The notes under the pieces were generated by a model that saw nothing but the letters and a program-made list of their open reading frames with translations, searched no databases and was not told where the DNA came from. Below are positions 1-51,505 of a DNA stretch of 51,505 nucleotides, one piece after another. Numbering within the stretch: position 1 is the first letter of the stretch; each line of letters begins with the position of its first letter. A program made the translations under genes and the position numbers. Origin of the DNA: an uncultured Gammaproteobacteria bacterium (GTDB lineage: Bacteria; Pseudomonadota; Gammaproteobacteria; SZUA-229); the NCBI GenBank assembly GCA_937998645.1, contig CALLCZ010000021.1:1-51505 (forward strand). Reading direction: 5' to 3'.

Positions 1-1596
1 CTCCAGGGTGAGATCGGTGCTGATATTGCTCGCAGTAACGCCGCTATCCAGATGCTCCAGTTTGATGTTAGCTGTGTCGACTGAATTTACGTTTGGTAAG
101 ACTTCGAATGCATGATCGAAAGACAGCCCGGAAAAGACAAGCTCGCGGTAATTGCCGCCGGCATCATCAAGCTTTACACGGCTTGTCAGTCTGAAGTCAC
201 TGTTTTGAGACCATGCGGCAGTGGATGTCAGTTCTACTCGTCCTGACAGCATGTCGAACGGATAAGTCCATGGGGTCAACAGCAGACTAAGCCTGCTGTT
301 CTCGGCATTTAGATCAAGCGGTTTTAACGGCTTGATGGAAAAACGGCCATGCTCCTTAACAAAATCATGAGCAAGTGCAAATGTAAAATGCCCTGGGACG
401 TTTGCAGTAGAAAAGTTTCCATCGGCTTGCAGATTTTCGGAGGTGGCTGATATTTGCGCAGTTATGTCCTTGAGCTGAAGTGTTTGCGATTCATAACCCG
501 GCGCAAGTTGTTCTGTGCTGATACCGCCTTTGTATTGCCAGGTGTCTGCAGAAGTCGAAAGCTTGCCGACCATATTGATTTGGGTGTTATTCAGGGAGAA
601 ACTTTCATACTCGAGGCTGTCGGTTTTAATGTGGGAGCCGTCCAGGATTGTAATCTGTTTGAAAGGATTGCTTGTGGGGTGTTCAAGCTCTAATTTAACA
701 ACAGCATTGGCCGCGCTGTACTTTCTGAAAGCAAGTCTGGCGGATATAGCGGTAATGGTTGAAACGATAACGCTATCGGATTCAAAGCTGGATGAGAACG
801 TGCCGTGAACTGTGCTCGTTTGATTAATGTCATCGATGTTTGTAAATGGCCGTAGCCATGATTTTAACGGCTGAGCATCAACATGGTACGAACCGTCTAT
901 AACCGTATCACGAATATTAAGCTCCAGCCCTGCAGCTACAGGCTCCTTTAATGCTGCATACCTGAGTTCAGCCAGAAGCGAGTCTTCCGTTAGTTTGTTG
1001 ATAACGAGCTGACGTGAATTATTATCTTGTCCGGAAGCTGTCTGTTCCAGCAGGGTAAATTCTGCATATGTATTTCCAGCATCGTTAGTTCCTTTCAAGT
1101 GAAAGGCTTTGCCCTGCATAACGCCAAAAGGCTCGCCCTCGAGCACCAGGTGTTCAACGATAAATGTATTAAAGATTATATATTCGCGTAAAGCGTGTCT
1201 CAGCGCAGCGATGATTTTTAGTGGCTCCAGTGCTTCATCAATAACTTGCGTTTTTTTCGAAGATTCTCCGCTGTTCACCTGGTGCAATACGAGTTTGTTG
1301 ATGGCCAGGTTTTCCATTCGACCCTGTGCCAGTTGGCCAGGAGCATAGTTCAGCTTAAGTTCATATGCTTCGAGCCGGAAATAACCTGTATCAGTCTTCA
1401 GGGTAAATTCGAATCGGGATATATGGCTTTGGTTCAAGCCAAGATAGTTGATCTCGGTCGCGATGTTGTTCAGCCCGTAAGCCTGCATGGATGATGAAAT
1501 GGCGAATTCAGAGAGTTGTATGCGGCCTGCCCAGGCACCCAGTAAAAGAGCAATTACAAGAAATATAAATATATACCGAAGCTTCAGTGATGACAT
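1..1596 (-). CDS. N-terminal 532 codons of a large membrane-anchored envelope protein, AsmA/YdbH-like by resemblance (3' end lies beyond the window start)
   Basis: Not in the supplied ORF track because there is no stop in the window. My hand translation of the minus strand from ATG 1596-1594 stays open for all 532 codons to position 1. It starts MSSLKLRYIFIFLVIALLLGAWAGRIQLSEF (hydrophobic anchor), followed by long beta-rich Ser/Thr/Asn-rich sequence (..RVKLDDAGGNYRELVFSGLSFDHAFEV..). The family call is from pattern memory only. Confidence 0.5.
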   Translation of the reverse strand, partial: MSSLKLRYIFIFLVIALLLGAWAGRIQLSEFAISSSMQAYGLNNIATEINYLGLNQSHISRFEFTLKTDTGYFRLEAYELKLNYAPGQLAQGRMENLAINKLVLHQVNSGESSKKTQVIDEALEPLKIIAALRHALREYIIFNTFIVEHLVLEGEPFGVMQGKAFHLKGTNDAGNTYAEFTLLEQTASGQDNNSRQLVINKLTEDSLLAELRYAALKEPVAAGLELNIRDTVIDGSYHVDAQPLKSWLRPFTNIDDINQTSTVHGTFSSSFESDSVIVSTITAISARLAFRKYSAANAVVKLELEHPTSNPFKQITILDGSHIKTDSLEYESFSLNNTQINMVGKLSTSADTWQYKGGISTEQLAPGYESQTLQLKDITAQISATSENLQADGNFSTANVPGHFTFALAHDFVKEHGRFSIKPLKPLDLNAENSRLSLLLTPWTYPFDMLSGRVELTSTAAWSQNSDFRLTSRVKLDDAGGNYRELVFSGLSFDHAFEVLPNVNSVDTANIKLEHLDSGVTASNISTDLTLE

Positions 1597-1731
1597 TGGC
1601 GGGTATCAGGATCAATCAGTCTGGCCATGAGAAAAATATACAGTAGATATTAATCGTGTAAATCGCTTTGTTATCTGGCGGTTGCCAGCAGGTTACCACC
1701 TGGAGAAATATTGTGCATGTTTGATGGGTAA

Positions 1732-1768
1732 GGAAAAAGGGGATAAAGAGCGAGTTACGCTCTTTATC
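1732..1768 (-). terminator. Rho-independent terminator downstream of the phoH-like gene
   Basis: Read on the minus strand: an 11-bp perfect stem GATAAAGAGCG/CGCTCTTTATC with a 5-nt loop, followed by CCCTTTTTCC. It lies 33 nt after the stop at 1801. Confidence 0.65.
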
Positions 1769-1800
1769 ACCTGCATAGTTAATGCATGATCATTAACAGG

Positions 1801-2586
1801 TCATAGGGCATTACAAAAACGATATCCGGGCGGGTTTCTGATTTCGTATTTCATAATGATATCTTTTACGATGCTGCTGCGAACAATGTCCTCGTATGTA
1901 AATTCATGGATATGCACGCCGTGAACATCGTGAACGCGGTTGATGGCGTCATGCAGGCCTGAACAGCTGTCTATATCGGACTGGCTCAGATCGCCGTTGA
2001 TGACAACAGTCGAATTTCTGCCGATGCGTGTCATGAACATCTTTATTTCTTCAGGGGCACAGTTTTGCGCCTCGTCAAGAACAACAAAACAACGGTTAAA
2101 CGTTTTGCCGCGCATATATGCGAGAGGTTCTACGACAATGTTGCCATTTTTTACCGCACACTCGATGACGCCTTTTCCTGCATTGCTGATGAGGCAGGAT
2201 TTAAACGCACTGAAGTAGGGGTCAAACTTATCTTCGAGTTTCCCGGGTAGAAAACCCATGCTGTTTCCGGTTTCAACTGCAGGACGGGTGAAGATGATTC
2301 TGTCTATATCGCCGGATATCAGAGCCTCTGCGGCCATTGCTGCAGTACAGTAACTTTTACCTGTTCCTGCCGGGCCGAGGCCAAACACCAGGGTGTTGTT
2401 TTTGATTGCAGCCATAAACTGACCCTGGGACTGGTTTTTGGCTTGGATCGGTTTTGGAAGGCTGGAGTGTTTTTGAGAAGGGGAGAAGGGGGTGGTGCTG
2501 TTCTGAATATCTATTACTGTTTGGTCACCTGTTAGATAGTCAATATGATATTTATTATTTTTATGCCTGCCATTCTTTCTCGACAT
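1801..2586 (-). CDS. phoH: PhoH-family ATPase
   Basis: Walker A LGPAGTGKS and Walker B-like FVVLDEAQN, with typical PhoH C-terminal sequence. I moved the start from 2640 to ATG 2586 (MSRKNG..), which is preceded by GAGGTG. Confidence 0.88.
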   Translation of the reverse strand: MSRKNGRHKNNKYHIDYLTGDQTVIDIQNSTTPFSPSQKHSSLPKPIQAKNQSQGQFMAAIKNNTLVFGLGPAGTGKSYCTAAMAAEALISGDIDRIIFTRPAVETGNSMGFLPGKLEDKFDPYFSAFKSCLISNAGKGVIECAVKNGNIVVEPLAYMRGKTFNRCFVVLDEAQNCAPEEIKMFMTRIGRNSTVVINGDLSQSDIDSCSGLHDAINRVHDVHGVHIHEFTYEDIVRSSIVKDIIMKYEIRNPPGYRFCNAL

Positions 2587-2767
2587 GTACACACCTCGGA
2601 CGAATGTTGATGAGTTGTTGAATAATGGTGTTTCATTCAACGATACCTAAATTAACGATAGCAGCCATCGATGTCAATATTGTTAATAATATATTATTAT
2701 GTGATTACTACAATGTTCCAGGTCGATGTAAAAATGAGTTATACGCGGGCTGGACCACGAGTTCATT

Positions 2768-3628
2768 ATGGCGAGAATATTAATAGCCGGGTGTGGTGAT
2801 ATCGGGCTTGCAGCAGGCCAGCTGCTTGCTGATGATGGCCACGATGTTGTTGGCCTGAGAAGGCATCCGCCAGCGAATGATAATAAAATCAGGTATATAA
2901 AAGCTGACCTGTCGAATCCTGCCGACCTGGAAAAGATCGACAGCGGTTTTGACCTGGTCATCTATATCCTTACGCCTGATGAACGCAGCGAACAATCATA
3001 CAGAAACGTATTCGAGTCGGGTGTTGCTAACCTGCTGAACTTTTTTTCAGAGAATAATCCCGACACAAGATTTTTATTTGTTTCTTCAACCAGTGTATAT
3101 GGCCAAACACATGGAGAATGGGTTGATGAGGACTCGGTGACCGAGCCGGACAGGATTACCGGCAAGATCATATTACAGGCAGAAAAAGCCTTTCTGGCTT
3201 ATAGCAGCAATAATTGCATCATCCGGTTTTCGGGCATATATGGTCGCGACCGAAGCCGTTTGCTTGATCTTGTGGCCAGATGTGACGAGGTCCAGTATCA
3301 ACCCGCGTATTATACAAACAGGATTCACCGCGATGACTGCATCGCTGTGTTGCGTTTTTTGTCGAACAAGATGATTGCCGGGGCGGCTCTTGAACCGGTA
3401 TACCTTGCCTCCGACGATGACCCGGCAGCGAAGTGGGATGTGTTTAATGATTTGGCCGACAAGCTCGGGGTTGAGCGACCTGAAAAGGCAATACTGCCGC
3501 AAGGCAGTGATCAAAACAAGCGCTGCAGTAACAGGCGTTTGAAACAACTGGGTTACAGCTTCATCTATAAAAGTTACCGCGATGGTTATAACTTCATCGA
3601 GCCTGGCTGCTATGGAAACACTGATTAA
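2768..3628 (+). CDS. NAD(P)-dependent SDR / epimerase-dehydratase family protein
   Basis: N-terminal Rossmann motif ILIAGCGDIGLAAG. Length and layout are typical of atypical SDRs. Confidence 0.75.
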   Translation: MARILIAGCGDIGLAAGQLLADDGHDVVGLRRHPPANDNKIRYIKADLSNPADLEKIDSGFDLVIYILTPDERSEQSYRNVFESGVANLLNFFSENNPDTRFLFVSSTSVYGQTHGEWVDEDSVTEPDRITGKIILQAEKAFLAYSSNNCIIRFSGIYGRDRSRLLDLVARCDEVQYQPAYYTNRIHRDDCIAVLRFLSNKMIAGAALEPVYLASDDDPAAKWDVFNDLADKLGVERPEKAILPQGSDQNKRCSNRRLKQLGYSFIYKSYRDGYNFIEPGCYGNTD

Positions 3629-3640
3629 TTCAGAGCTTCA

Positions 3641-5563
3641 CTAAATAATAAGCGGTGGTACCGGGCAATCGAGTATTGCTGAAATAGCCCGATAGATCTC
3701 TACTTCGTTCGAAGTTATTCTCCGGTCAGCAGTAATGCAGATAGCGCAGGCCTTGAGCAGACGTGGTTTTTCCAGTGGTTTAAGTCTTGCCAGTTTGTCG
3801 AGGGAACTGTTCAGGTCTTCCAGCTTGATGTCACTTTTTACCAGCGGTGAAATATTTTCCATACCCAGTTGCTCAATGGCTTTATTGAAAACGTCTTTAT
3901 CGCTGATACCCTGCTGCTTGCCTGAATAAACCAGAATGGATAACAGTATTGTCCACGCATCCTGCGTCTGTTTTAGCACCAGGTTTTGAGGCGTGGTCCC
4001 CGGTTTTTTGATGAACACGGGATCCAGGTGATGAAACACGATTTTTCGAATGGACCACTCGGGCAGGCTGATTTTGCTGTCGATTTCAATCAGGGTGTTC
4101 AGGTTTTGTTTGAATAATCTGTATTGATTCGCTGATAACTGATGCAGGGTCGCCAGCGCCATGTCCACGATGGGCAGGCGATATTCCTTTTTCAGTTCAT
4201 GACCGGCCTGCACCAGTTTCATGGTTTCTTCATAAACACCTGTATCAGCGGCAGATTTCAGGTGTTGAAGCTGTTCTGATTGCGCCGCCTGGTCTTTATC
4301 CAGTACCAGGAAATAGATAACCGCACGTGCAGCAAAAGGGTCGCTCACTGCAGTCGAGAATTCGGGCGGTAAATCATCGATCAGTTTACGGGCATACGCC
4401 AGATGCGACGGTGTTGGCTGCCCAATCTGATCGATGATTGTGCCACTGGTCATGGCAGCAGCAATTGCGGCCATGGTTGCAGTTTGTTGTTGCTGGAATG
4501 GTTTTTGCGCTGGTGTGCTCTCATCAGTCGCCAGATCAGCTTCTGTCGGCAATGAATAATCAAATTCCCCATTCCAGCCGGGCTGTATATTATAGATGCG
4601 TTTCTCCAGTGGCGGGTGGGTCGCATACAGGCTGCTGAGCCATGTTTTCATACCCTGGCTGAACAGCGCGTGGCTTATTTGCGCACCCGAGGGGTTTTCT
4701 ATAATCGAGCCGGTGGTATCCCCGCCGATGCGCTTGAGGGCCCCGGCAATACCGTCGGTGTTCCTGGTGAACTGTACAGCGGATGCGTCCGCAAGGAATT
4801 CGCGTTGTCTGCTGACAGCCGCCTTGATCAGGTTACCGAAAAAGGTGCCGGCATAACCGATCACAACCAGGCCCAGTCCCAGAACAGCTACGCCTCCGCT
4901 GTTTTTGGAGCGTCGTGAATGTGATGTGCTTCTTAGAATGTAATATCCAATAAGGCCGATCAGCAAAATGCCGTGGAGCAGGCCAATCAGGCGAATATTC
5001 AGCTTCATGTCGCCATTCAGGATGTGGCTGAATTCGTGGGCAATAACGCCCTGCAGTTGCTCGCGACCGAGCTTTTCAATAGCCCCTCGCGTTACTCCGA
5101 TAACTGCATCGCCTGGTTTGTAACCCGCTGCAAATGCATTAATACCGTCTTCATCGAGCAGGTATACCGGGGGGACGGGTGTGCCTGAAGCAATGGCCAT
5201 TTCTTCGACGACATTAAGCAGTCGCTGTCTTCTGAAGTCGTTATTGCCATTGACGACCAGCTCGGCATCGAGCATTTCTGCTACGCGAGCGCCACCTCCG
5301 GCGAGGGCAAGAATTTTATACAGGCTGCCAAGTGCGATGGTGATTGTTACTGCTGCGCCGATAACCAGGAATACCTGCCAGTCGATCTCCCGGATCCATA
5401 GTTCTGTATTGATACTGCCGGTCTGTTCAAGCTTGATATAGCCGAATACGAACATTACCAGCAGGTTCGTCATTACAATGAGCGAGATGACGGCAAGAGA
5501 AAACAGAACGACGAGCCGGCCGGTATTGTGACGGGCTTCATCCTGCGACTTGAAGAAATTCAT
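3641..5563 (-). CDS. M48-family (HtpX-like) zinc metalloprotease with a long C-terminal extension
   Basis: HEFSH (HExxH) motif, N-terminal and internal TM segments, and ATHPPLEKR after the protease core. A soluble tail of about 300 aa follows. The gene sits immediately downstream of lemA. Confidence 0.85.
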   Translation of the reverse strand: MNFFKSQDEARHNTGRLVVLFSLAVISLIVMTNLLVMFVFGYIKLEQTGSINTELWIREIDWQVFLVIGAAVTITIALGSLYKILALAGGGARVAEMLDAELVVNGNNDFRRQRLLNVVEEMAIASGTPVPPVYLLDEDGINAFAAGYKPGDAVIGVTRGAIEKLGREQLQGVIAHEFSHILNGDMKLNIRLIGLLHGILLIGLIGYYILRSTSHSRRSKNSGGVAVLGLGLVVIGYAGTFFGNLIKAAVSRQREFLADASAVQFTRNTDGIAGALKRIGGDTTGSIIENPSGAQISHALFSQGMKTWLSSLYATHPPLEKRIYNIQPGWNGEFDYSLPTEADLATDESTPAQKPFQQQQTATMAAIAAAMTSGTIIDQIGQPTPSHLAYARKLIDDLPPEFSTAVSDPFAARAVIYFLVLDKDQAAQSEQLQHLKSAADTGVYEETMKLVQAGHELKKEYRLPIVDMALATLHQLSANQYRLFKQNLNTLIEIDSKISLPEWSIRKIVFHHLDPVFIKKPGTTPQNLVLKQTQDAWTILLSILVYSGKQQGISDKDVFNKAIEQLGMENISPLVKSDIKLEDLNSSLDKLARLKPLEKPRLLKACAICITADRRITSNEVEIYRAISAILDCPVPPLII

Positions 5564-5583
5564 GGAATGAAATCAGTGCACCA

Positions 5584-6180
5584 CTAGAATGATACTTTGG
5601 GGGCCTGCTGAAAAGTGGCGCTGTCTTCGAATTCGAGCAGGCTTGCATCTTGCGCATGGCCGAAACTTGCGGCAAACAATACGGGCGGAAATGTCTGTTT
5701 GTAGGTATTGTATTCCATCACTGCATCGTTGAATGCCTGGCGGGCAAACGCGACCTTGTTTTCAGTGGTGGTCAGCTCTTCGCTGAGTTGCATCATGTTC
5801 TGGTTGGCCTTGAGATCTGGATAGGCCTCCATCACAACATTGAATTTGCCCAGTGCGCCGGCGAGTGCGCCTTCAGCGCCGATCAGCTCCGCAATTGCGG
5901 CCGCATTGCCGGGGTCAGAGGCGGCGGCTGAGAGTCCTTTGGCTGCGGCGTTTCGAGCTGTAATTACGGAATCAAGTGTCTCTCGCTCGTGCTTCATATA
6001 GCCTTTGGCGGTTTCAATAAGGTTTGGAATCAGGTCGTAGCGGCGTTTCAACTGAACCTCGATCTGAGCGAATGCGTTTTTGTAACGATTGCGCAAGCTG
6101 ACCAGGCTGTTGAATATGTTAATAACATAAAGAATGATCACCGCAATGATGACCAGAATTACAATCGTTGAGGTTTCCAT
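5584..6180 (-). CDS. lemA: LemA family protein
   Basis: Single N-terminal TM segment, then typical LemA sequence ([34 protein letters not shown]..). 20-nt gap to the M48 gene. Confidence 0.9.
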
Positions 6181-6283
6181 GGGCTGTTCCTGTTGGCGAG
6201 TGCGAGATGATATCTAAACAGGATTAAAGACCATATCCTGCTGGCTCGCAAGCATATGGCGCAATGGCATGCTTAACCCGGTT

Positions 6284-6736
6284 TTACTGGTCCGGCGGGT
6301 TGCCCCAGTTGTTAACACCCTTTACGCCGGGCATTAAAAACAAGACAAGATAGAAAATCAGTACCACTGCGTAAAATGCGAATAATACCAGCTGGAATTT
6401 ATTCAGTAGTTCTGCGATATGAATATTAAGCAGCATGAGGTTGTGTGCATCCAGCAGCAGTGCTGTCCATGCCAGCCAGACGCGGTTGCCCCTGATATCC
6501 AGATCATGCAGTCGCTTGATTATAGAGGGTGTCCACAGGGCCAGCAACAGTATGCTTTGCAGGCTTTTTACATAGAGGTAGAGCGTGAGCGCACCATCCG
6601 TTTGCCGAATGTACTCCCTGTTGATAATCGACAGTAATATAAACAGGCACAGCATGAAAATGAATGAATGAAGAAATTCGATTCTGTTAATACGGCCTTT
6701 GGCAGAAAGCAGGTTCTGTAAAAAGTTCTTCAACAC
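6284..6736 (-). CDS. DUF805 family inner-membrane protein
   Basis: Motifs GRINRIEF, KRLHDLDIRG and the C-terminal GVKGVNNWGNPP match the DUF805 pattern as I remember it. Several TM segments. Confidence 0.75.
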   Translation of the reverse strand: MLKNFLQNLLSAKGRINRIEFLHSFIFMLCLFILLSIINREYIRQTDGALTLYLYVKSLQSILLLALWTPSIIKRLHDLDIRGNRVWLAWTALLLDAHNLMLLNIHIAELLNKFQLVLFAFYAVVLIFYLVLFLMPGVKGVNNWGNPPDQ

Positions 6737-6949
6737 TCAATGTCTGGTTGTTTACTCGAAAGTTGCATTTACTGTTACAGTGGCAATACTATACAGGGCC
6801 AGATAGCGATCATATGCATATTTGTATTGTATACGGAGATGTCCGTTGCCGGAGCATGAGACCATAAATCGTTTATATCATACATATGTGCTATCGAATT
6901 GTACGCCGGCGTATTTACAGATTTCAACAGTACATTGATCGACCTGGCA

Positions 6950-7426
6950 ATGAAAGAAAATATGAATACTATTTTAATCATCTTATTGATATGCGGTATC
7001 GCTTACCTGGCTTTGTTTCACCAGCCCAAACAGGAGACCCCGGCAGAGTTGAAACAATGGTTCAGTACGCAGATGGTTATGATCAGTGAGGGGCTGGAAA
7101 AAGATATCGCACTGGATAAGCAAGGGCAATATCCGCATTCCGGTAAACAGTCATTCGAACCGAAGGGGAGCATTACATATGTTCTGCTGGATAAAGACAG
7201 GACGAGGTTTGAGCTTTCTCAGTTTACTGAACTGGGCTCCAGTGATATCGAGTCAACGCGCGGTTATCTACAGCTGAAGAATAAGGCAGAGAACCTGGGG
7301 CTGAGCATCAGGCTGAATGAGATTGACGTTGAAGGCGACGGCGTGCAGACATGGAATGAACTTGATGAGTATATTGCTGATTATCCCAGGTTTTATACTG
7401 TTACCATTTCAGGCTGGTCAGTCTGA
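6950..7426 (+). CDS. Hypothetical protein with an N-terminal TM anchor
   Basis: The ORF spans 6899-7426. The ATG at 6950 gives MKENMNTILIILLICGIAYLALF.. (anchor or signal). I recognised no motif. Confidence 0.5.
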   Translation: MKENMNTILIILLICGIAYLALFHQPKQETPAELKQWFSTQMVMISEGLEKDIALDKQGQYPHSGKQSFEPKGSITYVLLDKDRTRFELSQFTELGSSDIESTRGYLQLKNKAENLGLSIRLNEIDVEGDGVQTWNELDEYIADYPRFYTVTISGWSV

Positions 7427-7448
7427 ACAGTTTTGTTTTTATATTGAG

Positions 7449-7607
7449 TCACATCAGGCCATTCGTTTCTGATACCGGGCTATCATCGCCCAATAATTCG
7501 AAAATTTCATCGTCTATAATCAGCTCAAGTTCACTGTCATCCGCAACAGACTCGGCCAGCCGGGTTTTGGCTGCCATAATGCGTTCAATATCAACTTCGG
7601 TTAGCAT
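7449..7607 (-). CDS. Small (52 aa) highly acidic hypothetical protein
   Basis: Hand translation: MLTEVDIERIMAAKTRLAESVADDSELELIIDDEIFELLGDDSPVSETNGLM. GGAGA lies 5 nt upstream of the ATG. The ORF is below the length cut-off of the supplied track. Confidence 0.4.
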   Translation of the reverse strand: MLTEVDIERIMAAKTRLAESVADDSELELIIDDEIFELLGDDSPVSETNGLM

Positions 7608-7840
7608 GGTTATCTCCAGTGTGTTTCTTGATTTGTCACCATGCTTTATAGGCCAGGGAAATGTCGGTTTTGTTACAAAATCATGAAGAATGTGTGGCGT
7701 TTAAAAGGGTTGTTTATCTGTAATATGCGGGCTAGCAAGCGCGCGAGAAGTTAAAAATTGAAACGATTGTTGAAAAAAGGTTTCACGCCGGTAAGGGCGC
7801 CCTGGTGCGGGTGGTCGCTGTAAAGCCCTGAGCAGGTTGA

Positions 7841-9922
7841 TTATCGGAAGTCCCAGCGGTAACCGAGCATAAAGAATAAATTGCTATTGCCAAGCGATTG
7901 TCCATTAATGTCTTCGCTGGTGTCATCAAAACCAATTTCAAAATCGAAGCGAACTTTGTTCAGGTACTGGTAATCTGTTCTGAGCAGTGCTCTGATTTTG
8001 CTCTGTGTGCGGCCATCCGAGCTTGTGCGTATGTCGTATTGCAGGCGTGGATTGATACGCCAGTCCCGGGAGACGGGAAATCTGGTGTTGGCAATAAACG
8101 CCCAGGTATCTGATTGTTCGGTATCCAGGTAACGAATGCCGAGTACGCCTGTATCTCTTTTTAAGATCAGGTTATTACCGACGATCTGCGCGCTGATAAA
8201 ATAATCTGTACCGGTAGAGGGTGTTGCGGGAACACCACCGGAGGCTTCGGTTCCGTCAACCTTGGAGAAAGTGATGTCGGCATTGGCCTGAAACTTCTCG
8301 CTAATAGGTTGAGAGCCGCCTAGTGTGATCGTTGCACTATCGGCAGTGCGGTCGCGTGCAAGTTGATATATCTGCTCAATGCTTAGTGTTTGCTGGAGTT
8401 CCTCAATAGACTCTGCTGTCTGTCCTATGAGTGCATTGCTTGTAGCCAGTACCGGCGCTTTGCGAAGAAATGCGTTCATGTAAGCAGTGCGGCCTCTGTC
8501 GAAGAGCAGGTTGGCGTTGAGTTGCAGTATGTTGATTTCATTGAAATTCAGATCATAATCAATCATGCCGAATATTGACTTGGTTTTGTCGTTGTAACGA
8601 ATTTCAGTACCGGTACTGGTGCGGTCGTCGAGGCCATCGATATCCTGGTCGAAAAAGAACAGGTTCATATCCCAGTTTTGAAGAAATGTTCCTGTTTCAA
8701 ATATAAACCCATAGAAAGACTTGTGTTGATTGATGGAGGTCTTGTTGTCGATATCTACCGGATAGCCCGCAAGTGCATTCAAGCGCATATTGGGTGTGAA
8801 CTGGTAGCCGGCCGAAATTCCGTCAAATCGTTTCAGGATGCCGCCAATGCGCAATGCCTGCCGGCCAAACCTGCCGGATGTTCCGCTTTTTCTTGAGCTC
8901 AATTCATAAAATGCTTCGATGAACCTGAATGAGTTTTTGTCATCGTCATCAAGAAAGTCATAAGTGTCATCTGCAGAGAAACGAAAGTTCTGGTCGAAGT
9001 TGGGTGTCTGATAGTTTGTGTTAAGGTCAAGAAACGTAATCAGTTGAGACAGATTTGTGAATGATCCATCGACACCATCCACTTCAGCAATGTCTTTGCG
9101 ATAATACTGTGAAAAGCTCCCGTACGTTGTTATCTTTCCTTTCTCTTCCTTTTCATCATCTTCCACGTGGATCTTGTCTCTTGGACCCTTGGTGGATGTC
9201 AGCAGGCCGGTAAGGCGTTGCTTGACACGTATGGCGCCCTCTCCTGTCGGATATTTTTCAAGATAGTCCTCATAGATAGCAGCGGCATGTGCGTTTTGCC
9301 CGTTGCGTTGCCTCGACAGACCCAGCAGTTCAAGCGCTTCACTGGAATATTTGTGGTCACCAGCGGCTATGATTGCCGTTAAGTAACGAATAGCCTGCGA
9401 GTAGTCCTGTTTCTTGAAATCGTTTTTTGCGCGTTGCATCAGGCTGTCAAGCTGCTTATCAGTCAATGATGATTTATTGCCTGCCGATGTTTGCTTCTTA
9501 GTCTTGGTTGTTCGCTTTTTAGATGATGTTTTTGAAACCGGTACAACCAGTGCCGTGTTTGGTGCGGCTTTAACTTCGCTTGCGCTTGCTTCTCTCAGCC
9601 ATGCGCCAGGATAAAGCTTTTCAACATCATTCAATACCAGAACGGCTGCCTGACGGCTGCTGAAAAAGCCCAGATTCAGCCGTTCATATGGCTTGCCTTT
9701 AACTGTAGTTTGAGTGACATATACAGTACGCCCTTCAAGTAGCGGGCTTTTCTTCGGCTGCCATTTAAGATTGGTACCTGGCGCGGAGGCAAGCACGATA
9801 ACGTAAGAAGACGATTTGCCTGCAGCCTGAGCATCACTCGATACAAAGAGTTGAATGATGAGTAAAGCGGTGCAAATTAAGCCCGTTAATAAGTGTTGGC
9901 GCAACATTGTAGGTGGCGTCAT
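7841..9922 (-). CDS. Outer-membrane protein: signal peptide, SPOR-like domain, Lys/Thr-rich linker, TPR region, C-terminal beta-barrel
   Basis: Signal peptide ..VSSDAQA/AGK. SPOR-like stretch YVIVLASAPG..YERLNLGFFSSRQAAVLVLNDVEKLYPGAW. TPR-like helices QDYSQAIRYLTAIIAAGDHKYSSEALELLGLSRQRNGQNAHAAAIYEDYLEKYP. The last ~430 aa have alternating hydrophobic residues and end MLGYRWDFR. Confidence 0.7.
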   Translation of the reverse strand: MTPPTMLRQHLLTGLICTALLIIQLFVSSDAQAAGKSSSYVIVLASAPGTNLKWQPKKSPLLEGRTVYVTQTTVKGKPYERLNLGFFSSRQAAVLVLNDVEKLYPGAWLREASASEVKAAPNTALVVPVSKTSSKKRTTKTKKQTSAGNKSSLTDKQLDSLMQRAKNDFKKQDYSQAIRYLTAIIAAGDHKYSSEALELLGLSRQRNGQNAHAAAIYEDYLEKYPTGEGAIRVKQRLTGLLTSTKGPRDKIHVEDDEKEEKGKITTYGSFSQYYRKDIAEVDGVDGSFTNLSQLITFLDLNTNYQTPNFDQNFRFSADDTYDFLDDDDKNSFRFIEAFYELSSRKSGTSGRFGRQALRIGGILKRFDGISAGYQFTPNMRLNALAGYPVDIDNKTSINQHKSFYGFIFETGTFLQNWDMNLFFFDQDIDGLDDRTSTGTEIRYNDKTKSIFGMIDYDLNFNEINILQLNANLLFDRGRTAYMNAFLRKAPVLATSNALIGQTAESIEELQQTLSIEQIYQLARDRTADSATITLGGSQPISEKFQANADITFSKVDGTEASGGVPATPSTGTDYFISAQIVGNNLILKRDTGVLGIRYLDTEQSDTWAFIANTRFPVSRDWRINPRLQYDIRTSSDGRTQSKIRALLRTDYQYLNKVRFDFEIGFDDTSEDINGQSLGNSNLFFMLGYRWDFR

Positions 9923-10012
9923 GTATATGATTTTGTTGTTAGATCAGCTTGTTATTTTTTATTATTTTGGGTATGCCATTTCTATTGCTGACTGGCGCAT
10001 CCTGGTAGCTTG

Positions 10013-11047
10013 CTACCAGGAGCCAGCACTTGCACGGTGCTCATTGCTCTGGATGCCGCCTGTCAAATGACAGCTGCCACTGCAATCTGCAACATCGCTG
10101 ATCGGTAGTGGTACGTCGCCAACGCCCTTATGTGAGTCCGGTACATAATCGTCGGTATGGCATGCGGCACATTCCGGCTGGTATGCAGGGAATGGCCATG
10201 CAATAACCTGGTTGTTTGTAGTATGGCAGTCAACACAAAGTACGCCGGTTCTATGATCACCAGGGTAATCAGGTGAATCATGCGTGAAGTGGGGCAGTGG
10301 TAACCACCCCACCGTTGTGTGGCAGCGATTGCAGTCCAGGGTTGTTACAAAGTGTGTCGTTGATTTCCCTGTTGCAATTGAGCCATTATGGCAGCTCAGG
10401 CAAAGACCCGTTGCGTAGGTGTGGTCAAAGCGTGCGCCTCTCCATGTGTTGGTGTTGTGGCAGTTGTCACACTGTGCAATGGTGAAAACATGCTGCGGTG
10501 ACTTGCCTGTTGCTTTAACACCGTTGTGACAGGAGTCGCATGAGCCTGAAACGGACCCATGATCAACCCGGCCTACTCGGCTGAAGGTAATCGTGTTGTG
10601 GCAGTCTTCGCATGTGGATGATGCGGTTATGGTTATATGCGATGGCGAAATTCCAATGGCAATGGAGTTGTTGTGGCAGTTCTCGCATGGGGAAAATATG
10701 CCGCTATGATCGAATCGTGCGCCTAGCCAGGTGTCAGTTGTGTGACAATCATCGCAAATATTGCTGCTGTTCATGTGCTCTGGATGTTTTCCTGGCGCAC
10801 GGCTGTTGTTGTGACAAAGGTAACATTCAAGAGGTGTGCCCTTGAACATCCCGCCAATGTGGCAGCTGGAGCAGTCTAAAAACTGATGCTTGCCGGTCAA
10901 TGGGAATCCGGTCGTGAAATGGTCGAAGCTTTCCACGTCATCAGCAGCATGTGTTGATGAATTAACAAACAGCAATGAACCTGACAGCAAAAGAAGATAT
11001 AGCGCTGTTGTCATGATGCCGATTAATCTTGAGTTGTTCTGGTTCAT
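10013..11047 (-). CDS. Multihaem c-type cytochrome (11 CXXCH plus one CX3CH), secreted
   Basis: Signal peptide MNQNNSRLIGIMTTALYLLLLSGSLLFVNSSTHA. I counted the CXXCH motifs by eye: CSSCH, CYLCH, CDDCH, CENCH, CEDCH, CDSCH, CDNCH, CLSCH, CNRCH, CVDCH, CAACH, plus CSGSCH. The pattern C..CHNG..A.GK...H repeats, in the style of paired-CXXCH domains. Confidence 0.92.
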   Translation of the reverse strand: MNQNNSRLIGIMTTALYLLLLSGSLLFVNSSTHAADDVESFDHFTTGFPLTGKHQFLDCSSCHIGGMFKGTPLECYLCHNNSRAPGKHPEHMNSSNICDDCHTTDTWLGARFDHSGIFSPCENCHNNSIAIGISPSHITITASSTCEDCHNTITFSRVGRVDHGSVSGSCDSCHNGVKATGKSPQHVFTIAQCDNCHNTNTWRGARFDHTYATGLCLSCHNGSIATGKSTTHFVTTLDCNRCHTTVGWLPLPHFTHDSPDYPGDHRTGVLCVDCHTTNNQVIAWPFPAYQPECAACHTDDYVPDSHKGVGDVPLPISDVADCSGSCHLTGGIQSNEHRASAGSW

Positions 11048-11061
11048 GTGATGCGTACCGG

Positions 11062-12690
11062 TTATCTATTGATTTTGGCGTTCTTGAAGCTTTTGGTGCT
11101 GTGGCATTGTCCGCACTGTCTGCCGAATTGCCGATTATGAATATCCTGGCTTCGATGACAGAAAATACAGTCGCGAGAAGCTTTCAGTTTCCCTTTGGAT
11201 TTTGTTCTATGGCAATCGTAGCAGCCCACTTCCTCGTGAGCGCCGTCTATCTTGAAACGTGTTGCCTTGTCATGATCAAACAGCCAGTTCTCCCATGAAT
11301 TCGGGTTGTGACAGGTTTCACAGTCAGTGCCAAGGCGGGTCTTGTGAACATCATCGCCAGTGTGACATGCATTACATTCACTATTGGCCGAGCTGTATAT
11401 TGAAGTTAGATGACATTCTTCACATTGAACTGCGGCGTGCATGCCGATAAGCGGAAAGCTGGACAGGTCATGGTCGAAGAATACGTTGTCACGCCAGCCT
11501 TTCTCGTTATGACAATCGTTACATTGTTTACCCTGCTTGCCCTGGTGTACATCATCTTTTTTGTGACACTCAATACAGGCGGTCTTCAGCTTGTCTTTTT
11601 TAGCTTTAAGATTGTCCTTTTTTTCCAGGTCAAGGTCGCCTTTGTGGCAATATGTACAGGACAGGTTTTTGTGCTTGCCCCTGAGTGGAAAGTCTGTTTT
11701 TTTGTCATGATCGAATTTGTGCTTCTGCCATGATTTGGAATTGTGGCAGTCTTTGCATTCCTTTCCATTTTTACCTTTATGGCTGTCATCGAATCTATGG
11801 CAGCTATAACAATCGGTTGGAAGTTTAACTTTCTTGTTCTTGTTCTTTTTTAATTTATCGGGTGTGTGGCAACTGTTGCACGAAGCTTCCTTATGTTTGC
11901 CATATAACGAAAAATCAGTATTTTTATTGTGATCAAAAGACATTTCGTCCCATCGTTCGGGTGTGTGGCAGGTATCACACTTTTCCCCATAACCGCCGCG
12001 GTGGATGTCCTGGATCTTATGGCAGCCTATACATTTACTCGGCGTGTCTTTGTATTTCTGGTTGATATGGCAGGAAGTGCAGTTGGTTTCTTTATGCGCG
12101 CCTTTGAGCGGGAAATCCGTTTTCTTGTCATGATCAAATTCAGACAGCTTCCAGCTGGATGCAGAGTGGCAGTCACCGCATTTTTTTCCATTTTTTCCAT
12201 CGTGGGCGTCCGATTCTTTATGGCAGGAATAACAATCCTGCGGTGCTTCAGAATATTTCTTGTCTTTTTCGTGACATGCCGTACAGCTCGTTTTGATGTG
12301 CATGCCTTTGAGCAGAAAATCGGTTTTGGAATGATCGAAAGTCGACGGATTCAATAAAATGACTATTGCATCCCGTCCTTCATGCTCGGTATGGCAGTGT
12401 TTGCAATTGGTTCTTACTGTTTCCGGCAGTCGCCCATGAAAGCCTTCCTTATTGCGCACATCATCAAGTATGTTCTTATGATCATGGCATTTCATGCACA
12501 GTTGTCCCTGCATTGCCTTGTCTGATGTGTCGTGGCACTGGTCGCAGTCTTTTTCGTATTCCTGGTGGGCCTTGATTACAGGGCCGGGCATCAAAAGCGA
12601 TTCCAGTGATTCTGCATTGCTGGCAGATGTTATGAGCATGACCGAAATCGCAAGCATGAGCCTGGTCCAGACAGGGTAATGAGGTCGCAT
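11062..12690 (-). CDS. 21-haem c-type cytochrome built from seven tandem trihaem modules, secreted
   Basis: 21 CXXCH motifs counted by eye. The module FDH.K.TDF.L.G.H....C..CH ... C..CH ... C..CH repeats. I set the start at ATG 12690 (MRPHYPVWTRLMLAISVMLITSASNA, a signal peptide) rather than at 12735. Confidence 0.92.
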   Translation of the reverse strand: MRPHYPVWTRLMLAISVMLITSASNAESLESLLMPGPVIKAHQEYEKDCDQCHDTSDKAMQGQLCMKCHDHKNILDDVRNKEGFHGRLPETVRTNCKHCHTEHEGRDAIVILLNPSTFDHSKTDFLLKGMHIKTSCTACHEKDKKYSEAPQDCYSCHKESDAHDGKNGKKCGDCHSASSWKLSEFDHDKKTDFPLKGAHKETNCTSCHINQKYKDTPSKCIGCHKIQDIHRGGYGEKCDTCHTPERWDEMSFDHNKNTDFSLYGKHKEASCNSCHTPDKLKKNKNKKVKLPTDCYSCHRFDDSHKGKNGKECKDCHNSKSWQKHKFDHDKKTDFPLRGKHKNLSCTYCHKGDLDLEKKDNLKAKKDKLKTACIECHKKDDVHQGKQGKQCNDCHNEKGWRDNVFFDHDLSSFPLIGMHAAVQCEECHLTSIYSSANSECNACHTGDDVHKTRLGTDCETCHNPNSWENWLFDHDKATRFKIDGAHEEVGCYDCHRTKSKGKLKASRDCIFCHRSQDIHNRQFGRQCGQCHSTKSFKNAKINR

Positions 12691-12715
12691 CTTGAGTAAT
12701 TCGAGCCTGCTGCTG

Positions 12716-13636
12716 TCAGTACATATGTACTGCAAAAATGTGGATAACAGCTGTTATTATCATCATGATGAATAGTGGCAGGTGAAGAATATGCCACAGT
12801 GAAAACAGCCGCTCGTACATACGAAGAGCGACAATTTTTCGCAGTGTATCTGTATAACGCGTGATAAACTCTTTGGCGGCCGCGCTGTCTGGTAGTGTTG
12901 TTGATATACTGTCATTCTGGCTGCTGTTTAATAAATGCTTGAACTTTGACTGTAAACGTTGCGCATCAAAAGTCAGTGTTATGCTATGCAGCAGGCTCAT
13001 CAAGATGCCTGTATATTGCTGCAAGGCCTTGCTTTCCATTGCTGACATCATCTTATTCAGGTTTGAGTTCAGCTTGTAAATGTACAAAAGCTCCGTATTT
13101 TCGGTTTCAAGCTCTTGCTTAAGCTCATTGAGCGTAATGCGCTTGCCATATAAGCCATGATGAATATGGGTATATATATACCTGCCAATCAGCCCACTGC
13201 CCGCTACCAGCAGCATGCTGATTAATGCGACTGAGCTGTTGGCTGATCCAAAATGAAAATTGGAGTGATACAGAATCAATACGGGTCCGATAATGCCAAA
13301 CAGCATGTGGATGCCGAACCAGTATCTAACTGGCACCATGCGCGACAGAATTGACAATCTTTTGCTCAGGGGATAGAGCAGCACTAATAGCATCAGGCTT
13401 CCACCGACAATACCCAATGCATAGCCGGTACCGTTCTCAGCGCTGAGATAATTGCTATCGCGATTAAGCCAGCCGATTATAAGTACTGCTATTACACTGA
13501 TCGTAAATAAATGCTTATACAGAAACGTGAATGTCGCAGCCAGCAATTCAAACATTTTTGTTCCTTGCTGTACCGGATTACTGGCCACAAAATCCCGGGC
13601 TGTAACGTCGTCATTTATGGTGTCTGTATTGCTCAT
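12716..13636 (-). CDS. His-rich polytopic inner-membrane protein (about 5 TM segments plus a central helical soluble segment), first gene of the cytochrome operon
   Basis: Hydrophobic segments lie at about residues 29-57, 71-90, 106-124, 135-155 and 280-306. His clusters sit in or next to these TM segments (WFGIHMLFG..LILYHSNFH; YTHIHHG; LWHILHLPLF..VIHIFAVHMY). No family recognised. Confidence 0.7.
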   Translation of the reverse strand: MSNTDTINDDVTARDFVASNPVQQGTKMFELLAATFTFLYKHLFTISVIAVLIIGWLNRDSNYLSAENGTGYALGIVGGSLMLLVLLYPLSKRLSILSRMVPVRYWFGIHMLFGIIGPVLILYHSNFHFGSANSSVALISMLLVAGSGLIGRYIYTHIHHGLYGKRITLNELKQELETENTELLYIYKLNSNLNKMMSAMESKALQQYTGILMSLLHSITLTFDAQRLQSKFKHLLNSSQNDSISTTLPDSAAAKEFITRYTDTLRKIVALRMYERLFSLWHILHLPLFIMMIITAVIHIFAVHMY

Positions 13637-13683
13637 GAGGGTTCTCGTGGGTCTATGCGAATGGTTGGTATAATTTTCCCAAA

Positions 13684-13697
13684 GGCATTATAATTGC
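13684..13697 (+). promoter_or_regulatory. Possible sigma-54 (-24/-12) promoter element facing the 13919 gene
   Basis: aGGCATtataaTTGCTt compared with consensus TGGCAC-N5-TTGCW. The GG to GC spacing is correct (12 nt). It lies about 225 nt upstream of ATG 13919 in an AT-rich divergent region. Confidence 0.25.
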
Positions 13698-13918
13698 TTG
13701 CCTGTAGTAGTCTAGTAAATTTGTAAGAAAAACCGGAAAATTGTCGATAAATTTTCCATATTATGTCGAGAAAATTTGCACAATATCTGCTATATAAACA
13801 AATAATCAATAAGTTACAGATTCTTTCTTTGTGCAATCAATGATCATGCTTTGTTCGATGATATTTTTGTCGGTGCAGTATTGTTGCGGCATAGAATTCT
13901 TCAAGCAGGATATGCTAC

Positions 13919-15217
13919 ATGACGTCTGAAATATGGCTCTATTCATTGCCGTTGCTGGTTATTTTCAGCATATATTTATGGAAGCGAACAGGTAGGCATC
14001 GCACCAGTAGGAAAATTCTTGAACAGGCAGTTGCTGCGGGCTTAACCGAGCCTGCCTCTCTCCACCCGGTCATAGACCACGTCAAGTGCCTGGGATGTGC
14101 AAGCTGCGTAAAGGCGTGCCCTGAAAATAATGTCCTGGGTGTGATTCATGGTAAAGCCCACCTGGTTGATCCGACCCATTGCATCGGTCACGGGGCATGC
14201 AAGAAAGCCTGTCCGTTCAACGCCATCGAGCTTGTATTTGGTACCGAGAAGCGAGGCGTTGATATTCCGCAGGTGAATGAGGATTTTCAGAGCAATGTTC
14301 AAGGTATCTATATTGCGGGTGAGCTGGGTGGCATGGGCCTGATACGAAATGCAGTTACCCAGGGTGTGCAGGCTGTTGAATCCATCCGCAAGATTGATGG
14401 TATTGGAAGCAAGGATAGGCTTGATCTGGTTGTCGTTGGCGCAGGGCCGGCGGGTATAGGAGCATCTCTGGCGGCTATGTCAGCCAAACTTAAGTTTGTT
14501 ACCGTGGAACAGGAATCGATGGGTGGGACTGTATCGCATTACCCTCGGGGTAAAATTGTGATGACTGCACCGGTCAAGCTACCTGTTGTAGGGAAAATGC
14601 AATTCAGGGAAACCACCAAGGAACAGTTGATGGAGTTCTGGGAAGAAGTTGTAAAATCAACCGGGTTGAAAATTAGTGACAACGAGCGTGTTGAAAGTAT
14701 TGAACCCGACGGCGCCGGTTTTAAAGTTAAAACAACACAAAGTAGTTACCAGACAAGGGCGGTATTACTGGCGATTGGTCGACGTGGGACACCCCGCACA
14801 CTCGGTGTTCCGGGAGAAAATAAATCAAAGGTAGTCTACCGCCTTATAGATCCGGAACAGTACCTGAATCAGCATGTTCTGGTTGTTGGCGGCGGCGATA
14901 GTGCTCTGGAAGCCGCGGTCAGTATTGCGGAGGAGGCGGGAACAACAGTAACTTTGTCATACAGAAGTGAAGCATTCTCCCGTGCCAAGGAAAAAAACCG
15001 TGTCAAGGTGGCGGATGCGCAAAAACAGGGCAGGTTGAATGTATTAATGAGCTCAAGTGTAAAACAGATATCCGATGACAAGGTCGTCATCGAAGCAAAC
15101 AATAAAGAAATTACTATCGATAACGATGCAATAATTGTATGCGCCGGTGGCATTCTGCCTACACCATTTCTCAAGTCCATCGGTATTGAAGTAGAAACCA
15201 AGTTTGGAACTGCATGA
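13919..15217 (+). CDS. Membrane-anchored 2x[4Fe-4S] ferredoxin domain fused to an FAD/NAD(P)-dependent (thioredoxin-reductase-like) oxidoreductase
   Basis: N-terminal TM segment followed by a basic patch (WKRTGRHRTSRK). Two cluster motifs, CLGCASCVKACP and CIGHGACKKACP. Dinucleotide folds VVVGAGPAGIGASL and VLVVGGGDSALEAA. Confidence 0.82.
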   Translation: MTSEIWLYSLPLLVIFSIYLWKRTGRHRTSRKILEQAVAAGLTEPASLHPVIDHVKCLGCASCVKACPENNVLGVIHGKAHLVDPTHCIGHGACKKACPFNAIELVFGTEKRGVDIPQVNEDFQSNVQGIYIAGELGGMGLIRNAVTQGVQAVESIRKIDGIGSKDRLDLVVVGAGPAGIGASLAAMSAKLKFVTVEQESMGGTVSHYPRGKIVMTAPVKLPVVGKMQFRETTKEQLMEFWEEVVKSTGLKISDNERVESIEPDGAGFKVKTTQSSYQTRAVLLAIGRRGTPRTLGVPGENKSKVVYRLIDPEQYLNQHVLVVGGGDSALEAAVSIAEEAGTTVTLSYRSEAFSRAKEKNRVKVADAQKQGRLNVLMSSSVKQISDDKVVIEANNKEITIDNDAIIVCAGGILPTPFLKSIGIEVETKFGTA

Positions 15218-17196
15218 TGAATAGAATTACTTTCCTGCCATTGATGTTATTGCTGGTAGTGTTTGTGGCCGATGCGGCGACTCTGGCAGATGCGAAAATG
15301 GCCATTCGTACCAGGGATTTTGCGAAAGCAGTAAAAATACTCGAACCGTTGTCGCGCAAAGGTGACAAAGAGGCCCAATACCATCTTGCAGTTATGTACC
15401 GTAATGGCCAGGGTGCTCGCGAGGATGCGAAAAAAGCAGCTTACTGGATGAGTAAATCGGCCAGTCAGGGTTATAAACGTTCACAGTATTCATTGGGCGT
15501 TCTCTATGAAGAGGGTATTGGTGTAAGTCAGAATCTGGAAAAAGCGGTTTACTGGTACAAGGCTGCTGCCGGGCAGGGATACAGCAATGCGGAAAAGCGC
15601 TTAGACAGTCTTGAATCTGGAGATACAGTGATTGCAGGCGATATTAAACCAGGCGAAGCGCTGGTACTGGCGGTGAGTTCTGATGATATAAAAGCCGCTG
15701 AGACATCACTGAAGGCCGGTGCAAATGTGAATGCAGCTGATGAATACAGGCGGACGGTTTTGTTTGATGCTGTCAGTCGAAAAAATGTAAAAATGGTGAA
15801 GCTGCTGCTGGATAATGGTGCTGATGCTAATGTCGTAGACACCTATAAAGACAGGCCATTGATGCTGGCTGCTGCAAATGGGGATATGACCATTGTCAGG
15901 GAACTGATCAATCACAAGGCCGGAGTGGGATATAAGGATGCAAACGGTAATACGGCTCTGATGCTGGCATCTGCAAAAGGGCATAAGGATGTTGTAGCTG
16001 TATTGTTGAAAAGCAAGGCATCACATAAACCCAAAAACCGTAATGATGAAAACGCTATCGCGCTGGCTGCAAAAGGAAAGCATCATGCCACTGTGAAATT
16101 ACTGGAAAATTATGGGGCGCGCTTGCCTGTTGCACAAAAAGATGGCCTGACGGCGACACAGAAGCTGGCGGCAATTAATAAGGGTGCCAGTAGTGTATAT
16201 AAAAACTGGAGTCCGCTGATGATCGCCGTTTGGCGAGGACAGGATGATGTTCTGGCCTTGTTGTTAAAGAAGGGTGCGAATCCTAACCAGCAGGATAATG
16301 AGGGCCATACTCCGCTGACTCGCGCGGCTATGCAGGGATATGATGATGTTACCAGTCTGCTTATTGCTGCAAAAGCTGATGTCAACAAGAAAGATAAAAA
16401 TGGTAAGACACCACTGATGTGGTCCGCAGAATATGGTAAGGAGAATGTTGCAAAAATTCTATTGAAAGCCGGCGCTGATGTGAATGTGGTCGCTAACAAG
16501 AAGCAAACTGCACTGTTCTACGCAATTGCTGGCAGTCATGAAGACATTGCCGTTATGTTGCTCGATACTGGTGCAAGACCGAACAATGTACTGATTGATG
16601 GTAAAGGCGAATTAATGATGGCATCAAGGAGTATGTCATTGACAACAGTCGAACGGTTGCTGCGTGCGGGTGGAAATGCTGGTTTACGTGATGAGAATGG
16701 TCATGATGCGCTGTGGTTTGCTGTTGAATCCGGTAATGCTGACCTGGTCAGGCAGATGCTGGTGAGCTACAAGCAAATAAACAGAAAGGATAAGCATGGT
16801 AACTCACTGCTGCATAAGGCAGCCATATCGGAAAATCCGGATATTATTGCACTTTTAATTGATAAGGGTATTGATATTGATGTTAGTGCTGTTGATGGGA
16901 ACACGCCATTAATGCTTGCAGCAAGCAGGGGTAATGCGGGTGCAGTCAAGGTGTTGATAGCAAAAGGCGCCAATGTGAACGGTAAAAACAATGTTGGTAA
17001 TACGCCGCTTATTCTATCTGTCCTTGCAGACAGCAAGGAGTCAGTGAAAATATTGCTGGATTCGGGCGCAGATATTGATATAAGAAACAATAAGCGTGAG
17101 CAGGCGATTAACCTGGCTGAACTGAGTAAGGAAACATCTATTTTAAAGATGTTGAATCAACACAAGGAAGGTAAGAAGCTGTTTGGTATATTTTAG
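15214..17196 (+). CDS. Periplasmic Sel1-repeat plus ankyrin-repeat protein
   Basis: ATGA overlap with the upstream stop. Signal peptide MMNRITFLPLMLLLVVFVADA. 2-3 Sel1 repeats (AQYHLAVMYRNGQG.., SQYSLGVLYEEGIG..). Then about 13-15 ankyrin repeats (G.TPLM.AA..G....V..LL..GA..N). Confidence 0.85.
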   Translation: MMNRITFLPLMLLLVVFVADAATLADAKMAIRTRDFAKAVKILEPLSRKGDKEAQYHLAVMYRNGQGAREDAKKAAYWMSKSASQGYKRSQYSLGVLYEEGIGVSQNLEKAVYWYKAAAGQGYSNAEKRLDSLESGDTVIAGDIKPGEALVLAVSSDDIKAAETSLKAGANVNAADEYRRTVLFDAVSRKNVKMVKLLLDNGADANVVDTYKDRPLMLAAANGDMTIVRELINHKAGVGYKDANGNTALMLASAKGHKDVVAVLLKSKASHKPKNRNDENAIALAAKGKHHATVKLLENYGARLPVAQKDGLTATQKLAAINKGASSVYKNWSPLMIAVWRGQDDVLALLLKKGANPNQQDNEGHTPLTRAAMQGYDDVTSLLIAAKADVNKKDKNGKTPLMWSAEYGKENVAKILLKAGADVNVVANKKQTALFYAIAGSHEDIAVMLLDTGARPNNVLIDGKGELMMASRSMSLTTVERLLRAGGNAGLRDENGHDALWFAVESGNADLVRQMLVSYKQINRKDKHGNSLLHKAAISENPDIIALLIDKGIDIDVSAVDGNTPLMLAASRGNAGAVKVLIAKGANVNGKNNVGNTPLILSVLADSKESVKILLDSGADIDIRNNKREQAINLAELSKETSILKMLNQHKEGKKLFGIF

Positions 17197-17280
17197 ATGT
17201 AGTGGTCCAGACTTGATTTGACAGTTTCTGTCAGATTTCGCATGATCTAAACCGGACTGGTTTAGTGGTTTGTGGTATTT

Positions 17281-17470
17281 TCTCTCGCAAAGGCGCCAAG
17301 ATCGCCAAGAACTTCAATGTTTTTTGTGTTTAGCCCCAACGCTTTTGCGTACTTTGTGCCTCGGCGAGATCTAATGATTGTTTCTCTCGCAGAGGCGCAG
17401 AGTCCGCAGAGAATTTCAATGCTTTGTTCTTACCCCAAACACCTTTGCGTGCTTTGCGCCTTGGTGAGAG
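17281..17470. repeat. Two tandem ~100-bp palindromic (REP/MITE-like) units between convergent genes
   Basis: Unit 1 is 17281-17370 and unit 2 is 17383-17470, a 102-bp period. Each starts TCTCTCGC(A/G)(A/G)AGGCGC..AAG..CGC..AGAA..TTCAATG and ends with an imperfect inverted copy (..TTTGCGT.CTTTG.GCCT.GG.GAGA). Confidence 0.75.
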
Positions 17471-17600
17471 TAAATATCGATGGATTTTTCTATATCGCCA
17501 ATTCTGGCTTTACTGACAAAAGATCATAGCCTGGGATTGAGTTAATACGACACTGACTGTCAGATTGAATCCTGACTATTACATTTTGGATTCTTCAGTT

Positions 17601-18185
17601 CTAGAATAATTCAGTTCGTCCTATGGAGAGGGATGACTGTTTTACCGGGTTTTCCTTTTCCAGTTCAGTGCGGAATTTTGCAACATCCTGTTTTAATTGA
17701 AGGATTTCGTTGATAAATTCCGGATCTTCTTTATGGTCCATGTGCTTGAATCTTTTCAGGGCGCCATCCAGTCTTTTGAACATTGCATGTATGCTCAGGG
17801 TTCTGTTCTGTGCATGCTTCGTTAGTTGTTGCACAATGTCATCAAACTGAAGAGCGGTTACGATTTTAACCTGATTGGCTCTATAATGTTTTTCAGATCG
17901 CTTGCACTGTTCTAGCAGTTCTTTATTGTTTGCGTTATTCAACTGCAAGGCCAGGGTGACCATGGTGGTTTGTTCAATAGCCAATATGTTCATTTCATCA
18001 AAGCTGGAGCTTAGCGACCTTGTTGCATCGCGAACAAGATTTCTGACATGCTCGAGTTCTTCGTGAATATATTGATGTTCTCTGATCATTAAGCAGGTCA
18101 GGTCATCTGCCAGTTCCGAGAGCAGGGGGCTTATATCTTTTATTGTTGTATTTGTGTTATTCATCGGCAGTTGGATAATAGTCAA
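17601..18185 (-). CDS. Hypothetical protein, candidate remote CheZ-type CheY-P phosphatase
   Basis: Last gene of the cheA-cheB operon. The start is either TTG 18185, overlapping the cheB stop, or ATG 18164. Predicted all-helical. Motif ALQFDDIVQQL resembles the CheZ active-site region (DFQDLTGQ, D-x3-Q). The C-terminus is ..IGRTELF. Confidence 0.5.
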   Translation of the reverse strand: MTIIQLPMNNTNTTIKDISPLLSELADDLTCLMIREHQYIHEELEHVRNLVRDATRSLSSSFDEMNILAIEQTTMVTLALQLNNANNKELLEQCKRSEKHYRANQVKIVTALQFDDIVQQLTKHAQNRTLSIHAMFKRLDGALKRFKHMDHKEDPEFINEILQLKQDVAKFRTELEKENPVKQSSLSIGRTELF

Positions 18186-19264
18186 TCACTGCATTTTTGC
18201 ATAAGTGTAGTAACTTTATCTGCTATTTTGTGTAGTGGCAGGATAAAGTCAGCTGCTTGTATTTTAACCGCTTCACCGGGCATCCCCCAGATAATACTGC
18301 TTTGCTCGTCCTGTGCGATAGTAATTGCACCTGCATCATGCATTTCTTTCAAACCACGTGCGCCATCGGAGCCCATACCGGTCAATAGTATACCAATTGC
18401 GTTATTGCCAGCGGATTCACAGGCTGATCTGAACAATACATCAACAGATGGTTTGTGGCGATTTATAGCCTCTCCGTCATCCAGTTTACAGTAGAGCAAG
18501 TTGGTGTTTACGTTGCGAGCGATTTTTAAATGCTGGTCTCCAGGTGCGATGTAAACATGGCCTGGTAGAATTTGCTGCTTATCTTTTGCTTCACAGACTT
18601 CAAGCGCAGAAATATTGTTAATGCGTTCCGCGAATGCTCTGCTGAACGCTCTAGGTATATGCTGTACAACTATCAAGCTGTATGTGTCAGGTTTTAAACT
18701 GGCAACTATTTCCTTAATAGCCTCTGTGCCACCAGTTGATGCTCCGATAACGACTATTGACTGGCCGTCGTATTTCTTGATTGAAGTTGTTGATTTATTG
18801 GTTCGTGCAGGTGGTAATGAGCGCGGTATATTTATGGTTGAGTCTAAAGTGCTATTGACGGATGCGGCAGCCTTGATTTTACTGATAATCTCTTCGGAAT
18901 AGTCGACCAGGCTGGTTTCGCTGATGGCGTCAGGTTTTCCTACATAGTCGATAGCGCCAAGCCCGAGCGCCTCCAGTGCCAGGTCGGCGCCTTTTTGAGT
19001 TAATGTAGACACCATGACGACTGGCATGGGTCTGAGACGCATTAGATTTTTAAGGAAATTTATGCCATTCATCTTCGGCATTTCAATATCCAGTGTCAGT
19101 ACATCAGGATTTAATTGCTTGATTTTTGTCCTGGCGACATATGGATCCATTGCTGTGCCTACGACTTCAATTTCAGCATCTGATGAAAGTATTTCACAGA
19201 GAATCTTTCTTGTGAGTGCTGAGTCATCGACTATAAGCACACGAATTATTTTCTTTGCTGACAT
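18182..19264 (-). CDS. cheB: Chemotaxis response regulator protein-glutamate methylesterase
   Basis: REC domain (VLIVDDS, LTLDIEMP), then the methylesterase motifs GASTGG, VVQHIP and TGMGSDG. Confidence 0.93.
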   Translation of the reverse strand: MSAKKIIRVLIVDDSALTRKILCEILSSDAEIEVVGTAMDPYVARTKIKQLNPDVLTLDIEMPKMNGINFLKNLMRLRPMPVVMVSTLTQKGADLALEALGLGAIDYVGKPDAISETSLVDYSEEIISKIKAAASVNSTLDSTINIPRSLPPARTNKSTTSIKKYDGQSIVVIGASTGGTEAIKEIVASLKPDTYSLIVVQHIPRAFSRAFAERINNISALEVCEAKDKQQILPGHVYIAPGDQHLKIARNVNTNLLYCKLDDGEAINRHKPSVDVLFRSACESAGNNAIGILLTGMGSDGARGLKEMHDAGAITIAQDEQSSIIWGMPGEAVKIQAADFILPLHKIADKVTTLMQKCSD

Positions 19265-19266
19265 TG

Positions 19267-19917
19267 TTAGAACAGGTCTATTTTGCCTTCGACAGGTGCA
19301 TTGTTGATGGTGTCGATATATGAGGACTCTCTTTGGGCTAAAGTGTCGTTGTGCTGGCAGTTCAGGCTTTTAACTCTGGCTCTGCCGGTGTTGGGGAAGT
19401 ACTGTATTTTTCTGGGCAAGTTGCCACCAACATCTTCAGCGGCGATGGCAAGGCCTTCGGTATCAAGGTAGCGTTTTACAAAATCAATATTTTTACCGCC
19501 TATGTCTGAATCTATCTGCAGGACTCTGCCACCTCCAAATAACTTTATCTCGAGGTTTTGGCGTTTGCCCCCACCGGCCAGAATAACATTTATCAGGCGT
19601 TCCATTGCTATGTTTCCATAGCGGGTCTGTGCATTAACCGGCGTGTTGCTCCATGTTTTACCAGTTCGACTGATGCCTGCGGGTAGCATAAAGTGGTTCA
19701 TGCCGCCAATGCCTGTTGCAGTGTCGCGTACACATGCAGATACACATGAACCCAGCACGGTGGTAATCAATTCTCCGGTCATTGTTACATAAAACTCACC
19801 AGGTAATATCTTTGCTGCATATATGTTGTTAGTGGTGTCCCAGTAACGATTGATTGACTCAAAACCGGCGATTGCTTTTGGTAAGTCGAAACGGGAATTG
19901 TCATATTGTGTTTTCAT
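19267..19917 (-). CDS. cheD: Chemoreceptor glutamine deamidase CheD
   Basis: TTVLGSCVSACV (catalytic Cys region) and GGMNHFMLP. The start overlaps the cheR stop (TGATG). Confidence 0.9.
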   Translation of the reverse strand: MKTQYDNSRFDLPKAIAGFESINRYWDTTNNIYAAKILPGEFYVTMTGELITTVLGSCVSACVRDTATGIGGMNHFMLPAGISRTGKTWSNTPVNAQTRYGNIAMERLINVILAGGGKRQNLEIKLFGGGRVLQIDSDIGGKNIDFVKRYLDTEGLAIAAEDVGGNLPRKIQYFPNTGRARVKSLNCQHNDTLAQRESSYIDTINNAPVEGKIDLF

Positions 19918-20774
19918 CAGCCTGTCTTCTGGTGAATGGTGTGGCCTGTATTTGCAAATCTGTCGGAAATTCCGACCAGGCTTTCTGCATGTCCTACGAA
20001 AAGCGTACCATTGTCTTCGAGCTGGTCTGCAAATCTGTCCAGGAGTTGTATTCGGGTTTCTCTTTTAAAGTATATGGCGACGTTACGAAAGAAAATACAA
20101 TCGAACATGCCGCTGATAGGCCATTTCTGTGTCAGATTAAGTTGTTTGAAATGAACCATATCGCGTATATCTGTCCTGATTTTTACCCGGCCTCGCTTTT
20201 TTCCAGTGCCCATTAGCATCCATCTTTTTTTACGATCAGTGGAGATATCATTTGTGCGTTCTATTGGATATTCGGCAATTTTTGCTGATTCAAGCACATT
20301 TGAGTCAAGGTCGGTGGCCAGGATCCTGGCATCCCACCTGTCGATATCCCTGATGTTTTCTCTCAATACCATTGCTATAGAATAGGGTTCTTCTCCTGAT
20401 GAGCAACCGGCAGACCAAATGCGCAATTGCGGGCGGGTTTCCCCCGCTTTTTTTCTGATGATGTCAGGTATGACTTTATTTGCGAGGTATTCAAAATGAT
20501 GAGCTTCTCTGAAAAATGATGTCACATTTGTAGTGATTGAGTTTATGAAATGTTTGACTTCTTCGGGATCTTCCTGCTTCAATAGCATGCAATAGTCGCT
20601 GAAGCTTTGTAAGCCTAGCAGGCGTAGTCGTTTTGCTACTCGGCCATAAACCAGTTCGCGCTTATCATCCGTAAGGTTGATGCCGGTATTCAGACCCACC
20701 AGGTTGCTCAGGAAATTAAAATCCTCGTTGGTGAATTTAAATTCTTTTATAGTGGAGGTGCTTAATTCAGTCAT
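19917..20774 (-). CDS. cheR: Chemotaxis protein methyltransferase CheR
   Basis: N-terminal helical domain plus the SAM-binding motif RIWSAGCSSGEEPYSIAM and LFVGHAESL. Confidence 0.93.
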   Translation of the reverse strand: MTELSTSTIKEFKFTNEDFNFLSNLVGLNTGINLTDDKRELVYGRVAKRLRLLGLQSFSDYCMLLKQEDPEEVKHFINSITTNVTSFFREAHHFEYLANKVIPDIIRKKAGETRPQLRIWSAGCSSGEEPYSIAMVLRENIRDIDRWDARILATDLDSNVLESAKIAEYPIERTNDISTDRKKRWMLMGTGKKRGRVKIRTDIRDMVHFKQLNLTQKWPISGMFDCIFFRNVAIYFKRETRIQLLDRFADQLEDNGTLFVGHAESLVGISDRFANTGHTIHQKTG

Positions 20775-20782
20775 GGGTATTT

Positions 20783-21187
20783 TCAGGCTATGCCCATGTT
20801 CCGGGATAATCCAATCAGCCTGGCGCGAGAAATGAATTCATCAGATGGGTTGATCCAGTTAATCTTGTGATTATTGGAAGTAACTTTTGTGACAAAGGCA
20901 TAAAGCAGCTGCAAGATGGCGGTGTCGATCATTTCAACTGCAGAGGCATCAATATTGACATCAGTATTTGTAAGCTTGCCTAATTCCTCATATAGCACTT
21001 TGGCATTGTTTATGACTGCTACGGAATCAAGTGTGAGGGTAGGTGTTAAATGCTTCTTGCTGACAGCAGTTTTTGCGCGGGTTCTGACCGCCGTTTTTTT
21101 TGTGGGTGCCCTTTTCTTTTTCACGGTCGATTTTTTACGCGCAGGCGGTGTTTTTTTTGTCGTGGCGGTTTTTTTTCGTGTTGGCAC
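20783..21187 (-). CDS. STAS-domain protein with a Lys/Thr-rich basic N-terminal tail
   Basis: The first ~48 aa are MPTRKKTATTKKTPPARKKSTVKKKRAPTKKTAVRTRAKTAVSKKH. An STAS-like fold of about 85 aa follows (LTLDSVAVINNAKVLYEELGKL..NIDASAVEMIDTAILQLLYAF). The gene lies between cheA and cheR, with gaps of 33 and 8 nt. Confidence 0.72.
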   Translation of the reverse strand: MPTRKKTATTKKTPPARKKSTVKKKRAPTKKTAVRTRAKTAVSKKHLTPTLTLDSVAVINNAKVLYEELGKLTNTDVNIDASAVEMIDTAILQLLYAFVTKVTSNNHKINWINPSDEFISRARLIGLSRNMGIA

Positions 21188-21220
21188 AGTTATTCTCCGA
21201 ATGATGCCATGCTGCAGTGG

Positions 21221-23218
21221 CTATGCTGTAGTTACTCGATTGCCTGTTTCCTTGTGTTGCGTAGCCAGTCCCAGTACATCAAGAATCAGTGCAACTGAGC
21301 CATCTCCCAGGACAGTTGCACCAGTCAGACCCGGTACGGATTTATAGTTATTCTCCAGGCTTTTTATCACCACCTGCTGCTGACCAATGACATCGTCAAC
21401 CACTATGCCAATGTGCTTATCCCCTATATCAAAGACAACAAGCAGCTCTGGATGGTCAACACTTGTCTCGGGTTCAATATTAAATAATTCAGTCAATCGA
21501 ATAAGTGGAATGTATTCGTCGCGATATTTATATAGTTCGACTTTAGCTGCGACCGTGTTCGCGTCCCTGTCATGAAAAATCAACGTCTCTTTAATCGAAT
21601 GTAGTGGCATTATAAAAATCTGCTTGCCGACGCGTACGACCTGGCCATCAAGAATGGCTAGTGTCAATGGCAAGCTGATAGTGAATGTGCTGCCTGTACC
21701 CTGTTCAGACCAGACGTCAACCGTACCACCCAGGTCGGAAATGTTTCGCTTGACTACATCCATGCCGACACCCCGACCGGAAATGTCAGTGACTTCATTC
21801 GAAGTAGACAAGCCGGGCAGAAAAATCATGTTATGTATCTGTGATTCAGAGAGTTCTTCACCTTCAGCTACAAGATTGTTTTCAATAGCGGTTGCCAGCA
21901 GTTTGTCTGAATTTATACCATTGCCATCATCAGAGATTCTCAGGATTACGTAACCACCCTCATGTGAGGCATTGATTTTGATTGTGCCTTGTTCGGGTTT
22001 TCCTTTTGATACTCTTATGTCTGGAGTCTCGATGCCATGATCAATTGCATTTCTGACCAGGTGTACCAGCGGGTCACCGATTTTCTCAAGTACCGTCTTG
22101 TCCAGTTCAGTTGTTTCGCCGGAGAATTCAAGAGTTACCTGTTTTCCCTGTGCAATACTCAGGTCGTGAACAATTCGTGGTATTCTTTGAAATGTGTTGT
22201 CTACAGGCAGCATTCTTATGCTCATGGTTTGCTCCTGTAACTCTCGTGTGTTTCGTTCGAGTTGCTCAAGGCATGTGAGGAATTTATCCGACGAATCCAT
22301 GCCCAGATCATTGCATACCCGGTTTAAAATTGACTGTGTGATAACAAGCTCTCCAACCAGGTTAAGCAGGTTATCGATTTTATCAGTGCTTACACGGATC
22401 GAACGGCTTTCAGTGTCGGTTTTTCTTCGGCCGGACTGTTCGGGAGATTTTCTACGGTCTTCTGGCGATCTTCGCTCTATCTCCCTGGTTATTTCAAGTC
22501 TGCAATCACCCTCAACCCAGGCGAACACTTCTTCAATTTGCTCGCGAGTGATCTGCCCCTGTATCTGAATGCGCCATCCCAGGTAGCAATTATGTACATC
22601 GAGATCGTCAAAATCGGGCAAGTTATCCACTTCTGCCTTGATCGCAAACTCGCCAAGAGCCTTTAGTTCTCGAATTAAACGTAGCGGGTCATTGCCGCTG
22701 TAAAACAGTTTTTCAAACGGAAAGAAACCGATGCGCCATCTTTGCTCAGGACTATGGTCACTACCACCAGCCTGCCTGTTACCCTGGGAGGTTTCCTGTT
22801 TGGCGGGAGGGGTATCTGTGCTGGCGTGTGGTGCAAGTCTTTCAAGCTGTGCTGTCACGTTTTCTACCAGGGTGGTGTCGTAGGGCCTTGCTTCCCTGTG
22901 ACTGATGAGCATATTGTTTAAAGAATCAACAGCTGAGAGTAGTACAGAGATTAGTTGCTGGGTTATTACCAGCTCGTCGTTGCGCATTTTATCCAGCACA
23001 GTTTCCATGTTGTGGGTGAAATCTGAAATTTCACTGAAACCGAAGGTGCCTGCGCTGCCCTTGATTGAATGAGCTGCACGAAAGATTGTGTTGATAATTT
23101 CCTTGTCTGCAGTGCCAGGAGACAGGTTCAGCAATTCTGACTCCATTATTTCTATTCCTTCGAATGATTCTTCAAAGAAAATGTCGTGGAACTGTGACAG
23201 GTTTATATCTATTTCCAT
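21221..23218 (-). CDS. cheA: Chemotaxis histidine kinase CheA
   Basis: Hpt motif AAHSIKGSAGTFGF, N-box HLVRNAIDHGIE, G1 DDGNGI, G2 GRGVGMDVV, and a C-terminal CheW-like domain. Confidence 0.95.
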   Translation of the reverse strand: MEIDINLSQFHDIFFEESFEGIEIMESELLNLSPGTADKEIINTIFRAAHSIKGSAGTFGFSEISDFTHNMETVLDKMRNDELVITQQLISVLLSAVDSLNNMLISHREARPYDTTLVENVTAQLERLAPHASTDTPPAKQETSQGNRQAGGSDHSPEQRWRIGFFPFEKLFYSGNDPLRLIRELKALGEFAIKAEVDNLPDFDDLDVHNCYLGWRIQIQGQITREQIEEVFAWVEGDCRLEITREIERRSPEDRRKSPEQSGRRKTDTESRSIRVSTDKIDNLLNLVGELVITQSILNRVCNDLGMDSSDKFLTCLEQLERNTRELQEQTMSIRMLPVDNTFQRIPRIVHDLSIAQGKQVTLEFSGETTELDKTVLEKIGDPLVHLVRNAIDHGIETPDIRVSKGKPEQGTIKINASHEGGYVILRISDDGNGINSDKLLATAIENNLVAEGEELSESQIHNMIFLPGLSTSNEVTDISGRGVGMDVVKRNISDLGGTVDVWSEQGTGSTFTISLPLTLAILDGQVVRVGKQIFIMPLHSIKETLIFHDRDANTVAAKVELYKYRDEYIPLIRLTELFNIEPETSVDHPELLVVFDIGDKHIGIVVDDVIGQQQVVIKSLENNYKSVPGLTGATVLGDGSVALILDVLGLATQHKETGNRVTTA

Positions 23219-23273
23219 AGGTGCTGTGTATCCACCGTTGATATTTTTTATACGCGCCCTGTGGCGGTGGTAA

Positions 23274-23633
23274 TTACAGAACCCTGTCTACGGTAGAAAG
23301 CAGGCTGTCAGGATCAAACGGCTTTTCTATCCACCCTGTTGCGCCAGCAGCCTTGCCGTCCTGTTTTCTGGCATCGCTGGTTTCTGTTGTTAAAATCAGA
23401 ATCGGGGTAAATTTGAATGAATCGATCTGCCTCAGTTTACTGGTCAGAATTATTCCATCCATGTTGGGCATGTTGACATCCGTGATCACGAGATTGAACG
23501 CGTTGTTCTGCGCTGCATCGAGTGCCTGAATGCCATCTTCAGCCTCTATGACATCGTGACCAGCTTCTTTGAGTGTAAAAGAAACCATTTCACGCATGGA
23601 AATGGAATCATCAACCAGTAATATTTGCGCCAT
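23274..23633 (-). CDS. cheY: CheY-like single-domain response regulator
   Basis: The ATG at 23633 gives MAQILLVDDS.., VITDVNMPNMDG, LILTTE and IEKPF: a full set of receiver residues. The upstream extension in the track ORF is implausible. Confidence 0.9.
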   Translation of the reverse strand: MAQILLVDDSISMREMVSFTLKEAGHDVIEAEDGIQALDAAQNNAFNLVITDVNMPNMDGIILTSKLRQIDSFKFTPILILTTETSDARKQDGKAAGATGWIEKPFDPDSLLSTVDRVL

Positions 23634-23814
23634 GTGTTTTGCCCGGTACTTTGCTTTTGTGACTACAGAATAGTATAGCCAGTGATACTGATATCGCATT
23701 AGAACATGTGAAATAGTGTGTATGATGAAAATACCGGGTAGCCGGGCAGTTTGCGGAAACAATTGCCTTTCAGAAAGCAGGTGCTAATCTTCGTTGTATA
23801 ACAAAAGCATTTTA

Positions 23815-24198
23815 ATGACTGAGGAAATGCCTAAAACAATTTTAGTAGTTGATGACTCCAAAGCCATACTTTCGATTATCCGCACAGTTCTTGATGTGGC
23901 TGGGTACGAGGTATTGACGGCATCCGATGGGGTAGAGGGGCTGTCTCTGCTCAAGTCTGGCAGGCAGGTAGATATTATTGTTACTGACCTGAATATGCCC
24001 AATATGGACGGAATAGAATTCATCTGGGAAATCAGGAAATTACCTGATCATGTATTTACCCCTATATGCATGTTGACCACAGAATCAGAGCAATCAAAGC
24101 TGGTTGATGGAGAATCTATATCTATCGATGCCTGGATCAAGAAACCGATTCAGCCGGTTCATGTATTGAATATTGTCAGCAAGATCGTTCCACCCTGA
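23815..24198 (+). CDS. Second CheY-like single-domain response regulator (paralogue of 23274-23633)
   Basis: ILVVDDS, VTDLNMPNMDG, MLTTES and IKKP. The start is ATG 23815 or 23827. It is transcribed divergently from cheY-cheA. Confidence 0.85.
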   Translation: MTEEMPKTILVVDDSKAILSIIRTVLDVAGYEVLTASDGVEGLSLLKSGRQVDIIVTDLNMPNMDGIEFIWEIRKLPDHVFTPICMLTTESEQSKLVDGESISIDAWIKKPIQPVHVLNIVSKIVPP

Positions 24199-24367
24199 TT
24201 CTTCTCCCGCTAATACCAGGACAAGCCACCAAGCCTGACCAGATAATATTCGCTTTTAGCCGGGGTTCGGCATAAAAAGCCTGATTATTGTGCTATTTAT
24301 CTAGTAAATAACAATAAAAAATCACTCTTTATTAACCTTGTCGGGCTCTAGATCGCAGTAACTGCGC

Positions 24368-24931
24368 ATGGAAATAATGAATATCGATACTGATCATCTG
24401 AATCAGGGTATAACGCTGCAGGATCAAAATACCAGCACAAGCCAGCTGCTGACATTTATTCTGGGCGGTGAAGAATATGGTGTTGATATTTTGAATGTGC
24501 AGGAGATTAGAAGCTGGGAGCAGGCGACCTCAATCCCGAACACGCCAGACTACGTGCTTGGTGTTATAAATCTTCGCGGTCTTATTGTACCCATTATCGA
24601 TCTACGTAACAGATTTGAAATGGAACGGGCCGAGTATGGACCGCTGACTGTTATCGTTATCGTTAAACTGAGCAGCAAGTCAAAATCATCGAGAACTGTT
24701 GGCATGGTTGTAGATGAGGTTTCAGATGTATACAACATCTCTGAAGAGGAAATTGGTGAGTTGCCGGATTTTGGCAGTATCGTCGGGACAGAGTTCATTA
24801 AAGGTGTGGCATCTGTCAATGAAAAGATGGTTATTATCCTCGATATTGACATGCTTATAGATACTGGCGTTTTGGGCAACGATGCAGAGTCTGATGATGA
24901 CGAGAGTCAGGCATTACCGGCTATATCATAA
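24368..24931 (+). CDS. cheW: Chemotaxis coupling protein CheW
   Basis: CheW-like domain ([21 protein letters not shown].., [15 protein letters not shown]) with an acidic C-terminal tail. Confidence 0.9.
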
Positions 24932-24951
24932 GGTTTTCTTCAGGTGAGAAT

Positions 24952-26697
24952 ATGAAACTATTAACAAAACTGGCAGGCATGGTCACAATATTGCTTGCTA
25001 TCACCTTTTTTATTGCCGGCTTTGCTATGGTCAGTATCACTAATGTTGGCGAGAATTTGCGTGGTATTGCGAGCGCTGATGTCCCTTTGCTGAATTCAAT
25101 CACAAGAATCACGGTAAATCAGCTTGAGCAGTCGGTGTGGTTCGAACGCGCATTGATGTCAGTAGAGCAGGATGACTGGAATTCATATGAAAAAGCCGAA
25201 ACAGAATTAATTTCGCTGGGTGACGTGGTTGATACCGAGTTTAATGTAAGTATGCAATTGCTTAAATCCACCATTGAGGACACTGCTGGCAGGGAGAGTG
25301 ACAACAAGTACAGCGATATTTCAGGTCGATTGAATAAGATCTACGTTGAGTATGCGGATTTGAACGAGAGTACTCAGGAAATGCTTGTGCATATGAAGAA
25401 AGGCACGATTTCCAGTACAGATATTGATATGTCCCTGGTGAAGCAGCAGGTACAGGCGATAAGTGAAGAATTACGTGCATTAACAGCTGAAATTAGCGGC
25501 GCCACGCAATCAATCGCTGTCATTACCAAGCAGCAGGAGTCTGATGCTACTTATATGATGACAATAATATCAGTGCTGGCATTAATAATGGCTATAGGCC
25601 TGGGTGTATGGATCATAAGAAGTGTTCGTAATCAGTTGGGAGCTGATCCATCTGTGTTGTTAAGTGTTTCAGAATCGCTGTCTAAAGGTGTGCTGGATAT
25701 AAAGCAAGATAGCTTTGATGTTGGTGTATACGGTTCAATTAACAGGACATTGGAGAAGTTAAAAGAGGTTATACATGGTATCAAGTCAGGGGCGCACGAA
25801 GTCAGCGTTGCTTCCGATCAGGTCTCGCAGGGTAATGCAAACTTAAGCCAGCGTACGCAGGAGCAGGCAGCAAGCCTGGAAGAGATTGCGTCCAGTATGG
25901 AACAGATGACAGGGACAACAGCGCAAAACGCATCGAACGCACAACTAACAAATAAGCTTGCGCAAGATGCCAGCAGACTTGCTGAAAATGGCGTGAGAGT
26001 TGTATGCAATGCTGTACAGGCAATGAGTGAGATCGACACTTCAAGCAAAAAGATTGCAGACATTATAAAGGTTATTGATGAAATCGCTTTCCAGACAAAC
26101 CTGCTGGCTTTAAACGCTGCGGTTGAAGCAGCAAGGGCGGGTGAGCAAGGGCGTGGATTTGCAGTGGTGGCCAGTGAGGTGAGGAACCTGGCTGGAAGAA
26201 GTGCTACCGCTGCAAAGGAAATAAAGCTGCTTATAGAAGACAGCGTTTCCAAAGTTGAAAGTGGTACCCAGCTGGTAAACGAATCGGGCAAGTCGCTGGA
26301 GGAAATAGTCGATTCTGTGAAAAAGGCCAGCGTCATGGCTACTGAAATCGCCGAGGCAAGCAGGGAGCAATCCGAGGGGATCGAGCAGGTTAACAGAGCG
26401 ATTTTGCAGATGGATGAAATGACACAGCAAAACGCGTCCCTGGTTGAGCAAGCGGCTGCAGCAAGTGAAGCGATGGGTGCCCAGGCACAGGAACTCAGTG
26501 CACTGGTGTCATATTTCGATCTCGGTTATGAGGAAGGCGGGATGAGCCAGTCTAATATCCGACAGATAGCTAGTGGCGATACTTTGCAAGACGATAATAA
26601 TATGACTTCGAACATACCGGCTCTTGATCTGCACCCGGAAGCGATTGCACGTAGTGAAGGTGCCGAACATGACGACGAAGAATGGAAAGAGTTTTAG
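24952..26697 (+). CDS. Transmembrane methyl-accepting chemotaxis protein with a C-terminal EWKEF pentapeptide
   Basis: Two TM segments flank a periplasmic helical domain of about 165 aa. HAMP domain. Canonical hairpin tip [41 protein letters not shown]. An acidic linker ends in ..[15 protein letters not shown] lies upstream of the ATG. Confidence 0.95.
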
Positions 26698-27827
26698 GTG
26701 CTGACATGTTGCCACAAACCAGTGTTATGAACGAAAAGTCTGAACCTGTATACGAAGTCCTGATCGTCGACGATTCAGCTACTGTAGTTGCAACGGCTAA
26801 AAAAATGCTGGAAGAAAGTTATATCGTATCGACTGCTTCTAACGGGCAGGAAGCATGGGATATATTACAAAAAAACCTGTCGATAGCCATGGTATTTACT
26901 GACTTGCAAATGCCCGTGGTCAACGGTCTTGAGCTGCTGCTGAAAATACGTAATTCGAAAGATAGTCGGCTGGCGACGATGCCTGTCGTGATAGTGACTG
27001 GTAAATCTGATACGGCGGCGGGGAAGCAGGCAGTGTTCAACATCGGCGCAACAGATTTTATCGGCAAGCCGTTCAATTCGCTGGACCTGCTAACCAGGGC
27101 GAGAGCACATATCGATGGCAAGCAGATTAATCGGAGAAGAAGAATATCCGATGTGGTACAGGAAGAGCGTGATCTGCTTGCAAGCCCAAGTGCATTCCAT
27201 AGTATCGGTTGCCAGGCGCTTGAGTATGCAATTGAAAATAAAACCAGCTTTGTCGTTGTCTATATTGAGCTGGTTAATCTTGGTGAAATTGAAAGGCTGG
27301 TTGGAGATAAGAACGCAGCGGCAATATTTTTACAGATTGCTAAAGGGCTCAGCGAAACAATCAGGGATGAAGATGTTGCAACCCGGCTGGGTAAAAACAA
27401 ACTGGCTGTTATCTATACTCTTACCGGAGACAATGCTGACGCTGTTGTTGATCTCCTGGTCGAGCATATGAATGGCCTTGTGTTTGAACATGATGGCAAG
27501 TCATTAGACGTCGATATTGCATATGGTTATGAAAGTTCAAGTGCCTATGGAAAGAGCAGCACCTTTACTGAGATCTGTATGCGTGCCGATGAGAAACTGC
27601 AAATCTCAATAGGCAATGTTTCTGATGGTTTAAGCATGAGAAACGCAGTTCCTGGCATCGGTGAGAGTATTTTCAAAGGATTCAAATCGCGCGGTAAAAA
27701 AATAGGGCTCTGGTTTGCGCTCAAACATGTAATAGATGATGACTATGATGCAGTGCCTGAAGAACATCAATATGATCTTGTCAAGAGCATGAAGAAATAT
27801 CTCGAATATCTCGAAAGAAAAGCATGA
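26682..27827 (+). CDS. Response regulator: REC domain plus degenerate GGDEF domain (GKNKL in place of GGDEF, RxxD retained)
   Basis: REC residues: [18 protein letters not shown] and IGKPF. In the GGDEF-like domain the signature region reads [19 protein letters not shown]. Alternative starts at 26706 and 26727. Confidence 0.8.
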
Positions 27828-27885
27828 CATATTGCATATCAATTAACGACATTACCAGCACCAATAGATATACTTAAAGCTACCT

Positions 27886-28467
27886 GTGCCAAACATAAAC
27901 GAAAATTCAGTTATAAATATTTCATCTGAGAATTTAAAGAGGCTTTCAGAAGAAATTAAATTTATCAGTGAAAATTCCAGCCAGGTAAATACTCTATCTG
28001 AAAGGGCGCGAGATAGCGCAGATCAGGGTGAACGGGCTCTGTCTGATGTTAGAAGCACGCTTGAATCCTTTGTCGAAAGCTCTGCGAAGATAAATGCATT
28101 TCTTGAGGAAATCAACCTGCTTACACAGCAGGTGCATATACTGGGTGTTAATGCTGCGATCGAGGCGGCCAGTGCGGGTAAGCACAGTGGTGGTTTTTCG
28201 ATTATTGCTGAAGAGATGCGCAGGATTGCTGCGAAGGTCAAGGAAACGTCAGCTAATATTTACGCAGTTCTGGAAAGTTCCGGTACATTGGCGAGCAATA
28301 CAGTCAACGCTATTCAGGCGGCAGGTGAAACTCTGGAGTTACTGGAAGTAAGTGCTAACCTTTCCATTGAATTATCAAGGTCTATTTCAGATATGGCGAA
28401 AATACGCCACGACGATCTGAAAACGTATCTGCCTGCAACTGTCACTGAGAATAACGATGACATGTAA
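27886..28467 (+). CDS. Soluble mini-MCP: a 193-aa protein that is only a short MCP signalling hairpin
   Basis: The tip region INLLTQQVHILGVNAAIEAASAGKHSGGFSIIAEEMRRIAAKVKE sits at the centre of the protein. No TM, HAMP or sensor domain. The only available start is GTG 27886, since an in-frame stop lies at 27865, and there is no clear SD. Confidence 0.62.
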   Translation: MPNINENSVINISSENLKRLSEEIKFISENSSQVNTLSERARDSADQGERALSDVRSTLESFVESSAKINAFLEEINLLTQQVHILGVNAAIEAASAGKHSGGFSIIAEEMRRIAAKVKETSANIYAVLESSGTLASNTVNAIQAAGETLELLEVSANLSIELSRSISDMAKIRHDDLKTYLPATVTENNDDM

Positions 28468-28502
28468 TAACAAAGCTGTCTGATAACTACGATATCTGAT
28501 GA

Positions 28503-29465
28503 ATGAGTATAGTCATGTCTGCTACCGAACCAAAAATCCGAAACGCTGCTACCGAGGTCCTGCAGCGTGCTGCTGATAATATCAGCAGAATCATACTGGG
28601 CAAAGACGAACAGATTCGCCTTGCATTGACCTGCCTGGTTGCCCGAGGTCACTTGTTGATCGAGGATCTGCCCGGTGTTGGTAAAACGACGCTGGCGCAT
28701 GCAATAGCTCAGGTTATGGGGCTTGATTTCCAGCGCATCCAGTTCACATCAGATTTGCTACCGGCCGATGTGCTTGGTGTGGCTGTGTATGATCGTGAAC
28801 GATCAGTTTTTGAATTTCACCAGGGTCCGATTTTTTCCAATTTTATTCTTGCTGATGAAATCAACCGTGCAACGCCAAAAACACAAAGCGCGCTGCTGGA
28901 AGCAATGGAGGAATCCCAGGTAACAGTTGATGGCGAGACACGCGACCTGCCGCAGCCATTTTTTGTCATTGCCACGCAAAATCCGATGCACCAGATCGGT
29001 ACCTATGCACTGCCTGAGTCCCAGCTCGATCGTTTCCTGATGCGTCTCCACCTTGGTTTTCCTGACAGGGAGGCGGAACGTGAATTGCTGCAGGGTGAAG
29101 AAAGGCGCGACATGATTGAACACATCAAGCCTGTTCTGGATGGTGTTCAACTCATTTCCATACAAAAACAGGCAGCAGGCATTCATGTTGCCGATGCATT
29201 ACTTGACTACGTTCAGTCTCTGCTGGAGTTCACCCGCAACTCTCCGATGTTCGAGTTTGGCCTCTCACCCCGCGGTGGCCTTGCCCTGCTCAATTCTGCC
29301 AGGGCACTGGCATTGATCGATGGCAGGGAATTTGTATTACCTGAGCACATCAAACAAGTACTGCCTGCTGTAGTCAATCATCGGCTCGTTAATACATCTG
29401 ATGAACTGGAAATAAAAAAACAGACGGCCGCAGACTTCATATCAGCATCAGTTCCTGTTCCTTGA
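28503..29465 (+). CDS. MoxR-family AAA+ ATPase
   Basis: Walker A LPGVGKTT and Walker B ILADEINRA, with typical MoxR sequence QSALLEAMEE.QVT. It starts 36 nt after the mini-MCP stop. Confidence 0.92.
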   Translation: MSIVMSATEPKIRNAATEVLQRAADNISRIILGKDEQIRLALTCLVARGHLLIEDLPGVGKTTLAHAIAQVMGLDFQRIQFTSDLLPADVLGVAVYDRERSVFEFHQGPIFSNFILADEINRATPKTQSALLEAMEESQVTVDGETRDLPQPFFVIATQNPMHQIGTYALPESQLDRFLMRLHLGFPDREAERELLQGEERRDMIEHIKPVLDGVQLISIQKQAAGIHVADALLDYVQSLLEFTRNSPMFEFGLSPRGGLALLNSARALALIDGREFVLPEHIKQVLPAVVNHRLVNTSDELEIKKQTAADFISASVPVP

Positions 29466-30454
29466 CGAGGCAACTCGTGTCTTTTGCATCAATATTCAGG
29501 CTTCCGGATTTCACGAGACAGCCTGCGTTCAGGTTTATTTCAAAGCGCAGTGGCCCATTCGACGGTGAAGTGACGCTGGATAAAAACCGGGTTTACATAT
29601 TACCAACAAAAACCGGAATTCTGTTCGGTGTGCTGTTAACCATCCTGCTGCTGGGCTCGGTCAATTACGGGAAGAGCCTCGGTTTTGTCCTGGTATTTCT
29701 ACTTGTGGGTGTTGGCAATGTCGTGATGTTTGCAACATGGAGGAATCTCGCAGGGTTGCGACTGCGGGCGGGTGGAAGCTCTCCAGTTTTTTCGGGCGAG
29801 GAAGCAACATTCGCGGTGCAACTGGAAAACAACGATCCGTCAGCACGTTATTCTATTGCGATCAGCCAGCATGGAAAAGAATACGAAGTTGTTGATGTGC
29901 CGGCAGACGGTGTCGGGCAAATTCATTTCAGAAAAAAAGCCGATCGGCGCGGCCTGCTCAGTGCGGGTCGTTTCCGTCTGTATACGGAGTTCCCCACCGG
30001 GTTGTTTGTAGCATGGACGTGGATCGAGTTGACCATGCAATGTGTTGTCTATCCTAAGCCGGTTGTAAATGCATCATTGCCTGCGGGTGATTCTATGGCA
30101 GATGGTGAAACTGTATTGAACGGTGCTGGTCTTGAGGAATACACGGGTCTGCGCAAGTACCAGGCAGGTGATTCATGGCGTCGGGTGTCGTGGAAAGCGA
30201 GTGCACGAAGCGATGAACTTTATACCAAGGAGTTTGCTGGAGGGCAGCCGGAGTTGCAATGGATCGAGTGGAAGGCAATCGCTGCCAGCGATGCTGAAGC
30301 GCGTCTTTCGATCATCACGCGGCTGGTGATTGATGCTGAAGCAGGGCGACGGTATTACGGGCTGAGAATGCCGAATATCGAACTATCTCCCGATCATGGC
30401 AACAGGCATTATCTGCAATGTTTAAAAGTCCTTGCTTTGTATGGTCACGAATAA
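29462..30454 (+). CDS. DUF58 family protein (MoxR partner)
   Basis: Overlaps the moxR stop. Two N-terminal TM segments. DUF58-like motif EYTGLRKYQAGDSWRRVSWKASAR. The start is TTG 29462 or GTG 29477. Confidence 0.85.
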   Translation: MTRQLVSFASIFRLPDFTRQPAFRFISKRSGPFDGEVTLDKNRVYILPTKTGILFGVLLTILLLGSVNYGKSLGFVLVFLLVGVGNVVMFATWRNLAGLRLRAGGSSPVFSGEEATFAVQLENNDPSARYSIAISQHGKEYEVVDVPADGVGQIHFRKKADRRGLLSAGRFRLYTEFPTGLFVAWTWIELTMQCVVYPKPVVNASLPAGDSMADGETVLNGAGLEEYTGLRKYQAGDSWRRVSWKASARSDELYTKEFAGGQPELQWIEWKAIAASDAEARLSIITRLVIDAEAGRRYYGLRMPNIELSPDHGNRHYLQCLKVLALYGHE

Positions 30455-32411
30455 CCACAGGCTGACCACGAAGCTTACCCCGGTGCTGTTGGGTATTCAC
30501 GTTGTTGCCATTCCGCTATATCCACACCTGCCTTTGCAGGTGCTGCTGGTCACAGCTGTTTTAACCTTATGGACATTGCTGATTATCAGTGGGCGGATTT
30601 CACAGCCCGGTCGATTTGTGATGCTGTTGTTAACGATGATGGTGCTCGCGGTTTTGATGCTGTCTTACGGCACCATACTGGGACAGCAGCCGGGTTCGGC
30701 CATGCTGCTGTTGCTCTCCTTCCTGAAGCTGTTCGAGATGAAATCCGCTCGGGACATCGCGATAGTGATATTTATGGGGCTATTCCTGATAGCGAGTAAA
30801 TTTTTCTACTCGCAAAGCCTGTTGATCGCAATCTATGTCTTTGTTGTCGTGGTGTACCTTACATCATTGCTGATCGTATTCAGCGACCGGCTGGGTACTA
30901 CGCGATTTAAAGCGCGAATGTACAAGTCGCTGCGCATGATTATCCAGGCGGTGCCTTTAATGCTGATACTTTTCGTGTTGTTTCCACGTATACCGTCGCC
31001 GTTATGGGGCGTGCCAAAGGATGCGGTGGCAGCAACAACGGGGATTTCTGATGAAATGTCACCCGGCAGTATTAATCGATTGATCGGTTCCGGGGAAGTT
31101 GCGTTTCGTGTGAAGTTTAATGGTGATCCGCCGACGCGTTCGGATCTGTACTGGCGCGGGCTGGTGTTGTCGAACTATGATGGCAGGACATGGCGTCTCG
31201 AAAACGCACCTGCTGAAGCTCTGCCGTTGCTTGTTCCCTCCGGTGATGAAAAATCCAGATACAGATATATCGTGATGCTGGAACCGCATAATCAGCGTTG
31301 GCTTTATGCGCTTGAGACCATGGTTGAATACGAAGGTCAGCTTGCTGTCACTCGAGAGATGCAGGTGCTGACGCGCAGTAATGTGATAGATGTTATCAGC
31401 TATAACATGCGTTCAGATATCAAAGCTGAGAATAGAGGCCTGTTTGAGCCTGAGCGCAGAAAGAACCTGGCTTTACCGGCTGGACTGAACAGCGAGAGCG
31501 TGAGTTTTGCCAGGGGATTATTCAAAAACTCGAATCGAGAAGACAGGACGTATATAGGAAATGTTCTGAAGCACTTTAGTGAAATGGGGTTTAAATACAC
31601 GTTATCACCACCGTTGCTGGGTGAGAACGCGATGGATGAGTTTTTGTTCGATACGCGCCGTGGTTTCTGTGAACACTTTGCCAGTGCATTTGTATACCTG
31701 ATGCGCGCGGCTGGCATACCATCGCGCGTTGTCATCGGTTACCAGGGTGGTGCCATGCATCCATTCGATGATTACATGATAGTGCGGCAGTCTGATGCAC
31801 ACGCATGGGCGGAAGTCTGGCTTGAAGACGAAGGCTGGGTGCGTGTTGATCCTACAGCAGCAGTATCGCCGACAAGGATTGAAGAAGGTATCGAACATGC
31901 TGGCCTTGAGCGCGGATTACTGCCCTCCATATTAATATCCGACAACGTAATAATTCAGCGTGCCCGTTTTATGTGGGACAGTTTTCATAACAACTGGAAC
32001 CAGTGGGTCGTCGGTTATAACCGCAAGCGCCAACAGGAGTTACTCGAGATGTTCGGATTTAACAATGCAACCAGCAGCGATCTCGCCATGTGGCTGGTGG
32101 TATCGATGACGCTGGCCGGCAGCCTCGTTGCATGGCTGGTAATTCGCAGAGAGTCCATAAAGCAAGTCGATATTATCAGGTTATATTACGACAGGTTTTG
32201 CCGAAAACTGGAGAGAGCCGGAGTACCGCATCGTTCAAATGAAGGCGCCACGGAGTTCATGGCTCGCGTGGTCAAAATATTCCCGGCGAACAAGCAGGAG
32301 CTGGCCATGATAACAGGCGATTATGAACACCTGCGCTATGGCGGTGTTGAAGATGAGAATCGCGTCAGGCGTTATATGCGCGCAGTCAGGCGTTTCAAGG
32401 TGAAGGGATAA
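30441..32411 (+). CDS. tgpA: Transglutaminase-like cysteine protease, TgpA-type (N-terminal polytopic DUF3488-like region plus TGase core)
   Basis: Six or more N-terminal TM segments. Catalytic triad context RRGFCEHFASAF (Cys), SDAHAWAEVW (His) and WVRVDPT (Asp). ATG 30441 overlaps the DUF58 gene end. Confidence 0.87.
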   Translation: MVTNNHRLTTKLTPVLLGIHVVAIPLYPHLPLQVLLVTAVLTLWTLLIISGRISQPGRFVMLLLTMMVLAVLMLSYGTILGQQPGSAMLLLLSFLKLFEMKSARDIAIVIFMGLFLIASKFFYSQSLLIAIYVFVVVVYLTSLLIVFSDRLGTTRFKARMYKSLRMIIQAVPLMLILFVLFPRIPSPLWGVPKDAVAATTGISDEMSPGSINRLIGSGEVAFRVKFNGDPPTRSDLYWRGLVLSNYDGRTWRLENAPAEALPLLVPSGDEKSRYRYIVMLEPHNQRWLYALETMVEYEGQLAVTREMQVLTRSNVIDVISYNMRSDIKAENRGLFEPERRKNLALPAGLNSESVSFARGLFKNSNREDRTYIGNVLKHFSEMGFKYTLSPPLLGENAMDEFLFDTRRGFCEHFASAFVYLMRAAGIPSRVVIGYQGGAMHPFDDYMIVRQSDAHAWAEVWLEDEGWVRVDPTAAVSPTRIEEGIEHAGLERGLLPSILISDNVIIQRARFMWDSFHNNWNQWVVGYNRKRQQELLEMFGFNNATSSDLAMWLVVSMTLAGSLVAWLVIRRESIKQVDIIRLYYDRFCRKLERAGVPHRSNEGATEFMARVVKIFPANKQELAMITGDYEHLRYGGVEDENRVRRYMRAVRRFKVKG

Positions 32412-32616
32412 TTAGATACACAATAGCCAAAAATTATTATCCACAAACGCTCGCAAATGAAAACACTTTAGTTGACAGTCGTCAGTTGCCCCTCAAACCC
32501 CGAATTATTCAAAATTTCACCAACCGGTTGAAATCGCAACCAAAAGCGGACGTTCAAACTAGGGAGGTTCAGTCTGACATCCATTGATGTCCCTATTGTT
32601 CTATTATTCTGAGGTC

Positions 32617-33516
32617 TCAATTCAGCAGCAATTTACGTATCGCTTGCTGTTGAGCTGCATCAATGCCTAAGCCTTCTGAAAAATAATTGTCAATCTCACC
32701 GTACCTGGTTTGCATTTCATCAAAAGCCGCATCGAGGTATTCCTTTTTGACGCCAAGGATCGCCCTGGGAATTTCTACATCTCCGCCAGCTGCAACGAAG
32801 TCATTGATGTGTTTCTTGTACGCCGTAAGAATGTAGTCATTACTGCGCAGGTAATCTTCTATAACTTTGTCTTCTGGCACACCTAAGAGCGTCAGCAGCG
32901 CTGCGCCAGCCCAGCCGGTGCGGTCCTTACCCGTTGTGCAATGAAATAAAGCCGGCAGTTGCTGTTTATCACCCATCGCCAGGAATAGTTTACGGAACTC
33001 CCGTTTTGCACTCGATAAGGAGACGAACTCACGATAGGACGCCTTGAAAGCTTCTTCTACCTTGCCACCACCTAGTTCGGCATTTGCTGTTTTCGGATCA
33101 GCCATGAGCTTCTCCAGTTGTGCTGGTCCTGCCTGGGGTGAATCGGCCAGCACATCGACCACCACGTAGTTAACACCCGGCGGCAGTTCCTCCGGGCGTT
33201 TGTTACGTTCTTCTGCTGTGCGTAAATCAAAGGCGTTCTTCAGTTTCAAACTTTCAAGTTGTTGCATGTCCTCCGGGCTGATGCCGCTGAGCTGATTGGA
33301 GCGATACACCAACCCACTAACGACAGTTTTACCATCCTTTGTTTTATAACCACCGAGATCACGCAGGTTCGGCACCGAAGTAATACCCAGGCTCTGTCCA
33401 GCTTGTACCTTTGTAGCTACATCGCTGTGTGCAACTGAAGAAATAACTGTCAGTGTCAGTGCAATAAAGACAAGCGCAATCGAATTAAAGGAATACTTGA
33501 AGTGAATATGTTTCAT
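32617..33516 (-). CDS. Secreted protein-tyrosine/dual-specificity phosphatase family protein
   Basis: Signal peptide ..ISSVAHS. CX5R P-loop in FHCTTGKDRTGWAG. Confidence 0.85.
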   Translation of the reverse strand: MKHIHFKYSFNSIALVFIALTLTVISSVAHSDVATKVQAGQSLGITSVPNLRDLGGYKTKDGKTVVSGLVYRSNQLSGISPEDMQQLESLKLKNAFDLRTAEERNKRPEELPPGVNYVVVDVLADSPQAGPAQLEKLMADPKTANAELGGGKVEEAFKASYREFVSLSSAKREFRKLFLAMGDKQQLPALFHCTTGKDRTGWAGAALLTLLGVPEDKVIEDYLRSNDYILTAYKKHINDFVAAGGDVEIPRAILGVKKEYLDAAFDEMQTRYGEIDNYFSEGLGIDAAQQQAIRKLLLN

Positions 33517-33560
33517 TTTCGAGCTCCTACTTAAGATTAAGCAAAACCTGGCTTTTCAGC

Positions 33561-34607
33561 TCACCTGCCGATGAACTTTCTTTGCGCTTCAATATTGTCG
33601 GCGGCTGCGAGAACGAGGTCCGCGATTCGGTAACCGGCCAGTGTCAGGCGCCGTTCAGACGTATCCTGCAGTTTTTCCCAGTATCCGTCAGGCAGCGGTG
33701 GGGCATCGTCAACCGGTGAAACCCCATTGAGTATGAAGTTGACCATGTTTTGCACCAGCTTTTCGGAAGGCTGATCCTTGTTCGGATCCGGCAGGGTCTC
33801 GAGGTCATAAGCCCAATCCAGCGCGACCTGGTGGCTTTCCTTCGCCCATTTCATAAAGGCGTTCGGGTCGCTGACTGGAGCCACCTTCAACTCGGGGAAA
33901 GCAGAACGCGGATATTTCTTCATGAATGCCTGCGCGTGCTTGTCAACCTCCGCCAATGAGGGGATACGCAGGTGATTACTATCCCAAAGTATGTGTAATG
34001 GTATAGGTGTCTTGGTCACCGGATCCATCACGTAACTCATCGTCGCACCCCCGTTGCCCGTTGGAAAGTCTTTCGAAAAGAGGTCACTGACGTGCATGGG
34101 TTGGTGAATATCGCCCGCAATATGTAGTACCCAGCATAGACCGAGCGCGCGCTCTGCAGGTGTAGATTCAGGATTAGCTATCATCGCATTATTGAGCGTC
34201 AAAGCCTCGATGGCCTGCCCAGCGGGCTTGCCATGGCGAGCCTCTGCTGCCGCCTTTACTTCAGGTGTGGCATCTTTCGCGACGATGGCCCAGCGTGCCG
34301 TATGCCAGGTCAGCCGATCATTTGGCGTGAATTTGCTATCGTCCGCCCAGCGTGCGCATTCAATGAACATACGCCGAACGCGCTCCTTGCCTTTGGCCTC
34401 ACCAGCCGCCACCCAGAAAGGTGCAGTGTCAGGGTGCTTCAGGAAGAGCAGTCCGATTTTATCAATCAGTTCGGGGCGTGCGCGCTCTATCTCCGAAAAC
34501 GCAATAGCTGCAGTCGTCATGTGACCTGGATGATCCCAGGCATATGAGTTCGGTGTAATAAAGCTGAAGAGCATGGCAGCAATAAATGTAGTTGATAGCT
34601 TAAACAT
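33561..34607 (-). CDS. Secreted S1/P1-family nuclease
   Basis: Signal peptide, then the mature N-terminus AWDHPGHMTTAAIAF (W-x-x-x-GH). Hallmark motif HIAGDIHQPMHV. Confidence 0.85.
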   Translation of the reverse strand: MFKLSTTFIAAMLFSFITPNSYAWDHPGHMTTAAIAFSEIERARPELIDKIGLLFLKHPDTAPFWVAAGEAKGKERVRRMFIECARWADDSKFTPNDRLTWHTARWAIVAKDATPEVKAAAEARHGKPAGQAIEALTLNNAMIANPESTPAERALGLCWVLHIAGDIHQPMHVSDLFSKDFPTGNGGATMSYVMDPVTKTPIPLHILWDSNHLRIPSLAEVDKHAQAFMKKYPRSAFPELKVAPVSDPNAFMKWAKESHQVALDWAYDLETLPDPNKDQPSEKLVQNMVNFILNGVSPVDDAPPLPDGYWEKLQDTSERRLTLAGYRIADLVLAAADNIEAQRKFIGR

Positions 34608-34837
34608 TTCTTTCTCTTCTTTAATAGTTAATTCAGTGCATCTTTGCGAAAAACCGGAAAACCATCCTCTGATTTTACCCTGCTACCATGGACACTCAGC
34701 TGAGAGTAGTTTGATGGATATTACCACCGTATAGTTGTCACAGGCTATGTTTGATGAGGGTCTGCTTTGGGTTGCGGTTTCAATCTAACCAATCAATATA
34801 CTTACTTACGGTTAGCTACACCACTTCTTCTGATTAT

Positions 34838-35308
34838 TTATTTCTCAGGGAAATCAGAAAAGCAGTCCTTTATATACGGCGACTTATACACAATGGTAGC
34901 AATTATTAGACTAAGTATTATTTGAATCCATCCAGTATTCATTATCTTATGCGAAGTACCAAGCCATAGTGGAACAAAGATTATGCACGCATGTAGTATT
35001 GCGGAAATTATCAATAGCGTTCTTCCTCTTGCCCAGATATTTCTAATCAATGGAGGAGCGTTTGGTGTTCGTTTAATCCATGCATAAATAATTAATACCG
35101 CAGGTATTCCGGCAAGCGCGCCCAAAGACAACATCAGTCTATCAGAGTAAAACATGTCTATTAGTTGCATTCTTTCGGTCATATTCACTACCGACAGCAA
35201 AGCTATAAAATAAGATTTCAATAAAAACAAAATAATTAACCACATTGTACCGTTCAATTTCAGGCTTATATTTTTGTCATAGCAATAAATGGGATATTTA
35301 TTCTGCAT
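34838..35308 (-). CDS. Small polytopic membrane protein (possibly DUF2919-like)
   Basis: The ATG at 35308 gives MQNKYPIYCYDKNISLKLNGTMWLIILFLLKSYF.., with 4 hydrophobic segments. The gene is very AT-rich. The family guess is from memory only. Confidence 0.5.
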   Translation of the reverse strand: MQNKYPIYCYDKNISLKLNGTMWLIILFLLKSYFIALLSVVNMTERMQLIDMFYSDRLMLSLGALAGIPAVLIIYAWIKRTPNAPPLIRNIWARGRTLLIISAILHACIIFVPLWLGTSHKIMNTGWIQIILSLIIATIVYKSPYIKDCFSDFPEK

Positions 35309-35522
35309 TATTTGATTTGGATTGGAGTCTCTATTGCAATATAGCCTAAAATATTTAATCCAAAACACAATGCATCTTTAAAAATATAGGATTCAAAACA
35401 CAATTATCTACGTCAGCTTTGGGTCGACAGCGGAAGTCTGAACCAGGAAACGAGGATTAATATAAACAAAATGATCGCCCCCCTCTGAACAACCAATAAG
35501 AGACGTTCAGCACATATAATAA

Positions 35523-35548
35523 CGGCCCCGGAAGGGGCCGCTTTTGTT
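35523..35548 (-). terminator. GC-rich hairpin terminator (potentially bidirectional) after the PEP-CTERM gene
   Basis: CGGCCCC-GGAA-GGGGCCG. It is followed by CTTTTGTT on the plus strand and by TTATTATAT on the minus strand. It lies 15 nt beyond the stop at 35563. Confidence 0.55.
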
Positions 35549-35562
35549 CAAGCTATATAAAA

Positions 35563-36201
35563 CTATGATCTCTTTCGTCTGGCAATGCCGATTAAACCGA
35601 TAAGACCGGAACCGAATAACCAGACTGCAGCAGGGACTGGCACTGGATTAAAGTCGAGGTTATCCAGCATTATCGTAGCCTCATGTATTGAAAGATCTAC
35701 TTTAGTAATGTTACCGAGGCCGGAAAAATCTAGATGGCCGCTATAAAATGTAGCACCAGTCTGAGACAGGAATATGTCCCCAGGAGGAGGAAAGAATCCT
35801 TCAAAAATCAGCCCGCTGTTATCATAAATACTTACGGTTAGTGGCAATTCCCCAGCTGCCGCAGGTGTTGCATAATCAAATGACACACTATCGACGGGAG
35901 TGGTGAAATCCAGCTCCAGCAGTGTAGTAACTTCTGCAATAGAACCAACATTAACATGGTAACCAGATATGGCAGTACCTACGTTTGCAGCGTCAACCTC
36001 ATTGACAAAAGCGCCATTAGGCGTCTCTGATGTGCTAATCAAGACACCATCATATTCGTCAGCCAAGAAAAAGTCGCCCAACCCTGTATAAGACGTGCCA
36101 TCCTGTTTTGTATCAAAATCCAAAAGGACAGCGTTAGTCGCTGTCGAGCCCAGCAGTAAACCACTAGTGATAATTACACCAAGTACGTGCTTATTGATCA
36201 T
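35563..36201 (-). CDS. PEP-CTERM sorting-domain protein
   Basis: Signal peptide. The C-terminus VPVPAAVWLFGSGLIGLIGIARRKRS matches the PEP-CTERM motif followed by a TM segment and a basic tail. ATG 36201 is preceded by AGGAAGGAG. Confidence 0.85.
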   Translation of the reverse strand: MINKHVLGVIITSGLLLGSTATNAVLLDFDTKQDGTSYTGLGDFFLADEYDGVLISTSETPNGAFVNEVDAANVGTAISGYHVNVGSIAEVTTLLELDFTTPVDSVSFDYATPAAAGELPLTVSIYDNSGLIFEGFFPPPGDIFLSQTGATFYSGHLDFSGLGNITKVDLSIHEATIMLDNLDFNPVPVPAAVWLFGSGLIGLIGIARRKRS

Positions 36202-36540
36202 AATCTCCTTCCTCAATTTAGTTCATTAACTCGTCACTGCGACGAAAAGAATCACTCCAAATGTAATATCCATGCAGATATTAAGTGTATTAGGATACTG
36301 CCACTACTTAGAAAACATTTTGATCTATATCAAGATATGGGAATAGTAAGTCCAGTCAGACGGGATTCGGGATTCTTTACAGATGTACGACAGACAGTTC
36401 GTTCAGGTTTGGATTCGGAAGTTGAACCAAAAATTACGTGCGTCCACTGTTGGTGAGTCAGGGCTCATCAGCTTTTAGTATATATTGTAACCTGCATATC
36501 AACCTGTCAGATCAAGTCTAAGCTATTACAATTTATATCT

Positions 36541-36564
36541 GTGTTTATCTGCGTTCATCTGTGG
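36541..36564. repeat. REP-like element, single copy (same family as 42116-42251)
   Basis: GTGTTTATCTGCGTTCATCTGTGG is the reverse complement of CCACAGATGAACGCAGATAAACAC. It matches 22 nt of the copy at 42116. It lies just past the argE stop. Confidence 0.7.
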
Positions 36565-36580
36565 ACGTCCTGGCTTAAGT

Positions 36581-37732
36581 TTACATGCAGAACTGTTTAA
36601 CAAGGTCCTGTATCAGTTTCACGGTCGGCTTGATTTGCTCCAGTGCAAGATACTCATCCGGTTGGTGCGCCTGGTTGATCGAGCCAGGGCCAAGCACAAC
36701 CGAGTCCATGCCCAGCTTGTTATAGAACGGCGCTTCTGTTGAAAAAGCCACGGCTTCAGAAGACGCGCCAGTGAGTTTTTCTACGGCTTTTACCAGGGCT
36801 GAATCTGCCGGTGTTTCGATCGCGGGTACGCCGTCAAACAGCGCCAGTGTTTCATAACTGATCATGGTACCGGCCAGGGTTGTCTGCAGTCGCTGGTTCA
36901 GCTCGTATCTCAGGTCGGCAAGCTTCATCCCCGGCAAGGGACGAATATCGATCTGCAGTTCGCAATGACCGCAGATTCTGTTTGGGTTATCGCCACCATG
37001 TATGTGGCCGAGGTTCATCGTCGGCACCGGGATTTCAAACAGCGGGTTGCTATTCGACTGTTGCAGCTCATCGCGCCATTTCAACAGTTCGGTCATGACC
37101 CTGTGCATGGCTTCAAGCGCACTGTACCCCAGCGCCGGGTTACTGGAATGACCTGACAATCCGGTGAGCTTGATCGCTTCCATCATCATGCCTTTGTGCA
37201 TGCGTACCGGCTTCAAACCGGTTGGTTCGCCAATGAGCGCAAAACGTGCACCTGGCAAATGACCGGCATTAAGTGCCCTGGCCCCGCTCATGCTGGTCTC
37301 TTCATCGGCAGTCGCCAGAATGATCAATGGTTGCTGCAGACTGGACAGGTCAAGGTCACGAATGGCTTCGATGATCAGCGCAAAAAAGGATTTCATGTCA
37401 GCTGTGCCGAGCCCGTAGAGCCGGCCGTTCGCCTCTGTAAGCCTGAAAGGGTCGGAGTTCCAGCGGTTTTCATCGTAGGGGACGGTGTCGGTGTGTCCTG
37501 CCAGTACCAGGCCGTTGCTGCCTTTGCCGATAGTGGCGATCAGGTTGGCCTTGCTGCCATCGGTATTTAGCGGCTGGATGTCTGTTCTAAAGCCCAGGTC
37601 CTCCAGCCAGCTGGCCAGTGTGTTAATGACGTTGCGATTGCCCTGGTCGAGTGCAGGGTTGGTGCAGCTGATCGATGGCAGAGCAATCAGCTGCTGCATG
37701 AGTTCTTCAAGTTTCGGTGCTTTGATCATCAT
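36581..37732 (-). CDS. argE: Acetylornithine deacetylase
   Basis: M20 peptidase family. ArgE-like N-terminus LMQQLIALPSIS, plus LAGHTDTVP and TADEE. Confidence 0.85.
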   Translation of the reverse strand: MMIKAPKLEELMQQLIALPSISCTNPALDQGNRNVINTLASWLEDLGFRTDIQPLNTDGSKANLIATIGKGSNGLVLAGHTDTVPYDENRWNSDPFRLTEANGRLYGLGTADMKSFFALIIEAIRDLDLSSLQQPLIILATADEETSMSGARALNAGHLPGARFALIGEPTGLKPVRMHKGMMMEAIKLTGLSGHSSNPALGYSALEAMHRVMTELLKWRDELQQSNSNPLFEIPVPTMNLGHIHGGDNPNRICGHCELQIDIRPLPGMKLADLRYELNQRLQTTLAGTMISYETLALFDGVPAIETPADSALVKAVEKLTGASSEAVAFSTEAPFYNKLGMDSVVLGPGSINQAHQPDEYLALEQIKPTVKLIQDLVKQFCM

Positions 37733-37859
37733 AAAGTCAGGTTATACATAACAGCTTACATTAGGCAAGACTTCTATTTGACAGCTAGTTTCGTGTCCAT
37801 TGGTCGAGATCAGTTACAATTGTGCCCAATCGTTCCATGCTGTGCATTGAAACAATAAC

Positions 37860-37883
37860 GACCAAAGACCAAAGACCAAAGAC
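37860..37883 (+). repeat. Tandem heptamer (GACCAAA)x3 plus GAC immediately upstream of the glnE start
   Basis: Read directly: gaccaaagaccaaagaccaaagac, then ttacgATG (ATG at 37889). Confidence 0.8.
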
Positions 37884-37888
37884 TTACG

Positions 37889-40804
37889 ATGAGCTCTACA
37901 CCTGAACAGCTGCTGTCCAATGTTCCTGAATCCCTGCAACAGACTGTCGCCAACTACTGGCTGGACTGGTCCGCGGCCTGTGAAAAAGCCGAACTCAGTC
38001 CGCAAGTCGAACTGTCAGTCATGGGGATGATCTGGGCCTGCAGCGAGTTTGTTGCGCGCCAGTGTATCCGCAGACCCGGGATGGTAGACGAGCTTGTCAC
38101 CGAGGGGCTTGAAGCAGGGCGCTCAGCTGAAGATTACCAGCAGCTCGTTGCACAGGCCATTGACGCTGCGGAGCCGACAGATGAAGGTCTGATGAAGGCC
38201 CTGCGATTGATGCGGCAAAAGGAGATGGTGCGTATCGCCTGGCGGGATCTGGCAGGTTTCGCCGAGGTGGAGCCAGTGTTGCATGAGCTGAGTGATTTTG
38301 CCGAGGCCATGATCGTACAGACGCTGAACCACCTCTATCAGCAGACCACGGAAGTTCTCGGGATACCCACCAGTGCCGAGGGCGAGGCGCAGCAGATGAT
38401 GGTGCTGGCTATGGGCAAGCTCGGTGGGCGCGAGCTGAATTTTTCATCGGATATCGACCTGATTTTTGCTTATGCGGAACAGGGTAGCACCGAAGGTGGC
38501 AGGCATTTATCCAACCACGAGTTTTTCGTGCGCCTGGCCGGGAAACTGGTACGGCTGCTGGATGAAATAACGCAGGATGGTTTCGTGTTCCGTGTCGATA
38601 CGCGCTTGCGGCCCAATGGTGACAGCGGGCCACTGGCGATGAATTTCAATGCGATGGAGCAGTACTATCAATTGCAGGGCCGCGACTGGGAGCGTTACGC
38701 GATGATCAAGGCAAAGATCCTCGGTGGTAAGGAAGCTGACCGAAAATACCTGGCGTCGATGCTGCGGCCGTTCACATACCGGCGCTATCTCGATTTTGGC
38801 GCCTTTGAATCCATACGCGAAATGAAGGGCATGATCGAGGCCGAGGTCCGCCGCAAGAGCATGAAAGATAACATCAAGCTCGGCAGTGGCGGCATCCGCG
38901 AAATCGAATTTATCGGCCAGACATTCCAGCTGATACGTGGCGGCCCGATGCCGGAACTGCAGCTGCGAAGTATAATGAAAGTGCTGTCCTTGCTGGCCGA
39001 ATTTGGCTACCTTGGGCAGGAAGAGGCGGAAGAACTCAGGCAAAGTTATCTGTTCCTGCGCAAACTGGAAAACCGCCTGCAGATGGAGCGTGATCAACAA
39101 ACACAGACACTGCCACGTGACCAGCTGTCAAGAGAGCGCATCAGACTGGCGATGGGGTTTGATGACTGGAGCAGCCTGATTCAGGTTCTGGAGCAGCATC
39201 GCCAGGCGGTTTCCAGGGTGTTTGACTCGGTGATTTCTTCCGACGAAGAGGCTGATACAGGCTCCATTCATTCGCTGCAACTGTTCTGGGACGATGCCGG
39301 CAACAATGAAGGCCTTGGTCACTGGATGGCTGAGTCCGGTTGCGAAAATGTCGAGGAAATTATCGATGTGCTTGCCCGCTTCAGAAATTCCGCCAGGATA
39401 CGCACGCTGAATGCAGAAGGTACCCGGCGCTTGCAGAAACTGCTGCTGGCCTTGATGAAACCTTTCGTGGCCTATAAAAATTCTGTGCTGCTGTTGAACA
39501 GGGTGCTGGAAATCCTGACGGCTATCGTCGGGCGTCCTGTTTATATCAGCCTGCTGCTGGAGTACCCCAGCGCGCAGCAGGAGATGCTTGAGCTGTGCGC
39601 TGCCAGCCAGTGGTTCACCCATGAGCTGGCTCGATACCCGATCCTGCTGGATGAACTGCTCGATTCCCAGGAGCTGTTCAGACAGAATGACCGCGAGCAG
39701 CTGACGACCGAGCTTGAGCGGCTGATGTCACAGGTTGATGAAGATGACCTGGAGCAGCAAATGGAACGCCTGCGCCAGTTCAGGCGTACGGAGATTTTCA
39801 AACTGGCGGCAACGGATGTCATTCATATACATGAGATATGGGATGTCGGTGCCAAGCTGAGCACGATTGCAGACGTGGTGCTGGAGAAAGTATTCCAGCT
39901 GTCATGGGATGCCGTGTGCAAACGACACGGCATACCGGTGTGCTACATCGACGAAGAGGAATATCATCCGGGAATGTCGATTATTGCCTATGGCAAGCTG
40001 GGTGGCCTGGAAATGGGTTATGGCTCGGACCTGGATATCGTGTTTTTACACGACAGTTCAGGCCAGAAGCAGTATACCAACGGCGAAAAAAGCATCGACA
40101 ATAGCCAGTTTTTCAGTCGTGTGGCACAAAAAGTCCTCCATATCCTGGGCACACGCACCCATTCAGGCATACTCTACGAGGCGGACACCCGGCTGCGGCC
40201 CGACGGGCGCGCTGGCATGATGGTGAGCAGTGTCACTGCTTTTGAGGATTACCAGAACAAAAAGGCCTGGACCTGGGAGCACCAGGCGCTACTGCGAACA
40301 CGAACTATCGCCGGAAGCAAGCCAGTCAGGCAGGAGTTTGCTAGAATCCGTCAGTCTGTTCTTGCGGTACCGCGTGATACGGCAAAAGTTTGTGCCGATG
40401 TGGTCGAGATGCGTGAAAAAATGCGCACGCACCTGGCCAGTCGTGATGAAGCCAGCATCAACTTCAAGCAGGATCCTGGCGGAATGGTCGATATCGAGTT
40501 CACCACCCAGGCCGGTATGCTGCTGAACCTGGCCGAGCATCCCGAGATGCTCAGTGTGAATTCGACACTGGAATTCATCGAGTACCTTGCCGCTGTGGGC
40601 TGGTACAGCAGCGATGAGGCAGATGACCTTGCGACTGCATACAAACTGTTTCGGCAACAGACGAACAGGCAGGCGCTGGAAGTTGAACTGCCTGCAGATA
40701 TTAAGCAGGTACTGCAGCCGCATCTCGCCCGGGTGACAGAAATCTGGAACCGGCTGGTTGTTGCCAGGGCAGTACCAGAAACGGAACCGGAACGTTCCCC
40801 CTGA
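37889..40804 (+). CDS. glnE: Bifunctional glutamine synthetase adenylyltransferase / adenylyl-removing enzyme
   Basis: 971 aa with two nucleotidyltransferase halves (GKLGGRELNFSSDIDLIF and GKLGGLEMGYGSDLDIVF). Confidence 0.95.
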   Translation: MSSTPEQLLSNVPESLQQTVANYWLDWSAACEKAELSPQVELSVMGMIWACSEFVARQCIRRPGMVDELVTEGLEAGRSAEDYQQLVAQAIDAAEPTDEGLMKALRLMRQKEMVRIAWRDLAGFAEVEPVLHELSDFAEAMIVQTLNHLYQQTTEVLGIPTSAEGEAQQMMVLAMGKLGGRELNFSSDIDLIFAYAEQGSTEGGRHLSNHEFFVRLAGKLVRLLDEITQDGFVFRVDTRLRPNGDSGPLAMNFNAMEQYYQLQGRDWERYAMIKAKILGGKEADRKYLASMLRPFTYRRYLDFGAFESIREMKGMIEAEVRRKSMKDNIKLGSGGIREIEFIGQTFQLIRGGPMPELQLRSIMKVLSLLAEFGYLGQEEAEELRQSYLFLRKLENRLQMERDQQTQTLPRDQLSRERIRLAMGFDDWSSLIQVLEQHRQAVSRVFDSVISSDEEADTGSIHSLQLFWDDAGNNEGLGHWMAESGCENVEEIIDVLARFRNSARIRTLNAEGTRRLQKLLLALMKPFVAYKNSVLLLNRVLEILTAIVGRPVYISLLLEYPSAQQEMLELCAASQWFTHELARYPILLDELLDSQELFRQNDREQLTTELERLMSQVDEDDLEQQMERLRQFRRTEIFKLAATDVIHIHEIWDVGAKLSTIADVVLEKVFQLSWDAVCKRHGIPVCYIDEEEYHPGMSIIAYGKLGGLEMGYGSDLDIVFLHDSSGQKQYTNGEKSIDNSQFFSRVAQKVLHILGTRTHSGILYEADTRLRPDGRAGMMVSSVTAFEDYQNKKAWTWEHQALLRTRTIAGSKPVRQEFARIRQSVLAVPRDTAKVCADVVEMREKMRTHLASRDEASINFKQDPGGMVDIEFTTQAGMLLNLAEHPEMLSVNSTLEFIEYLAAVGWYSSDEADDLATAYKLFRQQTNRQALEVELPADIKQVLQPHLARVTEIWNRLVVARAVPETEPERSP

Positions 40805-40941
40805 GCCTGTCGAAGGGAGCACTTTCGACAGAGCCAGGTATGCCGAAGGGCGCAGATATATTTTGATTTTTTATGTGTTATTCATGTGCGAGCCATTATT
40901 ATAGGGCGCTATGAACAACACGCAGTTAACTGGAGATTGAT

Positions 40942-41871
40942 ATGCAAACCATGGCCGATCATGATGGCGTAATCTGGTTTGATGGTGAAATGGTGCCATG
41001 GCGCGAAGCCAAGGTCCATGTGCTGACGCACACGCTGCATTATGGCATGGGTGTGTTCGAAGGCGTGCGCGCCTACAAGGCGGAGCAGGGTACTGCTATT
41101 TTCCGTCTGCAGGCACACACCGACCGCCTGTTCGACTCGGCCCAGATCATGATGATGGATATGCCGTTCGATAAAGCCACTATCAATGAAGCGCAGCGTG
41201 CCGCTGTTCGTGAGAACAATCTTGAAACCGCCTATATCAGGCCCATGTGTTTTTATGGCTCTGAAGGCATGGGACTGCGCGCGGACAATCTCAGGACTCA
41301 TGTCATGGTTGCAGCCTGGGAATGGGGCGCCTACCTTGGCCAGGAAAACCTGGAGCGCGGCATTCGTATCAAGACATCCAGCTTTACCCGTCATCACGTC
41401 AACATCAGCATGTGCAAGGACAAGGCGAACGGACACTACATCAATTCCATGCTGGCGCTGAACGAGGCATTAACCGATGGTTATGACGAGGCCATGCTGC
41501 TCGATGCCGAAGGATACGTCGCGGAAGGCAGCGGCGAAAATATTTTTGTTGTCCGCGATAACATTATCTATACGCCCGACCTGACATCGGCGTTGAACGG
41601 CATTACACGTAACACGATCTTCAAACTGGCATCTGATGCCGGCTACGAGGTGCGTGAAAAACGCATCACGCGTGATGAGGTTTATATCGCCGACGAAGTT
41701 TTCTTTACCGGAACCGCTGCAGAAGTAACGCCGGTGCGAGAGGTTGATAACCGCACAATTGGTAACGGTGGCCGTGGGCATATCACGGAAATACTGCAGA
41801 CAATGTATTTTGATGTCGTTCATGGTCGTCTGGAGAGGCATCCGGAATGGCTGACACTGGTCAATGACTAA
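40942..41871 (+). CDS. ilvE: Branched-chain amino acid aminotransferase
   Basis: Class IV aminotransferase sequence (IWFDGEMVPW.EAKVHVLTH.LHYG..VFEG.RAY). GGAG lies upstream of the ATG. Confidence 0.93.
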   Translation: MQTMADHDGVIWFDGEMVPWREAKVHVLTHTLHYGMGVFEGVRAYKAEQGTAIFRLQAHTDRLFDSAQIMMMDMPFDKATINEAQRAAVRENNLETAYIRPMCFYGSEGMGLRADNLRTHVMVAAWEWGAYLGQENLERGIRIKTSSFTRHHVNISMCKDKANGHYINSMLALNEALTDGYDEAMLLDAEGYVAEGSGENIFVVRDNIIYTPDLTSALNGITRNTIFKLASDAGYEVREKRITRDEVYIADEVFFTGTAAEVTPVREVDNRTIGNGGRGHITEILQTMYFDVVHGRLERHPEWLTLVND

Positions 41872-41891
41872 TACGTATCAGGGGAATCATA

Positions 41892-42101
41892 ATGCCTAAT
41901 CCGCACACAGCAACACAACCAGGCCTGGATACGCCCAACAAGCAAACACGCTATGAAGTGACGCGCGATGATTTGCCTGTGCACTGTCCAATGCCGGGCG
42001 CCAGCCTGTGGAATTCACACCCGCAGGTCTATATACCCGTAGAAGATCACGGTTCGGCGAAATGCCCTTACTGCGGTGCCGAATACGTGCTCAAGGATTA
42101 A
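41892..42101 (+). CDS. Small zinc-finger (zf-CHCC type) protein
   Basis: 69 aa, with VHCP ... CPYCG forming a Cys/His cluster. It occupies the conserved position between ilvE and hldE. Confidence 0.7.
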   Translation: MPNPHTATQPGLDTPNKQTRYEVTRDDLPVHCPMPGASLWNSHPQVYIPVEDHGSAKCPYCGAEYVLKD

Positions 42102-42115
42102 ATATTTTTAATGAT

Positions 42116-42251
42116 CCACAGATGAACGCAGATAAACGCAGATATTTAGTGCGGGCAATGTCCGCCCTGCAGTGTTATTTCGTTTCAGGGTATATAAATG
42201 AATCTCTTATTATTTAAAGCATCATCCGTGTTCATCTGCGTTCATCTGTGG
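42116..42251. repeat. Inverted pair of REP-like elements enclosing about 80 nt
   Basis: The left arm is CCACAGATGAACGCAGATAAACGCAGAT (42116-42143). The right arm (42224-42251) reverse-complements to CCACAGATGAACGCAGATGAACACGGAT. The first 18 nt are identical. Confidence 0.75.
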
Positions 42252-42307
42252 ACAGTTATTATTATATCTGCAGATAGAGCACGGCCTCTGCAGCTGGGCT
42301 GATATCA

Positions 42308-43735
42308 ATGCACATAAATATCCCGGATTTTTCCAAGGCACGCGTGCTGGTTGTCGGTGATCTAATGCTGGATCGCTACTGGCATGGTCCAACTTCGCGC
42401 ATTTCCCCCGAAGCGCCGGTCCCCGTGGTTCACGTGCGTGATATTGAAGAACGCCCCGGGGGGGCGGGCAACGTTGCACTCAATATCGCCATGCTGGGTA
42501 CGCAATCCACGGTGCTGGGATTGACCGGCGATGATGATGCGGCCAATGCGCTGGAAAAAAATCTGCATGCTGTTGGTGTCAACACCCGTTTTATTCGCCT
42601 CGATGAAAACGCTACCGTAACCAAGCTGCGAGTAATCAGCCGGCACCAGCAGTTAATCAGGCTGGATTTTGAAGATGGTTTTATTGGCCAGGACATATCA
42701 GGACAGGAAGCCGAGTTTGCGAAACTGCTCGATCAGCACGATGTCGTCGTCTGTTCAGATTATGGCAAGGGCGCGCTGCGTAATGTGCAATCGCTGATCG
42801 CCCTGTGCAGAGAGAAACAAATCCCGGTGTTGATTGATCCCAAGGGGACTGATTTTGACAGGTATTCCGGCGCGAACCTGGTAACGCCCAACCTGTCCGA
42901 GTTCGAAGCCGTCGTCGGGGCCTGTGAAGATGAAGCCGAGCTGGTTGAGAAAGGGCAGCAACTGTGTGTGCAATGCAGTTTTGACGCATTGCTGGTTACG
43001 CGCAGTGAGCACGGCATGACATTAATCCAGAAAGATGGCGAGGTGTTTCATCTGCCCACGCGTGCGCGTGAAGTGTTTGATGTTACCGGTGCGGGTGATA
43101 CCGTCATATCCACGCTGTCTGCTGCGCTTGCAGCCGGCGATGACATGCATAACGCAGTCGCACTGGCTAACCTGGCGGCAGGTATTGTTGTTGGCAAGCT
43201 GGGCACTGCCAGTGTGTCGCCGGAAGAGCTGTACCAGGAAGCTCACAGGCACGTCGCAGTCAAGCGTGGTGTCGTCAGCCAGGATGAGTTGAAAACAGCA
43301 GCCAGTCAATGCCGTCAACGCGGTGAAGTCATTGTCATGACCAATGGCTGTTTCGATATTCTGCACGCAGGGCATGTGACCTATTTGCAGCAGGCGCGAG
43401 ATCAGGGTGATCGCCTGGTTGTCGCGGTTAATGTTGACGAAACCGTGCGCAAGCTGAAGGGTGAAGACCGTCCGGTCAATCCGCTCGAACATCGCATGCG
43501 TATGCTGGCGGCACTCGAATGTGTCGACTGGGTGCTGCCATTTGAAGAAGAAACACCGAAGCGACTGATTTGTGATGTTTTGCCGGATATTCTGGTAAAG
43601 GGCGGCGATAACGATCCGGACAAGATACCCGGTGGAGATTGTGTCCGTGAGAACGGTGGTGAAGTCCGAGTACTGTCCTATGTTGAAGGTGTCTCGACAA
43701 CTGAAATAATAGGCACCATACGCGGGAGAACCTAG
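42308..43735 (+). CDS. hldE: Bifunctional D-beta-D-heptose 7-phosphate kinase / heptose 1-phosphate adenylyltransferase
   Basis: N-terminal ribokinase-like domain (VLVVGD.MLDRYW.G...[20 protein letters not shown]). C-terminal cytidylyltransferase domain ([12 protein letters not shown]). Confidence 0.95.
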
Positions 43736-43740
43736 CAGCT

Positions 43741-44925
43741 ATGGCAGACATCCCCATGAGGGTCGATGTTGATGCAGTTATCGTTGGTGGCGGTATCGCA
43801 GGGATGTGGACACTGGCGCGCCTGCGCGCTGAGGGATACAACGCCATCTTGCTCGAAGATGAAGCGCTCGGTGCCGGGCAAACCCGTTATGCACAGGGCA
43901 TCATACACGGTGGCACCAAGTACGCGCTTACCGGCAAGCTCACCGCATCATCTGAAGCCGTATCAAATATGCCGTCGATCTGGCGCGCCTGTCATGCAGG
44001 TAATGGCGAACTCGATCTGAGCGATGCTGTGATGATATCCGATGCGCACTACCTGTGGTCGACAGCAAATCTGGCGTCAAAAATTACCGGCTTCTTCGCG
44101 AGCCAGGTCATGCGCGCGCGCACCACGGCGTTAAAGCCTGAACAGCGCCCGGCAATTTTCCAGCACGAAAATTTCAGGGGCAGCATCTATCGCCTTGACG
44201 AGCCTGTTTTCGACACCATCAGTGTATTGCGCGCATTGGCCGCACCCGTGATGTCCTCGGTTGTTGCGATCAGGAAAGGCAGTATCCAGCTTCAGTCTTC
44301 AAAGCTGACTGTCGAAGCGGTGAACGGCGACGGCTACGAGATAGGATTCAGCAAGCTGATGCTGATGGCTGGGCCGGGTAACGAAGCGCTGCTGCGATCT
44401 GCAGATTTATCAGAACCGTCGATGCAGCTCCGGCCACTGAAGATGGTAATGATGCGCGGTGGTATCACTGAAAAAGTGTATGCGCATTGCATGGGAGCAG
44501 GCATCAATCCCCGCGTTACTATCACTTCGCACACGGATAATGATAATAATATTGTCTGGTACATGGGAGGGCAGCTCGCTGAAGACGGTGTTCGTCGCTC
44601 CGATGACGAACAAATCGCCCGGGCAAAGCAGGAGTTGACCACCTTGATTCCGTGGCAGAACCTGGATGCTGCGCAATGGGCAACACTGGACATTGATCGT
44701 GCCGAAGTCAGGCATGCCGATGGCCACAGGCCGGATACTTTCTACTTCGATCAACAGGGCGATATCATCACGGCATGGCCAACGAAACTGGCGCTTGCGC
44801 CATTGCTGGCACAGCAAATGCTTGAGCTTGCATCCACTATTGAGAAGACAGATGCAGCATTGCCTGCCTGGCCCTCACCGCCATTTGCGGACTTTCCCTG
44901 GTCCGAGGAATCCAGATGGAGCTGA
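43741..44925 (+). CDS. FAD-dependent oxidoreductase (DAO / glycerol-3-phosphate dehydrogenase-like)
   Basis: N-terminal dinucleotide fold VDAVIVGGGIAGMW, then ..GQTRYAQGIIHGG. Confidence 0.75.
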   Translation: MADIPMRVDVDAVIVGGGIAGMWTLARLRAEGYNAILLEDEALGAGQTRYAQGIIHGGTKYALTGKLTASSEAVSNMPSIWRACHAGNGELDLSDAVMISDAHYLWSTANLASKITGFFASQVMRARTTALKPEQRPAIFQHENFRGSIYRLDEPVFDTISVLRALAAPVMSSVVAIRKGSIQLQSSKLTVEAVNGDGYEIGFSKLMLMAGPGNEALLRSADLSEPSMQLRPLKMVMMRGGITEKVYAHCMGAGINPRVTITSHTDNDNNIVWYMGGQLAEDGVRRSDDEQIARAKQELTTLIPWQNLDAAQWATLDIDRAEVRHADGHRPDTFYFDQQGDIITAWPTKLALAPLLAQQMLELASTIEKTDAALPAWPSPPFADFPWSEESRWS

Positions 44926-45689
44926 GGCATTTAGGTTCGACCGGCATCGATGTCAGCCCGCTTGGCCTGGGAACTGTGAAGATCGGCCGCAACGAGCAGG
45001 TCAAGTACCCGCAGGGTTTCGAAATACCCGATGATCAGGCCGTCCGCCAACTGTTCGAGCTGGCGCGCGAGCTGGGTATCAATTTTATCGATACAGCACC
45101 GGCTTATGGTTCCAGTGAAGAACGTCTCGGGCAGTTGCTGCCGAATCGAAATGACTGGGTCATCATGACCAAGGTCGGAGAGATTTTCGAAAACGGTGAA
45201 TCACACTTTGATTTTTCAGCCGCTCATACGCGCCGCTCGGTTGAAAACAGTCTCAGCAAACTCAAGCGAGACCATGTTGATATCGTGCTGGTGCATTCCG
45301 ACGGTAATGATATGGATATCATCAACAACCGGGGCGCACTCGAAGAACTGCAGCGCTTAAAGCAGGAAGGCCTGATTCGTGCTTATGGCATGTCGACCAA
45401 GACCGTCGAGGGCGGTAGCTGGATTGTCGAGCATACCGATGTAGTGATGGCGACATACAACCTTGAAACCGATGTCGAGTTGCCGGTAATCGAGCGTGCG
45501 CGCGAACTAAACAAGGGTGTCGTCATTAAAAAGGGATTGCAGAGTGGTCATGCAGCGAGTGTCGAAGATGCATTCAGGCTAGTGCTGACACAGCCTGGTG
45601 TCAGCAGTATGATCGTGGGCACTATCAATGCCGATCATCTGCGTTCAAATGTTGATGCATGCAATCGCGTGATCAACAATATGGCTTGA
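44916..45689 (+). CDS. Aldo/keto reductase family protein
   Basis: GINFIDTAPAYG and other AKR-like sequence. 10-nt overlap with the upstream gene. Confidence 0.8.
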   Translation: MELRHLGSTGIDVSPLGLGTVKIGRNEQVKYPQGFEIPDDQAVRQLFELARELGINFIDTAPAYGSSEERLGQLLPNRNDWVIMTKVGEIFENGESHFDFSAAHTRRSVENSLSKLKRDHVDIVLVHSDGNDMDIINNRGALEELQRLKQEGLIRAYGMSTKTVEGGSWIVEHTDVVMATYNLETDVELPVIERARELNKGVVIKKGLQSGHAASVEDAFRLVLTQPGVSSMIVGTINADHLRSNVDACNRVINNMA

Positions 45690-45696
45690 GTGTTCA

Positions 45697-46716
45697 GTGA
45701 GTGAATCAAATCGACAATATCTGATCATCGGGCCTTCCTGGGTAGGTGATATGGTGATGGCGCAATCATTGTTCATCACCTTGAAGAAACTCTATCCAGA
45801 TTGCGAGATTGACGTGGTTTCACCCGAATGGTCATTGCCTGTGCTGGAGAGAATGCCACAGGTAAGGCAGGGTATAGCTTTGCCAGTAGCACATGGGGAA
45901 TTCAGCCTCGCTCAGCGATACAAACTTGGACGATCGCTCAGGAGCGGGAATTACACGAATGCAATCGTACTCCCCCGGTCGTGGAAATCGGCATTAGTTC
46001 CGTATTTTGCCGGTGTGCCGCAACGTACAGGGTACAGGGGGGAGATGCGTTACGGATTGCTGAACGATATCCGCGGTCTGGATACCACAGTACTGAGCCA
46101 GACGGTGCAGCGTTATGTCGCACATGCGTACGATGAATCCGGGTATTCTGTGTCGCCTCCCGAAGTGCCCTGTCCGGAATTGCGTCCAGACAGAAAAAAT
46201 GCAGAAAGCCTGCTTGTGAAGCTTCAGTTGAAGCTGGGGAAACCTGTTATCGGATTCATGCCGGGTGCCGAGTATGGCCCAGCCAAGCACTGGCCGGTAG
46301 AATATTTTGCGCAACTTGCAGATTTGCTGATTAAGAATGGCTACCAGGTTTGGGTCTTTGGCTCGGAAAAGGAAAGAAACCTGGGCGAGGAGATTGTGAA
46401 GGGTTCTAGTGTTGATGCATATAACTTATGCGGAAAAACCGAACTCGTAGATGTTATTGATTTGATAACATGTACTGAACAGGTGGTCACCAATGATTCA
46501 GGCCTGATGCACGTTGCTGCAGCGCTGGATGTTAAGGTGAATGTGATATATGGCTCCTCTACACCTGATTACACGCCACCGTTAAGCGATTCGGCTGAAA
46601 TACTGTACCTGCGACTATCGTGCAGTCCATGTTTTAAACGGGTGTGCCCCTTCGGCCATACCAATTGCCTGTATCAGATTAAGCCTGATGATGTTTATTC
46701 AAGAATTATTAACTGA
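45697..46716 (+). CDS. waaF: ADP-heptose:LPS heptosyltransferase II
   Basis: GT9 family. The N-terminus YLIIGPSWVGDMVMAQSLF is typical of WaaF, as is NDSGLMHVAAAL. GTG start. Confidence 0.88.
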   Translation: MSESNRQYLIIGPSWVGDMVMAQSLFITLKKLYPDCEIDVVSPEWSLPVLERMPQVRQGIALPVAHGEFSLAQRYKLGRSLRSGNYTNAIVLPRSWKSALVPYFAGVPQRTGYRGEMRYGLLNDIRGLDTTVLSQTVQRYVAHAYDESGYSVSPPEVPCPELRPDRKNAESLLVKLQLKLGKPVIGFMPGAEYGPAKHWPVEYFAQLADLLIKNGYQVWVFGSEKERNLGEEIVKGSSVDAYNLCGKTELVDVIDLITCTEQVVTNDSGLMHVAAALDVKVNVIYGSSTPDYTPPLSDSAEILYLRLSCSPCFKRVCPFGHTNCLYQIKPDDVYSRIIN

Positions 46717-47965
46717 AGTCCGTCAAAAGCCGCTTGAGAATTTCATGGGCTTGTGTGTGCTGGTTATTGCGGTATTTGGTGCGGCGGTTAAAGACGTTGC
46801 CAGCACTGTGTTTCTGATATTTATTCTCACAAGCATATTTTATGTCAAACAGTGGCCGCGGGCATGGCGTAGTCTGGGTGATGTTGAAAGGCTTTTGTTG
46901 ACAGGGTTCCTGCTCTATATGGCATCCGGGTTTCTATCGTATGTGAATGTTGCAGATGATTATGAATTTGTTAAACAAATGGGTCGATATCTGAGGTTTG
47001 CATTAATTGTGCCTTTATATCTGTTCCTTGTCCGCAGCGATCTTAACCTGACCAGGTTTTTAATAGCGGGCGTTGTCCTGTCAGGTCCCGTATATCTGCT
47101 TATTGCCTTATTGAAGCAATATAATTACCCGGGTTCTGTCGGGTCGGGTGAATATCATCATATTATATTTGGTGATGCGGCGATGCTGAATGCCATGCTA
47201 ATACTGGCCTTCCTTGTTACGAAAAAGTTTTCTGTTTTTACCAGTCTGTTATTCATTGCATCAATGTCCTGTGCAATATATGCATCTATCCTGTCAACGG
47301 CCAGGGGTGCATGGCTGGCGGCTCCGGTGCTGATCGTAATGCTGGCCTGGTATGCAGTAAAAACACGGAGTATCAGGATAAGAGGCATATATGTAATTAT
47401 TGCTATTGTGCTTGCCATGGTCGCATTGAGCCCGGTGAGGGACCTTATTGCCACGAGATCTATTGACGCAGTAAACGAAGTCAAAATGTTTAGCAGTGGC
47501 GAGGGAGCCGATACTTCAGTTGGCGGCAGGCTGGCTTTGTGGGATGTTGCAATTAAGGTCTGGAAGGAAAACCCGGTTTTAGGCACGGGGGCGGGTGACT
47601 ATAACGACGACCTGGTAGATTACCAGAGCCAGGGTTTGTATCCAGAAGTGTATGTGCACGATAGTGTGCATAATATTTATCTTCAGGCGCTTGCTTCGAC
47701 GGGGATCGTTGGTCTGCTGGTGTTTATACCTGTGTTCATTATTATTCCACTGCTTTTTCTGCAAAGAATAAAACATGGTAGCGGGCAACTGGAGCGCTTG
47801 TCAGGTCTGGTTCTAATTGTGTCTGTTTCGATATTTGGCCTGACTGAATCGTGGACATTGCGATCTCCATTTATCGCTATATATGTTATATACCTGGTTG
47901 TCATTTTTTCTCAGGCGGGTAAGGGGCTTAGGGATGTAAAACAGCCGCCTGTATCAGGAGTCTAG
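46688..47965 (+). CDS. O-antigen ligase (Wzy_C/WaaL) family polytopic membrane protein
   Basis: About 10 TM segments and a periplasmic loop with GTGAGDY...VHNIYLQALASTG. The start is 46688, overlapping waaF, or 46745. Confidence 0.8.
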   Translation: MMFIQELLTEVRQKPLENFMGLCVLVIAVFGAAVKDVASTVFLIFILTSIFYVKQWPRAWRSLGDVERLLLTGFLLYMASGFLSYVNVADDYEFVKQMGRYLRFALIVPLYLFLVRSDLNLTRFLIAGVVLSGPVYLLIALLKQYNYPGSVGSGEYHHIIFGDAAMLNAMLILAFLVTKKFSVFTSLLFIASMSCAIYASILSTARGAWLAAPVLIVMLAWYAVKTRSIRIRGIYVIIAIVLAMVALSPVRDLIATRSIDAVNEVKMFSSGEGADTSVGGRLALWDVAIKVWKENPVLGTGAGDYNDDLVDYQSQGLYPEVYVHDSVHNIYLQALASTGIVGLLVFIPVFIIIPLLFLQRIKHGSGQLERLSGLVLIVSVSIFGLTESWTLRSPFIAIYVIYLVVIFSQAGKGLRDVKQPPVSGV

Positions 47966-47994
47966 ATACATCCATTCAGGTTAGGCAGCGCCGC

Positions 47995-48933
47995 TTATTG
48001 CTCGATTGGTTTTAGCTGTATCATAAAATCGTTGCCGAATGTCCTTAAGCCAGAAAGCCCGAATGCCAGCTTTTTATAAAAGTGATACTTGTAATAAAAA
48101 TCCGAATGCGGTTTTTTTGTCACAGAAGGGATGGTTGATTTGCATGGGGTTTCAGGTTTCTTGCTCGGCGTGTAAAAATTTTTCCACTTGCGGCGTTTAG
48201 GTAGATAGCCAAGTGCTCGCAGGCCATTCTTGATCAGTATGGTGTATTCAAAAGTCGTTTCAAATCCCGTTAACTGAAACAACTTTAATAATGTATCTCT
48301 TTCAAAGAAAAAAATATGGCCACTGGCATGTCTTCCAGGCGTGTGCTCTTCATTATAGAACTGAATGAGTCCGCGGCTATCGACATAGCCGTTAGGTACA
48401 GCAAGGTAGAGTCTGCCATCATGTTTCAAAATACGGCGTGACTCTTCGAGGAAGTCTCGAGGATTGGGGACATGTTCCAGTACGTCTCCGATATGTACCG
48501 CATCAAATGAATTATCCGGGTAAGAGGCTGAAAACAGGTCGCCGGTGTAGACGTCAAGGCCAAGTGTTTCCCGTGCAAAGCTGGCAGGCAGTTCACCAAG
48601 TTCAACGCCATGTGCACTCCAGTTAGTCTGTTCGGAGATTCGATGCAAAAAGTAACCGCTCGCGCATCCGATGTCCAGTATGGAGCCCGCATGACGCTGT
48701 TTAAGCAGTTTTGATATATAATAGTCGGCCTTTGCTTCCTGTCTCCAGCGATCAAACTCATAGGGAAGAGCGGAATAGAACTGTGATAGCTGCTCTATTG
48801 CAGGAAGCGGATTGAAATATTTGACCTTGCAGTCTGGACACTCAACAAGGTCAAAATCAGTTTGATAGACTAAATTTACCTTGCACAAAGTTTCGGTGCT
48901 GGCTGTGCTGCTGCAGATAGGGCAGATATTCAT
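47995..48933 (-). CDS. Class I SAM-dependent methyltransferase with an N-terminal zinc ribbon
   Basis: CPICSS..CPDCK, then the SAM motif ILDIGCASG and FDAVHIGDVLEHV. ATG 48933 is preferred over TTG 49023. Confidence 0.82.
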   Translation of the reverse strand: MNICPICSSTASTETLCKVNLVYQTDFDLVECPDCKVKYFNPLPAIEQLSQFYSALPYEFDRWRQEAKADYYISKLLKQRHAGSILDIGCASGYFLHRISEQTNWSAHGVELGELPASFARETLGLDVYTGDLFSASYPDNSFDAVHIGDVLEHVPNPRDFLEESRRILKHDGRLYLAVPNGYVDSRGLIQFYNEEHTPGRHASGHIFFFERDTLLKLFQLTGFETTFEYTILIKNGLRALGYLPKRRKWKNFYTPSKKPETPCKSTIPSVTKKPHSDFYYKYHFYKKLAFGLSGLRTFGNDFMIQLKPIEQ

Positions 48934-49035
48934 TGGCTTGTCGGGTTTCTGTGTATTTATGTTACCGGTTAAAAGTTTACATGCAATGATGGCAGGTTCA
49001 TAGCTATAACAAAATTGCAGCAATAATCATTAAAG

Positions 49036-49878
49036 GTGGTATTCGTGGATAGTAATGTTGAATTGTATATTGAGCTTTTAAAAAAGGTGCTTACAGCATC
49101 AATATATGATGAGAGTGCCTGGTCAATCAAAAGCAAGGCTGCAATCAGGCCTGGAAAGCCGATAAGTAATATCGGTCGCAGAATCAGAAATCTACTAATC
49201 GATTTGTTCAGAAAACAGTCTTTACTACTGGTCAAAGTGAAGCCATTTGATGCGAAAGTACGTGATGAAGGCATCGACCGTCCAATTATCGGATTTACTA
49301 TGGTAGGGCGTAAGCGCCTGGATAATGTACAGGCATGTATAGAAGATGTATTGAAGAATAACATTTCAGGCGATTTTATAGAAACAGGAGCCTGGCGTGG
49401 TGGAACAACGATCTTCATGAGGGCTCTGTTGAAAATACATGGTGTCACTGACAGGACTGTTTGGGTCGCTGATTCGTTTGAGGGTATGCCGGTTCCAAAG
49501 AATATCGAGGATGGAGATGATCTGAGTCATCTTGATTCACTGTCCGTTTCACTTGATACTGTTAAATCAAATTTCGAGAAATTTGACCTGCTGGATGATC
49601 AGGTCAAGTTTTTGAAGGGCTGGTTCTGTGACACTCTACCGGGCGCGCCAATTGATGAAATCGCCATCCTGAGACTGGATGGCGATCTATACCACTCAAC
49701 TATGGATTCGTTGACAAACCTTTATCACAAGGTTAGTAAAGGTGGTTATGTAATAATTGATGATTATTACTCGTGGCCTGAATGTGGAAGGGCGGTAACC
49801 GATTTTCTGCAGCAGAATAACCTGAGTCCTGAACTTGTCGATATTGACAGTAGTGCAGTGTATTGGCAGCGAAACTAG
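49036..49878 (+). CDS. TylF/MycF-family (macrocin-type) sugar O-methyltransferase
   Basis: GDFIETGAWRGGTTIFM and ILRLDGDLYHST are hallmarks of the family. The start is GTG 49036 or 49045. Confidence 0.85.
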   Translation: MVFVDSNVELYIELLKKVLTASIYDESAWSIKSKAAIRPGKPISNIGRRIRNLLIDLFRKQSLLLVKVKPFDAKVRDEGIDRPIIGFTMVGRKRLDNVQACIEDVLKNNISGDFIETGAWRGGTTIFMRALLKIHGVTDRTVWVADSFEGMPVPKNIEDGDDLSHLDSLSVSLDTVKSNFEKFDLLDDQVKFLKGWFCDTLPGAPIDEIAILRLDGDLYHSTMDSLTNLYHKVSKGGYVIIDDYYSWPECGRAVTDFLQQNNLSPELVDIDSSAVYWQRN

Positions 49879-49894
49879 TTTTAATCAGACCTGG

Positions 49895-50857
49895 TCAGCT
49901 TTTCTTCAGGTAGAAAATCGCCTGATCGCCTTTCGCTGTATTGTTTAGTTCTGCTGCTTTGTTTTCAAAAGTTTCAAGCTGTTTCTTGCTGAATATGTCC
50001 CTGGTCTTTTTGTCACTGCTAAGCGGAATGTCGCGTAGATAAAGTTCGCTGCCAGTGAATTGAAATTTTGCGGAATCATATACGACCTTGCTGATGGAGA
50101 ATCCATGTTTCTTTGCAAGTAAGTCGAGACTGTCCCGGCTGTGCAGGTATAGGTGGCGTGGAGGGTCGAGTTGTACCCAGTTTTCCCGGTAATGTTCCCA
50201 GGCATAAGAATCAGCGAGCGGTATTCTGATGAGTGCAGTTCCGACAGGAGACAAAAGCTTCGAAATTGAATCAAATGCCTGGTCCTGCTCTGGCATGTGT
50301 TCCAGTGAGTGGTGGAGCATGATCAAGTCATATTTATGCTTGCTATCTGAGAATTCTGCAAGATCCTGCTTGTGAATTCTGATGTTGTCGTAGTATGAGA
50401 TATCGTTATCAATAAATGGATCTACGCCCGTCAGGTTGGTGAAGCCTCCCATTGACATTCTGAGCAGTAAGCGCCCTTGTCCGCAACCGATATCCAGTAT
50501 TGCGGAGTCGAAATCTATCTGAATGTCCTTGATCCATGATATGTATTCAAGCGGTTTTGAATACCTGTTAACGATACTGCCGACAGTACTGGTGCCTCTG
50601 AGTGAAGCCAGTACACGTTGGCGATCTATCCAGCTTCTGAGTTTATAACTCAGATTTTTTGTTTTGCTCCTGTATGAGTAATAGTTTTCAGGATAGTACT
50701 TGCCGAGGTTGGCTGGTATTTCACTGATTTGCACACATCCGCATGACGGGCACTGGAAATAGTCGAATACATCATGAGTCCCCATCATCATTTCCTTGAC
50801 GGTATAGTGTTTTAATCCATCGATGTTGCCGCAGATGCGACATGTTTGCCTGGCCAT
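49895..50857 (-). CDS. Class I SAM-dependent methyltransferase with an N-terminal zinc ribbon
   Basis: CRICGN..CPSCG, then ILDIGCGQG and YDLIMLHHSLEHM. Confidence 0.82.
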   Translation of the reverse strand: MARQTCRICGNIDGLKHYTVKEMMMGTHDVFDYFQCPSCGCVQISEIPANLGKYYPENYYSYRSKTKNLSYKLRSWIDRQRVLASLRGTSTVGSIVNRYSKPLEYISWIKDIQIDFDSAILDIGCGQGRLLLRMSMGGFTNLTGVDPFIDNDISYYDNIRIHKQDLAEFSDSKHKYDLIMLHHSLEHMPEQDQAFDSISKLLSPVGTALIRIPLADSYAWEHYRENWVQLDPPRHLYLHSRDSLDLLAKKHGFSISKVVYDSAKFQFTGSELYLRDIPLSSDKKTRDIFSKKQLETFENKAAELNNTAKGDQAIFYLKKS

Positions 50858-50870
50858 GCTTAGAAATACC

Positions 50871-51505
50871 TCAAATGTTCAGGGAAGAGGGTCCAAATGT
50901 GAGTTTTCTCCATACTGCCCATACGAGAGCGGTATAGAACTTCCAGTCCAGGATAAGCCATCTTGTCAGTATGTTGCCGGATGTGAACACGATATGAAGT
51001 GCCCAGTCGGCGCTTCCATGTAAATGCCGCCAGGCAAAAAGAAATTTATTTCTGTACGAGACGAGTTGGCGATGCCATTTTTTTCTGGTGGCCCCGATGG
51101 TTGAGCTGGTTTTGTGATAAATCCTGCATTCAGGCCGGTATAGCAGTTTATAGCCCTTATCGAGGGCGCGCATGGCGAGGTCGGCATCTTCCCAGTAATA
51201 GGGGGAGTAAATTTCATCGAAGCCACCAAGCTCAAGTGCTTTTTTACGATCGCACACGAAGCAGCAGCCCAGCAGGACGAAGTGCTCGTTGATTTTACCG
51301 GTCATTTCGTTGTCCTGTGGCTTGATGCCGTGATTAAACCTTAGAAAACCTTTTTTGTAATATAAAACAGGTGCTGTCTCGGTTGTTGTTATATTTGAAA
51401 TATCGCCCTGGTAGTTGATTATGTCGCCTTTCACGGCAAACAGGCTTGTGTCCTCAAAATATTTAATCGCATTCTTGAAGTAGTCGGCTGTGAACCTGAC
51501 ATCGG
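50871..51505 (-). CDS. Family-2 glycosyltransferase, C-terminal part (5' end beyond the window)
   Basis: The frame stays open from the window end (DVRFTADYFKNAIKYFEDTSLFAVKGD..). YWEDADLAMRALDKGYKLLYRPECRIYHK is typical of GT2 enzymes. Confidence 0.78.
   Translation of the reverse strand, partial: DVRFTADYFKNAIKYFEDTSLFAVKGDIINYQGDISNITTTETAPVLYYKKGFLRFNHGIKPQDNEMTGKINEHFVLLGCCFVCDRKKALELGGFDEIYSPYYWEDADLAMRALDKGYKLLYRPECRIYHKTSSTIGATRKKWHRQLVSYRNKFLFAWRHLHGSADWALHIVFTSGNILTRWLILDWKFYTALVWAVWRKLTFGPSSLNI

Follow-up and report, generated by a model that had tools for sequence, protein, structure and literature searches.

A predicted PCC3-type porin-cytochrome cluster that travels with iron-sulfur flavoprotein and Sel1/ankyrin genes across phyla

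The window, a 51,505-nucleotide stretch of DNA from an uncultured marine gammaproteobacterium with Thiotrichaceae/Thiotrichales MAGs as its closest relatives, carries two divergent operons (Table 1). The original prediction described four genes that follow one another on the minus strand with 25, 14 and 90 nt between them, and this layout was reproduced from the open reading frame list when MHC21 was started at 12690. The MHC21 reading frame itself runs from a TTG codon (11062-12735); the ATG at 12690 gives a product of 542 aa, and other gene callers gave 531 aa. On the opposite strand, the start of the Sel1/ankyrin gene overlaps the flavoprotein stop codon (ATGA). The region between the operons is tentatively taken as the probable shared promoter region of both: promoter-like hexamers were located at 13714-13687 on the minus strand and at 13665-13694 and 13777-13806 on the plus strand, and over the region as a whole such hexamers were not enriched over shuffles.

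Table 1. Positions of the genes and the divergent region within the window.
Feature	Position	Strand	Size
OMP (outer-membrane barrel protein)	7841-9922	minus	693 aa
MHC12 (second cytochrome c)	10013-11047	minus	344 aa including signal peptide
MHC21 (periplasmic 21-haem cytochrome c)	11062-12690	minus	542 aa including signal peptide
IMP (PCC3 inner-membrane protein)	12716-13636	minus	306 aa
Divergent intergenic region (IMP operon/flavoprotein operon)	13637-13918		282 nt
Membrane-anchored iron-sulfur flavoprotein	13919-15217	plus	432 aa
Periplasmic Sel1-repeat and ankyrin-repeat protein	15214-17196	plus	660 aa with signal peptide

The first gene of the minus-strand operon had been predicted to encode a His-rich protein with about five transmembrane (TM) helices, and a script found five hydrophobic helices and 13 histidines in it. 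WX3HX13H motifs were located at residues 106 and 281 (TM3 and TM5) and SGLIG, an SGXXG motif, at residue 147 (TM4); a cytoplasmic helical domain of approximately 120 aa lies between TM4 and TM5. His110, His124, His285 and His299 were invariant in 36 representatives with a mutual identity below 50%. Of these, His110 and His285 are placed on the cytoplasmic side, and His124 and His299 on the periplasmic side. An AlphaFold2 (AF2) model of the protein had pLDDT 83.6 and pTM 0.76. Judged from motif spacing and the invariant histidines only, the IMP is a putative dihaem b carrier. No Pfam or NCBIfam family and no significant relative among PDB sequences was found for it, and Foldseek returned no PDB structural relative of the fold; NOX, STEAP and b561 structures were not matched in the PDB fold search. 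There was no match to Pfam Ferric_reduct, with one of the 36 members at E 0.024. Script counts also showed that neither the IMP nor the OMP contains a CXXCH motif.

The same counts agreed with the predicted haem content of the two cytochromes, with 21 CXXCH motifs in MHC21 and 11 CXXCH plus one conserved CX3CH (CSGSCH) in MHC12. At one motif per 26-29 residues, this density cannot have arisen by chance. Both proteins have cleavable Sec-type signals and, as originally noted, no lipobox, Cys being absent near the cleavage site. Seven trihaem (c7-like) units in tandem make up MHC21, with one haem per 25.8 aa, and Pfam recognised eight cytochrome c7 stretches in it (Cytochrome_C7, 5e-29); the TIGR04257 nanowire trihaem domain was matched weakly, and no solved structure was matched significantly in sequence. 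Its 24 non-motif histidines are enough for bis-His ligation of all haems; all-bis-His haems are typically of low potential. MHC12 is rich in Ser, Thr and Gly, contains six cytochrome c7 stretches (Pfam) and is built from repeats of about 23 residues. The CX3CH motif lies in a C-terminal module, ...PDCAGCH...SELRDC[SA]G[SA]CH...EHR.S.GG[W/F], that was present in most of 47 complete second-cytochrome tails from several clades. Since this module recurs across clades, the CX3CH is not a chance motif. The PCC3 literature labels the second cytochrome "extracellular"; MHC12 carries an ordinary Sec signal, with no known route across the outer membrane, and we infer its surface exposure.

The predicted architecture of the last gene product, a signal peptide followed by a C-terminal beta region, was recovered in the AlphaFold2 model (pLDDT 78.8). 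This model comprises the signal peptide (residues 1-33), a SPOR-like beta-alpha domain (39-123), TPR helical repeats (155-244) and a barrel of approximately 22 beta strands (263-692) with a helical insert (494-524); MtrB, by comparison, has 26 strands. Weak TPR matches were found in Pfam and NCBIfam, the OMP profile matched the CpoB TPR domain at E 1e-4, and some OMP homologs contain Pfam SPOR (PF05036) or are named SPOR-domain proteins.

The flavoprotein begins with an N-terminal TM helix with basic residues behind it. Two domains come next, one ferredoxin-like (Pfam Fer4_10, a Fer4 dicluster, 2e-10), the other resembling the FAD/NAD(P)H domain of thioredoxin reductase (Pyr_redox_3, 6.7e-44). 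The basic residues after the single helix place the domains in the cytoplasm. The ferredoxin-like domain contains the motifs CxxCxxCxxxCP and CxxHxxCxxxCP, so that one FeS-binding motif holds an invariant His. The nearest PDB sequences were YpdA/Bdr and TrxR-type ferredoxin-NADP reductases, and a redox-active CxxC Cys pair was absent from the FAD/NAD(P)H domain. The neighbouring protein matched Ank_2 (8.7e-102) and Sel1 (2.8e-18) in Pfam and is probably a scaffold or assembly factor.

The module was compared with about 200 other genomes, and 142 distinct IMP-seeded loci were taken from a collection with one genome per species. The original prediction called for the four genes to co-occur in other genomes: a cytochrome adjoined the IMP in 128/128 loci, with exactly 21 haems in 103 of them, and an OMP homolog was present in all 76 loci with enough flank, across phyla; in 70 of these 76 the OMP gene lay downstream of the second cytochrome on the same strand. 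The number of haems in the second cytochrome ranged from 5 to 57 in these loci, and reached 67 in flavoprotein-seeded loci. The four genes therefore stood as a module, but their limit as the conserved unit did not, since two divergent genes at 13919-17196 had been missed. The flavoprotein was encoded less than 10 kb from the IMP in 54 of 57 fully flanked loci, in at least four different arrangements relative to it, and the Sel1/ankyrin protein was present in 46 of the 57. In the reciprocal, flavoprotein-seeded scan the IMP was within 10 kb in 31 of 34 loci and not in the other three. The flavoprotein was the best conserved part: its median identity of 63% exceeded that of the IMP (42%) and of the OMP (35%), and its mean column identity across phyla was 71%. 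The Sel1/ankyrin gene was absent from the Gallionellaceae/Burkholderiales and Woeseiaceae versions of the module, and the genes flanking the six-gene unit were kept in the closest relatives only. These results showed that the conserved module comprises six genes (7841-17196) and not four, and that the flavoprotein and Sel1/ankyrin genes travel with PCC3 across phyla; no mention of a flavoprotein neighbour of PCC3 was found in the literature searched. Carriers included lithoautotrophs (Thiotrichaceae, Chromatiaceae, Ca. Thiodiazotropha, Thiobacillaceae and Nitrospinaceae) as well as heterotrophs and methylotrophs (Limimaricola, Paraglaciecola, Undibacterium and Methylotenera).

PCC3 has been defined by an IMP of about 300 aa with five TM helices, SGXXG on TM4 and two WX3HX13H motifs, a repeat-built periplasmic cytochrome with 21 haems, a barrel protein and a second cytochrome that is rich in Ser, Thr and Gly and variable in haem number (PMC5566968). 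The published haem ranges are 21-27 for the periplasmic and 10-35 for the second cytochrome, and the counts of 21 and 12 fall inside both. All four proteins aligned over most of their length with those of Sideroxydans/Gallionella clusters; the E-values against Sideroxydans sp. L227 were 4e-40 (IMP), 8e-115 (MHC21), 2e-39 (MHC12) and 2e-55 (OMP). The same gene order and homology were found in Gallionella L188 and Amphritea L165, the latter with the 21 + 63 haems published for Amphritea atlantica. Because the IMP motifs are exact, the haem counts are in range, the gene order is the same and all four proteins are homologous, the region is, as judged from sequence, a PCC3-type porin-multihaem-cytochrome cluster sensu He et al. 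2017; the prediction of a PCC3/PCC4-type module was thus borne out, with all PCC3-defining features present. The same four components, order and IMP motifs occur in the PCC3 of Sideroxydans lithotrophicus ES-1 (Slit_1446-1449 and Slit_0867-0870) and in copies 1 and 2 of Sideroxydans CL21, and in Sideroxydans/Gallionella MAGs the flavoprotein and IMP genes diverge, as here. In contrast, identity to the Gallionellaceae proteins was only 25-42% (in the comparison with Sideroxydans sp. MAGs), and the lineage of the window is a marine gammaproteobacterium with 47% GC that has the additional Sel1/ankyrin gene. To our knowledge, no PCC3 has been purified or deleted so far. The earlier statement that none has been characterised holds in the literature searched, where PCC3 is called "functionally unverified" (bioRxiv 10.1101/2025.02.27.639646).

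Like MtrCAB, MtoAB and PioAB, the cluster encodes a multihaem cytochrome and a companion outer-membrane barrel in neighbouring genes. The differences from Mtr that had been pointed out were upheld: an MtrA/DmsE-family decahaem was missing (35.3 bits, with the cut-off at 192), as was a lipoprotein MtrC, and the barrel carries the extra SPOR-like and TPR domains. In addition, no match to the MtrB family was obtained, the periplasmic wire has 21 haems, and a dedicated, putatively b-type inner-membrane protein stands in place of CymA. MHC21 resembles the Geobacter GSU1996 family and PpcA as a c7-like trihaem array, but has seven units where the Geobacter polymers have four, and the genomic partners differ. 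The Hmc/Tmc complexes of sulfate reducers have a similar layout (large periplasmic multihaem cytochrome, membrane cytochrome b and cytoplasmic FeS protein) that likewise joins periplasmic and cytoplasmic redox pools. However, homology to Hmc was limited to c3-type haem repeats, and Hmc has no outer-membrane component and a cytoplasmic partner that is HdrD-like, not a flavoprotein. PCC4 (He et al. 2017) shares the IMP motif pattern, and in its subgroup II an FeS-protein gene adjoins the IMP gene; it differs in that its periplasmic cytochromes are three small ones, with 4, 5 and 10 haems, and that a second large cytochrome is missing, and its IMP was reported to have no significant sequence homology to the PCC3 IMP (PMC5566968).

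We favour a reading (rough probability 0.62) in which the six genes would encode a trans-envelope wire that, in the cytoplasm, ends at NAD(P)H via FeS and FAD, and not at the quinone pool alone. The flavoprotein, with its single helix as membrane anchor, would exchange electrons with NAD(P)H via FAD and two FeS clusters, and the IMP would pass them through the inner membrane by way of a stack of two bis-His b-type haems, with His110/His285 on the inner and His124/His299 on the outer side. MHC21 would be the periplasm-spanning wire, and MHC12 would be held at or inside the barrel through its conserved C-terminal module. The SPOR-like and TPR domains may anchor the barrel to peptidoglycan and to this wire, with the Sel1/ankyrin protein as a putative accessory periplasmic scaffold. 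For this path we infer haem b binding, protein-protein contacts, the link to NAD(P)H and the direction in which electrons move. The flavoprotein could alternatively be a maturation or regulatory partner, gene linkage being no proof of a place in the path.

The components could have been read in other ways. That the OMP belongs with TPR-porin exporters such as AlgK-AlgE/PgaA/BcsC/PelB, in an incidental cytochrome neighbourhood, was suggested by its N-terminal TPR and C-terminal barrel and by AlgE and PelBC among the Foldseek matches. These matches were no better than those to generic porins, ushers and TonB-dependent receptors (TM-score 0.2-0.5), in line with the original expectation of no grouping with polysaccharide exporters; with no glycosyltransferase or polymer-synthesis gene in the conserved module and an OMP homolog in every informative locus, this reading is very improbable. 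It is scarcely credible that the cytochromes belong to a known soluble respiratory system (Nrf, Hao/Otr or Hmc): the weak NCBIfam matches to HmcA (34.7 bits) and the DmsE-family decahaem are far below the curated cut-offs (400 bits for HmcA), Pfam gave only generic c7/c3 repeats, and an NrfB-like match had E 0.95. No catalytic CXXCK haem motif was found by script, nor any PDB sequence relative at E < 0.01. We also consider it unlikely that both cytochromes stay periplasmic, storing electrons or wiring the IMP to soluble redox partners there, with the SPOR-TPR barrel as an envelope anchor or a channel for small redox substrates and not a cytochrome sheath. The plain Sec signals without a lipobox or known secretion signal are consistent with that arrangement, as are the lower strand number relative to MtrB, the helical insert that could plug the barrel, and the Roseobacter-group versions, which consist only of the IMP and an adjoining 18-haem cytochrome. 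However, the barrel gene regularly follows that of the second cytochrome, and the C-terminal module is constant while the haem array varies, as would be expected of a protein that is anchored at one end and can lengthen outwards at the other; a periplasm already spanned by the 21-haem protein would also have difficulty accommodating arrays that exceed 1,500 residues.

In the published model (He et al. 2017, PMC5566968), extracellular Fe(II) or reduced minerals donate electrons that pass through the conduit and the IMP to the quinone pool; the flavoprotein would then be an accessory, such as an NAD(P)H-making side branch or a repair or assembly enzyme. PCC3 is common among Gallionellaceae iron oxidisers and many carriers are lithoautotrophs, and this model is possible, if doubtful. 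A flavoprotein more conserved than any conduit part is hard to square with a dispensable accessory, and inward electrons from Fe(II) have to move uphill in redox potential, and against the membrane potential as well, to reach NAD(P)+. In Sideroxydans ES-1 the PCC3 genes were down-regulated on Fe(II) compared to thiosulfate (PMC8788666); they were not induced on magnetite, the Slit_0867-0870 proteins were largely undetected, and Slit_1446/1447/1449 levels were similar with or without solid Fe(II) substrate (PMC11429942). In Sideroxydans CL21, by contrast, the IMP gene of PCC3 copy 2 rises during iron oxidation (bioRxiv 10.1101/2025.02.27.639646), which favours inward flow.

Within the NAD(P)H-linked reading, we consider an outward flow somewhat more probable than the uptake from Fe(II) that the literature assumes. 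The ES-1 expression data and the heterotrophic and methylotrophic carriers are hints in this direction, as is the presence of enough His for all-bis-His haems; against it, many hosts are sulfur, iron or nitrite lithotrophs, to which electron uptake would be useful. Eukaryotic and bacterial ferric reductases and NOX enzymes, which combine an FRD dihaem domain with a FAD/NADPH domain, similarly carry a His pair with 13-residue spacing on each of TM3 and TM5 and have a flavin/NAD(P)H partner, and their route, in which electrons from NAD(P)H pass a flavin and two stacked haems before reaching the outside, may apply here too. In the window the components are separate polypeptides, and the flavoprotein resembles TrxR/YpdA rather than FNR and has two FeS clusters, so that the likeness is one of analogy and not of membership. 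Outward flow would resemble a split version of this ferric-reductase/NOX logic, in which cytoplasmic reducing power would be placed onto Fe(III)/Mn(IV) minerals, humics or partner cells.

The ORF calls upheld the arrangement described in the original prediction, with four co-directional minus-strand genes that encode an inner-membrane protein (IMP), a 21-haem cytochrome (MHC21), a 12-haem cytochrome (MHC12) and a barrel protein (OMP). The intergenic gaps were 25, 14 and 90 nt, given an MHC21 start at the ATG at 12690, which yields a good signal peptide. This start is ambiguous; the ORF that begins with TTG at 12735 overlaps the IMP gene, and public gene calls give either 542 or 531 aa. Script counts returned the motif numbers originally reported, 21 CXXCH motifs in MHC21 and 11 CXXCH motifs plus CSGSCH (CX3CH), making 12, in MHC12, and both cytochromes were confirmed to lack a lipobox. 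Pfam matches in the two cytochromes were to c7/c3-type repeats only (eight stretches in MHC21, six in MHC12). MHC21 consisted of seven tandem trihaem units, with 25.8 residues per haem and 24 spare His residues, enough for bis-His ligation of every haem, and a PDB sequence search with this protein gave no match. The repeat units of MHC12 were approximately 23 residues long; it had 15 spare His residues, and its commonest residues were Ser, Thr and Gly. On the opposite strand, the stop codon of a flavoprotein gene overlapped the start of a gene encoding a Sel1/ankyrin protein (ATGA). A promoter and terminator scan showed no enrichment over shuffled sequences.

Genes of the module and AF2-derived regions of the barrel protein (residue numbers for the regions)
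Feature	Position	Strand	Length	Basis or remark
IMP	12716-13636	-	306 aa	ORF call
MHC21	ORF 11062-12735 (TTG start); ATG at 12690	-	542 aa from ATG	ORF call
MHC12	10013-11047	-	344 aa	ORF call
OMP	7841-9922	-	693 aa	ORF call
Flavoprotein	13919-15217	+ (divergent from IMP)		TM helix, ferredoxin-like domain, FAD/NAD(P)H domain
Sel1 and ankyrin repeat protein, secreted	15214-17196	+ (divergent from IMP)		
OMP signal peptide	N-terminal			AF2 model
OMP beta-alpha domain	39-123			AF2 model
OMP TPR helices	155-244			AF2 model; closest PDB sequence CpoB, E 1e-4
OMP barrel, ~22 strands	263-692			AF2 model
OMP helical insert within barrel	494-524			AF2 model

Motifs, haem counts, homology and gene order identified the predicted PCC3/PCC4-type porin-cytochrome module as PCC3. 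The PCC3 definition of He et al. 2017 (PMC5566968) has four parts. Two are multihaem cytochromes, one termed 'extracellular' and the other periplasmic (median of 21 haems); the third is a porin, and the last is an inner-membrane protein of ~300 aa and five TM helices, of which TM4 carries SGXXG and TM3 and TM5 carry WX3HX13H. Later Gallionellaceae work gave 21, 24 or 27 haems for the periplasmic cytochrome and 10-35 for the other, ranges into which the 21/12 pair fits. The ~5-TM protein originally described was of the PCC3 size and had five hydrophobic helices by hydropathy, backed by the helices of the AF2 model; it carried WFGIH-x13-H at 106, SGLIG at 147 and WHILH-x13-H at 281. His110, His124, His285, His299, S147, G148 and G151 were invariant in 36 IMP representatives of less than 50% mutual identity. 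MHC21 corresponded to the periplasmic cytochrome in its haem number, its repeats and its low residue-to-haem ratio, MHC12 corresponded to the second cytochrome in being rich in small residues and variable in haem number (5 to 67 among homologs), and the adjacent barrel was provided by OMP.

All four proteins had homologs in loci from Sideroxydans sp. (L227), Gallionella (L188) and Gallionellaceae (L189), which are loci other than the ES-1 type locus, with E values of 4e-29 to 5e-126 and a gene order of IMP, 24-haem cytochrome, 13-25-haem cytochrome, OMP. In the Sideroxydans locus, the IMP, 24-haem, 13-haem and barrel proteins were matched at E 4e-40, 8e-115, 2e-39 and 2e-55, respectively. An Amphritea locus had 21 + 63 haems, the same numbers that were quoted for Amphritea atlantica by He et al. 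2017. These results support placing the module, from a marine host, within PCC3, a predicted type that is so far uncharacterised and has been called functionally unverified (bioRxiv 10.1101/2025.02.27.639646). In the PCC3 model, the second cytochrome is predicted to be extracellular and to have a role in extracellular electron transfer.

IMP-seeded scans of a collection with one genome for each species gave more than 545 matching stretches; the matches listed came only from marine and alphaproteobacterial relatives, and 142 distinct loci were kept. The link to the Gallionellaceae was obtained solely via a flavoprotein-seeded scan, which matched loci of Sideroxydans sp., Gallionella sp., Gallionellaceae, Methylotenera, Amphritea, Bradyrhizobium and Ca. 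Thiodiazotropha. Co-occurrence of the four genes in other genomes, which had been named as a test, was observed. A multihaem cytochrome lay directly downstream of IMP in 128/128 of the kept loci with enough flank (exactly 21 haems in 103, 18 in 14), and a barrel-protein homolog was present in 76/76 loci; in 70 of these its gene was downstream and had the same orientation. The second cytochrome was found in 66 of these 76 loci, with 5 to 57 haems, and had up to 67 in flavoprotein-seeded loci; a C-terminal module containing the CX3CH motif (...PDCAGCH...SELRDC[SA]G[SA]CH...EHR.S.GG[W/F]) was retained, while the haem array ahead of it expanded and contracted among homologs. The IMP family comprised ~2,400 clusters at 50% identity, and the hosts of the module included sulfur-oxidising symbionts, iron oxidisers, nitrite oxidisers, methylotrophs and marine heterotrophs. 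A search of a plasmid collection gave one weak and uninformative match, to an Emticicia plasmid.

Several loci varied in composition. One MAG (M2_maxbin2_scaf2bin.326) carried two complete six-gene copies on different contigs (L021 and L024); Sideroxydans ES-1 and CL21 are likewise reported to have two copies of PCC3. In one subclade (L082, L085, L092, L129 and L148), an extra 26-haem cytochrome of ~830-1,117 aa was encoded directly beside the ankyrin gene (positions ~3,000-6,500 of each locus). Roseobacter-group loci, from Jannaschia and Limimaricola isolates (L103, L104, L109 and L123), had IMP and an 18-haem cytochrome with no second cytochrome adjoining; a barrel homolog and the flavoprotein were encoded 5-9 kb upstream.

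The conserved module is larger than the four genes first recognised; it has six, including a highly conserved FeS-flavoprotein. The flavoprotein gene was less than 10 kb from IMP in 54 of 57 fully flanked loci (in 42 it was upstream and divergent, in 6 upstream and co-directional, and in the other 6 downstream of the barrel gene), and the ankyrin gene was present in 46 of the 57. Reciprocally, 31/34 flavoprotein-seeded loci (9-kb flanks) had IMP nearby, at a median distance of ~700 nt. The flavoprotein was also the best conserved component, with a median identity to the window protein of 63%, followed by MHC21 (45%), IMP (42%) and the barrel protein (35%); in Gallionellaceae and Burkholderiales loci it was kept and the ankyrin protein was absent. 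Its single N-terminal TM helix was followed by basic residues, a ferredoxin-like domain with CxxCxxCxxxCP and then CxxHxxCxxxCP, and a FAD/NAD(P)H domain that resembles thioredoxin reductase but lacks the redox-active Cys pair. The His of the second motif (residues 88-99) was invariant in ten sequences from several phyla; the Gallionellaceae flavoprotein had CxxSxxCxxxCP as its first motif instead. Such unusual ligands of the FeS clusters may indicate the site at which electrons exit.

Neither He et al. 2017 nor the paper on the Gallionellaceae pangenome, nor the wider literature searched, was found to mention a flavoprotein, a ferredoxin-domain protein or an ankyrin protein as a partner of PCC3; an FeS gene that adjoins the PCC4 IMP was reported by He et al. 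2017 (PMC5566968). A Rosetta-stone argument from flavoprotein-IMP fusions was rejected, as the longer IMP homologs carried SPOR/TPR extensions and not Pyr_redox. Among six proteins of note (P0286, P0319, P0452, P0474, P0214 and P0451), some were IMP homologs with N-terminal SPOR or TPR domains, the same types as in the barrel protein. Two IMP-only proteins were named 'pyridine nucleotide-disulfide oxidoreductase' by NCBI, a name that was probably carried over from the neighbouring gene.

A new point of this analysis is that no structural relative of IMP was found in the PDB. Its AF2 model (pLDDT 83.6, pTM 0.76) gave no Foldseek match in the PDB at E ≤ 0.001, cytochrome b561 being at E 3.3, and the protein was not placed by Pfam or PDB profile searches; these searches gave nothing significant for an assignment to NOX, FRD or b561. 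A likeness to ferric reductases was proposed by He et al. 2017. The window IMP did not match Ferric_reduct (PF01794, two-haem cytochrome clan), and the 36 members gave sub-threshold matches only (DUF4405 in 5/36, E ≥ 0.01; Ferric_reduct in 1/36, E 0.024), so that the likeness is one of His spacing and not demonstrable homology. With the FRD domain of ferric reductases and NOX, HX13H spacing alone agreed.

Comparison with other known systems concerned the barrel protein (AF2 pLDDT 78.8) and the two cytochromes. The beta-alpha domain of OMP is termed SPOR-like on the grounds that Pfam SPOR, or a SPOR-domain name, is found in some homologs; the match of the OMP profile to the DamX SPOR domain was not significant (E 0.42). 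Foldseek returned generic barrels only (porins, AlgE, ushers and TonB-dependent receptors, TM-scores 0.2-0.5), which indicates a barrel that is not MtrB-like and has no specific likeness to exporters, and no MtrB structure was among the best 50 matches listed. A TPR-porin polysaccharide exporter of the AlgE/PgaA/BcsC/PelB kind was rejected, since AlgE and PelBC (TM-scores 0.2-0.4) matched no better than unrelated porins; furthermore, the conserved neighbours of OMP were cytochromes and the flavoprotein, whereas polymer-synthesis genes would be expected of an exporter. Unlike MtrCAB/MtoAB, the module had no decahaem MtrA/DmsE (TIGR03508 scores of 35.3 and 24.6 bits against a cut-off of 192.2) and, with no lipobox in either cytochrome, no lipoprotein outer cytochrome. 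An MtrB-family model was absent among NCBIfam matches at E ≤ 0.1. Membership of the Nrf, Hao or Otr enzymes was likewise rejected, with a NrfB-like match at E 0.95, no Hao or Otr matches and no CXXCK motif. The original prediction had set the module apart from Mtr for want of a decahaem MtrA/MtrC pair and a lipoprotein cytochrome, and would have been undermined by a barrel clustering with polysaccharide-export porins or by cytochromes of the Nrf, Hao or Otr families; it withstood these comparisons.

From the components, motifs, homology and linkage observed, an electron transfer chain can be proposed. It would link NAD(P)H, through the FAD and two FeS clusters of a cytoplasmic, membrane-tethered flavoprotein, to two bis-His haems b in IMP, and these in turn, through the 21-haem periplasmic wire, to the 12-haem cytochrome, which would be located at the barrel or inside it. 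Anchoring of the barrel, both to peptidoglycan and to the wire, would fall to its SPOR-like and TPR domains, and the ankyrin protein would serve as a scaffold. The flow could run either way. Several points favour outward flow, namely the NAD(P)H-type partner, the capacity for bis-His ligation of all haems, the inclusion of heterotrophs and methylotrophs among the hosts, and data from Sideroxydans ES-1, in which PCC3 genes were down-regulated on Fe(II) (PMC8788666) and PCC3 proteins were not induced on magnetite (PMC11429942). Inward flow is favoured by the many lithotrophic hosts and by the up-regulation of one IMP gene in CL21 cells that oxidise iron. Electron transfer from Fe(II) all the way to NAD(P)+ would be uphill on two counts, redox potential and membrane potential.

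With flow outward, PCC3 could be a 'split NOX' extending across the entire Gram-negative envelope, and not a quinone-linked Fe(II) oxidase, in which a NAD(P)H-FAD-FeS protein feeds a new-fold dihaem membrane cytochrome and, through it, a 30- to 90-haem surface wire; this tentative reading is given a probability of about 0.3. If true, it would provide quinone-independent discharge of cytoplasmic reducing power in many phyla, to minerals, humics, oxygen (yielding extracellular superoxide) or partner cells. PCC3 is among the most widespread predicted extracellular-electron-transfer systems and is without an assigned function. Were the flavoprotein link functional, the cytoplasmic end of the wire would be NAD(P)H and not the quinone pool, which would change the expected flow direction, energetics and ecological role and could explain why expression in Sideroxydans fails to follow Fe(II) oxidation. 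Culturable PCC3 carriers suited to direct tests are named by the survey, candidates being Limimaricola variabilis CECT 8572, Paraglaciecola sp. MB-3u-78, Undibacterium sp. Ji22W and Amphritea atlantica.

A chemosensory cluster (17601-28467) lay directly beside the module and encoded CheB, CheD, CheR, CheA, a CheY-like protein, CheW, two MCPs and a Wsp-like response-regulator-GGDEF protein. It was rejected as part of the module and placed outside the conserved unit because it was common to the closest relatives only (L001 and L008). On the other side (3641-6180), a LemA-family gene preceded that of a large M48 peptidase, a protein with several TM helices; this pair was also kept in near relatives only. 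A MoxR-type AAA+ ATPase, a 330-aa protein without assignment and a TgpA-like transglutaminase were encoded in series at 28503-32411, a common, poorly understood triad. The region 38001-46000, which covers GlnE, a class IV aminotransferase and an HldE-like kinase/adenylyltransferase, had a GC content of 0.53-0.55, compared to 0.43-0.50 elsewhere.
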